The notes under the pieces: model-generated
Database searches by the model: none
What the model was told of the DNA's origin: nothing
Seen by the model: the letters and a program-made list of their open reading frames with translations, nothing else
Source: Escherichia phage AV112
Length of the DNA stretch: 64,000 nt
Direction: 5' to 3' (one strand)
Sequence record: OR352942.1
Made by a program: the position numbers and the translations under genes
Shown here: positions 1 through 64,000 of the stretch, piece by piece
Layout of the letters: every line of letters begins with the position of its first letter
Numbering within the stretch: the first letter of the stretch is position 1

Positions 1-48
1 ATCTCGCGTTAATTGTTGCGATGGTTTTTGCAGGTCTTACTTAAATTA

Positions 49-450
49 TTATAGATTCGGTTTATATGATTTAAATGTTTCGAATTCGCCTTTATTCATA
101 AGAGCTTTGAATTCGTCAGGACGCATAGCTTTGTCGTCGATAATCCAATCATATACTGGTTTATGTGTTAGCAAATTATGGTACTTCAATCCAATGTTTG
201 CCAAGTTCTGAATCAGACTTGGGAGAATGTCAATTGCTATACGACCAGGACCGACTGACTTCATACCACGAGCAGTGTAAAGCGTTATGGTATGCCCTGC
301 ATCATACAGGGCATTAATGGCAGACACCATTTCGACGTCTGGTTTGAAGTTCACGTAATCACGATTGTTATTCCACTCTGTTATACAATCATCGACATCA
401 AAACAAAGATTAAGCATGTTTTTTACACGGGGCATTAGATTCGTTCCCAT
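49..450 (-). CDS. HAD-superfamily phosphatase (small KdsC-like sugar-phosphate phosphatase)
   Basis: Translation has the HAD motif I FDVDDCIT and a C-terminal IIDDK acidic motif; the likely true start is the internal Met of MLNLCFDVDD. It lies in an operon with the isomerase and the NTase/kinase. Confidence 0.6.
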   Translation of the reverse strand: MGTNLMPRVKNMLNLCFDVDDCITEWNNNRDYVNFKPDVEMVSAINALYDAGHTITLYTARGMKSVGPGRIAIDILPSLIQNLANIGLKYHNLLTHKPVYDWIIDDKAMRPDEFKALMNKGEFETFKSYKPNL

Positions 451-2120
451 TGATGAGTGATATCGCCACCGATTGGACGATAGGAAACACCAGTTTCTTT
501 ATCAGTTAGTACCCATTTACCAGGATTTTTTGTAATCAGAGTAGCCGTTACAGGTTCTGCTACGTCATAACTAATAGAGCCGTCCTGAAGTACACGGCCC
601 ATGTTACGTAATTGCTTAGTCAGAAGTTCCATACCTTTATAATATGCGGCTACCGCTTTAAGTGGATTATTCTTGAAATAACCACCTAATGCAATCCAGA
701 TAATTGCCACTGCCAAATGATGATACTCGTTAAACGAACTCATCTTTCCATATTTGTAAACTAATGGATTGATGTTAATAGTCACATTACAAGTTGTTTC
801 ATCAATAGTAAACTGTCCCCAGGTCGGATTAGCGTTGAATTCATCATACCCTGAAACAGCATAAAGCACTTTAGCTTCGTCATACAATTTTGGTCCGTAA
901 ATCTTGGTTTCGCCAAAATATCCACGAGGGTCGATAAACTTGACTTCGCCGTTATCAGTAATCATAGTATTACTGAAGTTCGGGTCACCATGAATAACAG
1001 AGTACTGTCCCTGAGAACGGTTATGATAACGAATAAGGTGTTCTAAAGCTTGTTTCAACATTGGCTTCAGACGCCCAATCTTAGTGTAGTTCACATGTGT
1101 GATTTTACCAAATGAATCAATCAGTGGTTGAATACTTTCACAACGATCAATAACTTTCGTATAGAATTCTTTAGTGAAATCACGACGAACAGTTTCAGGA
1201 CTTACAAAATAAGTGTCTGTGCTGAATTTCAGTGCGTCTAAAATTGCATCAACAATTTGTGGACGAGCAAGACTCGATTTGGATTTAATATATTCAAATG
1301 CTGGCTTACCTTTAATGCGTTCCATTTCAAAGTTATTTTCATTAACAGAAACTAACTGAGGAACTGAATCTGATTTCACTTTAAGATACCATGAAATCTC
1401 ATCTTTCTGAAGAGCTCGGCCCTGTTCGGTTAATGCGAATTTAGTTACAGTTTCTTCACCAATTTCAACGGCATTAAAACTACGATTAAGTTCACGAACT
1501 TCATGAGCTTTTTCAAGTTTAGGCATATCACCTAAATCAATTAGATTCATAAGCTCTGATTTATTGAATGCACTGCCGTAAAGGAATTCTACGAAATCAC
1601 GTCCTTTGCAGTATTCATGAATTTCCTCATCAGTAGAACCCATATAGAATTCCCAGTCTTTGAACTGATAAATTCCTACAACATTACCACCTGTTGAACC
1701 TACGTTAGTGATATTTTCACCGTCGAAATTATATCGACATTCGTCGCCCTTAACATAGATTGCGTTAACATTCCAAGACCACGAACCAAAATCAGGAATA
1801 ATATCACACCAGTTAACAATTACATTATGGCCGTCTAAATCTTTGTGCAATTTAGCAAGAGCATAAGCAGAACCATATGCTTCATCAACTGTACGAATAG
1901 TCACATTGAACCCTTCTTGCTCACAATAAGCTCGAACAGTTTCAGCAAATTTTGAATGAACTACTACAATAATTTCATCTGCGCCAAGGTCAGAATAAAT
2001 TGTATACAAATTGCTCAGAATAGTGTCTTGTTTATAGTTAACAAGCACCTTAGGAATATGATGCGTTATTGGATACAAACGAGTTGCCAGTCCAGCACCA
2101 AGAATAACAGCTTTTTTCAT
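435..2120 (-). CDS. Bifunctional sugar-1-phosphate nucleotidyltransferase (N-terminal) and APH-fold sugar kinase (C-terminal)
   Basis: N-terminus AVILGAGLATRLYPIT resembles the GxGTRL motif of RmlA/GlmU-type NTP transferases. The C-terminal half carries HGDPNFSN and FIDPRG, the catalytic loop and metal-binding motifs of the aminoglycoside/choline/anomeric-sugar kinase fold. Confidence 0.6.
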   Translation of the reverse strand: MKKAVILGAGLATRLYPITHHIPKVLVNYKQDTILSNLYTIYSDLGADEIIVVVHSKFAETVRAYCEQEGFNVTIRTVDEAYGSAYALAKLHKDLDGHNVIVNWCDIIPDFGSWSWNVNAIYVKGDECRYNFDGENITNVGSTGGNVVGIYQFKDWEFYMGSTDEEIHEYCKGRDFVEFLYGSAFNKSELMNLIDLGDMPKLEKAHEVRELNRSFNAVEIGEETVTKFALTEQGRALQKDEISWYLKVKSDSVPQLVSVNENNFEMERIKGKPAFEYIKSKSSLARPQIVDAILDALKFSTDTYFVSPETVRRDFTKEFYTKVIDRCESIQPLIDSFGKITHVNYTKIGRLKPMLKQALEHLIRYHNRSQGQYSVIHGDPNFSNTMITDNGEVKFIDPRGYFGETKIYGPKLYDEAKVLYAVSGYDEFNANPTWGQFTIDETTCNVTININPLVYKYGKMSSFNEYHHLAVAIIWIALGGYFKNNPLKAVAAYYKGMELLTKQLRNMGRVLQDGSISYDVAEPVTATLITKNPGKWVLTDKETGVSYRPIGGDITHQWERI

Positions 2121-2161
2121 GTTGTGGTCCTCATTGGTAAGTAGGAGTATTGTACACTATT

Positions 2162-2305
2162 CTAGTTAAAGCATTCATACTTTGCTTGTAGTCCAATCAT
2201 AATCCATCCGATTATAAGAGTCGGAATCATTACTGGAGCCGTTAAGCTCCAGTAGATAGTCATGACAAGCATCAATAGTAAAAGTCCTATTGTTATTGCT
2301 TTCAT
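2162..2305 (-). CDS. Small hydrophobic protein, 47 aa (below the ORF-track cut-off)
   Basis: Manual translation gives MKAITIGLLLLMLVMTIYWSLTAPVMIPTLIIGWIMIGLQAKYECFN. Its ATG overlaps the TGA of the isomerase gene (ATGA), with a GAGG box upstream. Confidence 0.3.
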   Translation of the reverse strand: MKAITIGLLLLMLVMTIYWSLTAPVMIPTLIIGWIMIGLQAKYECFN

Positions 2306-2937
2306 TGTTCGCCTCGTAACATGGCACCTAGTGCACCGCCAGGGTGGAACTTAAGGAAGTCATTAGAGGTAAATCCACGTTCAGACGAAAGGTTGATAGC
2401 AAACGTATCGATAAGCGCTAACAACAATGTAGTGGACATGGTCGGAGCCAGAGAATTCTCATCAACCTCTACTGCGATGCCTGTACAGAACGTATAATCA
2501 AAAAGAGCTTCGTATTCTTGTGGAATGTCCGGGTTACAATGCAACAGAATCTGTTTGACGTTCGGACGAATCATTTTAAGATGCTTAGCCACGCCTATCA
2601 TTTCTTCAGTTTTACCAGAACGACTAATATGAATCAACACATCATTAGGCGCAATGAATCCTGCATCACCGTGAGAATAATGTCCAGTGTTCAAGTACAT
2701 ACTCGGGATACCGAGTGAAGCAAATGTCTCAGAAGCTTTAGTTGCAATATTAGCATTCTTACCAACACCTGTAATAATTACTCGGCTTTCATAATTACTA
2801 AGTCCAGGACGTCGAAGAGTTTCTAGAATAGCATTATAACGAGCAGGGTTTTGACTAATTACTTTGGCCATAGCGGCCAAAGAAGAAGCTTGTTTTATGA
2901 TTGCGTCAATAGCGATAGTAATAGGAGTAGTTTTCAT
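2302..2937 (-). CDS. SIS-domain sugar-phosphate isomerase (arabinose-5-phosphate isomerase KdsD/GutQ-like)
   Basis: Contains the SIS signature HISRSGKTEE and the overall SIS-domain pattern; it sits directly downstream of gene 43, where T4 carries imm, 42 and beta-gt. Confidence 0.6.
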   Translation of the reverse strand: MKTTPITIAIDAIIKQASSLAAMAKVISQNPARYNAILETLRRPGLSNYESRVIITGVGKNANIATKASETFASLGIPSMYLNTGHYSHGDAGFIAPNDVLIHISRSGKTEEMIGVAKHLKMIRPNVKQILLHCNPDIPQEYEALFDYTFCTGIAVEVDENSLAPTMSTTLLLALIDTFAINLSSERGFTSNDFLKFHPGGALGAMLRGEQ

Positions 2938-2977
2938 ATTTCTCTCATTTAATTAGTTTGCCGTCCATGTCATTATA

Positions 2978-5689
2978 TCAAAAATCGAACATATCGAACA
3001 GAGATGCTTTCTTCTCGTAATCGAGTTTCGCTGCTGATGTGAATCCTTCAAGTGGTTTAATAAATGTCTTCTCAAGGAGAACAGTGTAGTCCATCCAATG
3101 AAGTACGTCGTCTTTAATTAAATCTGTGATTTCAGTACCAGAAGGCCATGCGATACATTTATCACCGAATGGGTTTCCTTCACGTAAAGGCAGAACATAT
3201 ACTTTTTCACCTTCTACAACTTGTGGTGCATCGATATTACCTTTGATAGCACGGTTATACGTCAGAATTCCACGAATATGGAATGGGCATTTAGGACCAG
3301 GGAATCCACCTACATCATATTTAGCAATGTTATTCGCAGAAGATACTGACGCGATGCTAATATAATTCAATTGACGGAATTCTTTTTCAAACTCTTTAAA
3401 ATATTCTTGTAATGATTCTTCGCCTTCCTGAAGCATACGACGAATACATTCTTTAAGAGCTTTCTGTACTGCTTTAGGAGTCGAAGATTTCTGAGTCTCT
3501 AGACCCATGATTTTGAGTTTAGGCTCAGCGTATCTGGTTCCTTCCATATCCCACACGTTTAATGCATAACGTTTCTTACCAGTCCAGAATCCACCAATAC
3601 CTTTAGAACCGAGTGGAGGCCCAGCGATAGCTTCTCGGTCCATGAACATTAAGTGTTGTTTATTGTTCATGTATTCACACATTTCACGGAAACCTCTATC
3701 AATAGCTGGTTCCATACGTTCACGTGCAAACTTATCTAAGAAGTCTACCCAATGGTTGGTATCACGGAATTTAGATTCACCAACCTTATCGATAATTTTA
3801 TCAGCAGATACGTAAATAGAGTCTGTATCACCATAAAGAACGAAAGCTTCACCTTCTGTGCCACAAACTTCATTCAGATATTCATTAACTTTACGTTCAA
3901 TCCACTGTAAAGCCATTTGCCCGAATGTTGTGATTGCAGTAGCATTACGCAAATCGTAATAACGGAACCAAACGTTGCCAAGTGCACCATAAAGTGAGTT
4001 GATAAGCAATTTACGGTTAATTTGGGCAGTCATACCTGCAACTTCAGTACGTTGAGCTCTAAACAACATTTCATTAAGAGATTTAGCAGACAACTTTTTA
4101 ATCTTTTCTTTAATCTCATCACTGAAGTCGAAACGATAATCAACATCTAATGGTTCGTCAACAGAAAGATTAGGATTATGCAATGCCTCTTTAATTATTT
4201 CACCATTACGTTGAGCTGCAAGCATGTAACCTTTATGTTCTTTACGTTGATTAAAGACCTTAGTGATTTCAGTTGGAACAACACCGTCACGGTCTTTATA
4301 ATACATCATGCCGTTAGGAGAACAACTGTACACATCAGAAGGACGTTCAGCAACAGCGTTAATATAATCATGTAATGGAGCTACTTTAAACGTTCCTGCT
4401 ATTGTTTCTGGGCTAATATTCACTTGGCGAATAATACTTGGATACAGAGATGTAAGGTCGAAACTCATTACATATTTGTATCGATTTGGAATAGGTTCCT
4501 TAACAAAAGCGCCGGGATAAGGTTGAACCGGATGAGAACGACCTTGTGGAATCACCTTGTTCTGCTCTTTAAGGCTATTAAAAATAATAGCATCCCATGT
4601 TTTAATTGGGCTAAACACAGATTGAATCTGTATCTTAGCATAATAACCCATGTCCAAACTCAAGTTGATGAACTGACGTTTAGCATCAATTTGCAATACA
4701 CGATACACGTCGATAATGTTATAAGAAATATATCGTTGGTGATTGCTTTCACGAAGCTTAGAAATAGGGCCGTCATATTTCAGTTTACCAACGTTCAATT
4801 CAAATTCTGAAATGTAATCCAGAGAATACGACGGTTGATTGGTAAAAGAGAATTTTTTGTAAAGGTCAATGTAATCAAGAACAGAGATACCGAACAATGT
4901 AATGATTTCACGAGAACCATACATGTTTTCGATAACTTTAACACGAGTTTTACGATGTGGTGATAAACGTTTCGCAGTAGATTCGCCAAAAATATTCTTG
5001 ATTCGGTTATACACATATGGAATATCAAATGACTCAACGTTCCATCCAGTCAAAATGACAGGAGTTTTCTGTTGCCAGAAGTTGAGATATTCCATCAACA
5101 ATTCTTTTTCGTTATCGAACGGCATATAAATGATTTTATCGATAATTTCGGATGGGACTTCATCACCGCCTTGTTCTTGAAGCTTAGCCGCAATTTCGAT
5201 AGACCATTCTTCCACATTCCCGTATGGAGAATTCAAAAGGTCAAATACGTAGAACCTGTCGTCAATTGAGTCATAATGAGTGATAGCATCAATCGGATGT
5301 TTTGCTTGTGACGGCTCAGGGAACCCGTCTGGAGATGTTACTTCGATGTCGAAGTTAGCCACACGAATTTTTGTATGGTCGTATTTGATTTCATAGTTAT
5401 AAGTGTCAGACAAATACGCCAATTTGAAATCGTCCATGCCAAGTGCTTCAAGTCCGATATCTTCCATGCGTTTAATCCATTGGGAGGCATCACGCATATT
5501 GGCGAACAACTTACGAGTACACGGCTTACCGTAGATATCGAAATATTTCGTAGCCTGACTTTCCGGACAATGAGCAAACAGTGATGGTTTATATTCTACT
5601 TCACGAGTACGTTCACGGCCGTTAGAATCGATGTAACGTTCAAAAATTGAATCACCAATCTGTTCAACCGTTAAGTAAAATTCTTTCAT
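2978..5689 (-). CDS. 43: DNA polymerase gp43 (family B)
   Basis: 903 aa, starting MKEFYLTVEQIGDSIFERYIDSNGRERTREVEYKPSLFAH; collinear with recalled T4/RB69 gp43, with exonuclease and polymerase motifs such as YGDTDS. Confidence 0.97.
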   Translation of the reverse strand: MKEFYLTVEQIGDSIFERYIDSNGRERTREVEYKPSLFAHCPESQATKYFDIYGKPCTRKLFANMRDASQWIKRMEDIGLEALGMDDFKLAYLSDTYNYEIKYDHTKIRVANFDIEVTSPDGFPEPSQAKHPIDAITHYDSIDDRFYVFDLLNSPYGNVEEWSIEIAAKLQEQGGDEVPSEIIDKIIYMPFDNEKELLMEYLNFWQQKTPVILTGWNVESFDIPYVYNRIKNIFGESTAKRLSPHRKTRVKVIENMYGSREIITLFGISVLDYIDLYKKFSFTNQPSYSLDYISEFELNVGKLKYDGPISKLRESNHQRYISYNIIDVYRVLQIDAKRQFINLSLDMGYYAKIQIQSVFSPIKTWDAIIFNSLKEQNKVIPQGRSHPVQPYPGAFVKEPIPNRYKYVMSFDLTSLYPSIIRQVNISPETIAGTFKVAPLHDYINAVAERPSDVYSCSPNGMMYYKDRDGVVPTEITKVFNQRKEHKGYMLAAQRNGEIIKEALHNPNLSVDEPLDVDYRFDFSDEIKEKIKKLSAKSLNEMLFRAQRTEVAGMTAQINRKLLINSLYGALGNVWFRYYDLRNATAITTFGQMALQWIERKVNEYLNEVCGTEGEAFVLYGDTDSIYVSADKIIDKVGESKFRDTNHWVDFLDKFARERMEPAIDRGFREMCEYMNNKQHLMFMDREAIAGPPLGSKGIGGFWTGKKRYALNVWDMEGTRYAEPKLKIMGLETQKSSTPKAVQKALKECIRRMLQEGEESLQEYFKEFEKEFRQLNYISIASVSSANNIAKYDVGGFPGPKCPFHIRGILTYNRAIKGNIDAPQVVEGEKVYVLPLREGNPFGDKCIAWPSGTEITDLIKDDVLHWMDYTVLLEKTFIKPLEGFTSAAKLDYEKKASLFDMFDF

Positions 5690-5770
5690 TTAATTTCCTT
5701 TAGACGAGTTATTGTCTTTTGTTTGTTGATGAACTTATTATACTCCAAATGGGACCGAAGTCCCATTGCT

Positions 5771-6139
5771 TTAATTACCAATTGTATATTTTGCTTTCAA
5801 AGTCCAGTCATCTTTCTGTTTAAAAGAGATAACACGGAAGTTATTAGTCAGACCAAACAGATCTTCACGAGCAGAGTCTTCAATAACAATCAATCCCCAG
5901 TCTTCAAGCAACTGAGCAATCGAATCACGTCGCTGATAGTCTTCACCATCAATATCAACCTGACGTCCATCCATACGCAGCATTTCTTTAAAGTGGACGA
6001 TATAGTATTTACCTTGCTTTTGGAGGATATGACAAGACTGGTAAAGGACTTTATCCTTGTTATTAGCGATGCCCATACGGGTCAAAGTCTCTTTGACTTT
6101 CAGAAAATCTTCAGGGTTCTTCAATTTAATTTCAATCAT
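5771..6139 (-). CDS. regA: Translational repressor RegA
   Basis: 122 aa; near-identical over long stretches to recalled T4 RegA (KETLTRMGIANNKDKVLYQSCHIL...NNFRVISFKQK). Confidence 0.92.
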   Translation of the reverse strand: MIEIKLKNPEDFLKVKETLTRMGIANNKDKVLYQSCHILQKQGKYYIVHFKEMLRMDGRQVDIDGEDYQRRDSIAQLLEDWGLIVIEDSAREDLFGLTNNFRVISFKQKDDWTLKAKYTIGN

Positions 6140-6142
6140 TTT

Positions 6143-6706
6143 TTACCATTCCAATGCTATTTTTTTAAATTGTTTTTGTTCTTTCACATTTTTTGTAACT
6201 TCTTTGAGAAACTCATCAGTGACCATGGCCTTCAGTTCTTTAAGGACTATTGGCAACTTGTTATTTTTTTCAAGGAGCCGCTTATACTCAGTAGCATCAT
6301 TCATGTTTATTGTGTAATGTTTCATCAACAGTTTGATAACTAGTAACTCTGAAGTGTCTTCGACTAGTTTAGCCCATTTAGAGAATCGACGACCACGCGG
6401 AATTGCCGCCATCATATAGTTGAAGTGCGCTTCATCACTTAATTCAGAACCGACTAAGTTCATCATGTAAACAGCTGGCATACATTCTGGGAACTGGGAT
6501 AATGAGTTCTCAACCATAAATTTTGAGTAGTCGACCTGAGCAATTGACATAGATTTCTTTTCATTAATAGCATTAATGATTTTAAAGAATTCGTTCTCAG
6601 GTTTTTCTTTAAACATATCAGCACATTTTTGAATCGCATCAGCGTCATTAGACTTCCATGCAATTTGGTGCTCGTTAAGCCGGACGTCATCATCGAATAA
6701 GTTCAT
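6143..6706 (-). CDS. 62: Clamp-loader small subunit gp62
   Basis: 187 aa, the same length and position as T4 gp62, between regA and 44. Confidence 0.88.
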
Positions 6707-6707
6707 A

Positions 6708-7670
6708 TTATTTCCAAGTCAGTTCGCATGTCAGTTGAAGAAGCATATACATAACATGTAATTCAATATTACTTGCTAATCCATGAAACTTATTGTTTTC
6801 GCCTGCAATTTCATAAAGCGAAATAATACTTTTACCAGGTGCAACTTGGTCATAACATTCTGAAACTAATTTATCGATGAACCATGAATAATCTGCGGCA
6901 TATTTTGGAGCTAATGCACGAAGCTGTTTGATATCTTTGTTCTTCATTGCTTCGATAACATCAGAGACTGTGCCACGGTCATTAGTTACGATAGACAAAA
7001 TACCCGCATCAAGAACACCTTTAGACGAGTACTGGTCTAATTGGCCAATTGTGCGACGAAAGTCCGGGAAGTTCTTTTTAACCAGAGCTGCAACAACTTT
7101 CATATCAGCGATTTCGATATTTTCGTTCTTACAAATTTCAACCATACGATGAATCATTTTCTTCATCATCGATATTTTATCTTCTTCGGTTGGACGTCCG
7201 AATTCGATAACTCGACAACGACTACGTAATGGTTCAATAATTCCATCGATGTTGTTAGCAGTAATAATAATAGAGCAGTTACTAGAGAATTCTTCCATAA
7301 ACGTACGAAGGTGACGTTGTGATTCGGCGAGGCCACTACGGTCAAATTCATCAATAACAATAACTTTCGGCTTGCCTTCCATTGAGACTGAACGAGCGAA
7401 TGCGGTTAACGGTCCCCGTACAAAATCAATCTTACAATCAGAACCGTTGACGAACATCATTTCGGCATTGATATCATTACATAATGCTTTTGCTACGGTT
7501 GTTTTACCTGTACCAGGAGAAGGAGAGTGCAAAATAATATGAGGAAGTTTTCCTTTAGATACTAAAGACTTGAATGTTTCATGGTCATACGCAGGCAGAA
7601 TACATTCGTCAATGGAAGAAGGACGATATTTCTGTTCTAGAATGTGTTCTTTGGAATTGATAGTAATCAT
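6708..7670 (-). CDS. 44: Clamp-loader ATPase gp44
   Basis: 320 aa; Walker [11 protein letters not shown] and Walker B VIVIDEFD; collinear with recalled T4 gp44. Confidence 0.95.
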
Positions 7671-7745
7671 GTAATTTTCCTCATTAACATTAAACTGGAG
7701 GATTTCTCCTCCATAATCATATCACAATAAACGTAAAGCTTTGAC

Positions 7746-8432
7746 TTAGAAGTCGTGAGTAGAATCGGCTTCCATAGCAATAACATAACTTACTTGAGAG
7801 CTTTCAAACTTGGCTGCAACTTTATCACCAGCTCCCCACAACATTACTTTATAGTTACCTGGCTGGATTTTCATATTAGCCATATTGATTACGAAGTTAA
7901 AATTGTTAGAACCGTCATAATCGGTAAGAGTCAAAGAATACTTAGGACGAGTTAGTCCAGAATCTTCAACTTTATTATAGCCATTGATAACAATTTTACC
8001 ATCTTTATTTGTAATAGCAATTGTATCAATCTGAAGACCACGTGAAACTCGAAGCAATTGTTGAAGGTCTTCAGCTTTAATTTCAGTAATCACAGAAGCC
8101 ACTGGGAATTGAATTGGTTTATTAGGAAAAACAATGGTGCTCTTGTCAGCGGCAGGCCAATAAACCGTGGAACGTGTATCTGCAATTTTAATATTACCAT
8201 CGGTGTGCATTGAAATTTCAGCATCATCAGACACTAGACTCAAAATGCTTAAGAAGCTATTCAAATCATAAAGTGCTACGTCAAAATCAATTTCATCGGA
8301 GATATTTGCTTCCGCATAAGTGGTGCCATTAACTGCACGAGTCATAATAAATTTACCTTGACTCAGCAGAATGCCGGAGTTAATAGAGGCAAAGTTTTTC
8401 AGAATAGCGATAGTATCTTTAGACAGTTTCAT
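7746..8432 (-). CDS. 45: Sliding clamp gp45
   Basis: Start trimmed to MKLSKDTIAILKNF (228 aa), which matches the recalled T4 gp45 N-terminus; the ORF track's upstream Met adds 5 residues. Confidence 0.93.
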   Translation of the reverse strand: MKLSKDTIAILKNFASINSGILLSQGKFIMTRAVNGTTYAEANISDEIDFDVALYDLNSFLSILSLVSDDAEISMHTDGNIKIADTRSTVYWPAADKSTIVFPNKPIQFPVASVITEIKAEDLQQLLRVSRGLQIDTIAITNKDGKIVINGYNKVEDSGLTRPKYSLTLTDYDGSNNFNFVINMANMKIQPGNYKVMLWGAGDKVAAKFESSQVSYVIAMEADSTHDF

Positions 8433-8474
8433 TTTATTTCCTTTCAAGACAATTCAAAGTTTATAACAAATTTA

Positions 8475-8891
8475 TTACGCAGCAACCATTTGCTTTTTAA
8501 TAGCTTCAGGCAGTGATTCAATATATTCTGGAATTTTAGAAGCAACAATTTCGCCAGCTGCAATTAGTTGTTCGTCGGCATCAACACAGTAGAAATCTTC
8601 CAGACGCTCAGAACCATCTTTATCAAGAACGATTTTTCCGCCGGCTTCAATAGAATCTTTATAGTGCTTACGCATCAGATGAATCCACATATCAGATACA
8701 TCATTATCAATAAAACCATAAATCATAAAACGAGTTTCTTGTGGCAAAGATTGGAGTTTTTTAGCACTTGCGTCATCACAATGCAGGACCCATGCTTTAC
8801 GAACACGATTATGGTTATGTGGGTTAGCGTCAGTACGGATAGAAGTAACTTTCAGATCAGCAGCGGTGAAACCTTTAGCAGTAGTAAACAT
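8475..8891 (-). CDS. rpbA: RNA polymerase-binding protein RpbA (by position)
   Basis: 138 aa ORF in the T4 rpbA position between 45 and 46; identity rests on synteny only. Confidence 0.55.
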   Translation of the reverse strand: MFTTAKGFTAADLKVTSIRTDANPHNHNRVRKAWVLHCDDASAKKLQSLPQETRFMIYGFIDNDVSDMWIHLMRKHYKDSIEAGGKIVLDKDGSERLEDFYCVDADEQLIAAGEIVASKIPEYIESLPEAIKKQMVAA

Positions 8892-8903
8892 ATTATTTCT
8901 CTC

Positions 8904-9104
8904 TTATTCGTAGAAGTCGGTAACTGTCCATGCGGAATTGCGATTAGACATTATTTTATTATACTCATCTTTAAAAGCAGATTTGAGCATTTGTTCAGTA
9001 ACAATATGTTCTTCACCTGAAAACGTATTGGTCAAAACATATTTTTTAATTTCAGGGACAACGAGAAGATGTTGGCCGGTTGAATACTCCATGTTGTTCT
9101 CCAT
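8904..9104 (-). CDS. Hypothetical protein (T4 45.2 position)
   Basis: 66 aa ORF between rpbA and 46. Confidence 0.45.
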   Translation of the reverse strand: MENNMEYSTGQHLLVVPEIKKYVLTNTFSGEEHIVTEQMLKSAFKDEYNKIMSNRNSAWTVTDFYE

Positions 9105-9146
9105 TTAATTTGATGTGGTCATTATAACCACATCTTGTTAAAGCGT

Positions 9147-10835
9147 TTATGAAACAGTCATTACCGTAAATCGTCCAACTTTGCTCATTTGAAGATGTTG
9201 TCCATAACGTTGAGGGTCATGGTCTCGATGAGAGATAATGAACACATTAGTATTTTGTAAACTTCCAAGAATGGTATCTATAGCCTTAACAGCCTCAGAA
9301 TCGACAGCACCATCAAAAACCTCATCAAGAATCAGAGTGTTGATTTTAACACCAGAGACCTTTTCAGCAATATCTCGCCATGTAAACAACAATGCGATAT
9401 CGATACGTGCCTTTTCACCTTGACTAAATGAAGCATAACTAAAATCTTCACGACCACGTGATTTTATAGATTCATTGAATTCTTCGTCAATAGAAAACAC
9501 GTAATCAGCTTCCATGATTTTAAGATAATAGTTAATCTGCTTGTTGAACAGAGGCACATATTTTTTAATGATAGCACCTTTAATACCAGAATCTTTTAAC
9601 ATATCTGTGATAATACCACGATGGTATTTTTCAAGAACGATATCAGATTTTGTTTTAATGATTTTATCAAGTTCTTTTTGAAGCAAAGCTATCTCATCAG
9701 CATGGTCGATAAATTCCGCCGAGGCTTGTTCTATTGCAGCTTTAACTTTCTTAGCTTTATCAATAGTGGCAATCATTGCTTGTTTCTTGGTACGAATATC
9801 AGATGCAAGGTCCTGTTTAGTCTTAACATTAGCTCTATATTCGTCCACTAGGACACTCAGATTATCTCTGTGGCATGTAAGTTGCTCGAATGAGTGATTA
9901 CATTCGTGAAGCTTATCGGTAATCTTAGAGACAATAGGATCACCCTGGTGCAACTGCGATGCACAAGTAGGACATGTACCACCATCATGATACATCTTAA
10001 TAACTTTGTTATATGAGTCGATTTTAGATTTAATCAAGAATGCTTCTTGTCCGATCTTGTTGAATGCCTCAGTAGGGTCTTCGTCAAGAACGATATTAAG
10101 TAGACGCTCATTAGCTTCTTCAATTTCTGCTTTTAATGAACGAGCTTCTTTGGCTAGGTCGTCATACATATTCTGTAGACGCGCTACATTATCACCAGAT
10201 AATTTCTTTTGTCGTTCGATATTCTCGTTATAAATCTTAATTTGTTGGATAACACCATCTTTCTTGGCATCGAGAACTTGTCCCTGGGAATTAAGTTCTC
10301 GAACTTGAGACTTATTGATTTTATCCATTTCAGCGAGTGTGCCGACTTCTAAAAGGTCTTCGACAAGTTTTCTGCGAGCAGGGGTGCTAAGAGCCATGAA
10401 AGGGGTATACCCTGCCGTCCCAAGCACAACGATTTGTTTAAAAGACGCGTATGACATTCCGATGCTGCGTTCAAATTCTTCTTGGAAGTCACGACTGCTG
10501 GCAGATTCATCAAGACGAACACCGTCAACGGAGATTTCGAAAATATTGGGCTTTTGGCCACGTTTAATGAAGTATTTTTTACCATCGAATTCCATCCAAA
10601 GCTCAACTAAGAGCTCTTTCTTGTTCGTGCTATTAATGATTTGCCCTTTCTTAACATCACGAAATGGTTTACCGAAAAGTCCGAAAGTAATGGCTTCTAA
10701 CATCGTAGATTTGCCACCACCATTTTTACCAGTGATTAATGTCTTTTGGACTTTATCTAATTGGATATCGATAAAATTTTGCCCAACAGACATTATATTT
10801 TTATAACGAACACGATTTAATTTAAATGTTTTCAC
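9147..10835 (-). CDS. 46: Recombination endonuclease subunit gp46 (SbcC/Rad50-like ATPase)
   Basis: 562 aa; N-terminal Walker A GKNGGGKST, a long central coiled coil and a C-terminal ABC signature region; position matches T4 gene 46. Confidence 0.92.
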   Translation of the reverse strand: MKTFKLNRVRYKNIMSVGQNFIDIQLDKVQKTLITGKNGGGKSTMLEAITFGLFGKPFRDVKKGQIINSTNKKELLVELWMEFDGKKYFIKRGQKPNIFEISVDGVRLDESASSRDFQEEFERSIGMSYASFKQIVVLGTAGYTPFMALSTPARRKLVEDLLEVGTLAEMDKINKSQVRELNSQGQVLDAKKDGVIQQIKIYNENIERQKKLSGDNVARLQNMYDDLAKEARSLKAEIEEANERLLNIVLDEDPTEAFNKIGQEAFLIKSKIDSYNKVIKMYHDGGTCPTCASQLHQGDPIVSKITDKLHECNHSFEQLTCHRDNLSVLVDEYRANVKTKQDLASDIRTKKQAMIATIDKAKKVKAAIEQASAEFIDHADEIALLQKELDKIIKTKSDIVLEKYHRGIITDMLKDSGIKGAIIKKYVPLFNKQINYYLKIMEADYVFSIDEEFNESIKSRGREDFSYASFSQGEKARIDIALLFTWRDIAEKVSGVKINTLILDEVFDGAVDSEAVKAIDTILGSLQNTNVFIISHRDHDPQRYGQHLQMSKVGRFTVMTVS

Positions 10836-11697
10836 TTAAATTTTTCCTCATGAATTCAGAAACTAAAGCCTGTAAAGAACTTTGTATAGGATATCCTAAA
10901 TTGACTAAATTTTTAGAAAAAGTCACATATTTAGGTTTGTTCATTTTAACCCATTCATCGTAAAGCATATCAAAATTTTCCCAATGATATCCTTTTCTTC
11001 TAGATTTCAAATGAGTGTCTCTAACTTTAGGATTTTTCCAACTGCGTGAAACTCCAGCCGATAATGATTCTCTATATTCGGCTGTTTTAGATATTTTACG
11101 ACAAGCATCCAAATGTTTTTGTTTATTAATAGGGTCACTAAACCACTTTTGGGTCATAATAGAGACGGTTTCTTTAAATTCCTTTGAACTTGTCATAATT
11201 CTGTGTTTCTTTAAATTTTCCGGATTTTTAAACCATGCTTTTAAAGCTTGACTAATCTTAATTCTATTATCCTGATTGGAATAGTATAATGTCATTTTTA
11301 TAGAATTAACTTTACAAACATTTTCGAATTCTAAAGAATACGCCTCGGCTATATTATTTAGTTCATGCGTTGTACAATTTAAATTAAATCGCCCGGTATA
11401 CATTCTTTGAAGCGCGTTAATCATCTTGTGGTTGCCAGTTTTTGCCAAAATGCTATGTGCAATAAAATGGTTATAATGACTTAAATGACACAAGTTCCAT
11501 TTACATGTTTTAAAATCTGGAAAAATAGATTTTGGTAGTATATGGTGAACCTGAGTCAGTCCTTTTACTTTATTAGTTGAATTAGTTTTTATAAAGTTTA
11601 AATACTCATCAAGTCCTTCCCACGAAGGGAAGGAGGTTTTAAGAATTTTATAAATTTGAGTTTCATAATCAGTCTTCGTCATTATACGCGTCCTCAA
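10822..11697 (-). CDS. HNH homing endonuclease (free-standing, Mob-like) with NUMOD-type DNA-binding repeats
   Basis: HNH core QVHHILPKS...CKWNLCHLSHYNHFIAH, followed by repeated WFKNPE / WFSDP / WKNPK helix motifs. It is inserted between 46 and 47 and overlaps the gp46 start by 14 nt. Confidence 0.8.
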   Translation of the reverse strand: MRTRIMTKTDYETQIYKILKTSFPSWEGLDEYLNFIKTNSTNKVKGLTQVHHILPKSIFPDFKTCKWNLCHLSHYNHFIAHSILAKTGNHKMINALQRMYTGRFNLNCTTHELNNIAEAYSLEFENVCKVNSIKMTLYYSNQDNRIKISQALKAWFKNPENLKKHRIMTSSKEFKETVSIMTQKWFSDPINKQKHLDACRKISKTAEYRESLSAGVSRSWKNPKVRDTHLKSRRKGYHWENFDMLYDEWVKMNKPKYVTFSKNLVNLGYPIQSSLQALVSEFMRKNLSENI

Positions 11698-11926
11698 TAC
11701 ACGCTTCAGCCATTTTAAGAATAGAGCCAGGAGTATCGTTGTCCATTATATTAAAGCTAAATTCAACAGCCCAGTCGGTGCAGACATGAACTGCTTTAAC
11801 TTCATTACCTTCAACGCGTAATGGCTCAATCCAATACTTGATAGTGTTCTCGAATCCATCATCATCTTTAACGTCCATTTCAACTTCAAGCCTGAGTCCA
11901 GCATTGTTAAATTCATCTAAAGTCAT
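11669..11926 (-). CDS. Hypothetical acidic protein
   Basis: 85 aa ORF between gene 47 and the HNH gene. Confidence 0.45.
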   Translation of the reverse strand: MTLDEFNNAGLRLEVEMDVKDDDGFENTIKYWIEPLRVEGNEVKAVHVCTDWAVEFSFNIMDNDTPGSILKMAEACIEDAYNDED

Positions 11927-12942
11927 TGTGTTGCCTCAATATAAAGTTCGTTGGAATATTTGACCAGCGCTTCTCTGTCTTCGTCTGAGATATCTGGAAT
12001 CGCGTCAATATATTCTTTAATGATATCTTGAAGAGATTTAATCTCGATTTCCTGGTCGTCATCAGATTCAACACTGTTATCAACTTTAGAAACCATACGA
12101 AGAGAGTGAACTACTTTTTCAAGTTCAGATTCAAACTTAGTCAACTCTGAATCAATTTCTGATACTATAACACGTACGGCTAGATTAGTATAATCAGAAT
12201 AATTGATTTTGCCTTTAAACGGATAAGTGATTCGTCGATGCCATGTTGTTTCGTTAGGAATAAATTCCATACGTTCAACATCAGTGTCAAATACCCAAAA
12301 TCCGCGCGGGTCGTTCTCATCACCTGCAGTAAGGGTCCATGGTGTCCCAATATATTTGACGTTAGCAGCTTCAGAGATTGTGTGGAAGTGGCCGGACCAG
12401 ACTTGTTTATAGGTCTTTAAGAAATCAGGTTCAAGCCCATGAGACTTCATTCCTTTATAGAAATAAAAACCATTCAGTTCCCAGTGCCCAACACAATACG
12501 CTGCGGAAGAAGTCTTGATGTGCTCTAAGATTTCACCTGTATTTTCTTCGCACATCCATGGAACGATATCAATCAGACATCCGTCAAAATCTACAGTAGT
12601 TGGATGCTCGTAAATAGTAAAGTTTTCAAATTGAGTTAACAATTCAGAAACAGTGTTAGGTGTTATTGTATTCTTAAACGCCATGTCATGGTTTCCTATC
12701 GTGACATGAACGTGAATGCCTGCTTTAGAAATCATATCAACGATTTCACGATTGAATTCCATTGTACGATGTGTTATTGCTTTACGGACGTCAAACCAAT
12801 CACCGTACTGAATCCAAGTTTTAATCCCATGTTTCTTAGAGTATTCAATTGCTTGACGAATACCATCACGTTGAATATCTTGAACCCATGGGTCGTCTTG
12901 TTTGACTCCGATATGGAAGTCGCCTAAGTGCAAAATTTTCAT
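11923..12942 (-). CDS. 47: Recombination endonuclease subunit gp47 (SbcD/Mre11-like)
   Basis: 339 aa; MKILHLGDFH...GNHD phosphoesterase motifs; collinear with recalled T4 gp47. Confidence 0.94.
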   Translation of the reverse strand: MKILHLGDFHIGVKQDDPWVQDIQRDGIRQAIEYSKKHGIKTWIQYGDWFDVRKAITHRTMEFNREIVDMISKAGIHVHVTIGNHDMAFKNTITPNTVSELLTQFENFTIYEHPTTVDFDGCLIDIVPWMCEENTGEILEHIKTSSAAYCVGHWELNGFYFYKGMKSHGLEPDFLKTYKQVWSGHFHTISEAANVKYIGTPWTLTAGDENDPRGFWVFDTDVERMEFIPNETTWHRRITYPFKGKINYSDYTNLAVRVIVSEIDSELTKFESELEKVVHSLRMVSKVDNSVESDDDQEIEIKSLQDIIKEYIDAIPDISDEDREALVKYSNELYIEATQ

Positions 12943-12986
12943 ATTATTTCCTCATTAGTTAATTCATTCTATCATCCGCTTATAAA

Positions 12987-13013
12987 GCAAAAAAAGGAAC
13001 TCCGAAGAGTTCC
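12987..13013 (-). terminator. Rho-independent terminator (minus strand)
   Basis: Plus strand reads aaaaaaa-GGAACTC-cgaa-GAGTTCC: a 7-bp stem with a 4-nt loop, followed by a U-run on the minus-strand transcript. Confidence 0.6.
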
Positions 13014-13186
13014 TATCCACATAGTACACCATACAGAGGCTCATTTGAACTTTTAAATCGAATGGGCTTGTATGTAATAGTTCCTTCGGCTTTAGCTTTA
13101 TCATAAGACTCTTTAAAACGCCTCATTCTTTCTGCTTTGCCTTTACGGATTTTATCGAAATTTTCAGAGGTCAGGTCGTTCGTCAT
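13013..13186 (-). CDS. Small basic protein, 57 aa (below the ORF-track cut-off)
   Basis: Manual translation gives MTNDLTSENFDKIRKGKAERMRRFKESYDKAKAEGTITYKPIRFKSSNEPLYGVLCG; GAGGTG sits 7 nt upstream of the ATG, and the terminator follows directly. Confidence 0.35.
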   Translation of the reverse strand: MTNDLTSENFDKIRKGKAERMRRFKESYDKAKAEGTITYKPIRFKSSNEPLYGVLCG

Positions 13187-13406
13187 GCATAATCACCTCT
13201 CAGAAAATACCTAAATCGATTTCTCTCATCGTTTCCACCATTTCTTAACTTGAAATGAGTCAACCCACACGAGTTGTTTTGGGTCGGCCCTTACAACAGG
13301 TGGACAAATTTCTGTAATAGAACTGTCGTGATATTCCTTTTCAGAGATTTTAACACAAAGAGGACCTCCCAATTTAAGGGTGAACCCTGCGTTCAGCTTA
13401 AGACGT

Positions 13407-13730
13407 TTAAACTTTGTTTGAACTAGCGCCATTAATGATGTCCTCAATAGCCTGACGAGTAGTAACCCACTGGATTTTAATTAACTTGTCATTATATGGT
13501 TGTCGTAGAATATCCCGAGATTTCTTAATAGCATATTCGTAAGCTTCGAAGTTGTTTTGAATTGCTGCTTCTTGAGCATGAGCATAAAGACGGTTTAGTT
13601 CAAAACGATTCTTTTTAAGAATCTTTTCGGATTTTTTACGTGCTTCAGCTTCATTTTTCTTTTGGATTTCTTGTAGCATTTTAGCTACTGCATCTTCTGC
13701 TTCTTTATTTTCAATAATCTCGGTAGTCAT
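13407..13730 (-). CDS. Hypothetical protein
   Basis: 107 aa ORF in the interval where T4 carries alpha-gt and 47.1; no glycosyltransferase-sized ORF is present here. Confidence 0.5.
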   Translation of the reverse strand: MTTEIIENKEAEDAVAKMLQEIQKKNEAEARKKSEKILKKNRFELNRLYAHAQEAAIQNNFEAYEYAIKKSRDILRQPYNDKLIKIQWVTTRQAIEDIINGASSNKV

Positions 13731-13731
13731 A

Positions 13732-14025
13732 TTATCTCATTAAATTAAAATAAAAACGTCCATCCTCTTCAATACGGAACTCATACTCAACCGGAGTCCC
13801 ATTTATCGAAAATGACACGTCATGTGGGTTCAAAGGGTCGATGTCAAAATTAATTTTAAATTCACGACCCAACAGTTTTACCAAATAAGGGATTGCTTCG
13901 TCAAAAGGTTCTTCTAAGTAGTTAGAGATGTCAATTGTCATCCTCATATAAAAAATCCAAACTAGGCGAATCGCTAACAACTTCCTTCTTTTCAGCCCCA
14001 GGAGCTTTATAAGCGGATTCTTCAT
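13732..14025 (-). CDS. Hypothetical protein (start uncertain)
   Basis: 97 aa ORF whose 5' part overlaps the 3' end of gene 55; internal Met codons at 13945-13947 and 13939-13941 are alternative starts. Confidence 0.4.
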
Positions 14026-14488
14026 AATGCGTCATTTTATCGTAGATGTCTTGAATAAACGTTTCATCTACCAACGCTACCATATCATCGTCATGACTGT
14101 CGTAGACGTTATGAACGAAGTAACTATATTTCTTTGCAACTTCCTTACGTTCTTTTTTGATACGTTGGACAAAAGCATTAAAACAAGCTCGAGTTATGTA
14201 TGCATGTGGGTTATTGTACTTAGTTTCGTCGAAATTATGAAGTCCCTTAATAGAGGCTTCAATCCCATCTGCAATCATCTCCTGCTTCCAAGACTGGGTA
14301 TATCCTGAAAAGTTGAAACGTTTGGACAGGCCTTCGGCGATAAGCATAATTGCTAAACCGATGGTATCATTCTGACGAATAATTTTGTTTGGGTCTTTAT
14401 TATTTAAGAGCTCCTTTTTCCACTCGATTATAGCGGCGAGAAGCTCTTTATTATTCACATAGTTATTTTTAGGTTTTTGTTCAGTCAT
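13931..14488 (-). CDS. 55: Late-transcription sigma factor gp55
   Basis: 185 aa; near-identical to recalled T4 gp55 over NYVNNKELL...[25 protein letters not shown]. Confidence 0.94.
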
Positions 14489-14643
14489 AAGTACCTCTTA
14501 GCTCAATTCATAGGTCTATTATATCATAATATTTAGAGACCTATCTTAAAGCACGAGATACTACCAAAGATACGTAACTTTCATAAAGTTGTCGACTTAA
14601 AATTCACCAAACTTTTATTCGGTTATAGTAATTCGAGATAGTT

Positions 14644-14871
14644 TCATTCTATTTCCTTTGCTGCAAATAAGGCAGCATCCAACGAATCAAATTGGTCAAC
14701 GAAATCAATATTCAATGCATCGTCATCCGTAGCATATAACCACCATTGTTTGAATTCGTATTCTAGAATAAATCCAGGACCTTCAATCTGAGGAAGACCT
14801 AGACTATTTGTACTAACTTCATAACCAGCTAGACGCAGGTCATTAATCAAAGTTTCTGTTAATACGTTCAT
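14644..14871 (-). CDS. Hypothetical protein
   Basis: 75 aa ORF upstream of gene 55 (T4 55.x region). Confidence 0.45.
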   Translation of the reverse strand: MNVLTETLINDLRLAGYEVSTNSLGLPQIEGPGFILEYEFKQWWLYATDDDALNIDFVDQFDSLDAALFAAKEIE

Positions 14872-15200
14872 TTTACCGCCTTAACAATTTTCAGGTCAAC
14901 GAATTTTTTCTTACGTTGATTTTTCATACGACGGATAGTCTTTTCAGAGATTTCATGTTTCTGATAAGCTTTAGATTCAACACCAAATGCAGCAACGTCA
15001 AATTCAGAAAGAATATATTGTACTAGAATTTCACGAATAGAATTACGTCCAATTTTCTGGTCGTGTTTTTGCATGATTTCATAAAGACGGAATTCCCACG
15101 CGTCAAGAACTTGAGGAGTAACAATATTGCCGGATTCAAGAAGAGCAACAACTTTATCGAAAGCGAAAGAATTAACTACGTTTTTGATTTTAGTAGACAT
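14868..15200 (-). CDS. Hypothetical protein
   Basis: Start placed at MSTKIKNVV, preceded by GAGGAAAATAAT-ATG; the longer ORF-track start would place the ATG inside the -10 element of the promoter repeat. Confidence 0.5.
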   Translation of the reverse strand: MSTKIKNVVNSFAFDKVVALLESGNIVTPQVLDAWEFRLYEIMQKHDQKIGRNSIREILVQYILSEFDVAAFGVESKAYQKHEISEKTIRRMKNQRKKKFVDLKIVKAVK

Positions 15201-15218
15201 ATTATTTTCCTCGGTTAT

Positions 15219-15264
15219 TTTATTATCCAATGAGAGCATTATACTCTGCTCTCAAGAGTTTGTA
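15219..15264. repeat. 46-bp exact direct repeat, copy 1 (second copy at 45853..45898)
   Basis: tttattatccaatgagagcattatactctgctctcaagagtttgta occurs identically at both sites, each about 20 nt upstream of a minus-strand start codon. Confidence 0.8.
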
Positions 15265-15266
15265 AA
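15238..15266 (-). promoter_or_regulatory. Sigma70-type early promoter inside a 46-bp repeat
   Basis: Minus strand reads TTTACA, a 17-nt spacer, then TATAAT; the -10 hexamer sits in the loop of the palindrome TGAGAGCA/TGCTCTCA. Confidence 0.55.
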
Positions 15267-15269
15267 TCG

Positions 15270-15482
15270 TTATCCGAACTTTTTAGCGCCTTTCCAGCCT
15301 TCGTACATAACTGCACAAGTCAGTAATACAGCGTGCTGGCATTCTTTGTATTTGTAAATCCAGAACCAGCGTAAAAAGTCTTCATCCTCAACACCGTTGA
15401 GTTTCATGTTGGCAAAGAATTCGGCACGTTCTTCACGAAGTTGCCATGACACAATATTTTCAGGATTCATTTTGTGTTCCAA
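15270..15482 (-). CDS. Hypothetical protein
   Basis: 70 aa ORF. Confidence 0.4.
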   Translation of the reverse strand: MEHKMNPENIVSWQLREERAEFFANMKLNGVEDEDFLRWFWIYKYKECQHAVLLTCAVMYEGWKGAKKFG

Positions 15483-15608
15483 GCCCCGTTTTCGTCGATG
15501 AACTTAATCCAGTCATTTACAGACCATTTAGTTGTATCACCCTTTAGATTAACATTTAAAGTATATAATCCCTGCTTAAAAAGCATTCGTTTGATATTCA
15601 TAATTTCC

Positions 15609-15929
15609 TCAACTGTAACGATAACATTCGTTAGCTTTACGTTTGGCTTCAGTATGAGAAGTATTATAATCATAATCTTCTTTACTGTAAACATCTTTTT
15701 TCAACTTACGAACTTCTTTGCGGAGTTGTCGATTCATTTCGTTCTTGACTTCAGAATCAACGCCTTTCATACGTTTCCATTTATCCGAGCGGAAAATGTT
15801 TTCAACCATGTCTTTGTGGCTAACACCGTCAGGAGCTTTACGTTTACCAAAATAGTCGTAATCACGAACTTTCAAATCTTTACGACGATACGTTTTACCC
15901 ATAAGTACCTCAGAGGTTGATTGATACAA
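15609..15929 (-). CDS. Hypothetical basic protein
   Basis: 106 aa, Lys/Arg-rich ORF. Confidence 0.45.
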   Translation of the reverse strand: MYQSTSEVLMGKTYRRKDLKVRDYDYFGKRKAPDGVSHKDMVENIFRSDKWKRMKGVDSEVKNEMNRQLRKEVRKLKKDVYSKEDYDYNTSHTEAKRKANECYRYS

Positions 15930-16278
15930 TGCGTTTGATAAAATTCACTTCACTTACTGAAAGGTCTTTAAGACCGATTGATTCTAAACGCTGAGTAAGC
16001 GTCAACATCGGGATATAGTCCCAATGTGTTTTAGACGTTTGATAAGTACGGGCGCCATTAGCAATTTCAACGTTCAAATCAGAAATGGTAATGAATACCA
16101 GACGTTCGTTGTTTACATTAAGAGTTAGAACAACTTTCTTCGAATTCAGACTAATCATTTTGTTTTCCTCTATAGTAGATGGTTTAATCTTAACACATCT
16201 ATTGAGGATGTAAACTGTTTTATGAAAATATTTTCGATTTGAGAGGGGCACAAGGAGATAGTGAAGTGAAGATTCCAA
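15910..16278 (-). CDS. Hypothetical protein
   Basis: 122 aa ORF. Confidence 0.45.
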   Translation of the reverse strand: MESSLHYLLVPLSNRKYFHKTVYILNRCVKIKPSTIEENKMISLNSKKVVLTLNVNNERLVFITISDLNVEIANGARTYQTSKTHWDYIPMLTLTQRLESIGLKDLSVSEVNFIKRIVSINL

Positions 16279-16323
16279 TGGATTATATTAGAAATGAGAT
16301 AAAGAAGACCAGGCGGCACCTGG

Positions 16324-16647
16324 TCAATCTTCTATGATATCAGAGTCATATCCTAATGAAATCAAGGACTTTTTAAACTCTGCAATATTCTTTTGTTTCT
16401 TATCATTTAAAAATATGACAGGATAACGAATATTAAGTGAAGTGAATCCTGCACGTTTAGCAAGAGATACGATTAAAGGACGGTCATATTCAATCTTACC
16501 ATTATTAGTGAGGACTTTATAAAATGTATAAGGAGCATTGAGCTCCTTTAAAAGTTTTGTAACAGTATAACATCCTGGACAACGTCCTACTTCTTCAGGG
16601 ATGCCATAGATTTCAATCTTGTTCTTTAAGTTCGAGTTTTGTTCCAC
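16324..16647 (-). CDS. nrdH: Glutaredoxin-like redoxin (NrdH position); start uncertain, possibly GTG
   Basis: Thioredoxin-fold signature IEIYGIPEEVGRCPGCYTVTKLL with a CxxC pair; the first 40 residues of the ORF-track translation overlap the upstream ORF and are probably not translated. Confidence 0.5.
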   Translation of the reverse strand: MEQNSNLKNKIEIYGIPEEVGRCPGCYTVTKLLKELNAPYTFYKVLTNNGKIEYDRPLIVSLAKRAGFTSLNIRYPVIFLNDKKQKNIAEFKKSLISLGYDSDIIED

Positions 16648-16930
16648 GAGAAATAATTCCTTGGTAAGCCCAATAAGGAGGATTAACAGAATCCTCGCCA
16701 GAGTTTTCTTCAGGAAAATAAACCTGGATAACAAATCCAGATTCATCAAAGGTAAAATAAACTGTAGGTAATTCACCTAACAATTCAGCACGATTATTAA
16801 TTTCTTCGAGTTCTCGTTCGCATCCAGCCCAAAAACTAGGATTTAGACTACATTCATAGAAATAATAGTCATTACCGAACATATCAAAACCATTCCAACT
16901 CTCAACCACATACCGCTCAAAACTAATCAT
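16613..16930 (-). CDS. Hypothetical protein
   Basis: 105 aa ORF. Confidence 0.45.
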   Translation of the reverse strand: MISFERYVVESWNGFDMFGNDYYFYECSLNPSFWAGCERELEEINNRAELLGELPTVYFTFDESGFVIQVYFPEENSGEDSVNPPYWAYQGIISRGTKLELKEQD

Positions 16931-16932
16931 AA

Positions 16933-17172
16933 TTAAGCCTTTTTATCAAGAACAGAATTCAGTTTATTAGTAATTTTGTCCAAACGTTCATTGAATTCGC
17001 TGGAAGATAAACCCTTTTCAGGAGAAATTAAACTAATCACGAAAAATACAACAGTAAAAGGAATAAGAAAAATAGCTCCAACTGCCATAAACAAAAAGAA
17101 CGTTACAGTTGTAAGAAAATCAGCTAAACCTTTACGAAATTTATACATATTTACCCTTAATTGATTAACCAA
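16933..17172 (-). CDS. Small membrane protein
   Basis: 79 aa with one long hydrophobic segment (FLTTVTFFLFMAVGAIFLIPFTVVFFVISLI). Confidence 0.5.
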   Translation of the reverse strand: MVNQLRVNMYKFRKGLADFLTTVTFFLFMAVGAIFLIPFTVVFFVISLISPEKGLSSSEFNERLDKITNKLNSVLDKKA

Positions 17173-17262
17173 ACATTGATAAACACTAAACTATATTGCG
17201 AATAAAATTCTGGACCAAAACGAAAAATCATATCATTTATAGTATCCATAGTGTAATTCAAT

Positions 17263-17733
17263 TTAATCATGTTTCCACACCCCGTCGGTATTTGTCCAAA
17301 GTCGCTGATTATCTGATCCTCGCCACAGTTTTTTGGTCGGAAGATTTTTCTCATACTTCCCATCAATAATAACATCAACATATTTAAGCATTTCTAGTTG
17401 TTTAATATCTTCAAACTTATATCCTGTCCACAACCAAATGCTTTTATTGGGATAAAGTTTTTTTACTGTTTGAACAATGCAATGAACAACATCTTGGTTA
17501 TCAGGATAGAGAGGGTCTCCTCCAGTTATAGTTAATCCTTCTATATAATCATTATTCAAACATTCAATTAATTGTTCCAGCGTTTCACCGGTGAATGGGA
17601 TACCATTTCTAGCGTTCCATGTTGATTTATTATAACACCCCTCGCATTTATGCAAACAACCTGTAACGAAAAGAACGACCCTGCAACCGGGGCCATTCAC
17701 AAAATCGCAAGGATAAAATCTATCATAATTCAT
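17263..17733 (-). CDS. nrdG: Anaerobic ribonucleotide reductase activating protein NrdG (radical SAM)
   Basis: 156 aa with the CxxxCxxC cluster CLHKCEGC; immediately downstream of nrdD. Confidence 0.92.
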   Translation of the reverse strand: MNYDRFYPCDFVNGPGCRVVLFVTGCLHKCEGCYNKSTWNARNGIPFTGETLEQLIECLNNDYIEGLTITGGDPLYPDNQDVVHCIVQTVKKLYPNKSIWLWTGYKFEDIKQLEMLKYVDVIIDGKYEKNLPTKKLWRGSDNQRLWTNTDGVWKHD

Positions 17734-19547
17734 TGGTGTTTAACCCTATGCATGATTTCTTTATTTTTGCCGAGATTAAATCCGCGTTCGTTCGGATTTC
17801 CAAGATAACCGCATGTTCTTCTTATTGTGTTCATCTTTTTAGGATCAGTTTCTCCGCAAACTGAACAAACAAATCCGGTTTCAGTAGGAGTCATTTCATG
17901 AGTACTTCCACATGTAAAACATTTATCTACTGGCATATTAACACCAAAATAATCTAAATGTTGTGCAGCATAATCCCATACAGCCTCAAGACCTTTTAGG
18001 TTATTTTTCATATCAGGAAGTTCAACATAAGAAATGTGACCACCAGTCGCAATGAAATGATATGGCGCTTCACGAGAAATCTTTTCAAACGGAGTAATAT
18101 TTTCTTCTACTGAAACATGGAAACTATTAGTGTACCAGCCTTTATCAGTAACATCTTTTACACTTCCATATTTTTCTGTATCAAGTTTACAGAAGCGATA
18201 ACAAAGGTTTTCAGCAGGAGTAGAATACAAGCTAAAAGCAAAACCGGTTCTTTCAGTCCACTGCTTAAGACGAGCATTCATTTTAGTTAAAATTTCTTGC
18301 CCAATATCACGTCCGGCAAGAATATTCAATTCGTGAATACCAATGTATCCTAAAGACACTGAACTTCTACCGTTTTTAAATAACTCAATTATATCGTCAT
18401 CAGGTTTAAGACGAACCCCGAATGCACCTTCTTGGTAAAGAATAGGAGCAACAGTAGCTTTAACTCCTTTTAAGGAACTAATTCTACACATCAAAGCTTC
18501 AAAACACAAATCCATTCGCTCATTGAACAATTCGATAAATTTCTGTTCATTGAACTGTGTTCCAATATAAGAATCTAACGCAATGCGAGGAAGATTCAGT
18601 GTTACAACACCGAGATTATTACGTCCATCAAGAATTTCATTACCAGTCGAATCTTTCCATACGCTCAAGAAACTACGGCAACCCATTGGAGAAACAGGAA
18701 TAGACGAACCAGTGATAGCTTTATTGTTCTTAACTGAAATAATATCAGGATACATTCTTTTGCTTGCGCATTCTAAAGCAAGCTGTTTAATATCATAGTT
18801 CGGGTCGTCTTTATAAAGATTAACACCCTCTTCAACGAACATAACAAGTTTAGGGAAAATAGGAGTTATTCCATCACGACCAAGGCCTTTAATACGATTT
18901 TTCAGAATTGCTTTCTGAATCATTCGTTCAGTCCAGTCAGTTCCAGTACCAAATGTAATTGTTACAAAAGGCGTTTGTCCGTTTGAACTAAAGAGAGTAT
19001 TTACTTCGTATTCATACGCTTGGAATGCATCATATACGTCTTTTTCTGTTTTAGATTGAGCATAATTCAACGCATCAGCGATTTGCCATTTTTCTGCATC
19101 TTCAATATGTTTTGCATAGGTGCGTTTAACATAAGGAGAAAGAACTTTATCGACATTCGCAAATGTAGTTCCACCATACTGATGCGAAGCAACCTGTGCG
19201 GTAATTTGTGCCATAATTGCAGTAGCAACACCAATCGATTTAGGCGTTTCAATTTGAGCATTGCCTAATTTAAATCCATTCTCAAGCATTCCTTTTAAAT
19301 CTACTAAACAGCAATTAGTAAAAGGCAATGATATACTGTAATCTAAATCATGAAAATGAATTAATCCAACATTATGTGCATTTACAATATGACTTGGAAG
19401 AATACGACAAGCGATATGTTTAGAAACAATACCGGCCATTAAATCTCTTTTTGTTGGAAAGACACGAGAATCTTTGTTGGCGTTTTCGGTATTTAATTCT
19501 TTATCTTTATTTGAAATAAAATTTAAAACATCTTTCTCTAAAGACAT
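17730..19547 (-). CDS. nrdD: Anaerobic ribonucleoside-triphosphate reductase NrdD (glycyl radical enzyme)
   Basis: 605 aa with the C-terminal glycyl-radical motif RRTCGYLGNP and a Zn-ribbon CxxC pair; one uninterrupted ORF, so no intron. Confidence 0.95.
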   Translation of the reverse strand: MSLEKDVLNFISNKDKELNTENANKDSRVFPTKRDLMAGIVSKHIACRILPSHIVNAHNVGLIHFHDLDYSISLPFTNCCLVDLKGMLENGFKLGNAQIETPKSIGVATAIMAQITAQVASHQYGGTTFANVDKVLSPYVKRTYAKHIEDAEKWQIADALNYAQSKTEKDVYDAFQAYEYEVNTLFSSNGQTPFVTITFGTGTDWTERMIQKAILKNRIKGLGRDGITPIFPKLVMFVEEGVNLYKDDPNYDIKQLALECASKRMYPDIISVKNNKAITGSSIPVSPMGCRSFLSVWKDSTGNEILDGRNNLGVVTLNLPRIALDSYIGTQFNEQKFIELFNERMDLCFEALMCRISSLKGVKATVAPILYQEGAFGVRLKPDDDIIELFKNGRSSVSLGYIGIHELNILAGRDIGQEILTKMNARLKQWTERTGFAFSLYSTPAENLCYRFCKLDTEKYGSVKDVTDKGWYTNSFHVSVEENITPFEKISREAPYHFIATGGHISYVELPDMKNNLKGLEAVWDYAAQHLDYFGVNMPVDKCFTCGSTHEMTPTETGFVCSVCGETDPKKMNTIRRTCGYLGNPNERGFNLGKNKEIMHRVKHQ

Positions 19548-20359
19548 AATTCTAATTTATCCTTTTGAAATTCTTCGTCTAAATATGGGTTCCAACCCAT
19601 TTTAAACCTTTTGATGAAATTATCAATTCTAAATTTCGGTAAGTTTAAATCCGCAAAAATAGATGATTTACTTTTAAAATCTGGACCTAAATAATCATAT
19701 AAAATTTCTGCGTATTTTAACCATAATATACAAGTACCAGATTTAATTGCGTTCGGAGTTTTCCAAGGTTTTACACCATACATCGGATTTCCACTTCCTT
19801 TATGCCTGATAGAAGATGAAATTCCAATTTTAATTTTAGCTTCCTTTGTATGCGAAAATCCACGATGCGGATTTTCTTTCCAGTATTTTTTAGAAGCTTC
19901 TGATATTTTCTTTCTGGCTAAATTAGTATGATGCTTTCCATAAAATCCATGATTTTTGCCTTTATTACGATTTCTTTTAATCATGGTTATTGATTGCTTT
20001 TCTCTAGTTTCTTTAGAAGGAGAAATACCATATGTCGTAAATTTGCCATCAGCATATGCTAAATTAAAATACTCTTTATTCCATACATCTTTTTCTATAT
20101 TCTTTTGAAATTCAGCTTCAATGCTAGTTATTTGTTCATCTCCGACTAATTGAAAATATAATATTTCAACTTTCGGCGTTTCTTTCAATAAGGCTTTTTG
20201 AAATTCGGAAGATGACGAAGACGAATAATAAAATTTACCATTTTTATCAATAATATTCGTTCCATCAAAAGTGCAATTGGTTTTACTTCCAATGTAATAA
20301 TATGGTGGGGTTTTAGCATTAATTCTATTAATAAATGATAGTTTATATACTACATTCAT
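19538..20359 (-). CDS. GIY-YIG homing endonuclease (free-standing, Seg-like) with NUMOD3 repeats
   Basis: N-terminal VVYKLSFINRINAKTPPYYYIGSKTN (GIY-YIG core); C-terminal repeated KNHGFYGKHHT / ENPHRGFSHTKEAK / GSGNPMYGVKPW helices. It sits between 49 and nrdD and overlaps both. Confidence 0.75.
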   Translation of the reverse strand: MNVVYKLSFINRINAKTPPYYYIGSKTNCTFDGTNIIDKNGKFYYSSSSSSEFQKALLKETPKVEILYFQLVGDEQITSIEAEFQKNIEKDVWNKEYFNLAYADGKFTTYGISPSKETREKQSITMIKRNRNKGKNHGFYGKHHTNLARKKISEASKKYWKENPHRGFSHTKEAKIKIGISSSIRHKGSGNPMYGVKPWKTPNAIKSGTCILWLKYAEILYDYLGPDFKSKSSIFADLNLPKFRIDNFIKRFKMGWNPYLDEEFQKDKLELCL

Positions 20360-20829
20360 TTTAAACTCTTTCTAAGCTGCTTTTTGAATGAAGCTATTAA
20401 TTGTGTTTTGGTATCAGATTCATTATATTCAAATCCTCTTTGAAGCATCTCGGCCATCATTTCCTCTTTACCTAGTCTTGAGAACTCTTTAGTTTTGTCT
20501 GGAACAAAATTAGGATGGATATTATTATCAGAATAATCTTGTTTCAAATAAGCGAGAAGAGCTTCAAGCCATTCGAGGTAGTCGACATCACGTCCTTTAA
20601 GACCGGAACGGTTGAACTTATGCTTCATTTGACCTTCTGCTGCGTTGCACAGATTACAGAGTAATCCACGAACTCTACCGGCTTTTGGCCCGTTTAATTC
20701 ATGGTCGTGGTCAAGATGGTTACCTTGAACATCAGGGTCTAATTCACGGTGGCAAATAGGACACTTACCGTTCTGTGCATCATAAAATTTTTGTTTTTCT
20801 TCTTTATATTTTGCGCCTGATAATAACAT
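20356..20829 (-). CDS. 49: Endonuclease VII (Holliday-junction resolvase) gp49
   Basis: 157 aa; near-identical to recalled T4 endo VII, including CPICHREL...HLDHDHELNGPKAG...CNLCN. Confidence 0.94.
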   Translation of the reverse strand: MLLSGAKYKEEKQKFYDAQNGKCPICHRELDPDVQGNHLDHDHELNGPKAGRVRGLLCNLCNAAEGQMKHKFNRSGLKGRDVDYLEWLEALLAYLKQDYSDNNIHPNFVPDKTKEFSRLGKEEMMAEMLQRGFEYNESDTKTQLIASFKKQLRKSLK

Positions 20830-20864
20830 GATAAACCCTTACCTTAAATAGATAAGGGTATTTA

Positions 20865-21290
20865 TTAACTTAAACGTCTTTCTAAATATTCAATGTATTC
20901 TGCGGCTGCTTGCATCAGGTTACCTTCATAGCCGTCGTTATTTTCTTGTCCAGCTAATTTAGCTAATGCATAAGAAATTCGTTCACCTTCGAATTCACCA
21001 AGTTTACTACCTAGCACATCCGCAATATCAGCCGAATCAATTTCTTCGAGTTCATCTATTGAATGGGATTCCCAGAAGCACCAAAGAGAAGTATCACGGT
21101 CATAGATGCAAAGTTTCTCACCTGTGTTCAACATCACTTCGATAATGCCATGGCCGCCATAACCATCTTCGGTAGTAGTACCAATTACCTTGATGATTGT
21201 TCCTTTCTTTAATTCAGGAAACTTGTCTTGTAGTTCTTCATCTTCTTTAACAATCTTGAACCATTTACCGCGAGTTTCAGAAATATTCAT
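20865..21290 (-). CDS. Hypothetical acidic protein
   Basis: 141 aa ORF between 49 and nrdC. Confidence 0.45.
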   Translation of the reverse strand: MNISETRGKWFKIVKEDEELQDKFPELKKGTIIKVIGTTTEDGYGGHGIIEVMLNTGEKLCIYDRDTSLWCFWESHSIDELEEIDSADIADVLGSKLGEFEGERISYALAKLAGQENNDGYEGNLMQAAAEYIEYLERRLS

Positions 21291-21590
21291 ATCAATATCC
21301 TCTATAAAAGTTGCGATGCGTGCGTTTCGCTTTGCGAAGCTGACGTTTAGTTGGTCGAACCGTAAATGGTCGTCCGGAGAAAAAATTTGGTTCAGTTTTA
21401 ATCAACACATACCAATCGTGTTCGCCACTTTTTAATAAACGGTACAATAATTTAACTTGCATAATAATCTCTTCCCATTTCCAAATCAATCATATCGTTT
21501 ACTGTAGGTTCATCATAACACGTTTCTTTGTCGTTGTAAACTGTTTCGACGTCTGGCTCGACAGTTTCCCATCGAGCCGAATACCATGGT

Positions 21591-21926
21591 TTAACCCCGG
21601 AGTTTATTGAGCTCTTCATAATCAATCCAGGATTCTAGCCCTGACGGCAGGTCACATTCAATGTTCCACAGAAGCTCTTCGATGGCTTGTAGGCGATTAT
21701 ATTCTTCAACAGTAATAGTAACCATTGTTTCAGGCTTTTTAACCATCATGTCATTCATCAGAATGTACAGGTCTTCACAAACAGCCGGGTCGTCCCATGT
21801 CCATATTTCAGCATCTCGAACTAATGAAGTCGGAATCGAATTTAAAACTTCAAGCTTAGTAGGAGCGTCAGGGCCGAGAAGAGTTGCTACAAATTTATAC
21901 GCTCTGGCGAAATCAATATCATTCAT
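21591..21926 (-). CDS. Hypothetical protein
   Basis: 111 aa ORF. Confidence 0.45.
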   Translation of the reverse strand: MNDIDFARAYKFVATLLGPDAPTKLEVLNSIPTSLVRDAEIWTWDDPAVCEDLYILMNDMMVKKPETMVTITVEEYNRLQAIEELLWNIECDLPSGLESWIDYEELNKLRG

Positions 21927-22186
21927 TTAAAATATTCTCGCAGTTGGTCGAATCCACCAATGTGACTTCCGTCAGGAGCAAACACTTGAGGCATAGTCAA
22001 TCCGACTTGTGATTCACGTCCAAGCTTAACCAGAAGCTCAGCAATTTTCTCATCATCAAAAACACCTTTTTCTGGCATAACATTAATGAATTCGAATGGC
22101 TGTTTCTTAACAGTCAGTAATCGTTTCGCATTATCGCAATAAATGCATTTATGAATAGTAGAGTCATACCCGTACACTTTAAACAT
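21923..22186 (-). CDS. nrdC: Glutaredoxin NrdC (T4 thioredoxin)
   Basis: Start trimmed to MFKVYGYDSTIHKCIYCDNAKRLL, which is near-identical to recalled T4 NrdC (87 aa). Confidence 0.9.
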   Translation of the reverse strand: MFKVYGYDSTIHKCIYCDNAKRLLTVKKQPFEFINVMPEKGVFDDEKIAELLVKLGRESQVGLTMPQVFAPDGSHIGGFDQLREYFK

Positions 22187-22592
22187 TATTTTTCCTTTCA
22201 TCGATTAAATATGCAACGCCAAATACAATACATGTAATAAAACCTGTGATACAGATAGAAACCAACAACACTGTACCAAAGAACCAAATCAAGTTATCTT
22301 TAGTAGTTTGTTTGATATCCATCTCACGAATTTCTATAGCTATTGTATCACCTTTATTCAGAAGCGTATAAAACGACGGTGATACATGCCTGTCAAAAAC
22401 TCGACCTTGTTCATCTTTATAAACTGCAATAAATTCCAGTTTAGAATATTTTCCTGTAGATTGACCTGAAATTAATTCCACTACCTCCACAGGAATTACT
22501 TTAGTTTCCATGTAAGTATTCTGGCTGTTCCAAATGAATGGAATGATGGCAAAAACTAAAGCTACAATAAAACAACGAAGGCTATATCTCAT
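22179..22592 (-). CDS. Membrane protein
   Basis: 137 aa with N- and C-terminal hydrophobic segments. Confidence 0.5.
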   Translation of the reverse strand: MRYSLRCFIVALVFAIIPFIWNSQNTYMETKVIPVEVVELISGQSTGKYSKLEFIAVYKDEQGRVFDRHVSPSFYTLLNKGDTIAIEIREMDIKQTTKDNLIWFFGTVLLVSICITGFITCIVFGVAYLIDERKNNV

Positions 22593-22897
22593 TATAATGT
22601 TCTCTCAAATTTGTGGAAGCATTTACGGCATTTCAATTTCAAGTTATCAGTGGTCCAGTTAACCAGTTGGACTTGGATAGTTCCACATTCCGGGCATGGA
22701 TGTTTTGCTGCCGATTTGGCAGCATTTTCACGTCGTTCAACCATTTTCATTATTTCGTTCCATGCCGGAGGAACGAACTCTTCTTCACCGTGGATTTTAT
22801 CTCGCTGAACAAATTCAATCTTTGAACTATCGTCAATAAACTTAACCAAGCTGTGATTAGTGCTCATGTCAATATCCTCTAAAAGACGTAGTTTCAT
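22592..22897 (-). CDS. Zinc-ribbon protein
   Basis: 101 aa with CPECG...CRKC. Confidence 0.45.
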   Translation of the reverse strand: MKLRLLEDIDMSTNHSLVKFIDDSSKIEFVQRDKIHGEEEFVPPAWNEIMKMVERRENAAKSAAKHPCPECGTIQVQLVNWTTDNLKLKCRKCFHKFERTL

Positions 22898-23847
22898 TAT
22901 AAAACCTCAATGGCATTTCGTAAACCATCCGCTTTTGCATTCAGAGCTTTTAATGATTTAGTTTGTTCTGCAATCTGGGCTTCAACTTCTTTCAGACGAG
23001 ATTTGAGGTATTCGCGTTCTTCTCTTAAGTTATCAACTTTTTCTGCTTTAGGCTCTTTAATAGGCTTAGGTTTATACGTATTAGGGTTCTTCAGTTTAAT
23101 TAGAATGCGTGAACTGTACAGCATTGAACCATTATCTTCGGTTTCGTCATACATTTCCACTACGTCCATCATCTCCACCATCGTGCAGAGTTTATAAGAC
23201 AACGAACGAATAGTTTTGTTGTGCTTATTAATTTCTTTAGAGTTCATGGTGCCTAGATTACGCGAGTAGTAATAAGGAACCTGGATATCAACTGACAATG
23301 ATGCGTTACCATTGCCAGTTGGTTTGAATACTGCAGTAACCCAATCTTTAACATGAACTTTATTTGTACGGCCATCACCGCCAGTGAATAATTTACGAGA
23401 ATGTTTAAAAAGCATATTCACTTGGTTATTGAATTCACAAGCAAATTTATCAGCAAATTTAGTTTCAGGAATGGTAGATAACCAATCAGCTAAATGAGTC
23501 TTTTTAACATCGTTAATAATAGTAAATTCAACCAAATCAGTTTTAGATGTCACAGATTTAATAAAGCTCGGCTTCATAAAGTTTTTAATGTTATCGCGAG
23601 CTACAGTAGAAGATAATAAACGAGAACGTTTGAACCATTGAAGCAGTGTCCCTAATGAATGAGAATACGCATTCTGAGTATCTTTACAGATATGATTTTC
23701 TTGGCCTGTGTATGTACCAAAATCGCGAAGAATACCGCTTACTACAACTCGGTGTGGAACATCAAATCCTAATGAACCAGAAGCACGTTGGGCATGAACG
23801 TTAGCGATAAGACCTGCAAAATAATCAATGTAATGTGAACGTGTCAT
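22897..23847 (-). CDS. Hypothetical protein with coiled-coil C-terminus (tandem paralog 1 of 3)
   Basis: 316 aa; the C-terminal ~45 residues are heptad-rich (LREEREYLKSRLKEVEAQIAEQTKSLKALNAKADGLRNAIEVL). Confidence 0.55.
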   Translation of the reverse strand: MTRSHYIDYFAGLIANVHAQRASGSLGFDVPHRVVVSGILRDFGTYTGQENHICKDTQNAYSHSLGTLLQWFKRSRLLSSTVARDNIKNFMKPSFIKSVTSKTDLVEFTIINDVKKTHLADWLSTIPETKFADKFACEFNNQVNMLFKHSRKLFTGGDGRTNKVHVKDWVTAVFKPTGNGNASLSVDIQVPYYYSRNLGTMNSKEINKHNKTIRSLSYKLCTMVEMMDVVEMYDETEDNGSMLYSSRILIKLKNPNTYKPKPIKEPKAEKVDNLREEREYLKSRLKEVEAQIAEQTKSLKALNAKADGLRNAIEVL

Positions 23848-23875
23848 AATATTTTCCTCTCGTTAAGATAGAAAG

Positions 23876-23905
23876 ATTATACTCCAACCGTCCTTGGTTG
23901 TAAAC
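23876..23905 (-). promoter_or_regulatory. Sigma70-type early promoter
   Basis: Minus strand reads GTTTAC, an 18-nt spacer, then TATAAT. Confidence 0.5.
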
Positions 23906-23909
23906 TGAT

Positions 23910-24842
23910 TTATGATTTTAATGCATTCATTGCGTTAAAAAGTTTAGAGTACTGCAACTGGAGCTTGGTAACTACTTGTTGAGCATCACGAAGCTTAGCT
24001 TGTGCTTTGTCAAGTTCAACAGACAGTTGATCCACAGTGCCTTTGATTTGATTATAATAGTAATCTTCGGCAGGAAGAAGGCCGTTAGAGATTTCCAGTT
24101 TAGTCGTCGGTGTGCCGTTAAACATAACAGGTTGTGCTGAAGCTGCATTAATCTTACCGATAGTCGGGGCGACAATAATTGACGCTTCGAACGTTGCATT
24201 TTCCTTTTTAAGATTTTGATAGTATTCAGAGTCTTTGTGCCACCATGGCGCAGGAACCTTTTTACCAATAGATACACGAGCCTGGATAGCGATATGGCCC
24301 TTATTCTTGATAACGTCGATAATATTAAGCTCACGAGAATAAATTGCTTTAATCTGGTGAATATTATCACCTAACACTTCCAACGCTTGGTGGAATACAC
24401 GAGCAACGTTATCATTCTTAGGTTTATACGTAAGAGTGAACTCGTTCTCACTGATAACCATGATTTCTAACTTATCGTAAGTATATTTCAAATGTTTCAT
24501 GTTAATTGCTTGAGGACGAATACGAGAAGCAATGGCCATCAGATTGTTAAGGTTATTCCGGAACTGCTTAGCGAAATATTGTCCTTCACCACCAATACAA
24601 AAATTACGAAGTTTCTGTTTGGCTAATAAACGGCTGAACTCACCGTTTTTAATGAACTCTTTAACGGGTGTGTTAGTAACGCATTCAAATTGAGTAAACT
24701 TACGAGAAGTAATCCCATAATATGAACAGATTTCCTCAATCTCTTCAGGAGTCTTTACAGGCATACGGATAGGATTAGGACCTGGGGTATATGCGTTCGA
24801 GGTAAATTCTTTGATAAGTTCTCTACGTGTAATAGAAGCCAT
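23910..24842 (-). CDS. Hypothetical protein with coiled-coil C-terminus (tandem paralog 2 of 3)
   Basis: 310 aa; C-terminal coiled coil (VDQLSVELDKAQAKLRDAQQVVTKLQLQYSKLFNAMNALKS). Confidence 0.55.
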   Translation of the reverse strand: MASITRRELIKEFTSNAYTPGPNPIRMPVKTPEEIEEICSYYGITSRKFTQFECVTNTPVKEFIKNGEFSRLLAKQKLRNFCIGGEGQYFAKQFRNNLNNLMAIASRIRPQAINMKHLKYTYDKLEIMVISENEFTLTYKPKNDNVARVFHQALEVLGDNIHQIKAIYSRELNIIDVIKNKGHIAIQARVSIGKKVPAPWWHKDSEYYQNLKKENATFEASIIVAPTIGKINAASAQPVMFNGTPTTKLEISNGLLPAEDYYYNQIKGTVDQLSVELDKAQAKLRDAQQVVTKLQLQYSKLFNAMNALKS

Positions 24843-24897
24843 TTTATATTCCTCATGTTGAAAAATTTATTATACTCCAACCATCCTTGGTTGTACA

Positions 24898-25893
24898 TCA
24901 TTCCTTAAGAAGTTTTACTACTTGAATAAGATTAGCTCGTTCTGTTTTATTTTTACCGTTTAAGCCTGCTAATCGTGAGATTTCATCGTCAGTCTGTTGA
25001 ATAGTTACATTAAGTTCGTTAATCAAAGCTTCAAAGTATTTGATTTGCTCAGCATGTTTTGATTCAAATTTCTGAACCGGAATAACGTCTTGGTTTAGTT
25101 CATCAATAAGGTCTTTAAGAGCATCTTCTTGATTGATATCATATTCAACTTCTTTTATTTCTTCAACGAGCTCGTCTTTATATCTAACGTCTTTTAGTCC
25201 TGGTGCTGGTCCTGAAATCTCTTCTTTAAGAGTACAAACATATCCAATACGGTATCCAATGCCGTCTCGCTTGATATCAACTTCGTCAATAAATCCACAA
25301 TGTTTAAGACCAGAGCCGATTAAGTCAAAATATCCTTGACGACGTCCTTCAAACGTTACACGAACTACTAAGACAGTTTTACCTGCAACCTTTTGAAGCT
25401 CACATTTATAAAAGTTTGTTGAACCTGAATAACGTGGATGAGTTTTAAAGTTCATCTGACGATCTAGGCCCATTTGTAAGCGTGCTGATACGGCCATAAA
25501 ACGTGTTTGGTTCTCGTTAAGATGAGCAACAATCCATTTCAAAGGCATTTTACACTGTTCACGACCGAACAAATCAGTACGTCCTAGATTACGCAGGATG
25601 TTGTTAGAGTTAATCATCGACAGAACATTAAGTTTATTCAGCGCGCTGAAGATTCCATCAGCCATTGATTTTCCGTAACCTTTACACGCTTTAATAAGCG
25701 CTCGCGGTAGATTAGCATAGATTTCAGACGGCATATGAAAATCAAATTTACTAGTCAGTAATTGATGAACTTGGATAGCAATTTGCTCATAATTAAGTGC
25801 TCTGCGATCATTATGATCTTTAAACCACACTTTAATCTGTGAAGCACATAAACCGTTAATTTCATGTTTTACCGCATCAGATGTAATGCTCAT
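24898..25893 (-). CDS. Hypothetical protein with coiled-coil C-terminus (tandem paralog 3 of 3)
   Basis: 331 aa; C-terminal coiled coil. Confidence 0.55.
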   Translation of the reverse strand: MSITSDAVKHEINGLCASQIKVWFKDHNDRRALNYEQIAIQVHQLLTSKFDFHMPSEIYANLPRALIKACKGYGKSMADGIFSALNKLNVLSMINSNNILRNLGRTDLFGREQCKMPLKWIVAHLNENQTRFMAVSARLQMGLDRQMNFKTHPRYSGSTNFYKCELQKVAGKTVLVVRVTFEGRRQGYFDLIGSGLKHCGFIDEVDIKRDGIGYRIGYVCTLKEEISGPAPGLKDVRYKDELVEEIKEVEYDINQEDALKDLIDELNQDVIPVQKFESKHAEQIKYFEALINELNVTIQQTDDEISRLAGLNGKNKTERANLIQVVKLLKE

Positions 25894-25928
25894 ATCTATT
25901 TCCTCAGATTGAATTGGAACTCAAAACC

Positions 25929-25953
25929 ATTATAACCCGTCCTTGGGTAAAGC
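25929..25953 (-). promoter_or_regulatory. Candidate MotA-dependent middle promoter
   Basis: Minus strand reads cGCTTTA (MotA-box-like), a 13-nt spacer, then TATAAT. Confidence 0.4.
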
Positions 25954-25955
25954 GT

Positions 25956-26483
25956 TTATGCGTGAACCGTCTTTAAACGTTCTTCAAATTTCCGAAGAGT
26001 ACTAATACGTTCTGCTTTCTGTTTTGTATAGTTTGCAATACGTTCTGAAGTGAGAGCGTATCGTTCGTTTACTGTTTCTTTCATGAAGTCAGGGATTTCA
26101 CGAGAAGCTTTAATTTCATCAAACTTATCGAGTACTGCCTGGTCTTCAGCGATTAAATTTTCGTACATCTCGATATCTTTCTTGATGAAGTCGATATCTT
26201 CCTGGGTTACTTTGGATAAACGAGATGCTTTATCCTTTTTGTATTGCTCGTTAGTTTCACGAGACCAGAATAATGTACGTTTTTTGTTAGTGTTTTTGTA
26301 GACTTCCACAATTCCAACTGAATCGATGATAGCAATCCAATTCCAGCGAGATTTGAAAATCTGACCTCCGTCCACGGTAATCTCGTTACCATAAGCAACA
26401 TCATTAAAGAACTTGCTTTGTGCTTCAGATTTAAATTTACCGTCGTTATAATTTACCAGGTTGAAAATATCTTTAGCGTTCAT
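25956..26483 (-). CDS. Hypothetical protein
   Basis: 175 aa ORF. Confidence 0.5.
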   Translation of the reverse strand: MNAKDIFNLVNYNDGKFKSEAQSKFFNDVAYGNEITVDGGQIFKSRWNWIAIIDSVGIVEVYKNTNKKRTLFWSRETNEQYKKDKASRLSKVTQEDIDFIKKDIEMYENLIAEDQAVLDKFDEIKASREIPDFMKETVNERYALTSERIANYTKQKAERISTLRKFEERLKTVHA

Positions 26484-26510
26484 GTTTTACCTCCAGTAGT
26501 TGATAGGTCT

Positions 26511-26539
26511 ATAATAACACAACCATAGACCTTGTAAAC
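26511..26539 (-). promoter_or_regulatory. Sigma70-type early promoter
   Basis: Minus strand reads GTTTAC, a 17-nt spacer, TATTAT, then AGACCTATC. Confidence 0.55.
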
Positions 26540-26541
26540 AA

Positions 26542-26829
26542 CTAAAAGAAACTTTTTTCGGTATTTTTTCCACTGAACCAAACCGACTTCGGGACTTTCT
26601 GTAATTTTTCGGATTTAAGTTTCTCTTCCTGTTCTTTCTTATATGCATCCTTGTCGTACTGGAACAATTCTAAGGCATTCTTTTGTAGACGGTCTAAGGT
26701 AATTAAGGCTTTAGTTTTTCCTTTCAAGGAAGAGTCCTGGCGAACCTCCTCGCTATATTGCATCGTAGAACTAACCATACGATGAGCATACAGTTCGACT
26801 GCGGCTTTAATTTTTTGCATAAAATCCAT
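26542..26829 (-). CDS. Hypothetical protein
   Basis: 95 aa ORF. Confidence 0.45.
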   Translation of the reverse strand: MDFMQKIKAAVELYAHRMVSSTMQYSEEVRQDSSLKGKTKALITLDRLQKNALELFQYDKDAYKKEQEEKLKSEKLQKVPKSVWFSGKNTEKSFF

Positions 26830-26967
26830 AACATATCCTCTTTGATTTGTACACCATTATTTTTAAATATTTCTATGCCCTCAGTAGGTTCCTGGTGTCC
26901 TTCTTTGAGGTAAGCCATATGATTATTCATCTTTATGGCTTTTGTTACCTCAGAACTTCCTATAAGC

Positions 26968-27969
26968 TTATTTCAGTAAAGTAACTTCAGAGATTTCCTC
27001 CCAACCATCTTTATCAGTTGAAATAAAATCTGCTACATAAAGAGCCGTACGTAATGATACATTGCGAAGACGAGATACATTAGCCTTCATCCAGGACAAT
27101 GCTTTATACGTTTCTGCATCTGTCAGACCACGTTTCTGCATCATGTCAGTAGATAATATTACATCTTCAACTCGAACCATAATCTCTTCATTAGAGTGTA
27201 CTCCAAGGTCGAGATACACTGAACGAGATACTAAAGCTTGAAGGTGTGGGGCAAGTTTCGAACCGCGTTCTAACTCTTTATCGATATCAACGTTTGTAAT
27301 GAAAACGATAGTACCTTCAAACTCAAATTCTTTATCAATACCCTTATCATCGAGATAAGATGACGCAGTGCTCCAACAAACTTTGCGTTTATCTCCAGTA
27401 TCTAATGCTGCTTTAAGAAGGTTCAAGATGTCCATATCTGAGAATACGTCAACGTCGTCGATTAAGAGAACGCTGTCTGCATCACGGTTGAGCCAAAGTT
27501 GTTCGTAAAGGCCAATACCGGAGATTTTACCATTAATGCTTTTGTATTTGATGAAACCATTATCATTAGCGTTATTAAGTGCTTTATCCAGAGAATACGT
27601 CTTACCAATACCGGCTGCACCTGAAATAATGAGTGAACGAATTTTGCCATCGATAATGCCATTCGTCATCATGTTCATTACTTTAAAGCGTTTGTTGATA
27701 CGAGTTTTCATATCTTCAGTGCTTTCAACAACTGCAACTGGTGACGTCTCAACTCCTTCCATTACGATGTCTGATTTGAAGACCCATACTCCACGTTCAG
27801 ACCCATCAATCATAACGAAAATTTTACCATCACCTAAGTGGGAACATTCAGGATTAAGCTTTGCTGGGAACCATGTCTTTGTGGCAACATAAGAACCAGA
27901 GATTTCGTTATTACGATAAATACCTTTTTTGATTTGAACGTTGAACATTTTATTCTCCAATTTACTCAT
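26968..27969 (-). CDS. P-loop NTPase (AAA-like ATPase)
   Basis: Walker A IISGAAGIGKT and Walker B VLLIDDVD. Confidence 0.6.
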   Translation of the reverse strand: MSKLENKMFNVQIKKGIYRNNEISGSYVATKTWFPAKLNPECSHLGDGKIFVMIDGSERGVWVFKSDIVMEGVETSPVAVVESTEDMKTRINKRFKVMNMMTNGIIDGKIRSLIISGAAGIGKTYSLDKALNNANDNGFIKYKSINGKISGIGLYEQLWLNRDADSVLLIDDVDVFSDMDILNLLKAALDTGDKRKVCWSTASSYLDDKGIDKEFEFEGTIVFITNVDIDKELERGSKLAPHLQALVSRSVYLDLGVHSNEEIMVRVEDVILSTDMMQKRGLTDAETYKALSWMKANVSRLRNVSLRTALYVADFISTDKDGWEEISEVTLLK

Positions 27970-27986
27970 TTCGTTTCGATAGGTCT

Positions 27987-28015
27987 ATAATAACATGTTT
28001 AAAGCAAAAGTAAAC
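27987..28015 (-). promoter_or_regulatory. Sigma70-type early promoter
   Basis: Minus strand reads GTTTAC, a 17-nt spacer, then TATTAT. Confidence 0.55.
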
Positions 28016-28017
28016 AA

Positions 28018-28236
28018 TTATTTGCGACGAGATTTTTTGGTAAGAGGTTGAAAGAACACTGCTTTACCTGCTGGGGTTAAGGTGACTCGTAATGCATTAC
28101 CGATTCCTAAGGATGCTTTAACTAGACCTTTAGCTTTCAGTTCACCGAATGCTTGACGTTGGTCTGCATCACGAGTGTTAACCATAAGACCTTTATCACC
28201 TGCTTCACGAATCATTTCTAACATTTTGGTTTTCAT
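28018..28236 (-). CDS. Small hypothetical protein
   Basis: Start placed at MKTKMLEMIRE, preceded by AGAGGAGAACAAA-ATG. Confidence 0.45.
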   Translation of the reverse strand: MKTKMLEMIREAGDKGLMVNTRDADQRQAFGELKAKGLVKASLGIGNALRVTLTPAGKAVFFQPLTKKSRRK

Positions 28237-28344
28237 TTTGTTCTCCTCTTGTTTTGATAGGTCTATAATAACATATCCTAAAAGCATGTACACTACTTTT
28301 TAAAAATATTTTAACCCCCTAAAGGGACCCGAAGGTCCCCACAT

Positions 28345-28626
28345 TTACTTATCGCACTTAGCAACATAATTAGGCATATCACAGAATACGGAGCGAGTAA
28401 CTACTCGGCCCTTTGACCATGCTTCAGTTGCTTGTCCGGCTGTGCTATTAATATAGCTTGATCTAATGTTCTCAATACCCTGAGAATGTGATGCATTTAC
28501 CGAACCATTAGAAGACCCAGAAGACTGGTTACCACCAGCTCCTGCGCTACCGCTGGCTGCACCCGTGGTAGCACCAACAGAGAATGCCATCATTACTGCG
28601 AATAAACCAATTACTATTTTTTTCAT
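28345..28626 (-). CDS. Secreted Gly/Ser-rich small protein
   Basis: N-terminal signal peptide MKKIVIGLFAVMMAFSVGA, followed by a Gly/Ser/Asn-rich region. Confidence 0.5.
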   Translation of the reverse strand: MKKIVIGLFAVMMAFSVGATTGAASGSAGAGGNQSSGSSNGSVNASHSQGIENIRSSYINSTAGQATEAWSKGRVVTRSVFCDMPNYVAKCDK

Positions 28627-28657
28627 ATTTACCTCAAGTTAATGGTTATTTATCTAC

Positions 28658-29647
28658 TTATTTATAGTAAGAATTATGATTTTCGAGATAGACTTGTTCA
28701 AGGAAGTCATCCCAGAAACTCATATCTACTTTTTGTTGCATACCGTTCTTGGCAGCTTGTTCTGATGCATGTTCAACTTGGTCAACGATATCTTCTAGGA
28801 ATTCTTGTACAGTTTTAAACGTATGTTTACCAAGCTTAACATCGAGAATAAATGGAGCATCCTGAAGTGGGTAAACCAGGTCGCCGGTTTTATAAATTTC
28901 TAATAGTTGAAGTCCACCACGACATGCATGACTCAATGCTTTCCAGTCAATACCTTCGTTAGCTTCTGCCTTACGAGCACGTTCACCATAGTTCTCTTCC
29001 AGTTTAACCAGGATGGCATTGAACTCTTTATTGGTTAACGTGTCTTGGAATTTACGGTCTAACAGATTATAGAATGTTTGCTTACCTGTTTTCTCGTTTT
29101 CAGTTTCAACCCACGAAGCAAATTCACCTACAGGCAGAACATTCTTCATATGTGATAAACGAATTACTGCACCATTATCAAAGTATTGTCCCCATTCATT
29201 AGAACGTTTAAGGGCTTGACGAAGAACAGCCAGTCGAGAACCCTTGACACCGTATTTAGAAGCTTGTTTACGGACATACCCTAAATAAGATTTCATGTTA
29301 GTGGTATAGAAACGAGACCTGTTATCTTGAATATACTTCCATACATCAGGCAAATCGGATTTAACTACTAAACTTGGTGGAGTGTGAAGCATATCTAATG
29401 CGACGGTTTCGCCATCTGCAGCTAGTTTAAAGAAATATTTGAGACTATACAACTCATGGTCCACGTCGTCTTTTGTGTTCTTAGAAGATGTGTTATTTGT
29501 GTTCTTGCTCATATGTTCTTTAACGTTACCGGTCAAGATATCACGAGCATGAGGGACATAAATTTCTTTAAAATCGACGTCAGATTCAGGAGTAGACGTT
29601 CCATAAAGGTGGCTACCAAAGTAGCCTTTCATAATTGTTTTCATCAT
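28658..29647 (-). CDS. Nucleotidyltransferase-fold protein (Pol-beta superfamily)
   Basis: N-terminal GSHLYGTSTPESDVDF matches the GS-x(10)-DxD active-site signature of minimal NTases and of the OAS/CD-NTase families. Confidence 0.5.
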   Translation of the reverse strand: MMKTIMKGYFGSHLYGTSTPESDVDFKEIYVPHARDILTGNVKEHMSKNTNNTSSKNTKDDVDHELYSLKYFFKLAADGETVALDMLHTPPSLVVKSDLPDVWKYIQDNRSRFYTTNMKSYLGYVRKQASKYGVKGSRLAVLRQALKRSNEWGQYFDNGAVIRLSHMKNVLPVGEFASWVETENEKTGKQTFYNLLDRKFQDTLTNKEFNAILVKLEENYGERARKAEANEGIDWKALSHACRGGLQLLEIYKTGDLVYPLQDAPFILDVKLGKHTFKTVQEFLEDIVDQVEHASEQAAKNGMQQKVDMSFWDDFLEQVYLENHNSYYK

Positions 29648-30117
29648 TTGGCCTTATATTCGAGAGTAGGACAGATTTTTTCTTTACGAGCTTTAAGGTA
29701 TTCACCTATTAATGATTTCTTACGTTCAATAGGCTCAAGACCATTTTTAATTCGTTCTTGGTTTTGTGCAATGAGCTCAATTTCTTTATAATATTTTCTG
29801 TCGTTATATTTGTCTAACAACCAAGACGGACCAATTACCAACCCGGTAGCAATAAAAGCCATGACTGCTACCATTAAAATGCCTACACCAATTGAGGCCG
29901 GAACTAATGTCCATAGACTGCTAAAAACAAAGAATCTAGTTAAAATTTCCTGGCCAATGATTACTACTGCTGCTAAAATAGCAAATCCAATAATTGAAAC
30001 AGACAATACTGGGATTAACGTTTTCCAAAAATAAGCACACAACGTTTTCGGGCGATTCCATGTACTATTGAACGCGGCATAAATTTTAAAGTGCCAAGAG
30101 TTTTCATTGATAATCAT
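29644..30117 (-). CDS. Membrane protein
   Basis: 157 aa with two to three predicted transmembrane helices. Confidence 0.5.
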   Translation of the reverse strand: MIINENSWHFKIYAAFNSTWNRPKTLCAYFWKTLIPVLSVSIIGFAILAAVVIIGQEILTRFFVFSSLWTLVPASIGVGILMVAVMAFIATGLVIGPSWLLDKYNDRKYYKEIELIAQNQERIKNGLEPIERKKSLIGEYLKARKEKICPTLEYKAK

Positions 30118-30126
30118 AATAATTCC

Positions 30127-30657
30127 TTATTTCAAAGTCGGGATAATAGAATCAAGATAAGCTTTAAGAGCAACTGCTTCATCTTTGTCTAATGTAATGA
30201 TATGTTGACGAAGGTCATCAATTTGACGAATAACTACGACATCGCCATCTTCATAAGAAGGATTAACGCCTAAGACCGTTGTAGAGTCAGGGTTGGCCGG
30301 ATTTGTAATAAAAGCATTACGGCATTTAGCCCATTGAAGTTTGGCCTTTTTGGCTGTTTCAGATTCCACGAATTCTTTCACCTTAGTGACGAATGTTTTC
30401 CAATTATTAATAGAAAAACATTCGTCTTCAGTTTCGATATTAACCCCACTATAAAGTCCATGATAAAAACGAACTTGAAGGTCTTCGTCAATGTTAATTA
30501 CAGATGCATGGCCCGGTGGATTGAGTTTCAAAATCTTGTCCAGTTCCATAGGAAGAATAGTAGCAGCATCATCTTCTTGTGTCAGAACATACACATAACC
30601 ACGTTTTTCGATACATAAATCACCAAACAACTCGGTTGTTTCAATTACAGTTTTCAT
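30127..30657 (-). CDS. Hypothetical protein
   Basis: Start placed at MKTVIETTELFGD; the ORF-track start is a TTG codon. Confidence 0.45.
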   Translation of the reverse strand: MKTVIETTELFGDLCIEKRGYVYVLTQEDDAATILPMELDKILKLNPPGHASVINIDEDLQVRFYHGLYSGVNIETEDECFSINNWKTFVTKVKEFVESETAKKAKLQWAKCRNAFITNPANPDSTTVLGVNPSYEDGDVVVIRQIDDLRQHIITLDKDEAVALKAYLDSIIPTLK

Positions 30658-31216
30658 ATTATTCACCAATTAAAGTTTCAACAAAATTCACCAAAGCATT
30701 CTGGCAAGCATCAACCTGATTTTCATAAAAGTCTCCGTTATCATTTACCGCATGATAAGCTACATCATTCAAATCTGAATCGGCTTCACGTAAGTCACGG
30801 ATAAGGTCCATCAATTTATTAGCTTGTTCACGGGTCATTTTACCATACTCGTTTCAATAAGATTCACTATGCCGTTTACCATGTTATAAGTAAACATCGG
30901 ATAATTGTATTGTACTACAACATAAGCGATAAGCAAAAGTTTCATTTTGTTCTCCATTTGTTTTGGTAGGATTACTATATCATAGTCCTACCAAGACGTA
31001 AACTACCGATTGTGTTTTAAATGTTGATAAAGTTCTTCAACTTGTTTAGGGTCCAAAACAATTAAGTCATTTTCTTGGCGAAGATAAATCCATCCCTTAT
31101 CCCCAGGGCCATTTTTACAAAACATCACCACCGTATCATCATCTTCAGCGCTTTCAGGTAAAAGTTCAAGTACACCGTCTTCAGATTTTCCAGTATAATC
31201 GTAAAGCATAATGTCC

Positions 31217-31396
31217 TCACATAATCTCGTTAACATACATTTGTAATTCGGTGTGGGCTTCGGCCATCTTTTTCATAGCTTTGTTAATGTCGATGTCTCC
31301 ATCTTCGCATCCATGAGCATTTTCCCAATCAGATACCGCATTAGCGTACTCTTCAATCAAAAACATTAACTTAGAAATTTTTTCTTTACGTGTCAT
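31217..31396 (-). CDS. Small hypothetical protein
   Basis: Start placed at MTRKEKISKL, preceded by GAGGAGAACGTT-ATG. Confidence 0.4.
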   Translation of the reverse strand: MTRKEKISKLMFLIEEYANAVSDWENAHGCEDGDIDINKAMKKMAEAHTELQMYVNEIM

Positions 31397-31462
31397 AACG
31401 TTCTCCTCTAGTAAGTAAAGACTACTATAACACAACCTGAGGAGAAGTAAACTGCTAAACGC

Positions 31463-31490
31463 AAAAAAGCCCCAACCATAAGGAAGGGGC
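31463..31490 (-). terminator. Rho-independent terminator (minus strand), copy of a recurring hairpin
   Basis: Plus strand reads aaaaaa-GCCCCAACC-ataa-GGAAGGGGC; it lies downstream of rI. Confidence 0.6.
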
Positions 31491-31497
31491 TAGTAAA

Positions 31498-31800
31498 TTA
31501 GATAGATGTAGGCTCTAATTTTATTTTCATGAACTCGGCAAATTGTCTGGCAGTTTTTATGCCTTGTTCATGACATTCAAATGCATCATCACAGGGGCTA
31601 TTTTTGTAATGCTTTGCCATATACTTATAGAATTTTTCAGAATTCTCGACATTTTGAATTTCAAACAAAGTATATACGTTTTTAATCCCTGATTCCATAA
31701 AGTTATCAAAATATGGGTCGGTATACGCAGTACCAACGTTAGGAGTTGTTGCTGCAAAAAACCCCAGCATCGCCATGACAGCTATCGCTCTTAAGGCCAT
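31498..31800 (-). CDS. rI: Lysis-inhibition regulator rI
   Basis: 100 aa with a signal anchor; MALRAIAVMAMLGFF...DPYFDNFMESGIKNVYTLFE resembles recalled T4 rI; it sits adjacent to tk as in T4. Confidence 0.75.
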   Translation of the reverse strand: MALRAIAVMAMLGFFAATTPNVGTAYTDPYFDNFMESGIKNVYTLFEIQNVENSEKFYKYMAKHYKNSPCDDAFECHEQGIKTARQFAEFMKIKLEPTSI

Positions 31801-31812
31801 ATAGGCCTCCTG

Positions 31813-32025
31813 TTAATTTTGGCCAGTATTTATTTTTCGCCTTTGGACGGCCTTAACATCTGTGAGGTATTTTTCCAGCTTGCGCTTGCGTGTATAATCA
31901 GCTTTAGAACCAGTTTGACGGATATCCTCGTTTAAATGAGAAATAGAATGTCCTAATTCTCTTCGGATTTCATCCAATTGGGTTACAGTAAGATTACGAA
32001 GTTGTCTTTCGTTTAATTGCTGCAT
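31813..32025 (-). CDS. Hypothetical protein (rI.-1 position)
   Basis: 70 aa ORF. Confidence 0.4.
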
Positions 32026-32052
32026 ATATACCTCTTGGTTAGATATTAGTAT

Positions 32053-32634
32053 TTATAACAACCCTGTCAAATCATTCCAATGCTTCCGGCATAATGACAC
32101 ATATCTATCAGTATCACCAATTTCAATTTGACTGCCATCTGTAATTGGAAGTCCGTCTTCCGTGACTCTAGCTACCATTGTGGCCTTTTTACCACAGTGA
32201 CAGACACCTTTAAGTTCAACAAGCTTATCAGCAATAGCCATTAACGCTTGAGAACCTTCAAATAGATTACCTTTAAAATCTGTTCGTAGTCCATATGCCA
32301 TTACCGGCACATTGTATACGTCAACAATACGACTAAGTTGATACACCTTTTCAGTAGTTAAGAACTGAGCTTCGTCAACAAATACACAATGAATATCCTT
32401 TTGTGCTGCAGCCCATTTATAGAATTCAAAGATATCCATGTCTTTTGTAATTATATTGGCGTCCTGACGAATACCAATACGAGAGACTATTTCACCTTTT
32501 GAATCACGAGTATCAATAGCCGGTTTAAGAACTAATACACCCATGCCACGTTCTTTATAGTTATGTGCGGCAGTAAGTAATGAAGCAGACTTACCAGCGT
32601 TCATAGCGGCATATGTAAAAATTAAACTAGCCAT
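32053..32634 (-). CDS. tk: Thymidine kinase
   Basis: 193 aa; P-loop AAMNAGKS and a C-terminal Zn-ribbon CHCGKKA...C; collinear with recalled T4 Tk. Confidence 0.93.
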   Translation of the reverse strand: MASLIFTYAAMNAGKSASLLTAAHNYKERGMGVLVLKPAIDTRDSKGEIVSRIGIRQDANIITKDMDIFEFYKWAAAQKDIHCVFVDEAQFLTTEKVYQLSRIVDVYNVPVMAYGLRTDFKGNLFEGSQALMAIADKLVELKGVCHCGKKATMVARVTEDGLPITDGSQIEIGDTDRYVSLCRKHWNDLTGLL

Positions 32635-32635
32635 T

Positions 32636-32824
32636 TTAATCCTTAGTTAAATTTTCTAAATATGTTTTTAAATCATTTTCAGCTTTATCGATAGATTTTA
32701 CTAATTCGTAATATGTTTCGGCATCTCCATATTCAGAAGATAATTCAAAAGACAAATCCTTTTCTAAACTAATAATTTCACCAACTAAAAATAATATTTC
32801 GTTCTTTTGTTCGCGAGTAATCAT
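32636..32824 (-). CDS. Small acidic protein (tk.x paralog)
   Basis: 62 aa; similar to the neighbouring 63-aa ORF. Confidence 0.4.
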   Translation of the reverse strand: MITREQKNEILFLVGEIISLEKDLSFELSSEYGDAETYYELVKSIDKAENDLKTYLENLTKD

Positions 32825-33012
32825 AAGGAATTTATATAATCAATGAGTTCTTGTTCTTTATTATCGAATTCTTTAGAAAGTTCTTCGTACTCGTTTGCAC
32901 TAAAAGGACCGCATTCATTACAAACTTTTTCCAATTCACTATTTTTATCCATAACTTCATGGATAAGAGAAAAGAGTTTGTCTTTTTGTTCTTTACTTAA
33001 ACTCATAACCAT
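32821..33012 (-). CDS. Small acidic protein (tk.x paralog)
   Basis: 63 aa. Confidence 0.4.
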   Translation of the reverse strand: MVMSLSKEQKDKLFSLIHEVMDKNSELEKVCNECGPFSANEYEELSKEFDNKEQELIDYINSL

Positions 33013-33230
33013 GTCACCTTTAAGCAGTATTCTTCTACATGCTGTTTACGACCTTTCTTATCAATAAAGGTATATTCAACGAATGTTCCGATGTAGTCTT
33101 TATCTACATCATGTGGACTATTAATTGGACATTTGGTACGACAAATGCGTTCCCATTGACGAATAATTACTGCCTTATTCTTTGGGTCATATGGATGTGG
33201 ATAATGTATATTCATAATAATGGTTCCCAA
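33003..33230 (-). CDS. Hypothetical protein
   Basis: 75 aa ORF. Confidence 0.4.
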   Translation of the reverse strand: MGTIIMNIHYPHPYDPKNKAVIIRQWERICRTKCPINSPHDVDKDYIGTFVEYTFIDKKGRKQHVEEYCLKVTWL

Positions 33231-33709
33231 TCAACAATCACAATTTCTAGTTTAGTGGAATACGTATCTAAAATCTCTTCGATGACATCCCAGTTTCCAC
33301 CACCGATACCTGCACCAATTCTTGGCATATAAATTACAGGCTTTGTTATCTTATTCTTTCCGAATTCATTTAATTCTATTATACAATTCATTAAAGCATA
33401 GTACTCAAAATTAGGTCCAGGCTCAAACTGTGTATAAAGATTAAAGCAATAAGCTTTATGGGTCTTAAAATATTTTTCATAAACCGAATAAGTCCCGAGT
33501 TTAGACTCGTCTCCGAATTCGGTTTGAAGTTTATCGGCTTCTAAAATTTTTGGATAAGCCTTTGCTAATTGTCCTGCCACACCAGCGCCCATTGTATGAA
33601 AACAATTACACCCATGAGCAATATTATTACCTTTAGAAAACAGGGCGACAATATCGCCCTTGATATAGTTTTTAATCACTTGCTGCAAGTCCTCTAGTAT
33701 AAGAGTCAA
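33212..33709 (-). CDS. Macro-domain protein (ADP-ribose binding/processing)
   Basis: Gly-rich motifs NIAHGCNCFHTMGAGVAGQLAK and IGAGIGGGNW are characteristic of macro domains. Confidence 0.5.
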   Translation of the reverse strand: MTLILEDLQQVIKNYIKGDIVALFSKGNNIAHGCNCFHTMGAGVAGQLAKAYPKILEADKLQTEFGDESKLGTYSVYEKYFKTHKAYCFNLYTQFEPGPNFEYYALMNCIIELNEFGKNKITKPVIYMPRIGAGIGGGNWDVIEEILDTYSTKLEIVIVDWEPLL

Positions 33710-34019
33710 CTAGACGGTCCACCATAGAATTGCATGCTGCCTTATCTTTAGGTTCCGCCACCGAGCATTCTAATATTTGCCATTTTTTATAGTATCTTTT
33801 AATTAAGGTAGACGCCTTGAACCTACTAGTCGCCCCATCTTTTTCTCCGTCTTTATACGCATATAACAATTTTTGTGAAAAATCTACTTTACACTCTTGA
33901 CTTTTACCACAATAATCAGACGCTGTTCTGTTTGTATACTCCGTTACATCAGTATATGTAGTATTAGCAAGAGCGTTAAATGAAACCAAGCCAACTATTA
34001 AAGCCAACATTTTGGTCAT
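33672..34019 (-). CDS. Secreted protein (T4 vs position)
   Basis: 115 aa with signal peptide MTKMLALIVGLVSFNALA; assignment is by position only. Confidence 0.4.
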   Translation of the reverse strand: MTKMLALIVGLVSFNALANTTYTDVTEYTNRTASDYCGKSQECKVDFSQKLLYAYKDGEKDGATSRFKASTLIKRYYKKWQILECSVAEPKDKAACNSMVDRLVDSYTRGLAASD

Positions 34020-34558
34020 TCTTTTATTTCCAGTAGTTTGTTTGATTTAAGGTAATTAGCCTTTTCTAGGACTTCAGAAGCATATTTACTTCCAGCACTT
34101 GTCTTCCATCCCGCATTATATGAGGATATAGCTTTTCTTATATCCCCGTTATGTATATTTAACCAATAAGAAAATTCGATATAAGCCCATCTGGCTGAAT
34201 TAGACCGCTTAGATAGCATTTTCTTAATTTGGGCATCAGTCATATTATAACCAAGCTGGTTAATTCTTGCCCTCATTGTTGGTAGATAATTTTGGAACAT
34301 TCCATACGCATGGTGACCTTTCTTATCTTTAAGATTAATACCGGCAGATGATTCCTGCCATAGTATTGCGGCCATTATGTATCCAAGTCCTTTCTTATGC
34401 ATGTTTTCATGCGTTTTAAATTTTCCATCCTTAGAAAACTGTTCCCCAAACTGATAAGCATAATTCAAGTTATCGAGTTGGACATTACTAAAAGTATGCT
34501 CGGAGCTATGTGCTGATAATGAAAGAGCAAATAGACCAGCGAGTAGTGCTTTTCTCAT
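34016..34558 (-). CDS. Periplasmic lytic transglycosylase-like protein (SLT domain)
   Basis: Signal peptide plus LWQESSAG and GMFQ motifs typical of SLT-family catalytic sites. Confidence 0.55.
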   Translation of the reverse strand: MRKALLAGLFALSLSAHSSEHTFSNVQLDNLNYAYQFGEQFSKDGKFKTHENMHKKGLGYIMAAILWQESSAGINLKDKKGHHAYGMFQNYLPTMRARINQLGYNMTDAQIKKMLSKRSNSARWAYIEFSYWLNIHNGDIRKAISSYNAGWKTSAGSKYASEVLEKANYLKSNKLLEIKE

Positions 34559-34566
34559 GTTTACCT

Positions 34567-35025
34567 CTAGATTTTAATCACTGCTTTAGAAGCTTTTCCT
34601 GGTAGTCGTTTACTGTTAATAATAGCCATTCTGCATTGAAGAGTCTTCATTTTGAACGCTGGATTTTCGCGACAAACTGTAAGTCCTAACCAAAGATTTC
34701 CGTCAGTTATTTCTAAACGGCCTGGGCGATATTCGACACCTTCGACAAAATCTTCATCAACATCTGGACGTGCCGGCATTGATAAAAATTCTGTAACTTC
34801 TTTAACATGATTTTTTACTTTACGAAATAATTCAAAAACGTAGTTCTCATCTATTTCTCTCTGGATGGCACGATCTAAGAGATGTTGAGAATACTTGATA
34901 TGAAAGCCTGGTAGTCCAAGAGACTTTGCAGCATCTTTTATACCGGCATTTATTTTGCGGAACTCCGTTTCAAAGATTCGACGGAGTTTATTACGGCGGA
35001 TAAAAACGTCAGAATTGATAGTCAT
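34567..35025 (-). CDS. regB: Endoribonuclease RegB
   Basis: 152 aa; MTINSDVFIRRNKLRR...YSQHLLDRAIQREIDE...RMAIINSKRLPGKASKAVIK is near-identical to recalled T4 RegB. Confidence 0.88.
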   Translation of the reverse strand: MTINSDVFIRRNKLRRIFETEFRKINAGIKDAAKSLGLPGFHIKYSQHLLDRAIQREIDENYVFELFRKVKNHVKEVTEFLSMPARPDVDEDFVEGVEYRPGRLEITDGNLWLGLTVCRENPAFKMKTLQCRMAIINSKRLPGKASKAVIKI

Positions 35026-35054
35026 TTTTTATTTCTCCTCTAGTTGACAGGTCT

Positions 35055-35083
35055 ATAGTAACACATCTAGAGGAGAAGTAAAC
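35055..35083 (-). promoter_or_regulatory. Sigma70-type early promoter upstream of regB
   Basis: Minus strand reads GTTTAC, a 17-nt spacer, then TACTAT. Confidence 0.5.
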
Positions 35084-35087
35084 TACT

Positions 35088-35303
35088 TTATTGATAAAAT
35101 GGAGTTAAAGCCCAAGATTCTTTAGATACCATATCGGCGAAATGCCTCATCTCTTCGATTTGGCGACGACGCTGGTCAGCATAGTCTTCTTCGCCTTCTT
35201 CCTTACAATCTTCAAGGTCTTCTTCAAGATACTTTAAGTATTCACTACAAATTTTGTTGATCTTTTCTTGAAAGTCCAATAACCCTGTAATAGTAGAAGC
35301 CAT
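35088..35303 (-). CDS. Small acidic protein (vs.3 position)
   Basis: 71 aa ORF. Confidence 0.4.
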   Translation of the reverse strand: MASTITGLLDFQEKINKICSEYLKYLEEDLEDCKEEGEEDYADQRRRQIEEMRHFADMVSKESWALTPFYQ

Positions 35304-35569
35304 TAGTATTTTTCCTCAGGTCGAAATACTGCACGACACGCCCACATGCTGGCTTCTTTTAGATGTTGCTTAGCATACTTAAGAGCCTGCACTGCATCCA
35401 TATCTTCTTTGGTTTGTTGCTCTGATTCATTTTCTTTCAAGATATATGCTTCTTCAATCAGAGCATCAAACATCAATCCAAGACGGACTTCTGCATCTTT
35501 AATAGCGTTCACTTTACTGATTTTATCATCGGTATGCGGCTTGTAGCCTTTGATGTCTTCAATCGACAT
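35303..35569 (-). CDS. Small protein in the T4 vs.4 position (candidate Acb2-like cyclic-nucleotide sponge)
   Basis: 88 aa from MSIEDIKGYKPH, preceded by GAGGAAATTCCTT-ATG; identity is by position only. Confidence 0.35.
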   Translation of the reverse strand: MSIEDIKGYKPHTDDKISKVNAIKDAEVRLGLMFDALIEEAYILKENESEQQTKEDMDAVQALKYAKQHLKEASMWACRAVFRPEEKY

Positions 35570-35783
35570 AAGGAATTTCCTCATCGGTGGCAAGGTCATA
35601 TTCGACCAATTGGATAGGCTCATTAATACCGTATCCGCGTACAGTGATATCGGTTGACGGATATTTTCCAGTAATATCACCAATTCTAAATGATTCAATG
35701 AATGATTGCTCGCCTGAGCAACTAAACCAGGCGGCAAAACATTTTAAAACATCTTCAGACCCTTCTATAATCAATTTAGCCAT
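35559..35783 (-). CDS. Hypothetical protein (vs.5 position)
   Basis: 74 aa ORF. Confidence 0.4.
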   Translation of the reverse strand: MAKLIIEGSEDVLKCFAAWFSCSGEQSFIESFRIGDITGKYPSTDITVRGYGINEPIQLVEYDLATDEEIPYVD

Positions 35784-36145
35784 TATAGGCTCTCAGTAAA
35801 GGTACGAGCGATAACGTCGCGCTGCTGTTCCGGAGTCAGAGAGTTAAAGCGAACTGCATAACCGGATACACGGATGGTCAGCTGTGGATATTTTTCCGGA
35901 TGCTTAACTGCATCTTCCAGAGTTTCACGACGCAGAACGTTAACGTTCAGGTGTTGACCACCTTCAATTTTAACTTTAGGTTGATGTTCAATTTCAATTT
36001 CACGGGCATTCAAACCGTAGAAAATTTCTGGGTCTACAATAGCGTCTTCTTTAAAAGTCTTAGAGACAATAATCCGGGCTTGAGCACCGTCTTCAAAATA
36101 AATAGTGCCTTTATGTACACCTTCAAGAATTTGATATGCTTTCAT
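35783..36145 (-). CDS. Autonomous glycyl-radical cofactor protein (GrcA/YfiD-like)
   Basis: C-terminal 60 residues are essentially identical to recalled E. coli GrcA ([59 protein letters not shown]), including the RVSGY glycyl-radical motif. Confidence 0.8.
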
Positions 36146-36151
36146 ATAACC

Positions 36152-36508
36152 TCAATTAGAAAATAAATTTATCCAAGATTTTTCTTTAATCAAAAATGGG
36201 TCGGAATTAAACGCCATTAAACTTTGGGTGATTAATCCCTTAAATGGTCCATCAATAAATTCCATTTTGAAATGTGGAATACTAGTCATCAACCGTGCAT
36301 TAGGAGCAGTACAAAGAACCTGCTGACCTGCGAACGGACCTTTAGTCAAACGATATCGTTTAGGTTTAAAATGGTAAATCTCGTAATTTTCTACAAGAGC
36401 CCTTTTATTGCATACTGGGCTGTTATAACAATACTCAAAAACTTCAATAGTGGTCATCATTGCATTCCAATCACAAAAAATTGAGGACGAGCAATACCGC
36501 CGATGCAA
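36152..36508 (-). CDS. Hypothetical protein
   Basis: 118 aa ORF. Confidence 0.4.
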   Translation of the reverse strand: MHRRYCSSSIFCDWNAMMTTIEVFEYCYNSPVCNKRALVENYEIYHFKPKRYRLTKGPFAGQQVLCTAPNARLMTSIPHFKMEFIDGPFKGLITQSLMAFNSDPFLIKEKSWINLFSN

Positions 36509-37032
36509 TATTTGCTTTTGCAGCAGTGCTGTATTGCTTTAATATGGACATTGTAAATCTTATCCATATCAGGAGCTTTAATAGGCTCGTCAATTATATA
36601 CAGAATACGAGAAAGCGTTAATCCACGGAATTTAGAACCTTCATTACCAATAAAACTACGGACAGAATCAGTAAATAAACGGAATCGAATATCATCGCTA
36701 GAATAACGTGAAAATTCTTTTTTAATGTTGCCAGCAGAAATTTTAGCATAAGCTGAAGTATTAGAAAGAACAATAACTGTTCCACCATCGAGCAGCCAAT
36801 TAGCGGCAAAATTAGTTACTGCGGTAGATTTACCAGATTGTCTGCCACCGTCTAAACGAAGTGTACAGTACTGCTTGAGTACGTCTTCAAATGGTGGGGC
36901 ACAACCGTTCTTACAAATTTCTTCTACTCTAGCATCAGAATGGTGTGTAAAAGCATTCATCAGGGATAGATAAGGTCCAGTTAAAAATGTTCTCATATTA
37001 TTTCTCTTAAGGTTTGGGCCATTCCATGGCAC
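36457..37032 (-). CDS. P-loop protein
   Basis: Walker A DGGRQSGKST. Confidence 0.45.
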   Translation of the reverse strand: MPWNGPNLKRNNMRTFLTGPYLSLMNAFTHHSDARVEEICKNGCAPPFEDVLKQYCTLRLDGGRQSGKSTAVTNFAANWLLDGGTVIVLSNTSAYAKISAGNIKKEFSRYSSDDIRFRLFTDSVRSFIGNEGSKFRGLTLSRILYIIDEPIKAPDMDKIYNVHIKAIQHCCKSKYCIGGIARPQFFVIGMQ

Positions 37033-37274
37033 ATGTTAGGTCCTTCGATTCGCTATGTAAACCCATTACCGCACTTGGGCTCGACCTTATTACAGGTTGG
37101 CGGGAATCCCTCATAGAATCATGAGGTCCAGGTTGTTCCCATGTTATTTGAATGTAAATATTTTTGCCGTAATACTTATACCAGTGTGGCTTCGTTAAAA
37201 TTTTTTCATCGAGTCATTTTACCTCTCCAAGTAATTATGAATATACTATCACAATTTTAGGAGAAAGTAAACTG

Positions 37275-37577
37275 TTATTTACCTTTAATTACTTTAGCTG
37301 CTTCGATAGCCGCTTGCTGAAGGTCATCCATCGACATACCGAATTTAGAAGCAAAGTTATCAATTTTCTTTTCGACAGCATTCAAAGGCTTGGCCTGTTT
37401 ACCTTCATTAGCGCCAGGAAGAGCGAGAATACGCTCTTTGTCAATATAAAGGCTTACAAGTTTCTTACGGTCTTTATCGGACAAATCATGAAATGAATGG
37501 GCCTTTTTATTTATAGCGGCTTCTAATTTACCTGCACTCACTCGCGCTTCAGTAATAAATTCTTGATATGTTTTCAT
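37275..37577 (-). CDS. Internal protein (IP) with capsid-targeting sequence; ipII position
   Basis: Starts MKTYQEFITEA, matching the T4 internal-protein capsid-targeting consensus MKTYQEFIAE; 100 aa as for T4 IPII. Confidence 0.65.
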   Translation of the reverse strand: MKTYQEFITEARVSAGKLEAAINKKAHSFHDLSDKDRKKLVSLYIDKERILALPGANEGKQAKPLNAVEKKIDNFASKFGMSMDDLQQAAIEAAKVIKGK

Positions 37578-37618
37578 ATGTTTCCTTTAAATGTAAATAG
37601 GCCTAAATATAGGCCTTA

Positions 37619-38197
37619 TTAATTACCACGGGCTGCATTAGCAACGGCGTAAGCGTACTGAACATTAGCGTCTTTAAACGTACCTTTAGAGGTATCTAGT
37701 TCTGCCTTAAAGCCACCTTTAGCCATAACATCGGCAAATTCTTTACGGAAGGCCATTGCATCAAGACCTTTCCATGATGATTTGTGCTTGGCGAATTCAA
37801 GACCAGCGTAGTTGACAGCCTTAGCTAATTTATTATCAATGACCCATTTACCGGCTTTAGGCACAAACACCGGGCCTTTCTGTTTAGAGAATAGTTTTAA
37901 ATTCCAGCGACGAAGATCACTGTCGGCTTTAACAAAAGCTGCGTCTAAGTTACTAGCAACAACATCTTGAATATGGCCAAATTTAAGCCCATCAACTTCA
38001 ATATTTAAATCGGTACGCCAGCGAAGTCCTTCCCAAGCGAAGGCTTTAAAATCAGAAGCTTTTGTGGCTAGATATCGTTCAAGTGGAGCAGTTTTAGGGT
38101 CAAAGCCGTTACCGCCACGATAAGTCCACTCGTCCTTATTAATGCCTTGAGCTTTTCCTGCAAAGGCCTCGGCGATAAATTCTTTATATGTTTTCAT
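37619..38197 (-). CDS. Internal protein (IP) with capsid-targeting sequence; ipIII position
   Basis: Starts MKTYKEFIAEA; 192 aa. Confidence 0.65.
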   Translation of the reverse strand: MKTYKEFIAEAFAGKAQGINKDEWTYRGGNGFDPKTAPLERYLATKASDFKAFAWEGLRWRTDLNIEVDGLKFGHIQDVVASNLDAAFVKADSDLRRWNLKLFSKQKGPVFVPKAGKWVIDNKLAKAVNYAGLEFAKHKSSWKGLDAMAFRKEFADVMAKGGFKAELDTSKGTFKDANVQYAYAVANAARGN

Positions 38198-38260
38198 TTT
38201 TGTTTCCTTGTTTGTTTTGATAGAGTAATTATACCATATTAATACTTAAGCGTAAACTGT

Positions 38261-38521
38261 TTAAGCTTTACCGCCGGAAATAATTCCGAAGTTGTTAAAA
38301 TCGTATCCAATATCGTCAACATCTACTTTAGGACTTGTAGCAACATAAGCAATTTCACTACGTTTTGCATAGGTGTTGATTTCTTTACCATCGCCACCTA
38401 AGAAAAAATACCCATTACGTTTTAATGAGCCAAAGTCTTCCGCATCACCAATGAAAGCTTTAACTTTAAATTTAGGACCTTTGGCATCTGCTTCAGCGAT
38501 AAATTCTTGATACATTTTCAT
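38261..38521 (-). CDS. Internal-protein-like small protein
   Basis: Starts MKMYQEFIAEA. Confidence 0.55.
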   Translation of the reverse strand: MKMYQEFIAEADAKGPKFKVKAFIGDAEDFGSLKRNGYFFLGGDGKEINTYAKRSEIAYVATSPKVDVDDIGYDFNNFGIISGGKA

Positions 38522-38527
38522 TTTTCC

Positions 38528-38941
38528 TTAGTAAATTGATTTACCATAGTATTTGTACCAAGTAGGACGTTGAGCAATTTTTTCATCTAAGCGTGCTTGA
38601 CTTATCGCAATGGACGCTTCGGACGGGACATAATTATTACGAAATTCGGCAGGGATGTCGGAAATATCCTGGACAGTCGTGTCCTTGATTTTGAAACCAC
38701 GTTTCAAGCATTCAGCGATTAGCTCGATTTGTCGTAAACGTAAAAATTCGAGTTTGTCGTAAAAGAATGTTACGTGGCCGGTGCCTAAGATAAATGTTGG
38801 AGAGATTTTAAAATCCTTTACACGTTTACCATTTTGAACATGTTTACGGACTGCACCGAATACACGAGGTAATTCACGATACTCAGCCATAAGATGTTGG
38901 TCGGTCAGTTCAGAAACAAGTGTTAAATTGATACGGGTCAT
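38528..38941 (-). CDS. denV: Endonuclease V (pyrimidine-dimer DNA glycosylase)
   Basis: Start trimmed to [12 protein letters not shown]; near-identical to recalled T4 DenV across its length. Confidence 0.93.
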
Positions 38942-38968
38942 AATTTCCTCCAAGTAGTTGATGAATGT

Positions 38969-38998
38969 ATAGTATCAAAACCCTTGGAGGAAGTAAAC
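38969..38998 (-). promoter_or_regulatory. Sigma70-type early promoter upstream of denV
   Basis: Minus strand reads GTTTAC, an 18-nt spacer, then TACTAT. Confidence 0.5.
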
Positions 38999-38999
38999 A

Positions 39000-39281
39000 C
39001 TATTTTTCTGAAGCGCCTGAAATATATTTTTCAAGACGTTGTTTCATCAGCGAGCCGTTCTTAGCGATTTCTTCCGGTTTATCGCACATACGCAACAAGG
39101 CTTCAAGCTTAACGATATCACTGGTGCGTTCAAATTTGCGAGTATCTATCTTACTAGCAAGTTCAGAAATACGTGCTAATAGACTTTCGGCTTCAACCAA
39201 AGCTGCACCTAGCTTAGTTGCAAATGTGTCAGTAGCTTCGTTAAGAATAGATTCTGATAAAAATTCACTATATGTTTTCAT
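39000..39281 (-). CDS. Internal-protein-like protein
   Basis: Start at [10 protein letters not shown]; its ATG overlaps the stop codon of gene e (ATGA). Confidence 0.55.
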
Positions 39282-39766
39282 ATATACGCTTTCCAAGTTC
39301 CTGTTTTAAATGTTGAGATTACGCGTTTCGCGCGATTAGGTGTCTGACGATACCATTTAGATTGGGCTAGATTTACTGCCGCTTCGTCCCAACGTTTCTG
39401 TTGAAGCATACGAAGAGAATTAGTAAAACCGGCGACGCCTGCTACACCCATTTGGAAGACCATATTGACCAGTGCACATCGACGAACCGCATCTAAAGAA
39501 TCGTATACCGGTTTAAGTTTAGCATTACCCAAGATTCCGCGAACGGCTTTATCAACGTCTTCATTAAATAACTTTTCAGCCTCATCAAGGGTAATTGTAC
39601 CGTTGCATTTACGTCCGATCATTCTGTCAAGTTCAGCTTTAGCTACGGTTAAAGACGGGTTCTTTGTTACTAAATGACCTATGCCAATCGTCCAAAAGCC
39701 TTCAGTGTCTTTGTATAAAGTCAGTCTAAGACCTTCGTCATTACGAAGCATTTCAAATATATTCAT
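39278..39766 (-). CDS. e: Endolysin (T4 lysozyme)
   Basis: Start trimmed to [15 protein letters not shown], preceded by GGGAGGTATT-ATG; near-identical to recalled T4 lysozyme. Confidence 0.95.
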
Positions 39767-39800
39767 AATACCTCCCACGTTTATAGGAGGTATTTATTAC

Positions 39801-40259
39801 TTATAGGAGGGTAGTGAGCACCTTATATAATGATTTGCCCATTACATATTCCCATTGAGAAGGTTTAATTAAAGCGAATGCATCAAATTCAGGAATCTGA
39901 CGTCCGTCTTGGAATGTATGATAGGAATTACAAACACTGTTTCTGAATTGCTCGTGCTCTACAGGGATGGTATATAGGAACAGATGAATATTCTTATTGT
40001 CTGAGTAATGATGTTCACCTAGGTCTTTCAGGAAGGCAGGGTCATATTGTGTAAACCCAGTTTCTTCTTCGCATTCACGAACAGCGGCTTCGATAGGAGA
40101 TTCACCTGGCTCGACACGGCCTTTAGGAATATCCCACCGATGAGCTAAAGAACCTTTAGGACGAGAACCAGTTACACGCCCCATGAATAATTCTTTATCT
40201 TCGGTAAGGAAAATAATACCGGCTGATAGTTCTTTCACTTTATTTTTCTTACTCATCAT
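39801..40259 (-). CDS. nudE: Nudix hydrolase NudE
   Basis: Nudix box GRVEPGESPIEAAVRECEEETGF; lies next to e as in T4; the start among the two or three adjacent Met codons is uncertain. Confidence 0.85.
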   Translation of the reverse strand: MMSKKNKVKELSAGIIFLTEDKELFMGRVTGSRPKGSLAHRWDIPKGRVEPGESPIEAAVRECEEETGFTQYDPAFLKDLGEHHYSDNKNIHLFLYTIPVEHEQFRNSVCNSYHTFQDGRQIPEFDAFALIKPSQWEYVMGKSLYKVLTTLL

Positions 40260-40747
40260 CTCAAATTCCTGCATTCGGTAATAAAACGTTCAACTTCATT
40301 ATTCTTGGCCTTTATCTTGTCTTTACGTTCCTGTAAACTACTTTTAACAAGATTAATAATGATGGCGGCGGTACCGCCGCCAATGATGCCACCAACAACA
40401 CTTATGATACTAGATGCTAATAAGATAGCAATAATATCAACAAAACCGAAAGAACTCACCTTAGTACTGAAAAACCATATAGACGGCACAAATATAATCC
40501 ATCCTGTTATCCATTGGCACTTATTGAAAAACTTTTCAAGCTCAGCTTGAGTTGTTCGTATTACTTCATCGATAGGTTTATATCCATTAATGTATCTGTT
40601 CACGATAATACCTGCTGGCTGGTCGATTTTAAATTCTTGGCAAATATGTTTAACTAAGTAGGATGGACATCCTGTCCAATCTACTGAATAGTATGAAATA
40701 CCTTCATTGCCATCGTCTATATTAGACCAATATGTTTTGTTAATCAT
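40256..40747 (-). CDS. Membrane protein ending in a FITECR motif
   Basis: 163 aa with a C-terminal transmembrane region; ends ERFITECRNLR. Confidence 0.5.
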   Translation of the reverse strand: MINKTYWSNIDDGNEGISYYSVDWTGCPSYLVKHICQEFKIDQPAGIIVNRYINGYKPIDEVIRTTQAELEKFFNKCQWITGWIIFVPSIWFFSTKVSSFGFVDIIAILLASSIISVVGGIIGGGTAAIIINLVKSSLQERKDKIKAKNNEVERFITECRNLR

Positions 40748-41418
40748 TACCAGCCTTCCATAGGGAATTCCAGATAAACTTGAGCATTGACACGAATTTC
40801 ATTGGTAATCTTTTTAACTCGGTCTGTATTACGAGATACACGTCCGAACCAACGCCATCCATTACTAATTGCACGAGAACCAGTGTGCCATGTTTGCCAA
40901 TCAAACTGAAGAAGAGTACGATCTGGAGCTTCCCATTTCTCTAGTTCACCTTTTTCGATTTTTTCGAGGACTTCTTTGTGCCACTGGCGATAGATAAGTT
41001 CGCCATCAGGAATCTGACTGAACTCTGCAGTTCCTGTTGCAAAATGAGTAGGACACACATCAGCGTTAACAAGACCAAGAATATGTTCAGAATGGTAACG
41101 AGGGTTGTCATAGTCAGGTTGTCCTGCAGTAATAAAGTGTTGACCAACTGGAATATCAGGGCGTGGTACGTCATCATGGTGATAGCCTGGGATTGCAGGA
41201 TACCAACCAGGCATCAGCATGTGGACTCGTGAATCAAATACAACCTGGTCGGTGTTCCAATCATCAGGAAGATTTTGGATAAAGCTACGAGTAATTGGGC
41301 CACCATTATCAAAAGCAAAATTCAAATCGCAGTTAAAGAACATAGGCTCGTTTTTAATCTGGTTGTTTTTAATCTCATGAGCAAAACCACCTACTGCACG
41401 AGCTTGGCTATTAAACAT
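40747..41418 (-). CDS. Hypothetical protein
   Basis: 223 aa, His/Asp-rich ORF with no recognisable family. Confidence 0.5.
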   Translation of the reverse strand: MFNSQARAVGGFAHEIKNNQIKNEPMFFNCDLNFAFDNGGPITRSFIQNLPDDWNTDQVVFDSRVHMLMPGWYPAIPGYHHDDVPRPDIPVGQHFITAGQPDYDNPRYHSEHILGLVNADVCPTHFATGTAEFSQIPDGELIYRQWHKEVLEKIEKGELEKWEAPDRTLLQFDWQTWHTGSRAISNGWRWFGRVSRNTDRVKKITNEIRVNAQVYLEFPMEGW

Positions 41419-41434
41419 ATTATTTTCCTCGATA

Positions 41435-41740
41435 TTATTTTCCTCGGCATTCTTTAATGAAATTTTCTAGATTGGTAGATTCAATAGCTTTTTTACGAGC
41501 TTCTGCGTGTTCTTCTTCAGACAATTTACATTTATAATTGACCCAGGCATTATGGTCGAAACTAGTCGTGGCATATAATAACAATGCTCCGACGAATAAT
41601 AAAAACGGTGATAAGAATACAAAACCAGGAACACCATCCATATCGTAAGCCTTTTGTAATACTGCAACAGAAAGGGCCGCGTAAAAAGGTGATGCAAATA
41701 TTGTTAAAAGACCAATTCGGTTGGTTTCTGTTAATTTCAT
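41435..41740 (-). CDS. Membrane protein ending in a FIKECR motif
   Basis: 101 aa with two transmembrane helices; ends ENFIKECRGK. Confidence 0.5.
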   Translation of the reverse strand: MKLTETNRIGLLTIFASPFYAALSVAVLQKAYDMDGVPGFVFLSPFLLFVGALLLYATTSFDHNAWVNYKCKLSEEEHAEARKKAIESTNLENFIKECRGK

Positions 41741-41768
41741 ATTATTCTCCTCATGTTTTAATAGGACT

Positions 41769-41798
41769 ACTATAACATAGTCCTATCATGTTGTAAAC
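41769..41798 (-). promoter_or_regulatory. Sigma70-type early promoter with palindromic -10 region
   Basis: Minus strand reads GTTTAC, an 18-nt spacer, then TATAGT, embedded in the inverted repeat ATAGGACTA/TAGTCCTAT. Confidence 0.5.
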
Positions 41799-41810
41799 AG
41801 TTTTGTGAAG

Positions 41811-42767
41811 TTATTTGAAAGGTTTCACCATATGAAAATTTTCTTTAAACCGTTTGATGTAATCATTTTTGCCGAGCTTATGATACATAGCCACTACTTC
41901 ATAATAGTTCTCGTATGCGTACTCACGGAACCAACCAGAGGTGATGCTTGTACAGACCTTTTCCAATGCCATCATGAAACTGGCTTCAGGGTTAATTTTA
42001 AAGTCATTAGGAATCTGAGAACGTTCTAATGCTAGTACACATGATTCTTCGTATACACCGGCCAATTTGACCATTTCTGGTAATGATTCGAACTTCTCTC
42101 GTGAGGTCATGACTTCAGAACCGTCTTTCATATAAAATGTATACGCTGGACGGTCTGTTAGCGCAATGGCTTCATGAATAGTATCATGGTCATATGTATA
42201 GATGTCATCTTTAAAGAACGCACTTTTAGAAGTGTCAAGAACTGGGTGAGCATAGTTCAAGGTTTCTTTCTGGCGTTTCAGCATAATTTCAGTAAGTTCA
42301 TCGTTCAGTGTAACACCTTTACCGCGAAGATACTGAATATGGTTCATAGTCTTTAAAAAGAATGGATTATTTTTCTTGAAACGATGAGACATCTTAATTG
42401 CAAGACACATCTCAGGAGTTGCCCAGTAAAACCCGTTCAAACGGTCTTTAGTCAAATTTTTCTTGGCGTATTTTAAAAGGTCATAAGAAGACGTGAAATC
42501 TTCAGGAGTGAGTTCACCGACTAATTCACGGACATTAGTGATTGCCGGAACAATATATGCTTCAAAATGAGTTTCGCGTCCGTTATGGAAACATTTGAAA
42601 ACTTGGACACCAGGGTTATCTTGATGAACGTATACACCCATCATTTGATTTTTGAATGCATTCCAAGAACCTTGGTCTGCAATAAAGTCCCAGTCACTAT
42701 TTTTGATAGCGTTAGAATCAATAAGACCGTGATAGTGAAGTGCACGAGAACCAATAACTAACATCAT
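41811..42767 (-). CDS. Hypothetical protein
   Basis: 318 aa ORF. Confidence 0.5.
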   Translation of the reverse strand: MMLVIGSRALHYHGLIDSNAIKNSDWDFIADQGSWNAFKNQMMGVYVHQDNPGVQVFKCFHNGRETHFEAYIVPAITNVRELVGELTPEDFTSSYDLLKYAKKNLTKDRLNGFYWATPEMCLAIKMSHRFKKNNPFFLKTMNHIQYLRGKGVTLNDELTEIMLKRQKETLNYAHPVLDTSKSAFFKDDIYTYDHDTIHEAIALTDRPAYTFYMKDGSEVMTSREKFESLPEMVKLAGVYEESCVLALERSQIPNDFKINPEASFMMALEKVCTSITSGWFREYAYENYYEVVAMYHKLGKNDYIKRFKENFHMVKPFK

Positions 42768-42795
42768 AATATTTTCCTCGGATTAATTCATTAAC

Positions 42796-43047
42796 TTAAA
42801 TTTCACGACATGCGATATCATATTCATCCCATAGGTCATCGTGTGAAGCCTCTACTAATGGAACGATTGTACCATTTATGTCTTCATTATAAGGGCAAAT
42901 TGTACAGTGTGCATCTTCGAATCGGATGCCTTTGTGTTCAGATTTTTTATAACGCATATCGAATATCTTTGCAAACTTTTCACGAGTAATGGTTTTAGCA
43001 ACCACTTTGGTTCCAACACTTTCGTAATAAATCATTGTGGACTCCAT
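42796..43047 (-). CDS. Small Cys/His-containing protein
   Basis: 83 aa; HCTICPYN...ACREI. Confidence 0.45.
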   Translation of the reverse strand: MESTMIYYESVGTKVVAKTITREKFAKIFDMRYKKSEHKGIRFEDAHCTICPYNEDINGTIVPLVEASHDDLWDEYDIACREI

Positions 43048-43063
43048 TTAATTTGATAGGACT

Positions 43064-43093
43064 ACTATAACATAGCCCTATCTTGTTGTAAAC
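43064..43093 (-). promoter_or_regulatory. Sigma70-type early promoter with palindromic -10 region
   Basis: Same architecture as the promoter at 41769, with the palindrome TAGGACTA/TAGCCCTA. Confidence 0.5.
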
Positions 43094-43097
43094 TGTT

Positions 43098-43295
43098 TTA
43101 GCAAGAATAACTAGATGATACCCAGCCTTGAACAGTAATACTATTATTTGATACCGAGATTGCATTCTGGAGATTCAAACCTGCATTATCTTCAATCCAC
43201 AATGTAACTTCTTCGCGTTCTTCTGTTGCAATTTGGAACAGGTTTTCTAGGGCAGCTACTGCCGTACGTACAGCACAATCCAATTCACGAGACAT
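43098..43295 (-). CDS. Small protein, C-terminal W-V-SSS-x-SC family (member 1)
   Basis: 65 aa; ends QGWVSSSYSC. Confidence 0.45.
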   Translation of the reverse strand: MSRELDCAVRTAVAALENLFQIATEEREEVTLWIEDNAGLNLQNAISVSNNSITVQGWVSSSYSC

Positions 43296-43304
43296 GTAGT
43301 TTCC

Positions 43305-43577
43305 TTAGCAAGTGTGAGAAGATGCAATCCAACCACCAGTTTCAAGGCTCAGGTTGTAGTCGTATTGGTAAACGTCAGCCCATTCAGCATAGCCGTTTTT
43401 TGTACAACGTTCAAGATCGGCTTTAAGTTGTCCGGGTGAATGATATGTTCCACCCATACCATAAGCTGGATACAAGTCGAATGTTGTGTTTTGTTTATCA
43501 GCAATTTCTTTGGCAGCCTCAATAGCTGCATAGATTTTTGCTACGGCTTCAGCCAGTTCGGTTTGTTCTTTAGACAT
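43305..43577 (-). CDS. Small protein, C-terminal W-I-ASS-x-TC family (member 2)
   Basis: 90 aa; ends GGWIASSHTC. Confidence 0.5.
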   Translation of the reverse strand: MSKEQTELAEAVAKIYAAIEAAKEIADKQNTTFDLYPAYGMGGTYHSPGQLKADLERCTKNGYAEWADVYQYDYNLSLETGGWIASSHTC

Positions 43578-43586
43578 AATGATTCC

Positions 43587-43892
43587 TTAGCACAACGCAG
43601 AAGACGAAACCCAAGCACCTTCAGTAATAACGTAACCATTACCTTCACGCTTAACATCGCCACCATTATTTTCAATTTCATCTTTCATCCACTGGGATAC
43701 GATTTCACCCTTAGGATAATAAGTACGACCGCTACCATAATCACCTACAGAAAATGATACGGCGTATTGGTCTGCGATCTTTGTTGCTTCTTCTTCGATA
43801 CGTTCAGCTTGATTCAGAAGTTTATAAATTGCATCTGAAGCGGATTTGGCATCATTAAACTCTGGTACTTTAATTTCAATAATCTTACTCAT
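43587..43892 (-). CDS. Small protein, C-terminal W-V-SSS-x-LC family (member 3)
   Basis: 101 aa; ends GAWVSSSALC. Confidence 0.5.
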   Translation of the reverse strand: MSKIIEIKVPEFNDAKSASDAIYKLLNQAERIEEEATKIADQYAVSFSVGDYGSGRTYYPKGEIVSQWMKDEIENNGGDVKREGNGYVITEGAWVSSSALC

Positions 43893-44248
43893 TTTCTACA
43901 TTCCTTAATAAAGTTTTCGATTGTTTCATTTTCACGTCTAGCTAGGAGTTCATTATAACTAATCATTTGAGAAGCGTAAACCTTTTTATTTTTCTTGTTA
44001 TGGTTTATAAAATCGTAGTAAAAATAGACTACAGTACAAAATGATGCGATGGATGCAAAGGCTTGGGTATACCGTAAGTCCTGCCATTGGTCTGTGAATC
44101 CACCAGTGTTCCCTATAAATCCTAACACAACGCCGTCAATAAGAAATCCAACTAATCCAAAGGCAAATCCCATGCCAATACTCATAATAAAAATTAGAAT
44201 GTTCTCACCAAGAGAAGGCCATACGGTTAAGAGTTGAGGCTTTTGCAT
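43889..44248 (-). CDS. Membrane protein ending in a FIKECR motif
   Basis: 119 aa with two transmembrane helices; ends ENFIKECRK. Confidence 0.5.
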   Translation of the reverse strand: MQKPQLLTVWPSLGENILIFIMSIGMGFAFGLVGFLIDGVVLGFIGNTGGFTDQWQDLRYTQAFASIASFCTVVYFYYDFINHNKKNKKVYASQMISYNELLARRENETIENFIKECRK

Positions 44249-44622
44249 CTTATTTCCTTAACGAATTCCATAGCTTCTTCATATTCGTACTTTTTAACAG
44301 CTTCATCATACTGAGCTTGGGCTTTTGCGCACTGAACTTTCCATTCTCTTAATCGGGCTCTATAATGACGTCCTTGGTGCCAATATCCTACCCAATTAAT
44401 AGGCATTAATAAAAACGGTACAATAAGTGGTGCGACGAACATTAATGAAAATGCTGCATCAGACGATATAACTTCACTAGAATCTAAAACAGCTCCTATA
44501 ATCGTAAAGATTAAAAATGCTAAAGCTAAAATAGGGCCAAATAGTACTTCGTTTGGGATTAATTTACGCTTGTATTCATACGCCCAGGGCTTAATTGGCA
44601 TGTATAGGGTTGGCTTTGACAT
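44227..44622 (-). CDS. Membrane protein
   Basis: Start placed at MSKPTLYMPIK; two transmembrane helices; ends EFVKEIRCKSLNS. Confidence 0.45.
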   Translation of the reverse strand: MSKPTLYMPIKPWAYEYKRKLIPNEVLFGPILALAFLIFTIIGAVLDSSEVISSDAAFSLMFVAPLIVPFLLMPINWVGYWHQGRHYRARLREWKVQCAKAQAQYDEAVKKYEYEEAMEFVKEIRCKSLNS

Positions 44623-45208
44623 ATTCTCTACATTCCATAATAAATTGCTCAAGGATTAAATTGTTAGTGAAATTAGGACTAACAACCATGGTTTCATAAA
44701 GCGCATCAATAGCACTTAAAGCATCAACTCTTTTAAGCAAAGGCTTGCCTTCATACATAGTTTCAGAATCGACGATTAACGTAAAGTAATATTTTTTATT
44801 ATTGACCAGAACTTCTGTATCAATATAAAACATGTTAGATCTTAAAAGCTTATCTCTAAAACCATAATAATCTTCAGAGCGTTCGCTGATATATTCCAAT
44901 TCAGTGTTTAAACAACAAACAGACCACGTAGGAGCAACGAAATCAGTGAATCTAATATCATGGTCTGCAACTAGTTTAGCAATAGCTCCGATATCATGAA
45001 TCATAATACCTGGGGCTAATAAAGATTTTCGGTTATTTGCATATTCAGTTGTCTCATAAGAAGACGACCAGTACCATTTACGTCCAGTTGCAACATATCG
45101 TAATGAATCAACTAAAGACGTAGGTGGATTTACCTTATTTCGGAACTCTTCGAACATTGAGTCAATATCATTATTTTGGTTTCGCATGTTAACTCCTTTA
45201 TTATCCAA
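44591..45208 (-). CDS. Hypothetical protein with FIMECR near the C-terminus
   Basis: 205 aa ORF. Confidence 0.45.
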   Translation of the reverse strand: MDNKGVNMRNQNNDIDSMFEEFRNKVNPPTSLVDSLRYVATGRKWYWSSSYETTEYANNRKSLLAPGIMIHDIGAIAKLVADHDIRFTDFVAPTWSVCCLNTELEYISERSEDYYGFRDKLLRSNMFYIDTEVLVNNKKYYFTLIVDSETMYEGKPLLKRVDALSAIDALYETMVVSPNFTNNLILEQFIMECREYVKANPIHAN

Positions 45209-45236
45209 AAGGAGGACCGGAGTCCTCCGTATTATT

Positions 45237-45830
45237 TTATTTCAAAGAGTTAATATATTCTTGTACATCAGCAGAAGTGGTTTCGACACCAGCTGGAGTG
45301 CCATTGAACGTTTCAACACGAGTCAGAGTGTCTTCGATATCAACCTTAGTCAGTGCAGCGATTTCAATTACATCGTCAGCCGTAGAGATACCAAGGGCAT
45401 TGGCTGCTCGAGTTTCACGAATGTATTCGAGTTTGATTGCCAGGTTCTGACGAGCATCGTCAAGTTCAACCACCTTACGAGCAATTTCAATTCGCATAGC
45501 AGCGTACCCGTCAGCTTTTGTATTAAGTTGTTCGGCGGTTCGACGATACAGAAGACCAAGCTTAGCATGCATGGTAACATCTTGTCCTTCAGCCAGGAGC
45601 TTACGAATTTCAAGTTCCTTAGAAGCGGCTTGCTTATTCTTTTCATTAACAAGTTCGCGAATACGTTTTTCTTCATTAATAGATTTAACAGAAGCCGTTT
45701 TTAGTTCTTTGATTTGGGTAATCAACTTATCTGCGGCTGCGTTATACTGTTCTTCGACAGTCAGATTTTTAGCCATAGCAGTACCCAGTTTAGTGCGGAT
45801 GAATTCAACAAGTTTCTTCAGTGTGTTCAT
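45237..45830 (-). CDS. Coiled-coil protein (possibly PspA/IM30-like)
   Basis: Start placed at [10 protein letters not shown]; long heptad-rich helices; the PspA resemblance is by overall pattern only. Confidence 0.4.
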
Positions 45831-45852
45831 ATTATTACCTTTCAATTGGTGG

Positions 45853-45898
45853 TTTATTATCCAATGAGAGCATTATACTCTGCTCTCAAGAGTTTGTA
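45853..45898. repeat. 46-bp exact direct repeat, copy 2 (first copy at 15219..15264)
   Basis: Identical to copy 1; contains a TATAAT hexamer in the palindrome loop on the minus strand. Confidence 0.8.
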
Positions 45899-45901
45899 CA
45901 C

Positions 45902-46183
45902 TTATTTGTACGAATTAATAATCTCTTCCATTTTATCCAGAACATGGATATCGATTATACGAGGAAGTGCCGAAAGATTAGAACCGTCGAAAGATTTAAG
46001 GTCTTCCAAAATAATATTTTCAATGGCCTTTAAAGCTTCCGCAGATTCTGATGCAGAATTAAATTCAGGAATTTCTCCAAAAAGACGTAAGAATGAACCA
46101 AAGTATTCTGCGGCGATTTCTTTAGCTTGTTCGATATCAGACTTAAACATTTTGTTTTCCTCATTTGTTGGTGGAGTAATCAT
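45902..46183 (-). CDS. Hypothetical acidic protein
   Basis: 93 aa ORF. Confidence 0.4.
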   Translation of the reverse strand: MITPPTNEENKMFKSDIEQAKEIAAEYFGSFLRLFGEIPEFNSASESAEALKAIENIILEDLKSFDGSNLSALPRIIDIHVLDKMEEIINSYK

Positions 46184-46207
46184 ATCACCATCCTTGGCGT
46201 TTGTACA

Positions 46208-46711
46208 TCATTTATTTTTAATTTTGCAAATTTTTTCTGCTTCAGCAATTGCAGCGTCAATGATGCTTTGTGCAATTTTATTACTAGTTGACCTGGCAAT
46301 CACACTAAGAACAATTTCTTTTTCTTCACCACCCCAACCCCAAGTCCTTTGTTCGTGGGTACCTTTAACTACAGCTGAAACTTCAACAGAACGTCCACCA
46401 TCAGAAGTTTTAACATCTACAACCCAATCACCATCTTTCTCTTCTACCCTTGATTTATCCCAAGAAATACTAATATATGATTCGTTGTCAATAGAAGTCG
46501 CCGGGTTTTTCTCTACCGTAAGACCTTCACTTTCCAGCCATTCAATAGTATTTGCGCATAAATCGGAGGAACACCTCATCGGGAACCGGCAAGATTTTTC
46601 ACCTTTAGATGCGGCGTTATACATCTTTTCTAAAATACGCTTTTGCACGTTTTTAAAAATAGTTTCAGCAGATTCTTCAGATTTTTTATTCAGTTCAGTA
46701 TAAAGACTCAT
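46208..46711 (-). CDS. Hypothetical protein
   Basis: 167 aa ORF. Confidence 0.45.
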   Translation of the reverse strand: MSLYTELNKKSEESAETIFKNVQKRILEKMYNAASKGEKSCRFPMRCSSDLCANTIEWLESEGLTVEKNPATSIDNESYISISWDKSRVEEKDGDWVVDVKTSDGGRSVEVSAVVKGTHEQRTWGWGGEEKEIVLSVIARSTSNKIAQSIIDAAIAEAEKICKIKNK

Positions 46712-46801
46712 AACATTTTCCTATGTTGTTGATAAGTCTATAGTATCATGTCCTTAGAAGAAGTAAACATCTTTATGAAATATTTTTATGCCCTAGATAC
46801 C

Positions 46802-46828
46802 AAAAAGCCCCAACCGTAAGGAAGGGGC
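46802..46828 (-). terminator. Rho-independent terminator (minus strand), copy of a recurring hairpin
   Basis: Plus strand reads aaaaa-GCCCCAACC-gtaa-GGAAGGGGC. Confidence 0.6.
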
Positions 46829-46834
46829 ATTCTA

Positions 46835-47299
46835 TTATTTAATTTGTTTAGCAGACCAGATACGGTCTTTAATAAGTTTTTGGATATCTTCAACATACTC
46901 AAGGCTATGAGCGTGAGGATTATCTTTGAAGCTATGTGCTCGTGCCAGTTTCTGGCCTTCTGTTTTGATTACTAAAAGCTCTTTAAGAATTGCTTCATAC
47001 TTAGAAATAATTCCTTTGGCGATATTTTTTTCTTGAGCGGCTTTAGGGTCCGCTTTTGGCGCAGGTGCTTTACCTGTAGCTTTCTGGAACAATTCACCTG
47101 ATGCAGCTAGGCTTTTAAAAACTCGGCTAACAGTATTAGCATTAGTAAAACCTTCGGCTTTAAAATCTCTAATAAAACGGAAACGTTCTTCATCAGAGGC
47201 GTCTTTGTAAGAATATTTACCTGCTCTAATTGCTGCAATCGCAGCGGCTTTTACATCTGAACTAGATTGTTCAGTCAAAAATTCAGCGTATGATTTCAT
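46835..47299 (-). CDS. Internal-protein-like protein with capsid-targeting sequence
   Basis: Starts MKSYAEFLTEQ. Confidence 0.5.
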   Translation of the reverse strand: MKSYAEFLTEQSSSDVKAAAIAAIRAGKYSYKDASDEERFRFIRDFKAEGFTNANTVSRVFKSLAASGELFQKATGKAPAPKADPKAAQEKNIAKGIISKYEAILKELLVIKTEGQKLARAHSFKDNPHAHSLEYVEDIQKLIKDRIWSAKQIK

Positions 47300-47343
47300 G
47301 TTGCTTTTCCTAAGTTAATTAACTTATCTATTTATTATTATGC

Positions 47344-47371
47344 AAAAAAGCCCCAACCTTTCGGAAGGGGC
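47344..47371 (-). terminator. Rho-independent terminator closing the tRNA/stable-RNA transcription unit
   Basis: Plus strand reads aaaaaa-GCCCCAACC-tttc-GGAAGGGGC. Confidence 0.6.
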
Positions 47372-47423
47372 TATGCCTTGCGGCAACCTTGTCGGGGTTC
47401 CACCTGCTAAGGCAAGTGTTTGT

Positions 47424-47515
47424 ACGAAACGCCGGGATTCGAACCCGGTTATTAAGCAGTTGACGCTACTCAATATTTTTAAAAGGCCATATCTCGACCA
47501 TATCCGAACGTTCCG
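47424..47515 (-). ncRNA. tRNA-like element or small stable RNA (T4 rnaC/rnaD position)
   Basis: Minus strand has a canonical T-arm CCGGG-TTCGAAT-CCCGG and a 7-bp acceptor-like stem (CGGAACG pairing with CGTTTCG), but the ~60-nt body does not fold as D and anticodon arms. Confidence 0.3.
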
Positions 47516-47683
47516 TCAAAAACGCTACTCGGCTTACGGCAAAGATATTTCCTCGAATCGATAATTCTGTGCGCCGTTTCAGCTGTGATAGTAAAGAACC
47601 AGAACACAGTAAAACTGTGGGAGGAACTATACTCCAGGGAACATCAGTCCGACGACTTACCGGTAGCGACCCGGTTTCTTGTT

Positions 47684-47759
47684 TGGTCGAGACAGTAGGG
47701 GTCGAACCTACGACCTAGGACTTAGAAGGTCCTTGCTCTTCCTTCTGAGCTATGCCTCG
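47684..47759 (-). tRNA. tRNA-Arg (anticodon TCT)
   Basis: Manual cloverleaf: acceptor CGAGGCA/TGTCTCG, D-arm GCTC-AGAAGGAA-GAGC, anticodon loop CTTCTAA, T-arm GTAGG-TTCGACC-CCTAC, encoded CCA. Confidence 0.85.
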
Positions 47760-47763
47760 GATT

Positions 47764-47838
47764 TGGCGGACATGCATGGATTCGAACCATGGACCAATTG
47801 ATTAACAGTCAACTGCTCTACCACTGAGCTACACATCC
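47764..47838 (-). tRNA. tRNA-Asn (anticodon GTT)
   Basis: Manual cloverleaf: acceptor GGATGTG/CATGTCC, anticodon loop CTGTTAA, T-loop TTCGAAT, encoded CCA. Confidence 0.8.
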
Positions 47839-47842
47839 AAAT

Positions 47843-47929
47843 TGGTTGGGAGTGATGGAGTCGAACCACCTGAGTCGCAATGACAATGGATTTACAGTCC
47901 ACACCGCTACCTCTACGGGATAACTCCCC
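47843..47929 (-). tRNA. tRNA-Tyr (anticodon GTA), long variable arm
   Basis: Anticodon arm GTGGA-CTGTAAA-TCCAT, long variable arm, T-arm GGTGG-TTCGACT-CCATC, encoded CCA; the 5' acceptor boundary is uncertain by 1 nt (a 1:72 mismatch if the start is 47929). Confidence 0.6.
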
Positions 47930-47938
47930 AAATTAATT

Positions 47939-48013
47939 TGGTGGCCCTGGGTGGAATTGAACCACCATCTGGCGATTATGAGTCGCTTGCTTGAACCTTC
48001 CAGCTACAGGGCC
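47939..48013 (-). tRNA. tRNA with CAT anticodon (Ile-lysidine type as in T4, or Met)
   Basis: Acceptor GGCCCTG/CAGGGCC, anticodon loop CTCATAA, T-arm GGTGG-TTCAATT-CCACC, encoded CCA. Confidence 0.8.
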
Positions 48014-48014
48014 T

Positions 48015-48090
48015 TGGTGCTGATTGACGGAATTGAACCACCGACCTTCTCATTACAAGTGAGTTGCTCTACCTACTGAGCTAAATCAGC
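48015..48090 (-). tRNA. tRNA-Thr (anticodon TGT)
   Basis: Acceptor GCTGATT/AATCAGC, D-arm GCTC-AGTAGGTA-GAGC, anticodon loop CTTGTAA, encoded CCA. Confidence 0.85.
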
Positions 48091-48095
48091 AAAAC

Positions 48096-48185
48096 TGGCG
48101 GAGGCGATAGGATTTGAACCTATGAGTCGCCGGAGCGACTGCCGGTTTTCAAGACCGGTGCATTAAACCACTCTGCCACGCCTCC
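48096..48185 (-). tRNA. tRNA-Ser (anticodon TGA), type II
   Basis: Acceptor GGAGGCG/CGCCTCC, anticodon arm CCGGT-CTTGAAA-ACCGG, long variable arm, T-loop TTCAAAT, encoded CCA. Confidence 0.85.
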
Positions 48186-48187
48186 AG

Positions 48188-48261
48188 TCTCCATACAAGG
48201 ATTTGAACCTTGGACCTCCTGATCCCAAATCAGGCGCTCTACCAAACTGAGCTACACGGAG
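48188..48261 (-). tRNA. tRNA-Pro (anticodon TGG)
   Basis: Acceptor CTCCGTG/TATGGAG (C1:G72), anticodon loop TTTGGGA, T-loop TTCAAAT; CCA is not encoded. Confidence 0.8.
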
Positions 48262-48271
48262 TAAATTAAAT

Positions 48272-48345
<74 letters not shown>

Positions 48346-48350
48346 AAATT

Positions 48351-48437
48351 TGGTGCGAGAAGTGGGACTCGAACCCACAAGGAAATCATTCCGCAGCATT
48401 TTAAGTGCTGTGCCTTTACCAATTTGACCATTCTCGC
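48351..48437 (-). tRNA. tRNA-Leu (anticodon TAA), type II
   Basis: Acceptor GCGAGAA/TTCTCGC, anticodon arm CAGCA-CTTAAAA-TGCTG, long variable arm, T-arm GTGGG-TTCGAGT-CCCAC, encoded CCA. Confidence 0.85.
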
Positions 48438-48438
48438 G

Positions 48439-48511
48439 CTGGGAATAAAGGACTCGAACCTTTGCATCCTGGAATCAAAATCCAGTGCCTTACCAACTTG
48501 GCTAATTCCCA
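48439..48511 (-). tRNA. tRNA-Gln (anticodon TTG)
   Basis: Acceptor TGGGAAT/ATTCCCA (U1:A72, typical of Gln), anticodon loop TTTTGAT, T-loop TTCGAGT; CCA is not encoded; only 1 nt separates it from tRNA-Leu. Confidence 0.85.
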
Positions 48512-48608
48512 ATTATTAACAAAGGCTCTCAAGCAAGAACCCTTGATGATAGAGGGTATTAATCAGTGCGATATGAGTTAATAATAACAAATAATTCTTA
48601 AAGCATAT

Positions 48609-48902
48609 TTACCATTTATGATAATACATATTTACGATGCATTCAAGACCCAAAGGATTCTTGAAAATATCATATTCAAGAGGACCTTTTTCCGTTTCAA
48701 TAAAGAAATCAAAGTTAACTGTGTTAAATTTACGGTCTTCCTTTACTAATTTAACTTGAGAAGATGAACGGTCAATGTAAACCTTTTCAACTTCAAAACA
48801 TGTTAAAATGCCATAATCATCAATCAAGGCTTTAGCCGCATCTTGATCATATTTATATCCATTTTCAATGGATGATACTTTCGCATAAAGAATCATTATC
48901 AA
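48609..48902 (-). CDS. Hypothetical protein
   Basis: 97 aa ORF upstream of the tRNA cluster. Confidence 0.45.
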   Translation of the reverse strand: MIMILYAKVSSIENGYKYDQDAAKALIDDYGILTCFEVEKVYIDRSSSQVKLVKEDRKFNTVNFDFFIETEKGPLEYDIFKNPLGLECIVNMYYHKW

Positions 48903-49318
48903 CCTTCATCAACAATAGTATGCGTATTGGCATTTACAATTTGCCACCAATCAAAGCGATTAGAACCATACATCAGTTTGTTTTCATTTTCTTTGATAAT
49001 ATCACGGAGTTCATCTTCAGTGGCGGCTTTCGCGATTAAATCAGCATATCCACCACGAGGATAATAATTATCACCTGCAAAAAGTAAAAAGTTTGGTTTA
49101 ATGTTATTGAACTCTTCAAGAGTAATAACTTTTCCTGACGGTTGAACAATCTCTACATATTTATATCCCAATTTTTGAGCAGCATCTACTGCTTCAAGCA
49201 AAGTATCATGAGCCCATCCAATTTGACAACCTGGCTTTTCAGATGGATTAGCCTGATAATCCGCATACACTTTGTACATTCTATTCACCTTTAGAAATTT
49301 TATCCATAACGATAGCAA
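48899..49318 (-). CDS. Hypothetical protein
   Basis: 139 aa ORF. Confidence 0.45.
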   Translation of the reverse strand: MLSLWIKFLKVNRMYKVYADYQANPSEKPGCQIGWAHDTLLEAVDAAQKLGYKYVEIVQPSGKVITLEEFNNIKPNFLLFAGDNYYPRGGYADLIAKAATEDELRDIIKENENKLMYGSNRFDWWQIVNANTHTIVDEG

Positions 49319-49466
49319 TTAAACCAATTAAAAATGCTACTACAAGTGAAAACACATTTTCTGCTGTAGTTAATAATCCGCATATAAATCCAACAAACAT
49401 TGAAAAACTAAAAGCGGAAGCAGAAATTGCAATAGCAACATTTCGAATTAATTCACAACGTTTCAT
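49281..49466 (-). CDS. Small membrane protein
   Basis: 61 aa, almost entirely hydrophobic. Confidence 0.4.
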   Translation of the reverse strand: MKRCELIRNVAIAISASAFSFSMFVGFICGLLTTAENVFSLVVAFLIGLIAIVMDKISKGE

Positions 49467-49524
49467 TTTATTCTCCTCTGTAGTTGATAGGGTAATAGTA
49501 TCACTACCCCATCTAAAAGTAAAC

Positions 49525-49797
49525 TCATTTTAAATAAATTGCGTATTTTTTATAGCCACCAGGCTCGTGTCGAAGACCCTTATCATTAGCAAAACGCTCA
49601 ATGTTGTTAATTTGATTCTGGTCAAGTTCAGAGATGTCAAACACGAAATAGTTACGTTTGTTACCAACTGTTACATAGTCAGTTAAATCAATACCATATA
49701 GGTAATTGATGTCAGCAATCATAGTCTTGACAGCTTTGCTAATTTTTACTTTTTCGTTAAAAGTAGCTTCATTGATAAATTCTTTAAATGTTTTCAT
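49525..49797 (-). CDS. Internal-protein-like protein with capsid-targeting sequence
   Basis: Starts MKTFKEFINEA. Confidence 0.55.
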   Translation of the reverse strand: MKTFKEFINEATFNEKVKISKAVKTMIADINYLYGIDLTDYVTVGNKRNYFVFDISELDQNQINNIERFANDKGLRHEPGGYKKYAIYLK

Positions 49798-49828
49798 TTT
49801 ATTTTCTTAATTAATTTTGATAGGACCT

Positions 49829-49858
49829 ACTATAACATAGTCCTATCAACATGTAAAC
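49829..49858 (-). promoter_or_regulatory. Sigma70-type early promoter with palindromic -10 region
   Basis: Minus strand reads GTTTAC, an 18-nt spacer, then TATAGT, within TAGGACTA/TAGGTCCTA. Confidence 0.5.
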
Positions 49859-49860
49859 TA

Positions 49861-50124
49861 TTAAATACCTGCTTCGCGCTTAACATAAGCAACATAAGCT
49901 TCGATAGCTTTCTTGCTGGTAATTTTTACCTGACCGCGTCCGTTGCCTTCTTTAGAGTTTTTCTTAACAACTACATTACCATCTTTAACACCCCATACAT
50001 GGACATAAGTACCGATGTTTCGGTCGTAGAACATTGCATGGTCGTTGTTGTAAGAGAATGATTCGTAGTTCTCTGTCAGAGTAGAAGATTGAGATTCAGC
50101 GATAAATTCTTTATACGTTTTCAT
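49861..50124 (-). CDS. Internal protein, ipI position
   Basis: Starts MKTYKEFIAES; adjacent to 57B as in T4. Confidence 0.6.
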   Translation of the reverse strand: MKTYKEFIAESQSSTLTENYESFSYNNDHAMFYDRNIGTYVHVWGVKDGNVVVKKNSKEGNGRGQVKITSKKAIEAYVAYVKREAGI

Positions 50125-50158
50125 TTTATTTCCTTGAGGTCGTTTATTTGATAGGATG

Positions 50159-50188
50159 ATAGTAACACACCATCATCCTTATGTAAAC
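50159..50188 (-). promoter_or_regulatory. Sigma70-type early promoter
   Basis: Minus strand reads GTTTAC, an 18-nt spacer, then TACTAT, within the palindrome AGGATGATGG/CCATCATCCT. Confidence 0.5.
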
Positions 50189-50200
50189 TGTTTTGTGAAA

Positions 50201-50886
<686 letters not shown>

Positions 50887-50890
50887 TTTA

Positions 50891-51625
50891 TTACCTTAAG
50901 ATTGTTTCAATTTTAGAATAAAGCTCTTCTAAAGAGCCGTCGTTTGTAATAACTAAATCGCCTTCTTCAATAGGCAATCCAGCTTCTGTAATATGTTTAT
51001 CAGTGGATTCCGTACCAGAGCGAACCACATGAATAACTGTAGCACCCATCGCTCTAGCGGTTTCCATTTCATGGACTTGGCGTGTATCGGTTACAACATA
51101 GTAATCGAAATCACTTCCAATATAATCCATATAGTTTAATGCAAAAAGTTTAACCCAATACATACGGTCAAATAAATTAACGACAACATCCGTACCGAGG
51201 GCTTGCATAAGACGGCGGATTGACCATGTGTCGTTGATATTATTTATAGCTTCACGCAGTGCTTCATATGGTTTAATATCTAGATATGAATACCCACCTT
51301 CTAATGATGATAATACTTTAACATTATTAATTGGTAAATATTGACTTTGTAAATAAATTAGCGCTTCTTCAATTAATTCAATAACATCCAACTTATTGAT
51401 ATTTAATGGTGTTTCACGGTCATATCCAATACCTTCAAAGTATTCATATTTCAACTCAGTGAATACAGCAGGGTTTTCGGCGTGTCTACGTCCCCAGGCT
51501 ATTGCTAGAGCGTCTTTAATCGGATATGCCAATTGGTATTTTACGGATTTAAAGTTTGAATTGATGTAATCAGCAGTAGTGTCTTTACCACTACGTTTGA
51601 TGCCGCTTAAAAAGATTAGCTCCAT
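50891..51625 (-). CDS. 1: Deoxynucleoside monophosphate kinase gp1
   Basis: 244 aa; P-loop LSGIKRSGKDTTAD and overall collinearity with recalled T4 gp1. Confidence 0.93.
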   Translation of the reverse strand: MELIFLSGIKRSGKDTTADYINSNFKSVKYQLAYPIKDALAIAWGRRHAENPAVFTELKYEYFEGIGYDRETPLNINKLDVIELIEEALIYLQSQYLPINNVKVLSSLEGGYSYLDIKPYEALREAINNINDTWSIRRLMQALGTDVVVNLFDRMYWVKLFALNYMDYIGSDFDYYVVTDTRQVHEMETARAMGATVIHVVRSGTESTDKHITEAGLPIEEGDLVITNDGSLEELYSKIETILR

Positions 51626-51678
51626 AGGTTTTCCTCATATAATTTATGAGTGATTATAACATACGGAGCTAGAAGCGA

Positions 51679-52269
51679 TTAACGCAAGGAAGGGTGTCTA
51701 GAAATGGAGTTAGATTCGACTGCTTGACGTGGTTGTTGAGATACAATGACCTCGCCATCCTTTTCTATCGTCATATACGCGTAGTGAATAGTTGCTACGC
51801 ACGTAACGGCAGGGTCAGAGTCTTCGGTGTAACTAAATTCAATTTCACTCAAATCAGAAATCCATGGTTTATAGAAATTTGCTGTCAAAACTACTTCGGT
51901 CTTATTGTTGTTTAAAATGTGCAAAGTAACAAACTCAGGACCATCGGAGTGGGCCGTATTATGTCCGGTTATATAGTTATTAGTGCTGAGCATCCATTTA
52001 TACATGTTCATCCAGGACGTCATGTCTTCATCAACTATAAATCGTACAACAAAAGGGTCGTATTCAAATGTGGTGCCTGCACGCATTGCACGTCCTAGCC
52101 CCATTGTGCCTGTCACAGTTTCAACAACAGGAATTCTCACACCTGGTAATGGAGCCGTTTGGGCATTGAGCACAAAACCTGAAGTTCGTGTACTATCTGG
52201 GATATCCACAACAAAGTTTGTTATATTTGTTTGGTTAAAAATCTGTCTCGCTGGACGAGTCATAAGCAC
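51679..52269 (-). CDS. 3: Tail completion protein gp3 (by position; start uncertain)
   Basis: 196 aa ORF between gene 1 and gene 2, as in T4. Confidence 0.6.
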   Translation of the reverse strand: MLMTRPARQIFNQTNITNFVVDIPDSTRTSGFVLNAQTAPLPGVRIPVVETVTGTMGLGRAMRAGTTFEYDPFVVRFIVDEDMTSWMNMYKWMLSTNNYITGHNTAHSDGPEFVTLHILNNNKTEVVLTANFYKPWISDLSEIEFSYTEDSDPAVTCVATIHYAYMTIEKDGEVIVSQQPRQAVESNSISRHPSLR

Positions 52270-52365
52270 CTCAAAAACGCTTTAATAAAAATGCAGTATA
52301 ATGGTTTTAGGTCTCTTCCATTAATCTGGTTCAACAGAATATCAGAAGAACGGAAGAGAATAGAA

Positions 52366-53187
52366 TTAAGATTTCCAAACAGTATTCGCAGAGAAACGTT
52401 TTCCTTTTGACATAAACTGCTGAGTAGGTAACATGATTATGTTAGCCCAGTCTTTAGGAGCTATTTCTGTTATTGTTCCTCTAATGTGGCCTGGCAGGTA
52501 TGCTTTAATCATTTTGTCAGCACCTTGAAATCCTTTCACCTTGCTCCAGTCTATCTTCAACTTTGTGTTATTAGTAATAGTAGTTGTGCTAGCATATTGC
52601 TTCAGCAATTCTTCAAGAAACTGTTGACGTGCTTTAGGTGGGATATAGTGCAAGTTTAACCCATACATCAAATTATGTTTACCTAATCCTAAATAAATAA
52701 TCAAAGGATATCGGTCCCAGTATGGCAGAGTATCTTTATGTTTAGCATCATACACGTAGGTATAAATTTTGCCTGGCGTAGGCTTGACTACTTTATGACC
52801 TTTTACACTTTTCTTAATTGTTTCAACAAACCACTTAGATGATTTGTTGTTTACTGCTGCACCTTCATTTCTAATCTTTTCTCGTATTGAACTGCGAAAC
52901 GAGTTTATCATCAGAAGTTGACGTTCTTGCTTATTTAGTTTATTTTTAGGTTTAGATTCAAGCGTTTCAATTTTCTGTTCAGTTTTAATAGCTGATGCAT
53001 ATTTAGACATTGCAGACTTAAACGTCGAGTATTTTATTCCTTTTGATTCTGCAAATGCTTTTGCAGTGATTCCTTTCTCTTTAGCTTTCTTGTACTCTAA
53101 TCCTACCTTAATCCATTTTCTTTCGTTAATAGACCTTGCGATCTTAACTACTTGCACCCCTTCAGATATAACTTGGAATATACTCAT
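52366..53187 (-). CDS. 2: DNA end-protector gp2 (by position and size)
   Basis: 273 aa, in the T4 gene 2 position (T4 gp2 is 274 aa). Confidence 0.65.
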
Positions 53188-53189
53188 AA

Positions 53190-53639
53190 TTACCCCTTGT
53201 ATCCGAGTTTTCTAAGACCATCTTCGGTTAGAACTCGGAATTTTATATTTCTCTTTTCAGCAACAGCTGAGGCAGCTTTCCATTTGTCGCAGTTCACAGA
53301 CCAGGTATATATTTCATTCATATAACGTTTCTTTGCTGCAGTCGTAAGATTTGCAGGCTTAATAGGTGGTTGAGTTTCTTTCTTTGGTTTTATTTCTACA
53401 AAGAACTCTTGACCTGATGCATCTTTCATCCATATGTCCATAAAGTATCGACGTTTCTTACCTTCAGCATTACAAAAATATGGAATTACTGCCGTTTCGC
53501 TGCCCCATGCAATAATTTCTGGATTTTTATCTAACCATTCGAAAAAGAATTTTTCCCAGTTTGAACGATACGTTATTTTGGTATGGTCTCCACGGTATTT
53601 TTTTAAATTTTTTGGGACCCATTTACCAGAGTAGGCCAT
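53190..53639 (-). CDS. 4: Head completion protein gp4
   Basis: Start trimmed to [14 protein letters not shown] (149 aa, as for T4 gp4); a late promoter lies 27 nt upstream. Confidence 0.75.
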
Positions 53640-53650
53640 GTTGTCCTCCT

Positions 53651-53658
53651 TATAAATA
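53651..53658 (+). promoter_or_regulatory. T4-type late promoter TATAAATA for gene 53
   Basis: Exact TATAAATA about 40 nt upstream of the gene 53 start. Confidence 0.7.
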
Positions 53659-53665
53659 GTATTAT

Positions 53666-53673
53666 TATTTATA
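53666..53673 (-). promoter_or_regulatory. T4-type late promoter TATAAATA for gene 4 (divergent)
   Basis: Plus strand tatttata is the reverse complement of TATAAATA, 27 nt upstream of the gene 4 ATG. Confidence 0.65.
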
Positions 53674-53700
53674 CCAATTTCATATTGGAAGGAGACTATC

Positions 53701-54276
53701 TTGTTATTTACATTCTTCGACCCAATAGGATATAGTGCTAAAACAGTTAATAAGAATGCACCTACTATTCCTATGACAGACATATTTCGTAACTATAAAG
53801 AGTACTTTAAACGTGTTGCTGCCAATTATAGATTACGTTCTTATTACATTAAAGGCTCTCCGCGTCCTGAAGAACTAGCAAACATAATTTATGGCAACCC
53901 TCAATTATACTGGGTCCTTTTGATGTGTAATGACAACTATGATCCGTATTATGGCTGGATTACATCTCAGGAAGCAGCGTATCAAGCTTCTATTCAGAAA
54001 TATGCTAATGCCGGCGGCGACCAAGTTCTTTATCATATTAATGAAAATCATGAGAAATTTTACAATTTGGTTTCATATCCGGACGAGCCTTTAGTGTGGT
54101 ACGATAAAGGTGATGAAGCTCGTAAGTATCCGCAATATAAAGGACCTTTAGCTGCAGTAGATACTTATGAAGCGGCAGTATTAGATAATGAAAAACTTCG
54201 TAAAATAAAAATTGTTGCAAAAGAAGATATAAACTCGTTTATCACAGATTTGATTCGTGAGATGGAGATTGCATAA
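53701..54276 (+). CDS. 53: Baseplate wedge protein gp53
   Basis: 191 aa; MLFTFFDPIGYSAKTVNKNAPTIPMTDIFRNY is near-identical to recalled T4 gp53; the apparent start is TTG with AAGGAG upstream. Confidence 0.93.
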   Translation: MLFTFFDPIGYSAKTVNKNAPTIPMTDIFRNYKEYFKRVAANYRLRSYYIKGSPRPEELANIIYGNPQLYWVLLMCNDNYDPYYGWITSQEAAYQASIQKYANAGGDQVLYHINENHEKFYNLVSYPDEPLVWYDKGDEARKYPQYKGPLAAVDTYEAAVLDNEKLRKIKIVAKEDINSFITDLIREMEIA

Positions 54277-56009
54277 TGGAAATGATTAGCAGTAGCCTTA
54301 ATTGGTTCGTTGGTGTTGTCGAGGACAGAATGGACCCATTAAAACAAGGGCGAGTTCGAGTTCGAGTCGTTGGTCTTCATCCGGCGCAGAGAACACAAGG
54401 TGATGTACAAGGTATTCCTACAGAAAAACTTCCATGGATGACTGTTATTCAACCTATTACGTCTGCATCAATGTCAGGTATTGGTGGTTCTGTTACAGGT
54501 CCTGTTGAAGGAACTCGAGTATATGGTCATTTCTTAGACAAATGGAAAACAAACGGGATTGTACTTGGTACATACGGTGGAATAGTACGTGAAAAGCCTA
54601 ATAGACTTGAAGGTTTTTCAGACCCGACAGGCCAGTATCCGCGACGTTTAGGTAATGATACGAACGTACTAAACCAAGGTGGTGAAGCTGGTTATTATTC
54701 GAACTCTAACGTAATTCAAGATAACAACTTAGATTATGGTATAAACCCAGACGATACAGATTTAGCAAATATTCCAGAAGATGATGACCCTAATTTTACA
54801 ATAACAGAAATGTTACGTCGTGACGAAGGTCTTCGTGATAAAGTGTATTGGGACCATCTAGGGTATCCTACAGTAGGTATTGGACACCTTATCGTAATGG
54901 AAAAGACCCGAGACATGACTCGAATTAATAAATTGTTATCCGATCAAGTAGGGCGTGAAGTAACAGGAAATCCGGGAACTATTACATTAGAAGAAGCAAC
55001 AGCGTTATTTGAGAAGGACCTTGCTAAGATGCAGAAAGACATTCGTTCTAATTCTAAAGTAGGTCCTGTTTATGCTAAAATGAACAGATCTCGCCAAATG
55101 GCATTAGAAAACATGTGCTTCCAGATGGGCGTTGGCGGTGTAGCAAAATTCAATACTATGCTTAAAGCAATGGCCACAGGCGATTGGAAAACCGCATACA
55201 AATCTGGGCGCGATTCGTTATGGTTCCAACAGACTAAAGGGCGTGCTTCACGTGTAACAACAATTATTTTAACTGGTAACATGGAATCATATGGCGTTCC
55301 TGTTAAAACACCACCTTCACCAGGAGTTGGTGCCGATTTAGTTACTAGAAATACCGATCCAGAAGACCCAGCTGGTCCTCCTGTTCCGTTAGATTCACGT
55401 ATCCTTTTTAAAGAACCGGAATCAAGTTATCGTGGTGAGTATCCATATGTTCATGCTATGGAAACAGAAAGCGGTCATATCCAAGAATTTGACGATACTC
55501 CAGGTAATGAACGTTATCGCTTAGTTCATCCAACAGGGTCATATGAGGAAGTTTCTCCGTCTGGGCGTCGTACTCGTAAAACTGTAGAAGACCTTTTTGA
55601 CATCACTAATGGCGACGGGAACTTCTTGATTTCTGGTGATAAACTTGTTAACGTTGGTGCTAATGAAATATATTATAATATGGCAGACCGCCTCCATCAA
55701 ATAGACGGCAATGACACAATCTTTATTCGTGGTAACCAATCTAAAACTGTTGAAGGTGATGGAACTCTTTACGTTAAGGGTAATATCAAAATAGTCGTTG
55801 ACGGAAATGCAGATATTCTTGTTAAAGGTGATGCTAAAACTCAGGTCGAAGGGAATCATGATTACACCGTCAACGGAAACGTTAAATGGACTGTTAATGG
55901 TAATGTTGATATGACTGTTGCTGGGGATTGGGCAGAAACAATGTCTACAATGAGCTCAGTAGCTTCAGGACAATACACTGTTGACGGATCTCGTATTGAT
56001 ATTGGGTAA
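54276..56009 (+). CDS. 5: Baseplate hub and tail lysozyme gp5
   Basis: 577 aa; N-terminal OB domain, central lysozyme domain (GLRDKVYWDHLGYPTVGIGHL) and C-terminal beta-helix repeats (VEGDGTLYVKGNIKIVVDGN...). Confidence 0.95.
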   Translation: MEMISSSLNWFVGVVEDRMDPLKQGRVRVRVVGLHPAQRTQGDVQGIPTEKLPWMTVIQPITSASMSGIGGSVTGPVEGTRVYGHFLDKWKTNGIVLGTYGGIVREKPNRLEGFSDPTGQYPRRLGNDTNVLNQGGEAGYYSNSNVIQDNNLDYGINPDDTDLANIPEDDDPNFTITEMLRRDEGLRDKVYWDHLGYPTVGIGHLIVMEKTRDMTRINKLLSDQVGREVTGNPGTITLEEATALFEKDLAKMQKDIRSNSKVGPVYAKMNRSRQMALENMCFQMGVGGVAKFNTMLKAMATGDWKTAYKSGRDSLWFQQTKGRASRVTTIILTGNMESYGVPVKTPPSPGVGADLVTRNTDPEDPAGPPVPLDSRILFKEPESSYRGEYPYVHAMETESGHIQEFDDTPGNERYRLVHPTGSYEEVSPSGRRTRKTVEDLFDITNGDGNFLISGDKLVNVGANEIYYNMADRLHQIDGNDTIFIRGNQSKTVEGDGTLYVKGNIKIVVDGNADILVKGDAKTQVEGNHDYTVNGNVKWTVNGNVDMTVAGDWAETMSTMSSVASGQYTVDGSRIDIG

Positions 56010-56012
56010 CAT

Positions 56013-56528
56013 ATGGCACAAATACTTCCTTTAAATACCGACTTAGGAGAAGACATGGAAGGGGCGTCTATTGACGTCCTTTTTACTCCACAGTTAGAAA
56101 CAACCGAAACTTTAGTGTCAATAAATATAACAGATTATGAACCGACACAAGGCATTACGGTAGATGGTAATCGTTTATATGGAACATATGAAAGTGTGTT
56201 TAGCTTTTCTTCGGATGCATTGAAATACCGATTAAATGACGATTTTGAAACCGCATCTTCATGGGACGATTTACCAAAAGATGAATCCACACAGTTATAT
56301 TTGTGGAGAGCTCCTCAGAATCTTCGTAAAGTGTTTAGTTATACGGTTGAAATGATTTATAACTACCAAGAAGAAAGTTCATCAGGCGGCTCTAGAAGTG
56401 ACTCTGGTACAGAACCTCCACCGGCTCCAGTACAAAAAACTCTTACTAAGGTTTATACAAAAACTATAGTAGGAAATTGGAGCAAATGGGCTCGACAATT
56501 ACGAAACTATGTTTATGTGAGGCCGTGA
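56013..56528 (+). CDS. Hypothetical protein gp5.1 (by position)
   Basis: 171 aa ORF between 5 and 5.4. Confidence 0.55.
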
Positions 56529-56530
56529 AA

Positions 56531-56824
56531 ATGTCTGGCTTAAGTTACGACAAGTGCGTTACAGCAGGTCATGAAGCATGGCCTCCTACTGTAATAAATG
56601 CTTCCCAATCTAAAGTGTTCACCGGTGGTATTCCTGTTCTTGTGGCAGGAGACCAAATAACACCTCATACAGAAACTAAAAAACCATACGAGACTCATGG
56701 AGGTGTTACTGAACCTCGTACATCTAAAGTATACGTCACCGGTAAAAAGGCCGTTCAAATGGCCGACCCAATTTCATGCGGGGATACTGTTTCTCAGGCC
56801 TCGTCAAAAGTCTTTATAAAATAG
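56531..56824 (+). CDS. 5.4: PAAR-repeat spike-tip protein gp5.4
   Basis: Start trimmed to [19 protein letters not shown] (97 aa); PAAR-like repeats. Confidence 0.8.
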
Positions 56825-56832
56825 GAATTAAA

Positions 56833-58806
56833 ATGGCAAACACTCCTGTAAATTATCAATTAACCCGAACAGCGAATGCTATTCCCGAGATTTTTATCGG
56901 GGGCACATTTGCCGAAATCAAACAGAACATTATCGAATGGCTCAATGGACAGAATGAATTTCTTGATTATGATTTTGAAGGTTCGCGTTTAAACGTATTG
57001 TGTGACCTTTTAGCATATAACACTCTTTACATCCAACAGTTCAGTAATAGTGCAGTGTATGAAAGTTTTATGCGTACTGCAAACTTGCGTAGTTCTGTTG
57101 TACAAGCGGCTCAAGATAACGGATATCTGCCTTCATCTAAATCAGCAGCACAAACAGAAATTATGCTCACATGTACGGATGCATTAAATAGAAACTATAT
57201 CACCATTCCACGCGGCACTCGTTTCTTAGCATACGCTAAAGATACTTCTGTTAACCCGTATAACTTTGTTTCTACTGAAGATGTCATTGTAGTTAAAGAC
57301 AAAAATAACCAATATTTTCCACGTCTTCGATTAGCTCAAGGACGTATTGTTCGCACTGAATTAACATTTGATAGATTAAAACCTATCATTATTCGTGATA
57401 AGAATATTGACCGTAATTTGGTTAAGTTGTATGTTGACGGAGCAGAATGGATTAACTGGACTCGTAAGTCGATGGTTCACGCTGGTTCTACGTCAACAAT
57501 CTATTATATGCGTGAAACAGTTGATGGGAACACTGAATTTTATTTTGGTGAAGGCGAAATTTCTATTAACACATCAGAAGGTGCGTTAACATCTAACTAT
57601 ATTGGTGGCCTTAAACCTGTTCAGGGTTCTAAAATTGTAATTGAGTATATTTCTACTAACGGCGCAGATGCTAACGGTGCTGTAGGATTTTCTTATGCCG
57701 ATACATTAGCTAATATCACGGTAATCGGTATTAACGAGAACCCTAGCAATAACCCAGACTTTGTTGGGGCTGATGGTGGTGGCGACCCTGAAGATATTGA
57801 ACGTATCCGCGAATTAGGCACAATTAAACGCGAAACTCAACAACGTTGTGTAACTGCTTCCGACTATGACACATTCGTCTCTGAGCGGTTTGGTTCTATT
57901 ATTCAAGCGGTTCAAACATTCACAGATTCATCTAAGCCTGGGTACGCATTTATTGCTGCTAAACCTAAGTCTGGGTTGTATTTGACTTCTGTTCAACGTG
58001 ATGATATCAAAAACTATTTAAATGATTATAACTTAGGGACTATTACACCTGTTGTTATTTCGCCTGATTATTTGTTTATCAAAATGAATATCAAAGTTAC
58101 GTACGCGTTGAATAAACTCCAAGAATCAGAACAATATCTTGAAGGGCAGATTATTAATAAAATAGACCGTTATTATATTGAAGATGTAGAAATTTTTAAC
58201 TCATCATTTGCAAAATCTAAAATGCTAACTTATGTCGATGATGCAGATATTTCTATTATTGGTTCTTCAGCTACTATTCAAATGGTTCGCGAAGTACAAA
58301 ACTTCTATAAAACGCCTGAGGCCGGTATTAAATACAATAATCAGATTAAAGATAGATCGATGGAATCTAATATATTCTCGTTTGATTCACACAGACCTAA
58401 TCCAGAAAATGCAAACGAAACTATTAAATATGGTGTTCGCATAGTATCTTCTGACCGTAATGACCGTGGCATAGGTCAAGTTATTATTGGTCCATTTGCA
58501 GACGGCGATGTTGTTGAAAACGAAAATATACAACCTTATACAGGTAATGATTTTAATAAACTTACTGTTACTGACGGACGAAACAAATACTATTCAATTG
58601 GTGAAGTGAATTATCCTGCCGATTCGATTTATTGGAACATTGCTAAAATTGACCTCACTTCAGACCGTTTTGAAGTTCAAACAATTGAACTTTATTCCGA
58701 CCCTGCAGATGATATTATTTTTACAAAGGATGGTTCTTTAATCGTATTCGAAAATGACTTACGTCCTCAGTACTTAACTATAGATTTGGAGCCTATTTCA
58801 CAATGA
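56833..58806 (+). CDS. 6: Baseplate wedge protein gp6
   Basis: Start trimmed to MANTPVNYQLTRTANAIPEIF, which matches the recalled T4 gp6 N-terminus. Confidence 0.93.
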   Translation: MANTPVNYQLTRTANAIPEIFIGGTFAEIKQNIIEWLNGQNEFLDYDFEGSRLNVLCDLLAYNTLYIQQFSNSAVYESFMRTANLRSSVVQAAQDNGYLPSSKSAAQTEIMLTCTDALNRNYITIPRGTRFLAYAKDTSVNPYNFVSTEDVIVVKDKNNQYFPRLRLAQGRIVRTELTFDRLKPIIIRDKNIDRNLVKLYVDGAEWINWTRKSMVHAGSTSTIYYMRETVDGNTEFYFGEGEISINTSEGALTSNYIGGLKPVQGSKIVIEYISTNGADANGAVGFSYADTLANITVIGINENPSNNPDFVGADGGGDPEDIERIRELGTIKRETQQRCVTASDYDTFVSERFGSIIQAVQTFTDSSKPGYAFIAAKPKSGLYLTSVQRDDIKNYLNDYNLGTITPVVISPDYLFIKMNIKVTYALNKLQESEQYLEGQIINKIDRYYIEDVEIFNSSFAKSKMLTYVDDADISIIGSSATIQMVREVQNFYKTPEAGIKYNNQIKDRSMESNIFSFDSHRPNPENANETIKYGVRIVSSDRNDRGIGQVIIGPFADGDVVENENIQPYTGNDFNKLTVTDGRNKYYSIGEVNYPADSIYWNIAKIDLTSDRFEVQTIELYSDPADDIIFTKDGSLIVFENDLRPQYLTIDLEPISQ

Positions 58807-61800
58807 CAGTAAAAGCGCCAGCAGTCACAAGTCTCAGAATATCCAAGTTGTCCGCTAACCAAGTTCAAATACGCTGGGATGACGTTGGTGCTAATTTCTA
58901 CTATTTCGTAGAAATCGCTGAGACTAAAACGTCAGACGGGGAAATAATTCCACCTGCCAACTACAGATGGGTAAATTTAGGATATACTCCTAATAGCAAC
59001 TGGTTCGAAAATAGCTTAGACCCATTAACTTCTTATATTATTCGTGTATCAACTGCCGCCGAAGGCTTCGAGAGATCTGATTGGGTATATACCGAAATAT
59101 TTGAATCATTTCAGACCAACGCGTATACATTTCAACATATGATTGAAATGCAATTGGCTAACAGTTTTATTAGAGAAAAATTTACAAATAACAACATGGC
59201 TTATGTCGATTTTAATAACGACACTATAATGGCAGCTCTAATGAATGAATCGTTCCAATTTAGCCCTGCTTATGCGGATATTTCATCTATTAAAAATTTC
59301 ATTATTGGCGAAAATGAGTATCATGAAATTCAAGGTTCGATTCAACAGGTGTGTCATGATATAAACCGTGTTTATTTGATGGAATCCGAAGGAATTCTTT
59401 ATTTGTTTGAACGGTATCAGCCTGTGGTTAAAGTCTCTAATGATAAGGGACAAACCTGGAAATCGGTTAAATTGTTTAATGACCGTGTAGGGTACCCTGT
59501 ATCAAGAACAGTGTATTACCAGACGGATCACACCACGTATGTTCTTGGGTATGATAAATTATTTTACGGCCGTAAATCAACCGACGTTCGTTGGTCTGCC
59601 GATGATGTGAGATTTAGTTCTCAAGATATAACATTTGCTAAAATTGGCGACCAATTAAATTTAGGATTTGATGTAGAAATATTTGGTAACTACGCATCAT
59701 TACCTGCTAACGTATCACGTATTGCAGAAGCTATCGTTTGCAATGACGATTATGTATACGTTGCTGCTCGAGATAAAGTTCGTTTTATTAAAACTAGTAA
59801 TGCCCCTATTGATTCGGACCCGTTATCTCCGACATATTCCGAACGTTTGTTTGAACAAGAAACATTTAACATCACAGGTAACCCTAAGGCAGTTTGCTAT
59901 AAAATGGATTCTGTCGGTGGTAAAATATTTGCACTGATTGTCGGTGAAGTTGTTAATCTTAATGACGACCCGAGGACCACTCCTATTGTTGATTCTGCTG
60001 ATAAGGGTGTTTACGTTCTAGACCATGATGCTGGCACATTTAAACGTGTGTTTGGTAATACTGAAGAAGAACGCCGTCGTATTGAACCTGGGTACACCAG
60101 TATGTCTACTGATGGTGTTGAGTTATCTATTTCATCTAGTAATTTTAAATTTTTAGAATCAGATATTGTTGATGACCAAAAAACACAAGTCAAGTACGGT
60201 TTAAACGGTGCTGTTAAATACGAGTATCCTCGCGAATGGTTGGCTGATAAACATTATCATATGATGTCATTTATTTCAACTGAAGACTCTCAATGGGAAT
60301 CGTTCACTCCTCAACCGATGGAATACTATGCTGAGCCATTCTTTAGTTATTCTAGAAAGTCTGGTACTCGTTGTTGGATTAATAACTCAGACAAGGCCGT
60401 TGTAATTTATTCTGATTTACTTTACACTAAGGTTATTGAGAGTCATCCACTTAGTTCTCCAGACCGTGAAGTTCATGAATATTGGAAGGACGGTGACTGT
60501 ACAATAGTGATGCCTAACGTAGATTTCACCGGATTTAAAAAATATGCATCTGGCATGATTTTCTATAAAGCATCAGGTGAGATTATTTCTTATTATGATT
60601 TTAGTTACCGTGTTAGAGATAATGTTTCTATAATTTGGAAGCCTACTAATGTATTCTTAACAGCATCGTTACAAAACCAAGAAAAAGATACCACATGGTC
60701 TCCTGTGGAAGAGAACGGTATTGCGGACCCAGATTTACGACCATTGCTCACTACAATGATGCCGGAGTCTTATCTTTTAGATAATACAAACTTCGAAGCA
60801 TTCTGCGAGGCTTATATTCAGTATCTTTCTGACGGCTATGGGACCCATTATAACAACCTTTTAAATCTTATTAAAAATCAATATCCGCGAGAAGAACATG
60901 CGTGGGAATATTTATGGTCTGAGATTTATAAACGAAACATTTACTTAAACGCCGAAAAACGCGATTTAGTGTCTCGTTTCTTTGAATCAAGAAGTTATGA
61001 CTTCTATTCAACTAAAGGAACTGAAGCATCATATAAATTCTTGTTTAAAGTGCTTTATAATGAAGATGTTGAAATTGAAATTGAATCTAGTTCCGGGACC
61101 GAATATGATATCATCATTGAATCTGATTCGTTGACAGAAGATTTGGTCGGACAAACCATATACACCGCTACAGGACGTTGTAATGTGACGTATATCGAGA
61201 GAAGTTACTCTAAAGGTAAATTACAATGGGCTGTAACAATTCACAACCTCTTAGGTCGTTTAATCCAAGGACAGGAAGTTAAAGCTGAAAGACTCCCTGG
61301 TTTTGAAGGTGAAATTGTTCGTGGTATTAAAGGTAAGGAGCTTTCTCAGAACAACATCGATTACATAAATCGTGGTAGAGCATACTACGTAATGAAGATT
61401 AAATCTAAACTTCCATCATCTCGTTGGAAATCAGACGTATTACGTTTTGTTCATCCGGTTGGATTTGGATTTATCGCAATTACCCTTCTCACAATGTTTA
61501 TTAACACCGGATTAACACTTAAACATGTTGAAACCATTATTAATAAATACAAAAACTATAAGTGGGATTCTGGATTACCGACTAAATATGCAGACCGAGT
61601 GGCTAAATTAGACCCACAAGGAAATGTTGAGTTTAACCCTATTACAGGTGAAGCGATATATGAAATAGGCCCTATGGCTGGTCAAGATTATCCATTGCCT
61701 GAAGATTATAACGCTGAAAACAATAACTCCATATTTCAAGGTCAACTTCCATCGGAACGACGTAAACTGATGAGCCCATTATTTGATGCGTCCGGAACAA

Positions 61801-61901
61801 CATTCTCTAGATTTAGAGATTTGGTTGAACAACGGTTAATCGATAATGTAGGAAATCCAAGAGACCCCGTGAATCCACCACAGGTTAAATTAGATGAATG
61901 A
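58803..61901 (+). CDS. 7: Baseplate wedge protein gp7
   Basis: 1032 aa, the same length as T4 gp7, in the same position. Confidence 0.9.
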   Translation: MTVKAPAVTSLRISKLSANQVQIRWDDVGANFYYFVEIAETKTSDGEIIPPANYRWVNLGYTPNSNWFENSLDPLTSYIIRVSTAAEGFERSDWVYTEIFESFQTNAYTFQHMIEMQLANSFIREKFTNNNMAYVDFNNDTIMAALMNESFQFSPAYADISSIKNFIIGENEYHEIQGSIQQVCHDINRVYLMESEGILYLFERYQPVVKVSNDKGQTWKSVKLFNDRVGYPVSRTVYYQTDHTTYVLGYDKLFYGRKSTDVRWSADDVRFSSQDITFAKIGDQLNLGFDVEIFGNYASLPANVSRIAEAIVCNDDYVYVAARDKVRFIKTSNAPIDSDPLSPTYSERLFEQETFNITGNPKAVCYKMDSVGGKIFALIVGEVVNLNDDPRTTPIVDSADKGVYVLDHDAGTFKRVFGNTEEERRRIEPGYTSMSTDGVELSISSSNFKFLESDIVDDQKTQVKYGLNGAVKYEYPREWLADKHYHMMSFISTEDSQWESFTPQPMEYYAEPFFSYSRKSGTRCWINNSDKAVVIYSDLLYTKVIESHPLSSPDREVHEYWKDGDCTIVMPNVDFTGFKKYASGMIFYKASGEIISYYDFSYRVRDNVSIIWKPTNVFLTASLQNQEKDTTWSPVEENGIADPDLRPLLTTMMPESYLLDNTNFEAFCEAYIQYLSDGYGTHYNNLLNLIKNQYPREEHAWEYLWSEIYKRNIYLNAEKRDLVSRFFESRSYDFYSTKGTEASYKFLFKVLYNEDVEIEIESSSGTEYDIIIESDSLTEDLVGQTIYTATGRCNVTYIERSYSKGKLQWAVTIHNLLGRLIQGQEVKAERLPGFEGEIVRGIKGKELSQNNIDYINRGRAYYVMKIKSKLPSSRWKSDVLRFVHPVGFGFIAITLLTMFINTGLTLKHVETIINKYKNYKWDSGLPTKYADRVAKLDPQGNVEFNPITGEAIYEIGPMAGQDYPLPEDYNAENNNSIFQGQLPSERRKLMSPLFDASGTTFSRFRDLVEQRLIDNVGNPRDPVNPPQVKLDE

Positions 61902-62898
61902 TTCAAGTGTTATCTATCGTGCAATAGTTACATCAAAATTTAGAACAGAGAAAATGCTGAATTTTTATAATTCAGTCGGGGATGGAGATGATAAGAACTC
62001 CATTTATATTACGTTTGGACGTTCAGAGCCTTGGGCGTCAAATGAAAATGAGGTGGGCTTCGCCCCACCTTATCCTACAGATTCTGTTCTTGGTGTTACT
62101 GATATGTGGACCCATATGATGGGTACCGTTAAAGTTTTACCTTCAATGTTAGATTCTGTTATTCCTAGACGTGATTGGGGAGATGTGCGATATCCAGACC
62201 CTTACACGTTTAGAATTAACGATATAGTCGCATGTAATACTGCTCCGTACAACGCGACAGAAGTTGGAGCTGGTTGGTTAATTTACCGTTGTTTAGATGT
62301 CCCTGACGTAGGGCTCTGTTCAATAGAATCTTTAGATAATAAAGATGAATGTCTTAAATTAGGTGGTAAATGGACTCCGTCTGTTCGTTCTATGTCTCCT
62401 CCTGAAGGCAGAGGCGATGCTAATGGGGTTATCGAAACTGGTGATGGATATATTTGGGAATACCTTTATGAGATTCCTGCCGATGTGTCAATTAACCGTT
62501 GCACTAATGAATATCTTGTAGTTCCATGGCCGGAAGAAATTAAAGAAGACCCAACCCGTTGGGGATATGAAAATAACTTAACTTGGCAACAAGACGACTA
62601 TGGCTTGATTTACCGTGTTAAAGCCAATACGATGCGGTTTAAAGCATATTTTGATTCTGTTTATTTCCCTGAGGCAGCTTTGCCTGGTAACAAGGGTTTT
62701 AGGCAGATATCAATTATCGCAAACCCGTTAGAAGCTAAGAAAAATCCAAATGACCCTAATGTTAAAGCAGAAAAAGATTATTACGACCCTAGAGACCTGC
62801 AGCGTCATTCCGGTGAAATGATTTATATGGAAAACCGACCACCTGTTATTATGGCAATGGACCAAACAGAAGAAATTAACATTTTGTTTATGTTTTAA
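61894..62898 (+). CDS. 8: Baseplate wedge protein gp8
   Basis: 334 aa, the same length as T4 gp8. Confidence 0.9.
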   Translation: MNDSSVIYRAIVTSKFRTEKMLNFYNSVGDGDDKNSIYITFGRSEPWASNENEVGFAPPYPTDSVLGVTDMWTHMMGTVKVLPSMLDSVIPRRDWGDVRYPDPYTFRINDIVACNTAPYNATEVGAGWLIYRCLDVPDVGLCSIESLDNKDECLKLGGKWTPSVRSMSPPEGRGDANGVIETGDGYIWEYLYEIPADVSINRCTNEYLVVPWPEEIKEDPTRWGYENNLTWQQDDYGLIYRVKANTMRFKAYFDSVYFPEAALPGNKGFRQISIIANPLEAKKNPNDPNVKAEKDYYDPRDLQRHSGEMIYMENRPPVIMAMDQTEEINILFMF

Positions 62899-62901
62899 TT
62901 A

Positions 62902-62925
62902 GGGAGCCTTCGGGCTCCCATTTTT
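62902..62925 (+). terminator. Rho-independent terminator after gene 8
   Basis: GGGAGCC-ttcg-GGCTCCC hairpin followed by aTTTTT. Confidence 0.7.
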
Positions 62926-62930
62926 GTATC

Positions 62931-62938
62931 TATAAATA
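62931..62938 (+). promoter_or_regulatory. T4-type late promoter TATAAATA for gene 9
   Basis: Exact TATAAATA 33 nt upstream of the gene 9 ATG. Confidence 0.7.
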
Positions 62939-62970
62939 GAATATAATATCGGACAACAAAAGGCAGAATT

Positions 62971-63843
62971 ATGGCATTTTTTAAGCAAACTCCTAAACAA
63001 TTAATCGATACCGGCGAAATTGGTAATGCCTCAACAGGTGATATCTTATTCGACGGTGGTAATAAAATAAATGACGATATCAACGCTATTTACAATGCAT
63101 TTGGCGATCAACGTAAAATGGCTGTAGCAGATGGAACCGGACCTACAGGTCAAACTATTCATGCCACAGGTTATTATCAAAAAGGAAAGGCGGTCGATTA
63201 TCAAACTCCTATTAAACCCGGCACCATGCATGATATTGATGCTTCTGATGGTGGTGTGATTGTTATTATTGACCGTCCTGAATTAGGTGACTCTGTAGAA
63301 TTCATAAACTCTAATGGGTCTATTTCTGTTAACAATCCTTTAAGTATCCAAGTAACCGATGGTTCAATTAAAGGCGTTCTTAATAATCTTGTTATTTCCA
63401 CCCCTTATACCCATGTTGTTCTTCGTTGTATTGAACTTAATGGGACAACTTCAGTATGGAATTATTCTACTGATAGCATGTTTGGGCAGAAAGAATCTCC
63501 TGTCGATGGGACCTGGAGTCTTACAGGAAACACAGTTTCTATTCCTCTGTTTTATCGCACAGATTATAACATGGCTAAATTGCTTGTTACATGTCAATCC
63601 GCCGACGGTAGAAAAATAAAAACATGCGAAATAAATATTCTAATAGATACAATTAACTCAGAAGTTCTTTCTACCGAATTTGCAGTAATGCGAGTTGGTA
63701 ATGTAGATGAAACCGACGAGATTGCTAATATTAGCTTTAGTATTATTAACAACTTTGTTACTATGACGATTACATCTGATATTATTGGATTACGTTCAGC
63801 AGTTAAAATTATCTCAACTCAGAAAATTGGGGTCGCTCAATAA
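62971..63843 (+). CDS. 9: Baseplate wedge / tail-fibre socket protein gp9
   Basis: 290 aa (T4 gp9 is 288 aa); position between 8 and 10. Confidence 0.88.
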   Translation: MAFFKQTPKQLIDTGEIGNASTGDILFDGGNKINDDINAIYNAFGDQRKMAVADGTGPTGQTIHATGYYQKGKAVDYQTPIKPGTMHDIDASDGGVIVIIDRPELGDSVEFINSNGSISVNNPLSIQVTDGSIKGVLNNLVISTPYTHVVLRCIELNGTTSVWNYSTDSMFGQKESPVDGTWSLTGNTVSIPLFYRTDYNMAKLLVTCQSADGRKIKTCEINILIDTINSEVLSTEFAVMRVGNVDETDEIANISFSIINNFVTMTITSDIIGLRSAVKIISTQKIGVAQ

Positions 63844-64000
63844 TGAAACAAAATATTAAAATTGGTAACGTCGTTGATGACGGACAAGGCGATTACCTTC
63901 GTCGAGGTGGTGAAAAAATAAATGAGAACTTTGACGAAATCTATTATGAATTAGGTGATGGTGAAGTTCCTTATTCCGCTGGTGCATGGAAGACTTATGA
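63843..64000 (+). CDS. 10: Baseplate wedge protein gp10 (5' partial, runs off the window)
   Basis: Translation MKQNIKIGNVVDDGQGDYLRRGGEKINENFDEIYYELGDGEVPYSAGAWKTY matches the recalled T4 gp10 N-terminus; the ATG overlaps the gene 9 stop (TAATG). Confidence 0.85.
   Translation, partial: MKQNIKIGNVVDDGQGDYLRRGGEKINENFDEIYYELGDGEVPYSAGAWKTY

Follow-up and report, generated by a model that had tools for sequence, protein, structure and literature searches.

A probable PeSL-type early promoter cassette with a RegB-type site underlies an exact 46-bp repeat in a Mosigvirus genome

Introduction

T4-like phages carry PeSL cassettes, which have been described in RB49/phi1 (Arbiol et al. 2010, PMC2839356) and in T4/PST and KVP40/nt-1 (Comeau et al. 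2014, PMC4122927). According to the available text of these two reports, a PeSL combines a strong early promoter with a stem-loop that lies mostly between the -35 and -10 hexamers or over the -10, and the cassettes are present in many copies per genome, are enriched at indels, and recombine with one another (PMC2839356, PMC4122927). The consensus given there for T4/PST is TTTACW N17 TAYWAT (PMC4122927).

A second described system that bears on this locus is RNA cleavage by RegB with S1. The target is an 11-nt stretch of single-stranded RNA, GGAGRAYARAA, with GGAGAAUAAAA as the T4 consensus (Durand et al. 2006, PMC1702504). The motB mRNA of T4 is cut efficiently by RegB at a GGAG after infection, cleavage of a motB-GGAU is about 3-fold slower than that of GGAG, and among 30 intergenic GGAU motifs, in vivo cleavage is limited to 2, which belong to 55.2 and motB.2 (PMC1702504). 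RegB products are taken over by T4 polynucleotide kinase and then by RNase G/E from the 5' side, with 3' exonucleases acting on the upstream product (PMC3014915).

The window, by which we mean the whole 64,000-nt stretch of DNA analyzed here, is 100% identical to the Mosigvirus (RB69-like) Escherichia phage AV113, whose whole genome we assembled for scans (the window corresponds to genome positions 96000-159999). An original prediction made on this window had described a perfect 46-bp repeat carrying a promoter inside a palindrome upstream of two otherwise unrelated genes, and had proposed either a recent promoter transfer or a shared operator for a sequence-specific regulator. Here, we compare the repeat with the systems described above.

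Results

The exact 46-mer TTTATTATCCAATGAGAGCATTATACTCTGCTCTCAAGAGTTTGTA occurs twice in the window, both times on the minus strand (Table 1), and no further match with up to 3 mismatches was found in the 64,000 nt. At the same tolerance, 100 shuffled windows gave 0 matches, with 0 expected. Copy 1 separates 55.3 (DUF5490) from 55.2, near the late sigma factor gene 55, and copy 2 precedes e.6. The flanks of the copies are dissimilar (ungapped identity of 27/100 and 32/100), and the 55.2 and e.6 proteins had no blastp match to each other at E ≤ 10. The perfect repetition of 46 bp between unrelated genes was thus as originally described.

The minus-strand sequence is cgaTTTACAaactcTTGAGAGCAgagTATAATGCTCTCAttGGATAATAAAAtaaccGAGGaaaataatATG in copy 1 and aagTGTACAaactc...GCTCTCAttGGATAATAAACcaccaattgaAAGGtaataatATG in copy 2. 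The promoter hexamers match the consensus at 11 of 12 positions, are separated by a 17-nt spacer, and are followed by a Shine-Dalgarno sequence and an ATG (the Shine-Dalgarno sequence before the e.6 ATG is AAGG). At both copies, the stop codon of the upstream frame stands 2 to 3 nt before the -35. By its sequence, the minus strand is a sigma-70 promoter of the T4 early type (T[T/G]TACA, 17 nt, TATAAT), and its -10 lies within a stem-loop formed by the 8-bp arms TGAGAGCA / TGCTCTCA and an 8-nt loop, which confirms both the inverted repeat and the promoter inside it. Three details of the original prediction stood only in part. Its -35, TTTACA, is that of copy 1; copy 2 has TGTACA, because the first two bases of the hexamer fall outside the 46-bp repeat. 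The -10 had been assigned to the loop, which is true of TATAA but not of the final T of TATAAT, which is the first base of the 3' arm. Lastly, the start codons had been put about 20 nt away, which holds roughly: the starts that carry a Shine-Dalgarno sequence, at 15200 and 45830, are 18 and 22 nt from the repeat.

Table 1. Positions of the repeat copies, their parts, and associated genes in the window
Feature	Position	Strand	Remarks
Copy 1, exact 46-bp repeat	15219..15264	-	Intergenic, 55.3/55.2
Copy 1, -35 TTTACA	15261..15266	-	55.3 stop codon at 15270-15272, 3 nt upstream
Copy 1, 5' arm TGAGAGCA	15247..15254	-	Within the 17-nt spacer
Copy 1, -10 TATAAT	15238..15243	-	TATAA in loop; final T begins the 3' arm
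Copy 1, 3' arm TGCTCTCA	15231..15238	-	
Copy 1, predicted transcription start (A)	15231	-	Predicted from 7-nt spacing after the -10
Copy 1, RegB/S1-type site GGAUAAUAAAA	15218..15228	-	10/11 of GGAGRAYARAA
Gene 55.2 (DUF7570)	14868..15200	-	Shine-Dalgarno GAGG 15209-15212; ATG 15198-15200
Copy 2, exact 46-bp repeat	45853..45898	-	Intergenic, upstream of e.6
Copy 2, -35 TGTACA	45895..45900	-	Stop codon of upstream ORF at 45902-45904
Copy 2, 5' arm TGAGAGCA	45881..45888	-	
Copy 2, -10 TATAAT	45872..45877	-	
Copy 2, 3' arm TGCTCTCA	45865..45872	-	Predicted start at 45865
Copy 2, RegB/S1-type site GGAUAAUAAAC	45852..45862	-	9/11 match
e.6 ortholog	45237..45830	-	ATG 45828-45830; no Pfam family
Variable one-ORF cassette, from copy 2 to the next promoter	45902..46183	-	Other DNA in phiE142 and L027
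Neighboring early promoter (TGTACA, 17 nt, TATGAT)	46179..46207	-	Other boundary of the variable cassette
regB, endoribonuclease expected to cut GGAU sites	34567..35025	-	PF10715, E = 8e-69

A genome-wide search for further copies, proposed as a check of the original prediction, returned 4 members of the element in AV113, all on the minus strand: the 2 exact copies and 2 diverged members outside the window, but no further exact copy in the window. One diverged member (AV113 65916-65961) precedes ndd and shares TACAAACTCTTGAGAGCAGAGTATAATGCTCTCAT in full. The other (AV113 38212-38257) lies upstream of the pseT-proximal ORF, and its stem, AGGAGCA/TGCTCCT, differs from that of the exact copies by two compensated base pairs. 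We then considered phage genomes at large with an IMG/VR scan for the pattern ACAAACTC N9 GAGTATAAT, which leaves both arms free; nine arm variants that lacked a stem and lay outside T4-like contexts were dropped from the family. A scan with the 16-mer AGCAGAGTATAATGCT had yielded mostly chance matches in unrelated viruses and was discarded in favor of this pattern.

Conservation of the element extends to hundreds of phage genomes, and in T4-like genera it is found upstream of orthologous ndd, 55.2, the pseT-proximal ORF (pseT.x), motB, and a few other genes. Across genera, the -35, the -10, and the 17-nt spacing are invariant and the stem varies, with TGAGAGCA, TGGGAGCA, TGGGACCA, TGGGGTCA, TGGGGCCA, TGAGGACA, and GAGAGAT each accompanied by a matching 3' arm. 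Different stems also coexist in single genomes, namely TGAGAGCA and AGGAGCA in AV113 and TGGGAGCA and TGGGGTCA in one JS98-like genome. As the promoter family is present at orthologous genes in other T4-like genera, it is old at its loci: the occurrences at 55.2, ndd, and pseT.x in JS98-like and other T4-like phages, and at T4 motB, do not support the originally proposed recent transfer.

In T4 itself, the motB promoter is a family member (tagTTTACAaactcTTGGGACCAgagTATAATGGTCCCGtGGAGTATAAAA), and its 5' ends have been seen by primer extension (PMC1702504). It shares with the 46-bp element the order TTTACAAACTC, a 9-nt arm region, GAGTATAAT, and the complementary arm, after which the leader has its single GGAG, within GGAGUAUAAAA, just past the stem; it differs by its stem (TGGGACCA), by having GGAG instead of GGAU, and by its downstream gene. 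At T4 55.2 and ndd, the promoter hexamers are lost and a hairpin followed by a RegB site is kept, the hairpins being C(UUCG)G at 55.2 and GGCCG/CGGCC, then GGAGUAGAAAA, at ndd. The retention of hairpin and RegB site in these promoterless leaders suggests an RNA module that is independent of the promoter.

The stem of copy 1 has a folding energy of -13.8 kcal/mol (z = -4.1), with 8 bp and TATAA in the 8-nt loop. To evaluate its evolution, we used an ungapped alignment of 24 distinct members retrieved with the arm-free pattern. Pairing was maintained in 96.9% of the cells, and double changes were seen in 5 of the 8 pairs (28 cells, which are not independent events since the family sequences are related). 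None of 500 shuffles of this set reached the observed pairing or covariation score, and slid-partner controls gave 35 to 57% pairing. G-U cells on the sense strand numbered 17, versus 2 C-A cells, which would be G-U on the other strand. Furthermore, the sense strand was predicted to fold better than the antisense strand in 21/24 members and in 16/20 hairpin-bearing early promoters of AV113. Together, the covariation and the sense-strand G-U pairs point to a hairpin in RNA rather than a protein operator, and the trend is clear in spite of the relatedness of the sequences. Rfam covariance models gave no match at E ≤ 1 in positions 15150-15350, and across the window they matched only tRNAs. The stem contains 5 G-C pairs but is followed by the tail UUGGAUAAUAAA without the U tract of a rho-independent terminator, and a terminator scan did not report it. 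In SA79RD, the hairpin is annotated as a rho-independent terminator by WebGeSTer and TransTermHP. A terminator role of the hairpin is doubtful.

Stems over the -10 extend beyond this family. Scanning AV113 for a TTTACA-like hexamer, 16 to 18 nt, and a TATAAT-like hexamer, followed by a Shine-Dalgarno sequence and an ATG, we found 39 early-promoter-like sites on the minus strand. In 15 of them, a perfect stem of 6 bp or more encloses the -10. Shuffling of the spacer and downstream segments gave 1.2 such sites (maximum, 5), and swapping of partners gave 2.7. The hairpin promoters share one register, with the 5' arm in the spacer, TATAA in the loop, and the 3' arm running from the last T, yet they have unrelated stem sequences, such as ATAGGACTA/TAGTCCTAT and AGGTCTAT/ATAGACCT. 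Read most simply, the arms take up the only weakly constrained positions of a very compact promoter, those in the spacer and the start region. In other AV113 early promoters, the Shine-Dalgarno sequence is within the 3' arm.

Downstream of the stem, the minus strand carries GGAUAAUAAA(A/C), which matches the RegB/S1 cleavage consensus. In copy 1, 2 nt separate the stem from the site, which is the same 11-mer as that preceding T4 55.2; the site of copy 2 has a C at position 11. Among distinct members of the family, 20/20 have GGA(G/U) 1 to 2 nt after the stem, with a mean match of 9.1/11 to GGAGRAYARAA, and the minus strand of the whole AV113 genome contains only 44 sites that score at least 9/11. 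Like known targets, the sites in the repeat are intergenic and downstream of an early promoter, and they are predicted to be single-stranded, as the leaders of the promoter's own transcripts fold at only -1.3 and -2.2 kcal/mol; regB is encoded in the same genome (Table 1). At both copies, position 4 is U, so that the motif is GGAU, a rarer type than GGAG. By analogy with T4, we consider GG^AU a putative RegB cut in AV113-type copies. The site would be located at about +4, and the cut would fall only 5 nt from the 5' end of the promoter's own transcript. This RNA cleavage site, in the 3' third of the repeat, had been missed by the original prediction.

To understand why the copies are identical, we compared close relatives. 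Both repeat regions are 95 to 98% identical to many other Mosigvirus genomes. The 55.2 and e.6 copies are identical in AV113 and mogra and differ by 1 to 4 nt in SA79RD, phiE142, LH01, and F27, so exact identity over 46 bp is a state of the AV113/mogra lineage and not genus-wide. Moreover, both copies sit at breakpoints of gene-cassette insertions or replacements. At copy 1, phiE142 has an extra 297-bp cassette, containing one ORF with its own hairpin promoter, whose junction with the window coincides with TACAA of the -35 (15260-15264), right at the edge of the repeat. At copy 2, homology to phiE142 and L027 is lost from 45907 to 46183, where the -10 edge of the next promoter lies, which identifies the intervening ORF (Table 1) as a swapped cassette; homology to SA79RD breaks again at 46217-46225.

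Within genomes, the AV113 55.2 and ndd copies are 0.90 identical and the ndd and motB copies on the same JS98-like contig are 0.98 identical, whereas identity at the same locus between genera is lower, at 0.71 to 0.79. Such an excess of within-genome over same-locus likeness is a signature of concerted evolution. An IMG/VR scan that paired the two loci returned only 5 Mosigvirus stretches, too few to judge gene conversion by. In six GenBank genomes examined in their place, the 55.2 and e.6 loci had the same A/G state at the 3' arm end in only 4/6, so the evidence for ongoing gene conversion inside Mosigvirus is weak. The promoter transfer proposed originally thus fits in that the edge breakpoints and the within-genome likeness speak for recombination between copies, but it does not fit as a recent event, the family being old at these loci.

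Discussion

With a probability of about 75%, we read the 46 bp as a composite early cassette of the PeSL type, made of a promoter, an RNA hairpin, and a RegB site, whose copies are homogenized by recombination. The promoter, by its sequence a strong one, would drive 55.2 from copy 1 and e.6 from copy 2, and its predicted transcription starts, A15231 and A45865, are about 7 nt past the -10. Transcripts initiated there would begin AUUGGAUAAUAAA and lack the 5' arm, and the stem would form only in read-through transcripts of the upstream gene. In these, the hairpin would most likely mark and protect the 3' end of the upstream message, as an attenuator or as a block to 3' exonucleases. A RegB cut at GG^AU would separate upstream from downstream RNA. 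The downstream product would have a 5'-OH end and an intact Shine-Dalgarno sequence; phosphorylation by T4 polynucleotide kinase would turn the 5'-OH into a 5'-monophosphate that exposes the RNA to RNase G/E, so the immediate-early messages would be short-lived. On the upstream product, the hairpin would stand 4 nt from the new 3' end and should shield the message. The copies would have stayed identical because nearly every base is under selection and because recombination homogenizes them, and the same recombination would move or delete the small gene cassettes that copies flank.

The element resembles the PeSLs of the available literature in being intergenic, beginning at the upstream stop codon, and ending in a Shine-Dalgarno sequence and an ATG; in its early promoter, which has the 17-nt spacing and fits TTTACW N17 TAYWAT; in the stable stem-loop that overlaps the -10; in its multiplicity, AV113 having 4 subfamily members and 15 early promoters with hairpins; and in its location at indel and replacement breakpoints between close relatives. 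For the further PeSL traits of promoter and terminator or attenuator activity in vivo and of mini-circle formation, the evidence is indirect and consists of the 5' ends at the homologous T4 motB promoter (PMC1702504). It differs in its host, an RB69-like (Mosigvirus) genome, and in its stem, which mixes AT and GC pairs and has no U tract, whereas the terminators tested in RB49 are polyG/polyC stems, as described in the available text. A RegB-type site follows the stem directly here, and the consulted parts of the two PeSL reports contain no mention of one, nor did we find in those parts covariation evidence for folding of the sense strand (PMC2839356, PMC4122927). The 46-bp element is of the known PeSL kind, not the site of a new regulator.

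As for RegB, the sites share with those of T4 the GGA followed by an A-rich 7-mer, the intergenic position in early transcripts, and the predicted single-strandedness, and copy 1 corresponds to the T4 55.2 GGAU site, one of only two GGAU motifs cut in T4. Most T4 sites, however, are Shine-Dalgarno sequences. In the repeat, the site is upstream of the Shine-Dalgarno sequence, so a cut would not directly inactivate the ribosome-binding site.

Other phage elements share some of these traits. T4 genes e, soc, 49, and I-TevI have a late or middle promoter inside a hairpin that controls translation by sequestering the ribosome-binding site with its 3' arm. As in these genes, only read-through RNA would fold at the 46-bp element, the promoter's own transcript being without the 5' arm, but its Shine-Dalgarno sequence is outside the stem. 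Lambdoid morons are likewise single genes that have their own promoter and terminator and are mobile as a unit; here, by contrast, the repeated promoter cassettes themselves are the recombination sites.

Several other explanations deserve consideration. Chance or low-complexity coincidence has nothing for it except the AT-rich composition and can be dismissed in view of the matchless shuffles at ≤3 mismatches and of the conservation in hundreds of phage genomes. The hairpin might instead be an intrinsic terminator of the upstream gene next to promoter-like hexamers that are incidental. The rho-independent call by WebGeSTer and TransTermHP, made in SA35RD as well as in SA79RD, would agree with this, as would an RB49 PeSL stem-loop that, according to the available text of the report, equaled rrnB T1 as a terminator in a lacZ assay (PMC2839356). 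We nevertheless judge it unlikely: there is no U tract, the hairpin is not terminator-like by the criteria of the scan, the T4 homolog at motB is an active promoter, and it is the -35, the -10, and their spacing that are invariant across genera and the stem that is variable. Less probable still is a double-stranded DNA operator at which a dimeric, sequence-specific phage regulator would control 55.2 and e.6, as the original prediction had also offered. A perfect 8-bp inverted repeat centered on the -10 and common to several immediate-early genes is what such an operator could look like, and how T4 shuts off its early promoters is still unexplained (PMC2988021). However, half-sites vary between copies within one genome, the changes are compensatory, and the G-U wobbles, which break the symmetry of a duplex, occur almost only on the sense strand; many other early promoters have unrelated stems at this position, and in T4 the hairpins of 55.2 and ndd have been retained despite the loss of the promoter. 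We give equally little credence to the idea that the stem-loops around the -10 of about 40% of the early promoters are the missing cis-element of this shut-off and act at the DNA level, where stem extrusion or a structure-specific phage factor would mask the -10 a few minutes into infection. Were it true, the fixed register of stem and -10 would be functional and not a by-product of limited space.

A different question is whether the identity itself arose recently, by a copy or gene conversion that pasted the e.6 or ndd core into the 55.2 promoter of the AV113 lineage as an ORF cassette was lost. Its chances seem to us somewhat short of even. Mosigvirus has two 55.2 alleles: type A (TATACA..GAGAGAT..TCTCTCG; LH01, SA79RD, and phiE142) is accompanied by an extra upstream ORF, and type B (AV113, mogra, and F27) is without this ORF, its core being the same as that of the e.6 copy. 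In each of the four core differences from type A, type B agrees with e.6, and across genera the copies group by genome and not by locus. Yet the reverse order is just as conceivable, with type B as the ancestral allele and type A as its derivative through a single compensated stem change; the outgroups have other stems and give no direction, and the A/G state agrees between loci in no more than the 4/6 genomes mentioned above. This possibility concerns the cause of the identity and is compatible with the reading of the element as a PeSL-type cassette.

If the PeSL-type reading is correct, a long exact repeat linking unrelated genes of a T4-like phage is explained by dense packing and recombination, without a new regulator. 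The elements would then flag points of cassette swapping in therapeutic T4-like phages. They also offer a testable link between PeSL cassettes and the RegB-driven decay of the immediate-early messages of ndd, motB, 55.2, and e.6, a link that we did not find in the accessible parts of the PeSL reports (PMC2839356, PMC4122927). Finally, annotations can be corrected: the start codon of 55.2 in the AV113 annotation is placed inside the promoter, and the hairpins are called terminators in other genomes.

Start codon of 55.2

The coding sequence of 55.2 begins, in the AV113 record, with an ATG at 15239 and encodes 123 aa. This ATG overlaps the final bases of the -10 element and the 3' arm of the promoter hairpin. 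The relatives' annotation gives a 110-aa product that starts at position 15200, with an ATG situated downstream of the predicted transcription start and accompanied by a Shine-Dalgarno sequence (GAGG). The start in the AV113 record is probably an annotation error.

Hairpins at early promoters and terminators

Some early promoters carry long stems, 7 to 13 bp, with the Shine-Dalgarno sequence within the 3' arm, for example CTCCAGTAGTTG...CAACTACTGGAG and TCTCCTC...GAGGAGA. At such promoters, the ribosome-binding site would be masked in read-through RNA and unmasked in the promoter's own transcript. The gene regB also has its own early promoter of the hairpin type. Its Shine-Dalgarno sequence is GGAG followed by an A-rich run (GGAGAAAUAAAAAAUG), an arrangement that fits the self-cleavage by RegB reported in T4 and related phages.

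A G+C-rich hairpin followed by a T run (family D11; GCCCCTTCCTTAYGGTTGGGGCTTTTT on the minus strand) also occurs three times in the window, in near-identical copies (78-86%). These resemble canonical terminators, here present as repeats in their own right. The SA79RD record labels hairpin-bearing early promoters as rho-independent terminators and contains no annotated early promoters. It appears that automated annotation systematically takes the stems of PeSLs (promoter-early stem-loop cassettes) for terminators.

Positions of the features discussed (window coordinates unless another sequence is named)
Feature	Position	Strand
55.2 start region	15198-15239	
Early promoters with Shine-Dalgarno sequence in stem 3' arm	31404-31451; AV113 genome 88865, 75956 (both outside the window)	
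G+C-rich hairpins with T run	31455-31490, 46793-46828, 47336-47371	minus
regB early promoter	35026-35065	
Genes with MKTY.EFI.. 5' end	37548-37588, 38168-38236, 38492-38560, 39252-39292, 49768-49836, 50095-50163	
Cluster of 10 tRNA genes	47687-48511	minus
Position of lost 55.2 promoter in T4	T4 40799-40859 (stretch L136, 1300-1360)	
Promoters labelled terminators in SA79RD	stretch L133, 1835-1878; stretch L002, 3156-3189	

Related loci in T4 and JS98-like phages

In T4, the 55.3 reading frame crosses the site at which the 55.2 promoter has been lost. Its codons here span a C(UUCG)G hairpin as well as the RegB-cleaved GGAUAAUAAAA, and a regulatory RNA module therefore lies inside a coding tail. 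Members of the same promoter family sit, in JS98-like phages (contigs L016, L063, L020, L029, and L054), inside a repeat of ∼100 bp that takes in ∼34 nt upstream (..GGTCTTTTTGGAAAGTAG), continues through the Shine-Dalgarno sequence, and is common to at least three loci per genome.

Repeated gene starts and the tRNA cluster

A conserved 5' end (MKTY.EFI..) and the region upstream of it are common to six genes (families D3-D5, for which one translation was inspected). This 5' end looks like the capsid-targeting N terminus of internal-protein genes, the loci of which are reportedly cited by the PeSL authors as shuffling hot spots. The tRNA cluster is located immediately upstream of the e-region cassettes.

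Follow-up and report, generated by a model that had tools for sequence, protein, structure and literature searches.

The 64,000-nt stretch of phage DNA analyzed here (hereafter the window) carries a free-standing homing endonuclease gene lodged between gene 49 and nrdD and linked to a strongly divergent 5' end of nrdD. Comparison with related phages suggests that this promoterless gene probably encodes an enzyme that cuts the nrdD of endonuclease-less phages near its 5' end, and that it spreads by repair of the break. From these comparisons we infer that the enzyme is active in cleavage, where its target lies and that the carrier allele is resistant. The element is of an ordinary kind; though uncharacterised, this member has left a very clear footprint of mobility, and our literature search found no paper describing it.

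Organization of the gene 49/nrdD locus

The ORF list, homology to SegG and Pfam matches all agree with a preliminary description in which a free-standing, Seg-like GIY-YIG gene with NUMOD3 occupies the gene 49/nrdD locus and overlaps both neighbors; the overlap is 10 nt with nrdD and an ATGA with gene 49 (Table 1). The gene had also been called intergenic, but endonuclease-less phages have no spacer at this place: in T4 and LF82-7, gene 49 and nrdD overlap directly by ATGA, and the ATG of the endonuclease is the very one that starts nrdD in these phages. The endonuclease gene has thus taken over the start codon of nrdD. A new nrdD start is found at its 3' end, with a Shine-Dalgarno sequence (AAGGA) inside the endonuclease codons for EFQKD.

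The protein is 100% identical to WPK34816.1 of phage AV113, annotated as "homing endonuclease", and its ORF matches PHROG 7504 (1e-33). The GC content is 27-31% across the ORF versus 36-41% in the flanks. On the other side of nrdD, nrdG and nrdD overlap directly in AV113, with neither mobC nor SegH between them. SegH, which reportedly replaces mobC between nrdG and nrdD, was rejected as an identity for the present protein, since the locus differs and nothing lies between these two genes in AV113.

Table 1. Features of the gene 49/nrdD locus, in window coordinates.
Feature	Position	Strand	Basis or remark
Free-standing homing endonuclease gene, 273 aa	19538..20359	(-)	ORF with ATG start; SegG paralogue by sequence
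GIY-YIG catalytic domain, aa 1-105	20045..20359	(-)	Y5, Y22-I-G24, E81, N99
NUMOD3 motif, aa 130-153	19901..19972	(-)	Pfam PF07460, 6.3e-7, 29.7 bits (cut-off 20.4)
C-terminal SegG-type domain, putatively DNA-binding, aa 197-268	19556..19771	(-)	PWKTP...W...GWNPYLDxEF
ATGA overlap of gene 49 stop and endonuclease start	20356..20359	(-)	Sequence; comparison with T4 and LF82-7
Overlap of endonuclease 3' end and re-created nrdD start, 10 nt	19538..19547	(-)	Sequence
nrdD, 605 aa, intron-less	17730..19547	(-)	Pfam NRDD full-length match, 3.6e-171
Gene 49	20356..20829	(-)	Pfam Endonuclease_7 and Endonuc-dimeris
nrdG	17263..17733	(-)	ORF list, neighbor of nrdD
Endonuclease-linked divergent nrdD tract, nt 1-225, codons 1-75; putative cleavage-resistant allele	19323..19547	(-)	
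Short T4-type patch, nrdD nt 226 to ~266, end of the AV113 co-conversion tract	19282..19322	(-)	
Conserved last 115 nt of gene 49, proposed upstream homology arm	20360..20474	(-)	Common to all backgrounds
Empty T4 intron insertion site, nrdD nt 538/539	19010/19009	(-)	Alignment

Distribution and footprint of mobility

A query spanning the junction matched 1,184 records in all, and the flanks are present in about 1,000-1,180 related ones. The endonuclease gene occurs in 49 of ~1,000 T4-like phage records, invariably at the gene 49/nrdD site and with 96.5-100% identity. In the endonuclease-less records listed, the query spans 589 nt instead of 1401, which corresponds to a net insert of 812 nt, and this presence/absence polymorphism is found at one exact site in otherwise colinear genomes. 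Scanning IMG/VR returned only two near-identical loci. The endonuclease of the Mosigvirus AV113 is 97.8-99.4% identical to those of the Tequatroviruses G8, TadeuszReichstein and Lv5cm, while gene 49 is only ~81% identical between the same genera. The finding of endonucleases 97-100% identical beside a gene 49 differing by 24% argues for recent and repeated transfer.

The first 225 nt of nrdD are strictly linked to the endonuclease gene and travel with it. Phages carrying it show 0-4 mismatches over these 225 nt, whereas 59-62 of the 180 aligned nt (~33%) differ between carriers and the endonuclease-less T4 and LF82-7, which differ from each other at 8 of 180. In this tract, pS is ~0.7 and pN 0.29, as compared with 0.17 and 0, respectively, for codons 76-175. 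The divergent tract was found at an identity of at least 95% in 49 records, a number equal to that of the endonuclease, and the next best match is at most 75% identical.

The mosaic boundaries are variable downstream. The upstream one always falls within the last 115 nt of gene 49, where no pair differs by more than 6/115, against 84-87/355 between genera for the rest of the gene. The downstream one lies at nrdD nt ~225-246 in TadeuszReichstein, at nt 258-267 in AV113 and at nt ~384-396 in G8, the last with a Mosigvirus-type patch. AV113 displays a T4-type patch, nt 246, 255 and 258 being T4-type; its sequence is LF82-7-type from nt 267 and the remaining nrdD is Mosigvirus-type. Lv5cm is less clean, with an nrdD mostly T4-type after nt 225.

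A homologue with 55% identity occupies the same locus in contig L008 (reads SRR27536177), where a 55-codon remnant of the former nrdD 5' end precedes it and a complete nrdD follows; no such remnant exists in AV113. The 5' end of the complete L008 nrdD shares derived characters with AV113 (PTKRD and ELNTENANKD), and the 3' end of the homologue displays the same overlap with the nrdD start and the same AAGGA arrangement.

These observations bear on the position of the target. Another reading, which we consider unlikely, is that the enzyme cuts the gene 49/nrdD junction or gene 49 itself, the insertion destroying the site and the nrdD tract being only donor DNA dragged along. The endonuclease gene does start exactly at the ancestral nrdD ATG, the 115 nt upstream show unusual conservation across all phages, which would suit a target, and tract and gene have been linked since before the divergence of the AV113 and L008 types. 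However, the L008 insertion took place after nrdD codon 55 and not at the junction, and co-conversion is asymmetric, extending into nrdD and minimally into gene 49. Moreover, the end of gene 49 is identical in carriers and would therefore not be protected, and the free-standing enzymes known from T4 cleave at sites hundreds of bp away from their own gene (PMC2988022).

Domain organization and catalytic motifs

Judged from its sequence, the endonuclease is a paralogue of T4 SegG and not the segG product, because its locus is gene 49/nrdD and not 59/32. Its N-terminal domain matches SegG with an E-value of 4e-27 and 40% identity; its C-terminal domain matches P0004, encoded at the 59/32 locus (E 4.4e-13), and gives a weak, colinear match to SegG aa 133-204. 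GenBank entry MK962756 names the endonuclease "SegG", a mislabel of the paralogue. NUMOD3 sits in a linker of ~85 aa (aa 110-196) that is absent from T4 SegG (210 aa). The NUMOD3 "repeats" mentioned earlier were a slightly generous term, because one unit lies above the Pfam threshold and the flanking half-repeats, SHTKEAKIKIG and GSGNPMYG, are visible only by eye.

Motif A is present as VVY5 and Y22-I-G24, in predicted strands 2-8 and 21-26 of our structure model. GIY and YIG are spaced by 16 residues instead of 10-11, a short helix (residues 10-15) lies in the loop, and the YYIG of the endonuclease aligns with the YVG of I-TevI. In motif D/E, hhalign pairs E81 with I-TevI E75 and N99 with I-TevI N90; the motif-B arginine of I-TevI, R27, falls in a gap of this alignment, whose probability is only 72%. 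A hairpin-like segment of ~25 aa (residues 27-50) stands in for helix 1, and SegG is built alike, also without an aligned arginine. The role of this residue may be taken by R12, K26 or K42, all of them conserved. Y5, Y22, G24, E81 and Y97 are conserved at 90% or more in the family of the endonuclease, FN belongs to the family consensus, and SSSS is found where the family has GSSK. The predicted model contains the three-stranded sheet and helices of a GIY-YIG fold; pLDDT is below 50 for aa 106-129, 196-216 and 241-273, and we make no claim about the fold of the C-terminal half because model confidence is low there. Foldseek returned no significant match of the model in the PDB, nor did phmmer retrieve anything relevant among PDB sequences with the protein.

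The Pfam GIY-YIG model (PF01541) did not match the endonuclease at E<0.1, and the NCBIfam model TIGR01453 ("group I intron endonuclease") did so at 1.3e-4, below its cut-off. We rejected the missing curated match as a sign of degeneracy, since the model also misses the controls: T4 SegG has no GIY-YIG Pfam match and I-TevII has only SegE_GIY-YIG, below its cut-off.

One could still imagine an inactive or decaying passenger, that is an open ORF without cleavage activity, spread together with its flanks by ordinary recombination. The lack of a canonical motif-B arginine and the SSSS sequence would fit such a case, as would the decay seen among relatives (a 1-nt indel in Pu-Krd-SF3/SF4, a truncation and fusion in FL18, an apparent frameshift in the L008 homologue). 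We nevertheless find it quite improbable: the catalytic core is not degenerate, with Y5, Y22, G24, E81 and N99 retained, all five copies sequenced are intact, their pN/pS values of 0.04-0.36 indicating purifying selection, about 46 of the 49 copies are full length, and near-identity is maintained over backgrounds with very different gene 49 sequences.

Relation to the nrdD intron

In keeping with the preliminary description, nrdD is one uninterrupted, intron-less ORF of 605 codons, according to the ORF list and Pfam. Its alignment with T4 nrdD places the missing intron exactly at the T4 site, with the frame running intact from AYEY into EVNTLF. The T4 intron enzyme had been given as I-TevIII and has to be corrected: from the T4 annotation and PMC2988022 (Table 1), the T4 nrdD (sunY) intron encodes I-TevII, a GIY-YIG enzyme, I-TevIII being the HNH enzyme of the nrdB intron.

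The endonuclease had also been connected with intron homing. It could target the intron insertion site and mobilise the intron in trans, as for mobE and the nrdB intron, or else mark an allele protected from intron homing. Trans and collaborative homing by free-standing enzymes beside introns are documented (PMC2988022; PMC2790892), the intron site is only ~540 nt from the endonuclease gene, and the first 20 nt of exon 2 in AV113 differ from T4 at seven positions, all of them synonymous. However, the T4 intron possesses its own active I-TevII (PMC2988022), and both elements occur together in only 7 of the 49 carrier records, from five phages (G8, fPS-2, Manna, F26 and Lv5cm), while each is also found alone, T4 having the intron without the endonuclease gene. 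The polymorphism of nrdD nt 539-560 follows the intron, G8 being T4-like and TadeuszReichstein, LF82-7 and AV113 sharing the intron-less type, and it is independent of the endonuclease-linked nt 1-225. Besides, ~300 nt of background-type sequence separate the two tracts, and in phages with both elements each carries its own conversion tract. A link to the intron is thus very improbable. We also rejected mutual exclusion or functional coupling of the two elements, in view of the co-occurrence and the independent tracts.

Expression signals

No late promoter (TATAAATA) was found in or near the endonuclease gene by scanning the locus, where sigma-70-like sites (10 versus 8.5 expected) and terminators are at chance level. 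Folding of the RNA is not better than for shuffled sequences at the endonuclease start (z -1.6), the nrdD start (-0.75) or the endonuclease-less junction (-0.8), hence no evidence for a hairpin control of translation. The absence of a promoter matches the "promoter-less cassette" class, and overlapping starts are likewise a habit of T4 seg and mob genes (PMC2988022). That the protein would be a domesticated nuclease or DNA-binding protein, regulating nrdD or competing against co-infecting phages instead of being purely selfish, is hardly credible: nrdD translation depends on sequence inside the endonuclease gene, which would favor retention, and marker exclusion benefits linked genes (PMC2988022), yet ~95% of related phages lack the gene and keep a working nrdD, and neither a regulatory hairpin nor an embedded promoter rises above chance.

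Discussion

If the endonuclease homes into nrdD as we propose, its gene, lacking a promoter, would be read from the gene 49 transcript, and translation would start by coupling at the ATGA used by nrdD when the endonuclease gene is absent. For nrdD, translation would restart at a new ribosome-binding site and a new ATG, both provided by the 3' end of the endonuclease gene. The mobile unit, of ~1.05 kb, would comprise the endonuclease gene and the foreign first 225 nt of nrdD. During a mixed infection, the enzyme would cut the endonuclease-less genome near the locus, most likely within nrdD nt ~1-225, because this region is nearly invariant in endonuclease-less phages and rewritten in carriers. 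After resection, the break would be repaired from the carrier genome; the homology arms would be the conserved 115 nt that end gene 49 and, in nrdD, the conserved region coding for PFTNCCLVDLKGMLENGF. Both the endonuclease gene and the resistant 5' end of nrdD would be copied in this way, and co-conversion would extend downstream over tracts of variable length.

On the other hand, ordinary homologous recombination between co-infecting phages could generate the mosaic pattern with no need for an endonuclease, and the divergent nrdD tract, instead of being a resistance allele, could be donor DNA that hitch-hiked. SegH and Hef are reported to cut their own genome as well. It is also possible, and we advance this only tentatively, that the endonuclease always travels with a resistant version of nrdD codons 1-75 and a new nrdD translation start as a "self-immunising" cassette. 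If true, such a cassette could invade coding sequence with the help of neither intron nor intein; the 55-codon remnant of L008 would be the displaced nrdD 5' end, which in AV113 would have been trimmed back precisely to the former start codon.

Free-standing homing endonucleases, which drive mosaicism as well as marker exclusion in T-even phages, have to our knowledge been tested in only a handful of cases, namely SegA, B, C, E, F, G and H, MobE and Hef. The present one adds a fourth mobile element to the anaerobic ribonucleotide reductase operon, beside the MobC/SegH slot and the I-TevII intron. Its comparative footprint is unusually clean, with a rewritten 225-nt nrdD start and graded co-conversion ends, and predicts both the position of the cut and the bases conferring resistance; AV113 versus LF82-7 and G8 versus T4 provide natural donor/recipient pairs. 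In annotations, the gene should not be named segG. Phage-therapy isolates of two genera exchange this endonuclease/nrdD segment.

The closest known system is SegG, which is proven to be a GIY-YIG homing endonuclease and excludes T2 gene 32 (PMC2988022 Table 1; PMC2330249). Encoded between genes 59 and 32, it cleaves T2 gene 32 at a distance, with co-conversion of that gene. Both proteins contain MNxVY...PPYYYIGSK and E...EYFNL, have a hairpin instead of helix 1 and escape the Pfam GIY-YIG model; both genes are promoterless, overlap the upstream gene and lie directly 5' of the affected gene, which is a prediction in the present case. They differ in locus (49/nrdD versus 59/32), in the extra NUMOD3 linker of ~85 aa and in length (273 versus 210 aa), and the low C-terminal identity suggests that their targets are presumably different.

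Other homing endonuclease genes are found around nrdD. The mobC/SegH slot differs from the present locus in that mobC lies between nrdG and nrdD (T4 annotation; PMC2988022). We considered the nrdG/nrdD gene of TadeuszReichstein as SegH-like and rejected this assignment, its HNH motifs making it mob-like. I-TevII shares with the present protein an arginine-less GIY-YIG variant, YIG...W.EY.SSSK, but is intron-encoded, whereas the present ORF lies upstream of an intron-less nrdD. Lv5cm holds all three at once, that is a nrdG/nrdD slot element, the I-TevII intron and the present endonuclease.

Like SegF with gene 56 and SegE with uvsW, the present gene is a free-standing GIY-YIG gene adjoining its target, a putative one here. 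In this "intronless homing", flanks are co-converted, target alleles differ between carriers and non-carriers, and marker exclusion is localized (PMC2988022; PMC2330249). Here, for which the evidence is comparative, the linked allele is extreme, with ~33% nucleotide and 39% amino acid divergence over 75 codons and a sharp boundary. A last parallel can be drawn with the "transposition" of homing endonucleases into coding regions, including ribonucleotide reductase genes, as described for Aeh1 mobE/nrdA (PMC2988022; PMC3045599); T4 mobA in gene 60/39 and seg43(25) in gene 43 belong to the same class. As with Aeh1 mobE, the L008 homologue lies inside a coding region, leaves a 5' gene fragment and has a ribonucleotide reductase gene as its target. 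Unlike mobE, mobA and seg43(25), however, it does not split nrdD into two functional halves, and a complete replacement 5' end yields a one-piece gene.

Organization of the gene 49-nrdD locus

Over 4.5 kb at the locus, the window matches Escherichia phage AV113 (OR352943.1; Tevenvirinae, Mosigvirus per its record) at 100% identity, and we refer to it by this name; the AV113 annotation of the endonuclease ORF is 'homing endonuclease', nothing more. Gene 49 lies upstream of this ORF, and nrdD and nrdG lie downstream. As the preliminary description had proposed, the ORF overlaps both neighbors, sharing an ATGA between the gene 49 stop and its own start codon and covering the nrdD start with its final 10 nt; nrdD was also rightly described as a single ORF. 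The endonuclease ORF has a GC content of 27-31%, against 36-41% in its surroundings.

Features of the window at and around the endonuclease gene
Feature	Position	Strand	Remarks
Endonuclease ORF	19538..20359	-	273 aa
Gene 49, endonuclease VII	20356..20829	-	upstream of endonuclease ORF
Gene 49, final 115 nt	20360-20474		
nrdD	17730..19547	-	downstream; 605 aa (605 codons); full-length Pfam NRDD match
291-aa ORF	10822-11697	-	between genes 47 and 46
Gene 47	11923..12942		
Gene 46	9147..10835		

In T4 and the Mosigvirus LF82-7, which lack the endonuclease gene (HEG-less), the nrdD start overlaps the gene 49 stop (AAAATGA) without intervening sequence. The ATG at this ancestral position is the endonuclease start in AV113, where nrdD restarts 812 nt further along at an ATG within the final codons of the endonuclease gene, preceded by an AAGGA within its conserved EFQKD codons. 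The locus was scanned for late promoters, terminators, inhibitory hairpins and sigma-70 sites exceeding chance level, and none of these was detected. This result fits the 'promoter-less cassette' class, to which segC, segF, segG and several mob genes belong (PMC2988022).

A SegG-like protein with two domains

Pfam called no GIY-YIG domain in the 273-aa protein. However, the experimentally proven T4 enzymes SegG, with no Pfam match of any kind, and I-TevII, with no GIY-YIG call, are equally missed, and the Pfam model is thus blind to this subfamily. The N-terminal 126 residues share 40% identity with T4 SegG (E 4e-27), PHROG 7504 'homing endonuclease' is matched at 1e-33, and the AlphaFold model is confident over residues 1-105. 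When the family profile is compared by hhalign with I-TevI-type domains (E 3.3e-5, probability 72%), YYIG lines up with YVG, and E81 and N99 fall on the catalytic E75 and on N90, respectively. No residue in this alignment corresponds to the canonical motif B arginine, and a hairpin-like insert replaces helix 1, exactly as in T4 SegG. The earlier assignment to Seg-like GIY-YIG proteins is supported. Given this homology and fold evidence, and since five sequenced copies each keep an open frame, at a pN/pS of 0.04-0.36, the protein does not look like a degenerate remnant devoid of a catalytic core.

The protein is longer than SegG (210 aa) by a linker of ~85 aa with a NUMOD3 motif; among the NUMOD3 repeats initially described, one unit has statistical support and the further ones do not. 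Over its last 88 residues it matches the C-terminal end of the related protein P0004 (E 4.4e-13), whose gene occupies the segG position, between genes 59 and 32, in a different T4-like phage, and more weakly, although colinearly, SegG 133-204. Together with the N-terminal identity, these matches show the protein to be a SegG paralogue of two domains that occupies a new locus. The same catalytic domain is combined with different C-termini at different loci in further relatives, such as P0003 adjoining gene 5.

Distribution and transfer between genera

The endonuclease gene occurs in 49 phage records (~43 distinct phages) at 96.5-100% identity, always between gene 49 and nrdD, flanks that are present in ~1,000-1,180 records. 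Aligned to those HEG-less records that were listed, the junction query covers 589 nt rather than 1401. Carriers fall in two genera. Gene 49 of AV113 is 99% identical to that of LF82-7 and 81% to that of T4, whereas it is T4-type in G8, TadeuszReichstein and Lv5cm; despite this, the endonuclease genes of these three share 97.8-99.4% identity with the AV113 gene.

In Pu-Krd-SF3/SF4 (PQ249397, PQ759884) the endonuclease gene is 823 nt long rather than 822, and at protein level the match ends at residue 266 (91.7% identity), which suggests a frameshift. In FL18 (L015, PP400780.1; 614-2105) a fusion joins the gene, past codon ~201, with the final ~17 codons of nrdD (…PWKTPSVVPWNLGKMKEMVKRVKHA, then stop); a ~2-kb deletion removed the endonuclease C-terminal domain and nearly the whole of nrdD.

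A diverged nrdD tract linked to the endonuclease gene

Over nrdD nt 1-225, carriers show 0-4 differences from one another, but 59-62 of the 180 alignable positions differ from HEG-less T4 and LF82-7 (pS ~0.7, pN 0.29), which themselves differ at 8. Directly past codon 75, AV113 is LF82-7-like (pS 0.17, pN 0). Matches to the tract at ≥95% identity come from 49 records, as many as carry the endonuclease gene, and the next-best ones reach ≤75%. This confinement and the strong divergence from HEG-less phages point to a mobile unit of ~1.05 kb comprising the endonuclease gene and the 225-nt tract, bounded upstream by the final 115 nt of gene 49, almost invariant across all phages examined, with the conserved PFTNCCLVDLKGMLENGF-coding region as its downstream limit. 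These 115 nt show ≤6 differences between T4-type and Mosigvirus-type phages, against 24% in the remainder of gene 49, and in HEG-less T4 and LF82-7 the identity island runs on through nrdD nt 1-240. It could come from constraint or from repeated gene conversion around a hotspot.

We mapped the recombination end-points with sites differing between T4 and LF82-7. The upstream junction falls inside the conserved 115 nt in every case. The downstream junction lies at nrdD nt ~225-246 in TadeuszReichstein, between nt 258 and 267 in AV113, whose Mosigvirus gene contains a short patch of T4 type, and at nt ~384-396 in G8, whose T4-type gene contains a patch of Mosigvirus type; past nt 225, Lv5cm is largely T4-type with scattered exceptions. 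These varying junctions and reciprocal patches imply that transfer took place several times independently and went either way between the genera, with tracts reaching into nrdD. Such a pattern would be expected of break repair starting downstream of the endonuclease gene; the cleavage sites of known free-standing T4 enzymes lie hundreds of bp away from the enzyme's own gene (PMC2988022).

A homologue with 55-58% identity occupies the same locus on the metagenomic contig L008 (Logan SRR27536177; 2188-3180). It is preceded by a 55-codon nrdD 5' remnant of HEG-less type (PTQRD) and followed by a complete nrdD, whose 5' end has derived characters common to the AV113 tract (PTKRD, ELNTENANKD). These shared characters argue that gene and tract have been linked for a long time, and the element appears to have entered inside the nrdD 5' region, carrying a replacement 5' end. 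The L008 endonuclease frame is broken near codon 50, residues 1-50 being in one frame and the remainder in another, through either pseudogenization or an assembly error.

The nrdD intron and neighboring endonuclease genes

The T4 nrdD intron encodes I-TevII (T4 annotation; PMC2988022 Table 1) and not the I-TevIII that had been stated. The proposed alignment with T4 nrdD confirmed that the AV113 gene lacks the intron to the nucleotide, nt 538 being followed directly by nt 539; 7 of the 20 nt past this site differ from T4, all synonymously. This exon-2 polymorphism follows the intron (T4 = G8; AV113 = LF82-7 = TadeuszReichstein), independently of the presence of the endonuclease gene, and both intron and endonuclease gene occur in 7 records, corresponding to 5 phages. 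We found no evidence for the idea of a link to intron homing in which the endonuclease gene would target or protect the intron site.

The slot between nrdG and nrdD, empty in AV113, holds mobC in T4 and other endonuclease genes in other phages: an HNH-type gene (279 aa) in TadeuszReichstein (L006; 1225-2064), a canonical GIY-YIG gene (276 aa) in FL18, next after the fusion and directly before nrdG, and, in Lv5cm (L007; 1232-2062), an endonuclease gene that is the third there, beside the intron and the gene at the 49/nrdD junction, giving this phage three mobile elements around nrdD simultaneously. The 291-aa ORF of the window has HNH motifs (VHHILPKS...HYNHFIAH) and is 34% identical to the TadeuszReichstein slot gene; it is a second free-standing endonuclease gene of the window, of mob-like type.

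Comparison with known systems

We consider the best explanation of the locus, and a fairly probable one, to be a cassette encoding a functional free-standing homing endonuclease of the SegG family; within it, the predicted target most likely lies in the first ~225 nt of HEG-less nrdD, with about even chances. No paper in our literature search treats an endonuclease located between gene 49 and nrdD, and GenBank records carry generic annotation, one mislabeling the gene SegG. The endonuclease would be a new representative of a well-known kind. Its strictly linked, strongly diverged target-gene tract extends known co-conversion and marker exclusion and brings no new principle. Among known proteins T4 SegG comes closest, and the endonuclease is a paralogue of it. 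It is distinct from SegH, which is reported to occupy the nrdG/nrdD slot. Unlike intron-encoded enzymes it has no intron host, and its functional group would be that of the 'intronless homing' Seg enzymes.

Follow-up and report, generated by a model that had tools for sequence, protein, structure and literature searches.

Three consecutive genes (hereafter A, B and C) in a 64,000-nt stretch of phage DNA (the window) may be paralogues that parted long ago within a single superfamily, one restricted to T4-like phages (Tevenvirinae), with counter-defence as their likeliest role, a reading to which we attach about even confidence. The proposed NrdC.3/NrdC.4/NrdC.5/NrdC.6 superfamily would join families that databases treat as unrelated.

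Three neighbouring genes and their T4 counterparts

The window sequence is 100% identical to Escherichia phage AV113 (GenBank OR352943.1), an RB69-like Mosigvirus in which A, B and C are annotated CDSs. The three neighbouring ORFs of 316, 310 and 331 aa described in the original prediction are present exactly as placed there, all on the minus strand:

22897..23847, minus strand: gene A, 316 aa; T4 nrdC.3 orthologue, 56% identity; Pfam PF26897, phrog_1435
23910..24842, minus strand: gene B, 310 aa; DUF7235 (PF23882); distant T4 nrdC.5 homologue, 24% identity; phrog_2351
24898..25893, minus strand: gene C, 331 aa; nrdC.6 family, 32-38% identity to Tequatrovirus nrdC.6; Pfam PF26899, phrog_2257

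The 56% identity between A and T4 nrdC.3 is highly significant (BLASTP, E 1e-119), B aligns with T4 nrdC.5 across 308 aa (24% identity, E 5e-10), and C matches T4 nrdC.6 (E 2e-18), with 92% of its length aligned with 295-aa orthologues. Both B (373.4 bits, E 1.3e-111, model positions 1-307) and T4 NrdC.5 (420.6 bits) lie far above the 30-bit gathering score of Pfam DUF7235 (PF23882), and neither A nor C matches this model at E <= 0.1, carrying PF26897 and PF26899, respectively, in the precomputed annotation. Judged by their sequences, A and C are remote homologues of DUF7235 and not members of it. Synteny from nrdC.2 to nrdC.8 is retained in AV113, which is without nrdC.4, the fourth lineage, and whose nrdC.7 homologue is relocated and now adjoins nrdC.

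Deep profiles connect A, B and C outside the coiled coil

Direct comparison of the three proteins does not reveal kinship. Pairwise BLASTP among A, B and C finds no similarity (E >= 0.2), hhalign on their shallow profiles (Neff 1.2-1.5) gives E >= 0.05, and three homologue searches with A, B and C return close relatives only. Pfam and PHROGs each assign the three to separate families. The original prediction had named missing pairwise similarity outside the coiled coil as grounds for giving up its claim, and read at the pairwise level the claim of A/B/C similarity fails. The same results favour the reading that A, B and C are unrelated ORFans, each with an independent C-terminal coiled coil, and that any profile links are artefacts of composition, helical periodicity or a hand-assembled alignment; so do the poor AF2 models (see below) and the score of AV113 C itself against the superfamily HMM (E 0.28 only). 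The superfamily alignment was put together from sequences presumed related.

Comparisons between family alignments argue against such artefacts. The nrdC.3 and nrdC.4 families align by hhalign with Prob 97.4 and E 1e-11 over 214 columns, a link already detectable by BLASTP (E 1e-5), and are joined to nrdC.5 both through nrdC.4 versus nrdC.5 including B (global; Prob 86.6, E 5e-7, 274 columns) and through the combined nrdC.3+4 alignment (Prob 78, E 1.8e-5). A 13-sequence superfamily profile aligns with the nrdC.6 family including C in local mode (Prob 94.4, E 9e-8) over columns 60-212 versus 73-207, which lie outside the coiled coil, as well as in global mode (Prob 97.6, E 2e-11) and in an in-tool repeat (Prob 89.1, E 2.3e-6). 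This connection holds in 7/7 leave-one-group-out runs (E 7e-5 to 5e-7), whereas the lowest E value among 78 reversed-profile comparisons is 0.012 and unrelated neighbour-family controls give 0.28-0.97. The significant alignments are colinear across 130-270 columns and fall in the N-terminal and central domain, not in the coiled coil. Profile alignment, which had been put forward as a check, thus recovers homology outside the coiled coil at E 1e-5 to 1e-11, against 0.01-0.9 for the controls. HMMER searches of 513 ORFs are concordant in both directions: beyond its own members, the superfamily profile first hits nrdC.6 proteins (2e-5 to 2e-3), and the reciprocal nrdC.6 profile retrieves Karamvirus and Tegunavirus members at 4e-4 and 7e-4, with the next match at 0.68. 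As A, B and C are, in addition, all preceded by the same promoter-hairpin cassette, three unrelated ORFans seem to us an improbable explanation.

The linkage of C to A and B rests on intermediates from other T4-like genera; its significance is lost (E 0.037) when only T-even nrdC.3+4+5 are used. The paralogy and comparable N-terminal domains of the original prediction are therefore invisible in pairwise searches but recovered once deep profiles include the T4 paralogues and these intermediates. The range of the superfamily appears narrow: the nrdC.3 profile finds just 5 matches among 1.84 billion representative proteins, with no added diversity, and each of the 7 loci from a viral_contigs scan is T-even. 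A conserved family of ~260 aa, located beside the large ORF of Gelderland-, Jiaoda-, Karam- and Tegunavirus, was tested as a further member and rejected (E 0.28-0.94, absent at E < 0.03).

Shared architecture and C-terminal coiled coils

Superfamily proteins begin with an 'M(x)TRxEYIxxF' start, followed by a helical region that carries FKxSRxLSxxxAxxxLxxF, then by FxxNxxxhLxxAxxL(xxGDxR) as second motif and by a small beta-beta-alpha-beta-beta unit with LxxALxxMDvVE. Their C-terminal part consists of a variable low-complexity linker and a ~45-residue helix or coiled coil ending LxxAhxxLK. The corresponding regions in the window are:

22900..23046, minus strand: A residues 268-316, C-terminal heptad coiled coil (heptad scan and AF2 helix), ending ...LRNAIEVL
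23913..24047, minus strand: B residues 266-310, C-terminal heptad coiled coil (heptad scan), ending ...LFNAMNALKS
24904..25053, minus strand: C residues 281-330, helical heptad-like C-terminus, broken at GLNGKNK, ending ...LIQVVKLLKE; weaker than in A and B

All three ORFs were originally described as ending in a ~40-residue coiled coil. This is upheld for A and B, whose ~45-residue segments (residues 268-316 of A and 269-310 of B in the scan) have heptad scores matched by 0/200 shuffles in each case, and only weakly for C, whose segment is helical but interrupted and whose score is matched by 21/200 shuffles. The AF2 model of A contains a single long helix at residues 275-315 (pLDDT 68-84), the best-scored part of the model, and that of C has three short helices with a break at GLNGKNK. 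In the superfamily alignment, a coiled coil of ~40-45 residues ending LxxAhxxLK is visible in 13/13 sequences.

Structure prediction, also suggested as a check, yields the same order of secondary-structure elements in A and C, but in models of low confidence (pLDDT 53.1 from 25 sequences for A and 48.9 from 5 sequences for C). BFVD fold searches with these models are accordingly untrustworthy; they return the proteins' own orthologues and weak matches with TM <= 0.33. The weak matches are 300-370-aa proteins of other T4-like phages and serve as a lead only. Profile searches of PDB sequences find no related solved structure, only coiled-coil noise such as prefoldin.

Promoter-hairpin cassettes precede the three genes

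The original prediction placed a promoter-like element in each intergenic gap. This holds for A and B, whose predicted strong promoters match the consensus at 11/12 and 10/12 positions, and for C in part: no -35 element is found at 16-18 bp from TATAAT in this gap, which has a perfect TATAAT and, 13 bp upstream, CGCTTTA, resembling a MotA box. We infer a putative MotA-type class for the C promoter (MotA-box rule, PMC2988021). The elements, together with their hairpins and repeats, are as follows:

23876..23904, minus strand: predicted early sigma-70-type promoter of A, TTTACA-17 bp-TATAAT, 11/12 consensus; GAGG ribosome-binding site and ATG downstream
23885..23900, minus strand: hairpin CAACC[AAGGAC]GGTTG in the A promoter spacer, PeSL-type stem-loop
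23876..23902, minus strand: 27-nt direct repeat copy 1, TACAACCAAGGACGGTTGGAGTATAAT; repeat family D2
24869..24897, minus strand: predicted early sigma-70-type promoter of B, TGTACA-17 bp-TATAAT, 10/12 consensus
24878..24893, minus strand: hairpin CAACC[AAGGAT]GGTTG in the B promoter spacer, PeSL-type stem-loop
24869..24895, minus strand: 27-nt direct repeat copy 2, 96% identical to copy 1, 993 bp away
25929..25957, minus strand: promoter-like element of C, AAACGCTTTA (MotA-box-like, overlapping the nrdC.8 stop codon), 13 bp with hairpin, TATAAT

Counted region-wide, promoter-like sites show no enrichment (21 versus 25.5 expected), so the case for these promoters rests on position, orientation, conservation across phages and the early expression of the T4 orthologues. 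T4 nrdC.3, nrdC.4 and nrdC.6 are early in both RNA and protein, and for nrdC.5 the RNA is early, the protein middle (PMC9697503 supplement).

The hairpin of the C promoter, ACCC[AAGGAC]GGGT, lies between the MotA-box-like element and TATAAT. Across three genera the loop AAGGA(Y) is invariant and the stem co-varies. The hairpin is present in the minimum-free-energy fold of 6/6 gaps folded, and in an alignment of 11 variants, a set partly picked by hairpin search, 89% of cells are paired, with compensatory changes in 4/5 pairs. Two further roles were considered. The hairpin is an unlikely intrinsic terminator, with short stems and no U-run after them, and RegB cleavage at the GGAG just 3' of it was dropped because the 3' context, GGAGTATAAT, does not match the GGAGRAYARAA consensus.

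The two copies of the 27-nt repeat bracket gene B, and ESCO47, which is without B, carries a single chimeric element at the junction, its left half like the B promoter context and its right half like the A leader. An intergenic early-type promoter, a stem-loop at -35/-10, flanking repeats and an indel junction within the element are the features of the promoter-early stem-loop cassettes (PeSLs) of T4-type phages, and the promoter-hairpin cassettes between A, B and C appear to fit this type. Such cassettes may also act as recombination sites, through which single genes would be gained or lost.

Old duplications and variable copy number

Between AV113 and T4, A, B and C retain 24-56% identity versus 78-92% for endoVII, nrdC, nrdC.8, nrdC.10 and nrdC.11; the family evolves much faster than its neighbour genes. 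Within Mosigvirus, dN/dS values of 0.07-0.29 for A, B and C indicate purifying selection, and gene-wide positive or diversifying selection is not seen by this measure. The number of family copies, which the original prediction proposed to compare across relatives, does vary, from 4 in T4 and 3 in AV113 to 2 in ESCO47 and ~1 in ACG-C40.

The tandem triplication originally proposed, taken as a recent event, is rejected, as A, B and C are each nearer to T4 nrdC.3, nrdC.5 and nrdC.6, respectively, than to one another, placing the duplications before the split of Tequatrovirus, Mosigvirus and Dhakavirus. Divergence of the N-terminal domains is likewise only part of the picture: the whole protein has diverged, and short motifs are shared over the full length. 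What survives of the diversifying family is a single diverged, fast-evolving family of variable copy number, but one under purifying selection within Mosigvirus.

Counter-defence as the likeliest role

When T4 nrdC.5 is supplied in trans, a T4 deletion mutant again plates on E. coli that carries dsr1, and Dsr1 is a SIR2-domain (sirtuin) defence of E. coli ECOR17 (Srikant, Guegler & Laub 2022, PMC9391042). As T4 NrdC.5 counteracts Dsr1, counter-defence is the best functional guess for A, B and C, and by analogy the array probably consists of genes with that function. nrdC.1-6 are deletable in T4 (PMC9825161), and A, B and C, like their T4 homologues, would be non-essential and transcribed in the early phase. 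Each paralogue might then neutralise its own host immunity target, either a distinct protein or one variant of a common protein, with the divergent body conferring specificity and the conserved coiled coil mediating oligomerisation. Adaptors for different host factors, as first suggested, agree with the NrdC.5/Dsr1 result as far as host-factor targeting goes, but 'adaptor' is speculation because no target or mechanism is on record even for T4 NrdC.5. Evidence of anti-defence activity in the family comes from a single protein, T4 NrdC.5, which is 24% identical to B.

The genes might instead be true paralogues engaged in host takeover (host RNA decay, transcription or metabolism), the effect of NrdC.5 on Dsr1 being indirect, e.g. 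through prevention of the trigger; we think this rather unlikely. All of them are early genes in a region rich in host-takeover functions, no mechanism has been published for NrdC.5, and a T4 tk-to-nrdC.2 deletion that includes the array reportedly loses host-mRNA destabilisation, the responsible gene being then unidentified (review PMC3014915). However, the sole gene-level phenotype of the family is rescue on a Dsr1 host, and rapid divergence, presence/absence polymorphism and dispensability on laboratory strains are typical of arms-race genes. The host-mRNA phenotype of the deletion was later ascribed to srd, elsewhere in the genome, which also speaks against host takeover. Phage-phage competition, by superinfection exclusion or interference with co-infecting T-even phages and not directed at bacterial immunity, would suit early, dispensable, lineage-restricted genes that are mosaic between close relatives, and several exclusion genes are present in T-even genomes, but it is very unlikely given that A, B and C contain no detected membrane segments or nuclease motifs, that NCBIfam and PADLOC searches give no matches and that the NrdC.5 phenotype depends on the host gene dsr1.

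Within the counter-defence reading, we tentatively raise the possibility, one we hold short of likely, that NrdC.3/4/5/6 form a modular T-even counter-defence platform, in which a conserved scaffold and C-terminal coiled coil would homo- or hetero-oligomerise the co-expressed paralogues, variable insertions would point each copy at its own bacterial immune protein (Dsr1 being the first known target) and PeSL-type cassettes with a specifically recognised AAGGA hairpin would allow phages to exchange single copies.

Significance and comparison with known systems

Since the genes, the NrdC.5 phenotype and the PeSL concept had all been described before, the advance is an incremental one. Although T4 and RB69-type phages are the principal coliphages used as models and in therapy, annotations of their nrdC.1-nrdC.11 block still read 'hypothetical' or, in error, 'thioredoxin'. 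Once nrdC.3, nrdC.4 and nrdC.6 are linked to NrdC.5, the one member with a phenotype, three orphan families become concrete counter-defence candidates, and if the platform proposal were true they would be undiscovered anti-defence genes in hundreds of therapeutic and model coliphages. Closely related phages may plausibly come to differ in host range when single copies are gained or lost through the flanking promoter-hairpin repeats.

B resembles T4 NrdC.5 in matching DUF7235 over its full length, in genomic position, predicted early transcription and length class, and in its C-terminal coiled coil; A and C share this architecture as remote homologues. B is nonetheless only 24% identical to the T4 protein, for which alone an anti-Dsr1 role is known. 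T4 nrdC.3, nrdC.4 and nrdC.6 encode hypothetical early proteins (PF26897, PF26899; phrog_1435, phrog_2257), and AV113 has an nrdC.3 orthologue and an nrdC.6-family member but no nrdC.4.

Like PeSLs (Arbiol et al. 2010, PMC2839356; Comeau et al. 2014, PMC4122927), the cassettes have a strong early-type promoter whose -35/-10 spacer contains a stem-loop or whose -10 is overlapped by one. They are repeated, intergenic elements that flank ORFans in a hyperplastic region, with a gene-indel junction inside the element. They differ in their short stems (4-7 bp, without a U-run) and in the invariant AAGGA(Y) loop on a co-varying stem, a feature that simple attenuation would not call for.

The array is comparable to clustered, fast-evolving phage anti-defence genes such as the T4 dmd-tifA-adfA 'anti-TA island' (PMC9391042), likewise early, non-essential and variable among close relatives. 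Like the array, clusters of this kind are lost in genome-reduced or experimentally evolved phages, with host range as the price. The neighbours in dmd-tifA-adfA are unrelated inhibitors, whereas those in the present array would be mutual paralogues.

A gene array in the nrdC region

Over bases 22000-27000 the window matches Escherichia phage AV113 (OR352943.1) with 100% identity; AV113 is an RB69-like Mosigvirus within the T-even group. The three ORFs proposed from the sequence (hereinafter designated A, B and C) lie precisely where predicted, in the minus-strand hyperplastic early region from nrdC to nrdC.11. The order there is endonuclease VII, pin, nrdC, an nrdC.7-like membrane protein, nrdC.2, the array, nrdC.8, nrdC.9, the nrdC.10 P-loop ATPase and the nrdC.11 nucleotidyltransferase.

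Genes of the array
22897-23847, minus strand: A, 316 aa
23910-24842, minus strand: B, 310 aa
24898-25893, minus strand: C, 331 aa

All three are real genes, conserved by tblastn in 653 (A), 154 (B) and 741 (C) phage genome records and under purifying selection within Mosigvirus (dN/dS 0.07-0.29). A is the T4 nrdC.3 orthologue (56% identity). B is related to T4 nrdC.5 very distantly (24% identity across 308 aa, E 5e-10), and both match Pfam DUF7235 far over threshold. C falls within the nrdC.6 family (32-38% identity, 92% of the protein covered in most Tequatroviruses; ~35% between AV113 and T4), and the neighbours of the array are 78-92% identical between the two phages. AV113 lacks nrdC.4, a fourth similar-sized gene in the T4 row. 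The T4 counterparts are transcribed early, and their proteins are early except NrdC.5, which is middle (PMC9697503 supplement).

The 137-aa membrane protein beside nrdC (22179-22592, minus strand) is a homologue of T4 nrdC.7 (39% identity), which in T4 is placed between nrdC.8 and nrdC.6, indicating that this module has moved inside the region. The nrdC.10 ATPase gene (26968-27969, minus strand) adjoins the array and is conserved far more widely than its neighbours (1311 phage records), its carriers including KVP40-like Vibrio phages, phages of Acinetobacter and Aeromonas, and jumbo phages, RaK2 among them. A 273-aa homing-endonuclease-like ORF between nrdD and endonuclease VII (19538-20359, minus strand) has no counterpart in the examined T4, slur14, ESCO47, dhabil and L003 loci and is therefore a mobile insertion confined to AV113-like phages. 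In OR352943.1 the name 'thioredoxin' has been given to at least nine genes of the nrdC.1-nrdC.11 block, A, B, C, the ATPase and the nucleotidyltransferase among them, evidently by propagation from 'nrdC.x'; the sole real thioredoxin/glutaredoxin of the block is the 87-aa nrdC.

A probable kinship of A, B and C from deep profiles

The original prediction regarded the genes as paralogues with comparable N-terminal domains. Direct comparison does not bear this out: the best pairwise BLASTP E among A, B and C is 0.2, hhalign with shallow protein-search alignments gives no link, and both Pfam (PF26897, PF23882, PF26899) and PHROGs (1435, 2351, 2257) separate them. Initial hints of kinship were a match of A to T4 nrdC.4 (BLASTP, E 1e-5) and a repeated 'SRLLS...L.NF' motif.

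Family alignments were drawn from the window, T4 and 20 more loci, among them regions from Dhaka-, Gelderland-, Jiaoda-, Teguna- and Karamvirus that were retrieved via the conserved neighbour nrdC.10. The resulting profiles connect nrdC.3 with nrdC.4 (Prob 97.4, E 1e-11), nrdC.4 with nrdC.5, B included (E 4e-4 local, 5e-7 global, 274 columns), and nrdC.3+4 with nrdC.5 (E 1.8e-5), and the single large ORFs occupying this place in other genera add a network of links (E 1e-3 to 4e-5); the lowest E among 78 reversed-profile comparisons was 0.012. Compared with the nrdC.6 family, C included, a superfamily profile merged from 13 sequences gives E 9e-8 (local) and 2e-11 (global), against 0.07-0.6 for reversed profiles and 0.28-0.97 for unrelated neighbour families. 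The local alignment (columns 60-212 versus 73-207) covers the N-terminal and central domain and leaves the coiled coil outside. This link persists after dropping any one group, is repeated by in-tool hhalign (Prob 89, E 2.3e-6) and agrees with a reciprocal HMMER search of 513 ORFs. T-even nrdC.3,.4 and.5 alone do not reach nrdC.6 significantly (E 0.037), and AV113 C itself gives E 0.28 with the superfamily HMM, so that C joins via its family and intermediates from other genera.

On these profiles, A and B very probably belong to one family, to which C also seems likely to belong. The expected similarity of N-terminal domains is thus recovered only at profile depth, and a recent tandem triplication is ruled out, because each copy is nearer to a T4 gene than to the adjacent copies. 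As a modest advance, three database families, nrdC.4 and several genus-specific ORFans would form one superfamily.

An exact 16-nt repeat, CTTAGGTTTATACGTA (plus strand), occurs within the coding sequences of A (23065-23080) and B (24417-24432), encoding TYKPK at non-homologous positions (A ~residue 257, B ~residue 138). By rough estimate chance in 4 kb is unlikely, and the repeat could be a micro-conversion or recombination footprint.

C-terminal regions and predicted structure

Coiled-coil C-termini had been proposed for all three proteins. A heptad scan supports ~45-residue coiled coils in A and B (0 of 200 shuffles as high), whereas the C score is equalled by 21 of 200 shuffles. The AlphaFold model of A has a single helix at 275-315, its only well-scored part; that of C ends in three short helices with a break at GLNGKNK. 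Both AlphaFold2 models are poor (pLDDT 53 for A, 49 for C) and fold searches with them are untrustworthy. Their element order is alike: roughly six helices lead into two or three strands, after which come a helix, two strands, a disordered linker and the C-terminal helices. No solved structure related by sequence to A, B or C was found.

Variation among related phages

Copy number, proposed as a check, varies from ~1 to 4 across relatives, and alleles are exchanged between genera: in slur14 a Mosigvirus-like nrdC.3 (78% identity) stands beside T4-like nrdC.4-6.

In ESCO47 (locus L014, 6414-7978) B is missing and C-like (68%) and nrdC.8 (78%) alleles are divergent, the rest of the neighbourhood being 92-100% identical to AV113 save pin (81%); by sequence, this is a local mosaic replacement. 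ACG-C40 (locus L010, 5805-6213) retains a 72-aa N-terminal nrdC.5 fragment followed by a C-terminal nrdC.3 remnant (75% identity to A residues 245-316) and lacks nrdC.4, which reads as a natural deletion across three paralogues. Compared with the 295-aa orthologues, the T4 reference nrdC.6 (275 aa; 9997-10894 of locus L001, T4 NC_000866) shifts out of frame close to its 3' end. Inside the annotated nrdC.6-nrdC.5 'intergenic' gap the conserved C-terminal sequence (...SEREKLIKIVDLLKS, then stop) can be read, indicating a frameshift in T4 or its reference sequence.

A possible role in counter-defence

Family, motif and structure searches gave no biochemical clue for A, B or C. A T4 clone missing part of the region plates neither on ECOR17 nor on MG1655 with ECOR17 dsr1, and nrdC.5 expressed alone restored its plating (PMC9391042); T4 nrdC.1-6 are deletable (PMC9825161). 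Counter-defence is the likeliest role, held with roughly even confidence overall and most firmly for B. It fits the early expression and dispensability of the T4 genes, the restriction of the superfamily to T4-like phages, the divergence, the allele swaps and the copy number. The main rival, another early host-takeover role, appears rather unlikely. That the genes are unrelated ORFans, as the direct comparisons might suggest and the profiles argue against, is improbable, and phage-phage competition equally so. Under counter-defence, every paralogue would be tuned to its own distinct target and the conserved coiled coil may mediate oligomerisation. If the superfamily holds, nrdC.3, nrdC.4 and nrdC.6 become testable counter-defence candidates.

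Promoters and hairpin cassettes

Each gene had been assigned its own promoter. A and B have early-type elements (TTTACA-17-TATAAT and TGTACA-17-TATAAT, respectively), each with a GAGG ribosome-binding site and ATG downstream and resembling GTTTAC...TA(Y)(W)AT early promoters elsewhere in the window. The C gap has a perfect TATAAT with a TTTAC motif just 11 bp away and, instead of a spaced -35, AAACGCTTTA 13 bp upstream of the -10. With one mismatch, this agrees with the T4 MotA-box rule, (a/t)3TGCTTtA at 12 +/- 1 bp (PMC2988021), and we infer a middle promoter of the MotA-box class.

CCAAGGAYGG is common to all three elements (4 copies in the window versus 0.06 expected) and folds as a hairpin whose AAGGA(Y) loop is invariant.

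Promoter-embedded hairpins and flanking repeats
23885-23900, minus strand: hairpin, loop AAGGA(Y)
24878-24893, minus strand: hairpin, loop AAGGA(Y)
25935-25948, minus strand: hairpin, loop AAGGA(Y)
23876-23902 and 24869-24895: 27-nt direct repeats bracketing gene B

The fourth copy of the CCAAGGATGG motif (GATGTACAAACGCCAAGGATGGTGATATGAT; 46188-46197, minus strand) lies far from the array, in an intergenic gap preceding a 93-aa ORF (45902-46183).

Like hairpins with other but complementary stems precede T4 nrdC.3, nrdC.4 and nrdC.7 and Dhakavirus nrdC.4- and nrdC.6-like genes, with L015 and L016 among the loci concerned. Stems co-vary across Mosig-, Tequatro- and Dhakavirus (CAACC/GGTTG, ACCC/GGGT, ATACC/GGTAT, CCAC/GTGG, AGCC/GGCT, CATCC/GGATG). 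Among 11 variants, part of which came from the hairpin search itself, 89% of cells pair, four of five pairs have compensatory changes, and covariation scores 0.71 versus 0.16 for shuffles and at most 0.18 for slid controls. ESCO47, without B, has one element at the junction, its left half matching the sequence context that follows C and its right half the leader of A, the footprint expected of one-gene gain or loss mediated by promoter-early stem-loop (PeSL) cassettes.

The PeSL idea, like the genes and the NrdC.5 phenotype, was known before; a co-varying hairpin whose AAGGA loop is fixed would be a new feature of the cassettes. The stem-loops of the array promoters and their repetition agree with the published PeSL definition, in which an early promoter holds a stem-loop between its -35 and -10 and recurs in a hyperplastic region (PMC2839356; PMC4122927). 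Their fixed, Shine-Dalgarno-like AAGGA loop is unexpected of a plain attenuator stem-loop, which does not account for it.

Follow-up and report, generated by a model that had tools for sequence, protein, structure and literature searches.

The DNA analysed here, referred to as the window, is a stretch of 64,000 nucleotides that corresponds to record positions 96000-159999 of Escherichia phage AV113 (OR352943.1, the source of the record coordinates given below), an RB69-like Mosigvirus (Straboviridae, Tevenvirinae) with a 168-kb genome. Within the window, the plus-strand pattern GCCCCAACC-N4-GGAAGGGGC (search pattern GCCCCAACCNNNNGGAAGGGGC) is found exactly at positions 31469-31490, 46807-46828 and 47350-47371, and each occurrence is preceded by a run of A residues, namely A6 at 31463-31468, A5 at 46802-46806 and A6 at 47344-47349, respectively. 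A first-pass annotation had listed the same three occurrences with their A-runs, and an exact pattern match returns its coordinates unchanged; its further remark that only the tetraloop differs holds for the stem, in which all 18 bases are the same in the three copies, but not for the U-run of the transcript, the length of which varies as well (6, 5 and 6 nt). In dinucleotide-preserving shuffles, a mean of 0.01 matches is expected at up to 3 mismatches and none of 100 shuffles reaches three; chance is therefore excluded as the source of three exact copies. Each hairpin is located in an intergenic gap, the adjoining genes lie on the minus strand throughout, and in minus-strand RNA the element reads GCCCCUUCC-loop-GGUUGGGGC-U5-6, with the tetraloops UUAU at site 1, UUAC at site 2 and GAAA at site 3.

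The two arms of the hairpin are imperfectly complementary, as positions 6-7 and 16-17 face each other in a 2x2 U.U/U.U internal loop (A.A/A.A on the plus strand). The structure predicted by RNAfold comprises a 5-bp G/C base, the U.U/U.U internal loop, a CC/GG pair and the tetraloop, with the U5-6 tract directly after the stem. For the bare 22-nt hairpin, the folding energy amounts to -13.0 to -14.1 kcal/mol, and with flanks it reaches -15.8 to -21.5 kcal/mol, at z-scores of -2.7 to -3.5 against shuffles; the plus-strand version with its A.A/A.A loop is weaker than the minus-strand form (-11.1 versus -13.9 kcal/mol). The U.U hairpin is about 4.5 kcal/mol less stable than its paired forms and stays within the usual terminator range, the loop being nearly neutral in the energy model. 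A simple terminator scan of window positions 30000-49000 lists 28 sites and none of the three hairpins, because the internal loop breaks its stem rule, and standard terminator scanners overlook them for this reason. An Rfam search over window positions 46600-48700 returns tRNAs alone, with no family for the hairpin, rnaC or rnaD, and a full-text literature search for the arm sequences retrieves only unrelated human or viral primers.

The first copy lies 7 nt downstream of the stop codon of rI (window 31498-31800; phrog_1246, 'lysis inhibition'), and consists of the hairpin GCCCCUUCC-UUAU-GGUUGGGGC (31469..31490, minus strand; exact match, fold and 42.8 bits with the covariance model) followed by its U6 tract (31463..31468). 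A T4-type early promoter is predicted on the same strand at 31424..31452, with the -35 element GTTTAC at 31452-31447, a 17-nt spacer and the -10 element TATAGT at 31429-31424; it starts 16 nt past the hairpin, and is succeeded by the Shine-Dalgarno sequence AGAGGAG and an ATG at 31396 that opens a 59-aa ORF. Two loops are found downstream of rI in Mosigviruses, UUAU (AV113, L205 and L207) and GAAA (RB69, SQ17 and L206), and the stem is the same in both cases. Such a swap of the whole loop would most simply be read as a short conversion tract from another copy of the hairpin.

The other two copies are located close to each other at the end of the tRNA region, where 10 tRNAs, rnaD and rnaC form a single unit. 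The rnaC (species 1 RNA) homologue, the last gene of this unit, occupies 47423..47561 on the minus strand, as compared by eye with the T4 rnaC annotated in NC_000866, and 51 nt past it stands the site 3 hairpin GCCCCUUCC-GAAA-GGUUGGGGC (47350..47371, minus strand; exact match, fold and 48.5 bits) with its U6 tract (47344..47349). The late promoter consensus of T4 is TATAAATA; the late-promoter-like AATAAATA at 47329..47336 (minus strand) agrees with it in 7 of 8 bases, and relatives carry the perfect TATAAATA in its place. It is followed by the Shine-Dalgarno sequence AGGAAAAG and then by the ATG at 47299 of a 154-aa ORF (46835..47299, minus strand), the start of which, MKSYAEFLTE, can be aligned to the N-terminal ends of T4 IPIII, IPII and IPI (T4 IPII and IPIII begin with MKTYQEFIAE). 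The overall identity of this ORF to the T4 internal proteins (IPs) is 22-31% and largely N-terminal, its only PHROGs match is phrog_2280 (function unknown), and neither PHROGs nor the T4 comparison gives recognisable homology to a characterised IP; judged from its leader, 'internal-protein-like' appears to be a fair label. At 6 nt downstream of the stop codon of this ip-like ORF, the site 2 hairpin GCCCCUUCC-UUAC-GGUUGGGGC (46807..46828, minus strand; exact match, fold and 42.9 bits) is found with a U5 tract (46802..46806), and the downstream bases GGTATCTAGG match the T4/RB7 flank after the rnaC terminator. An AT-rich stretch then leads to a T4-type early promoter (46740..46768, minus strand; -35 element GTTTAC at 46768-46763, a 17-nt spacer, -10 element TACTAT at 46745-46740) that begins 38 nt past the hairpin and, with a Shine-Dalgarno sequence and an ATG after it, serves the ORF at 46208-46711.

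A 543-bp cassette made up of the late-type promoter, the ip-like gene and a hairpin is flanked by direct repeats, with site 3 as the proximal and site 2 as the distal copy. As predicted from these signals, the order of units would be an early tRNA unit, a late ip-like gene and an early ORF, each hairpin ending one unit before the next promoter. The gene contexts named in the first-pass annotation are borne out by the phrog_1246 assignment of rI, by the leader of the ip-like ORF and by the 10 tRNAs with rnaD and rnaC homologues before site 3, and its proposal that the hairpins are oriented to terminate minus-strand transcripts is supported, as far as the sequence goes, by GC-rich stems, U5-6 tracts, positions at unit ends and co-oriented genes. 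The U.U mismatch in the stem, the terminator-promoter junctions and the role of two hairpins as repeats around a mobile ip-like cassette are added here. In terms of annotation, the ends of three putative transcription units and the adjoining candidate promoters are thereby marked in a Mosigvirus. A wider relationship between sites 1 and 2 as paralogous whole junctions, considered for the promoter starts GTTTACTTCTCCTCAGG and GTTTACTTCTTCTAAGG, was rejected, as many of the roughly 45 early promoters share the spacer start; in a genome-wide listing of GTTTAC-N17-TAnnnT, what the promoters downstream of sites 1 and 2 have in common is the generic early-promoter consensus of this genome.

The search for further copies that had been suggested along with the three sites gave none at up to 3 mismatches in the remaining 104 kb of the AV113 record, and a covariance model run on the whole AV113 genome added one diverged member outside the window. 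This model returns four strong hits, the three window sites (42.8-48.5 bits) and a fourth at 35.8 bits, and the next-best hit scores 18.6 bits. The fourth member (record 17129-17157, minus strand) reads GGCCCTTCC-AAAAA-GGTCGGGCC-T6, with a compensatory change in the outer stem, a U.U/U.C internal loop and an otherwise like architecture, and the genome accordingly holds three identical stems and one covarying copy. It sits after a small ORF at record 17183-17350, presumably uvsY.-2 by its position in the T4 gene order, which converges on a uvsW.1-like gene, and the corresponding position is occupied in other T4-like genera by an exact GCCCCTTCC...GGTTGGGGC stem. The 10 distinct family members from which the covariance model was built have 86.7% of their cells paired; a single compensatory pair (C2:G21 to G2:C21) is seen in L070 and L203, along with wobble changes, and positions 6:17 and 7:16 hold A-U or G.U in the T4 and JK1 types and an unpaired U.U in 6 of the 10. 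The pairing score observed in this small set of 10 sequences is reached by 7 of 500 shuffles, and the support of covariation for the structure is modest.

The history of the cassette can be followed in relatives, for which the orthologous junctions were taken singly from GenBank phages, because IMG/VR searches with the rI protein and the rnaC 3' pattern yielded only 3 and 5 loci, respectively. In T4, rnaC is followed by a single, fully paired hairpin, GCCCCGACC-GAAA-GGTTGGGGC-TTTTTGGTATCTAAGCC, with a T5 tract, and the 3' arm of the rnaC terminator is common to T4, RB7, JK1 and RB69. Site 3 of AV113 has the upstream flank of this T4 hairpin and site 2 has the first ~15 nt of its downstream flank (TTTTTGGTATCTAGG); the intervening 543 bp therefore constitute an indel bounded by hairpin direct repeats. 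Three downstream contexts can be distinguished. In the first, T4 and RB7 lack the cassette and have rnaC with one hairpin, and JK1 and L204 possess it; in the second, RB69 is likewise without it (rnaC, one hairpin) and L202 and L072 carry it; in the third, it is present in AV113 and APCEc01. The C-terminus of the ip-like gene (...SAKQIK) recurs across the three. The presence and absence of one cassette in three contexts with the same hairpin as boundary supports the published idea that terminator-promoter junctions serve as seams for modular exchange among T4-like genomes. Moreover, in a sample of 60 spread records out of 944 phage records matching window 46000-48500, about 28 alignments begin at window positions 46792-46799 and 9 at 47344-47345, the outer edges of sites 2 and 3; the homology of T4-type phages begins at the latter and that of many phages at the former. 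Uninterrupted identity between sites 2 and 3 extends over 9 and 14 nt, and over 19 nt in JK1, where the shared repeat is GGTTGGGGCTTTTTGGTAT and its terminal TAT begins the TATAAATA of the cassette. Recombination would be the mechanism suggested by these footprints, with 9 and 14 nt of identity being short for homologous recombination.

A further recurrent homology breakpoint is seen at about window position 47684, between the rnaD homologue and tRNA-Arg. In many Mosigviruses (APCEc01, ATK47, HX01, RB69 and others), the match to the window breaks off at this point, beyond which they have 2 tRNAs and an extra ORF and AV113 has a T4-like block of 10 tRNAs; because of this difference, the AV113 tRNA cluster looks like an exchange with a Tequatrovirus-type segment.

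Junctions of this kind have already been described in phages, and the U.U mismatch pair in the stem is the odd detail. Promoter-early stem-loops (PeSLs) of T4-like phages are known from RB49/phi1, PST/T4 and nt-1/KVP40 (Arbiol et al. 2010, PMC2839356; Comeau et al. 2014, PMC4122927), where they terminate transcription in reporter assays, sit at indel breakpoints and form mini-circles (PMC2839356; PMC4122927). Sites 1 and 2 resemble them in that a stem-loop, an early promoter, a Shine-Dalgarno sequence and an ATG share one intergenic space, and the -35 and -10 elements of both agree with the TTTACW-N17-TAYWAT of the PST/T4 pair (PMC2839356; PMC4122927). Like PeSLs, the AV113 hairpins are repeated in the genome, have stems rich in G/C runs and lie at the boundaries of insertions, deletions or replacements among close relatives. 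Site 3, however, is followed by the late-like promoter and falls outside the strict definition, and the AV113 stem has a defined sequence of 9+9 nt that includes a tandem U.U mismatch, whereas published PeSL stems are of the GN-loop-CN (RB49), AGNA-loop-TCNT (PST) or A3-4G3-loop-C3T3-4 (nt-1) type. Other junctions of a hairpin with an early promoter are present at record positions 32577, 47324, 63656, 83463 and 89299.

The IP loci of T-even phages, which carry PeSL-like or analogous elements (PMC2839356; PMC4122927), offer a second point of comparison. As these two papers relate the work of Repoila et al. (1994, EMBO J 13:4181), variable IP genes with a conserved N-terminal leader are bracketed there by conserved intergenic regulatory sequences and swapped between phages; the AV113 cassette resembles loci so described in its IP-like leader and in adjoining the tRNA region. 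The stem-loops of T-even IP loci differ in being weaker, more AT-rich and generally without polyG (PMC2839356), whereas the AV113 hairpin is GC-rich and the same at both ends. The T4 rnaC terminator is the closest counterpart of site 3, with an orthologous position, the 3' arm GGUUGGGGC, a GAAA loop, a U5 tract and the same flanks; it differs in its 5' arm (GCCCCGACC), in a stem without unpaired bases, where positions 6 and 7 form G.U and A-U, and in being single, in contrast to the three identical U.U/U.U copies of AV113. Extra-stable C(UUCG)G hairpins are reportedly reused in the intercistronic regions of T4, an observation said to go back to Tuerk and colleagues (PNAS, 1988). They share with the present case the placement of one hairpin design at many intergenic sites of a T4-like genome, and differ in their stem as well as from the UUAU, UUAC and GAAA loops and the internal U.U/U.U loop of the three sites. 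A second reused terminator design, GGGAGAC-UUCG-GUCUCCC, occurs in AV113 itself at record positions 10419(+), 32615(-) and 55698(+), and, with close variants, also at record positions 47324, 63682 and 89324 and at window 62921(+), which is record position 158920; several copies of this UUCG design stand directly upstream of early promoters in PeSL-like junctions.

In the reading preferred here, held at a probability of roughly 0.78, the hairpins are intrinsic terminators within PeSL-like terminator-promoter junctions, are related by descent and have been spread with cassettes by recombination. As Rho-independent terminators for leftward (minus-strand) transcription, they would form the upstream half of a compact junction, and each would end one unit (rI, the late-expressed ip-like gene, or the tRNA/rnaD/rnaC unit), such that units of different timing are kept apart. 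The near-identity of the copies would reflect shared descent, and the hairpin form itself would be an old design in T4-like phages that is duplicated when recombination in the hairpin or next to it inserts or excises a cassette; the repeats at sites 3 and 2 would then be left over from such an event, and short conversion tracts would exchange loops between copies. A literature search retrieved no Term-seq or 3'-end mapping data for AV113, RB69 or T4.

The stem is far from confined to AV113. In IMG/VR, the exact U.U/U.U stem GCCCCUUCC-N4-GGUUGGGGC is present at 83 loci that form 34 groups without flank homology; these take in the phiEco32-like podophage NJ01 as well as genomes of RB43, KP15 and RB16 size, in each of which the stem has 3 copies; the locus counts from IMG/VR and from bacteria are raw and uncorrected for relatedness. 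A T-run follows the GGTTGGGGC arm in 79 of 82 IMG/VR copies, whereas an A-run precedes the other arm in 41 of 82, and the strand with the U.U pairs is therefore the transcribed one. The same count bears on the question of whether the hairpin acts mainly as a stabiliser or processing signal of the 3' end, as an exonuclease barrier or in the maturation of tRNAs and stable RNAs, in place of releasing the polymerase. Stable GC-rich 3' hairpins generally protect transcripts; the stem, U.U pairs included, shows stricter conservation than a need for pairing would explain; and a primary transcript that reaches site 3 has to be trimmed, given the 51 nt between this hairpin and the mature rnaC end of the T4 annotation. 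Nevertheless, a T-run directly after the stem is needed for termination and not for protection, and a terminated transcript ends in the hairpin anyway, which makes the two functions compatible; a role chiefly in stabilisation is accordingly considered unlikely, and termination remains the preferred function.

A function at the level of DNA has also been weighed, in which the hairpin would chiefly be a recombination site for a nuclease, a recombinase or a DNA-binding protein that moves cassettes, with any terminator activity secondary. The boundaries of the cassette and of homology do coincide with the hairpins, and Arbiol et al. (PMC2839356) speculated that the GGGG...CCCC stem-loop of PeSLs might be the target of a DNA-binding protein, recalling that GGGC/GCCC motifs are often found at T4 deletion endpoints. 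Furthermore, the stem is much commoner in phage contigs than in bacterial genomes: among bacterial species representatives (596 Gb), the motif followed by TTT occurs at 34 loci, none of them enterobacterial, as against the 83 loci of IMG/VR. However, no candidate enzyme is linked to the sites, short homologies suffice for T4-type recombination without a dedicated enzyme (cited in PMC2839356), and both the strand bias of the T-run and the compensatory and wobble changes that keep the pairing argue for selection on RNA; a dedicated DNA site is judged very unlikely. A host origin of the motif was likewise rejected, since no enterobacterial genome among the GTDB species representatives has it.

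Because the identical stem is shared with unrelated phages, identity among the three copies is weaker evidence of descent than it first appeared. The three sites might even have converged independently on a favoured terminator sequence, with neither duplication nor recombination among them; the recurrence of an identical 18-nt stem in 34 IMG/VR contexts with unrelated flanks, the podophage included, and the reuse of the GGGAGAC-UUCG-GUCUCCC hairpin at no fewer than three places in the same genome would be in keeping with this. Against convergence stands the indel between sites 2 and 3: the sequences on its two outer sides adjoin each other in T4, RB7 and RB69, the footprint of an insertion or excision at the hairpin. 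In the small sample at hand, no intermediate steps linking the GA, AG and UU versions of the 5' arm are seen. Independent origin is therefore regarded as highly improbable, and descent with recombination is retained for the copies of AV113.

The U.U pairs of the stem are conserved and occur with unusual frequency. The Watson-Crick versions are much rarer in IMG/VR, with 11 loci for GCCCCTTCC-N4-GGAAGGGGC and 2 for GCCCCAACC-N4-GGTTGGGGC, and in a general scan for GCCCC-NN-CC-N4-GG-NN-GGGGC, TT/TT accounts for 4 of 121 among the matches listed, on par with typical paired combinations. Possible causes of the excess include a founder effect with cassette shuffling, selection for pairing in RNA only, and recognition by a factor. 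Selection may have a basis in that the U.U pairs hold in RNA but spare the DNA a perfect palindrome and leave the antisense RNA with a weaker fold (-11.1 versus -13.9 kcal/mol); a factor of the host or the phage might instead recognise the U.U stem, be it for the efficiency of termination, for protection of the 3' end or as a hotspot of recombination through which cassettes spread. That the U.U/U.U stem is a specifically favoured, phage-enriched terminator design through either of these routes, and not a tolerated defect, is a doubtful proposition at present, and if it holds after phylogenetic correction, the excess would bear on the rules of terminator design. The derivation of the U.U stem as a chimera of two perfect hairpins, with its 5' arm taken from a UU/AA stem and its 3' arm from an AA/UU stem, is unsupported, given the rarity of the two perfect stems and the absence of a GGAAGGGGC 3' arm from these sites in every relative compared.

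Several minor observations accompany the database searches. Megablast of two IMG/VR contexts (L031 and L079) against GenBank phages gave no match, and that of a 6.4-kb segment of Escherichia phage NJ01 (L010; JX867715, record 34406-40762) gave 387 records, 160 of them at an identity of at least 99%. Many of the hits to the NJ01 segment come from T4-like phages of Klebsiella, Enterobacter and Cronobacter; they probably reflect short stretches of similarity, either in the shared hairpin and its A/T flanks or in a mobile HNH gene. A further, large set of IMG/VR loci (L089-L188) has tandem G.U pairs in GCCCCUGCC-N4-GGUGGGGGC, or carries the complement of this sequence, in many cases without a T-run (flanks, e.g., aagtagcaaata...tacctacaac), and may represent a different repeated element that is not a terminator. 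Finally, the window departs from the GenBank record of AV113 at positions 41418-41431, with 10 mismatches in 14 nt and an unchanged length, the sole difference within the 22 kb compared (record 124000-146000). The window reads AAACATATTATTTTCCTCGATATTATTTTCCTCGGC there, a tandem copy of ATATTATTTTCCTCG, and the AV113 record reads AAACACTTTAGAACTATTCATATTATTTTCCTCGGC; on the minus strand, the ribosome-binding site is duplicated and codons 2-6 are replaced in the ORF starting at record position 137432, which looks like an edit or an assembly variant.
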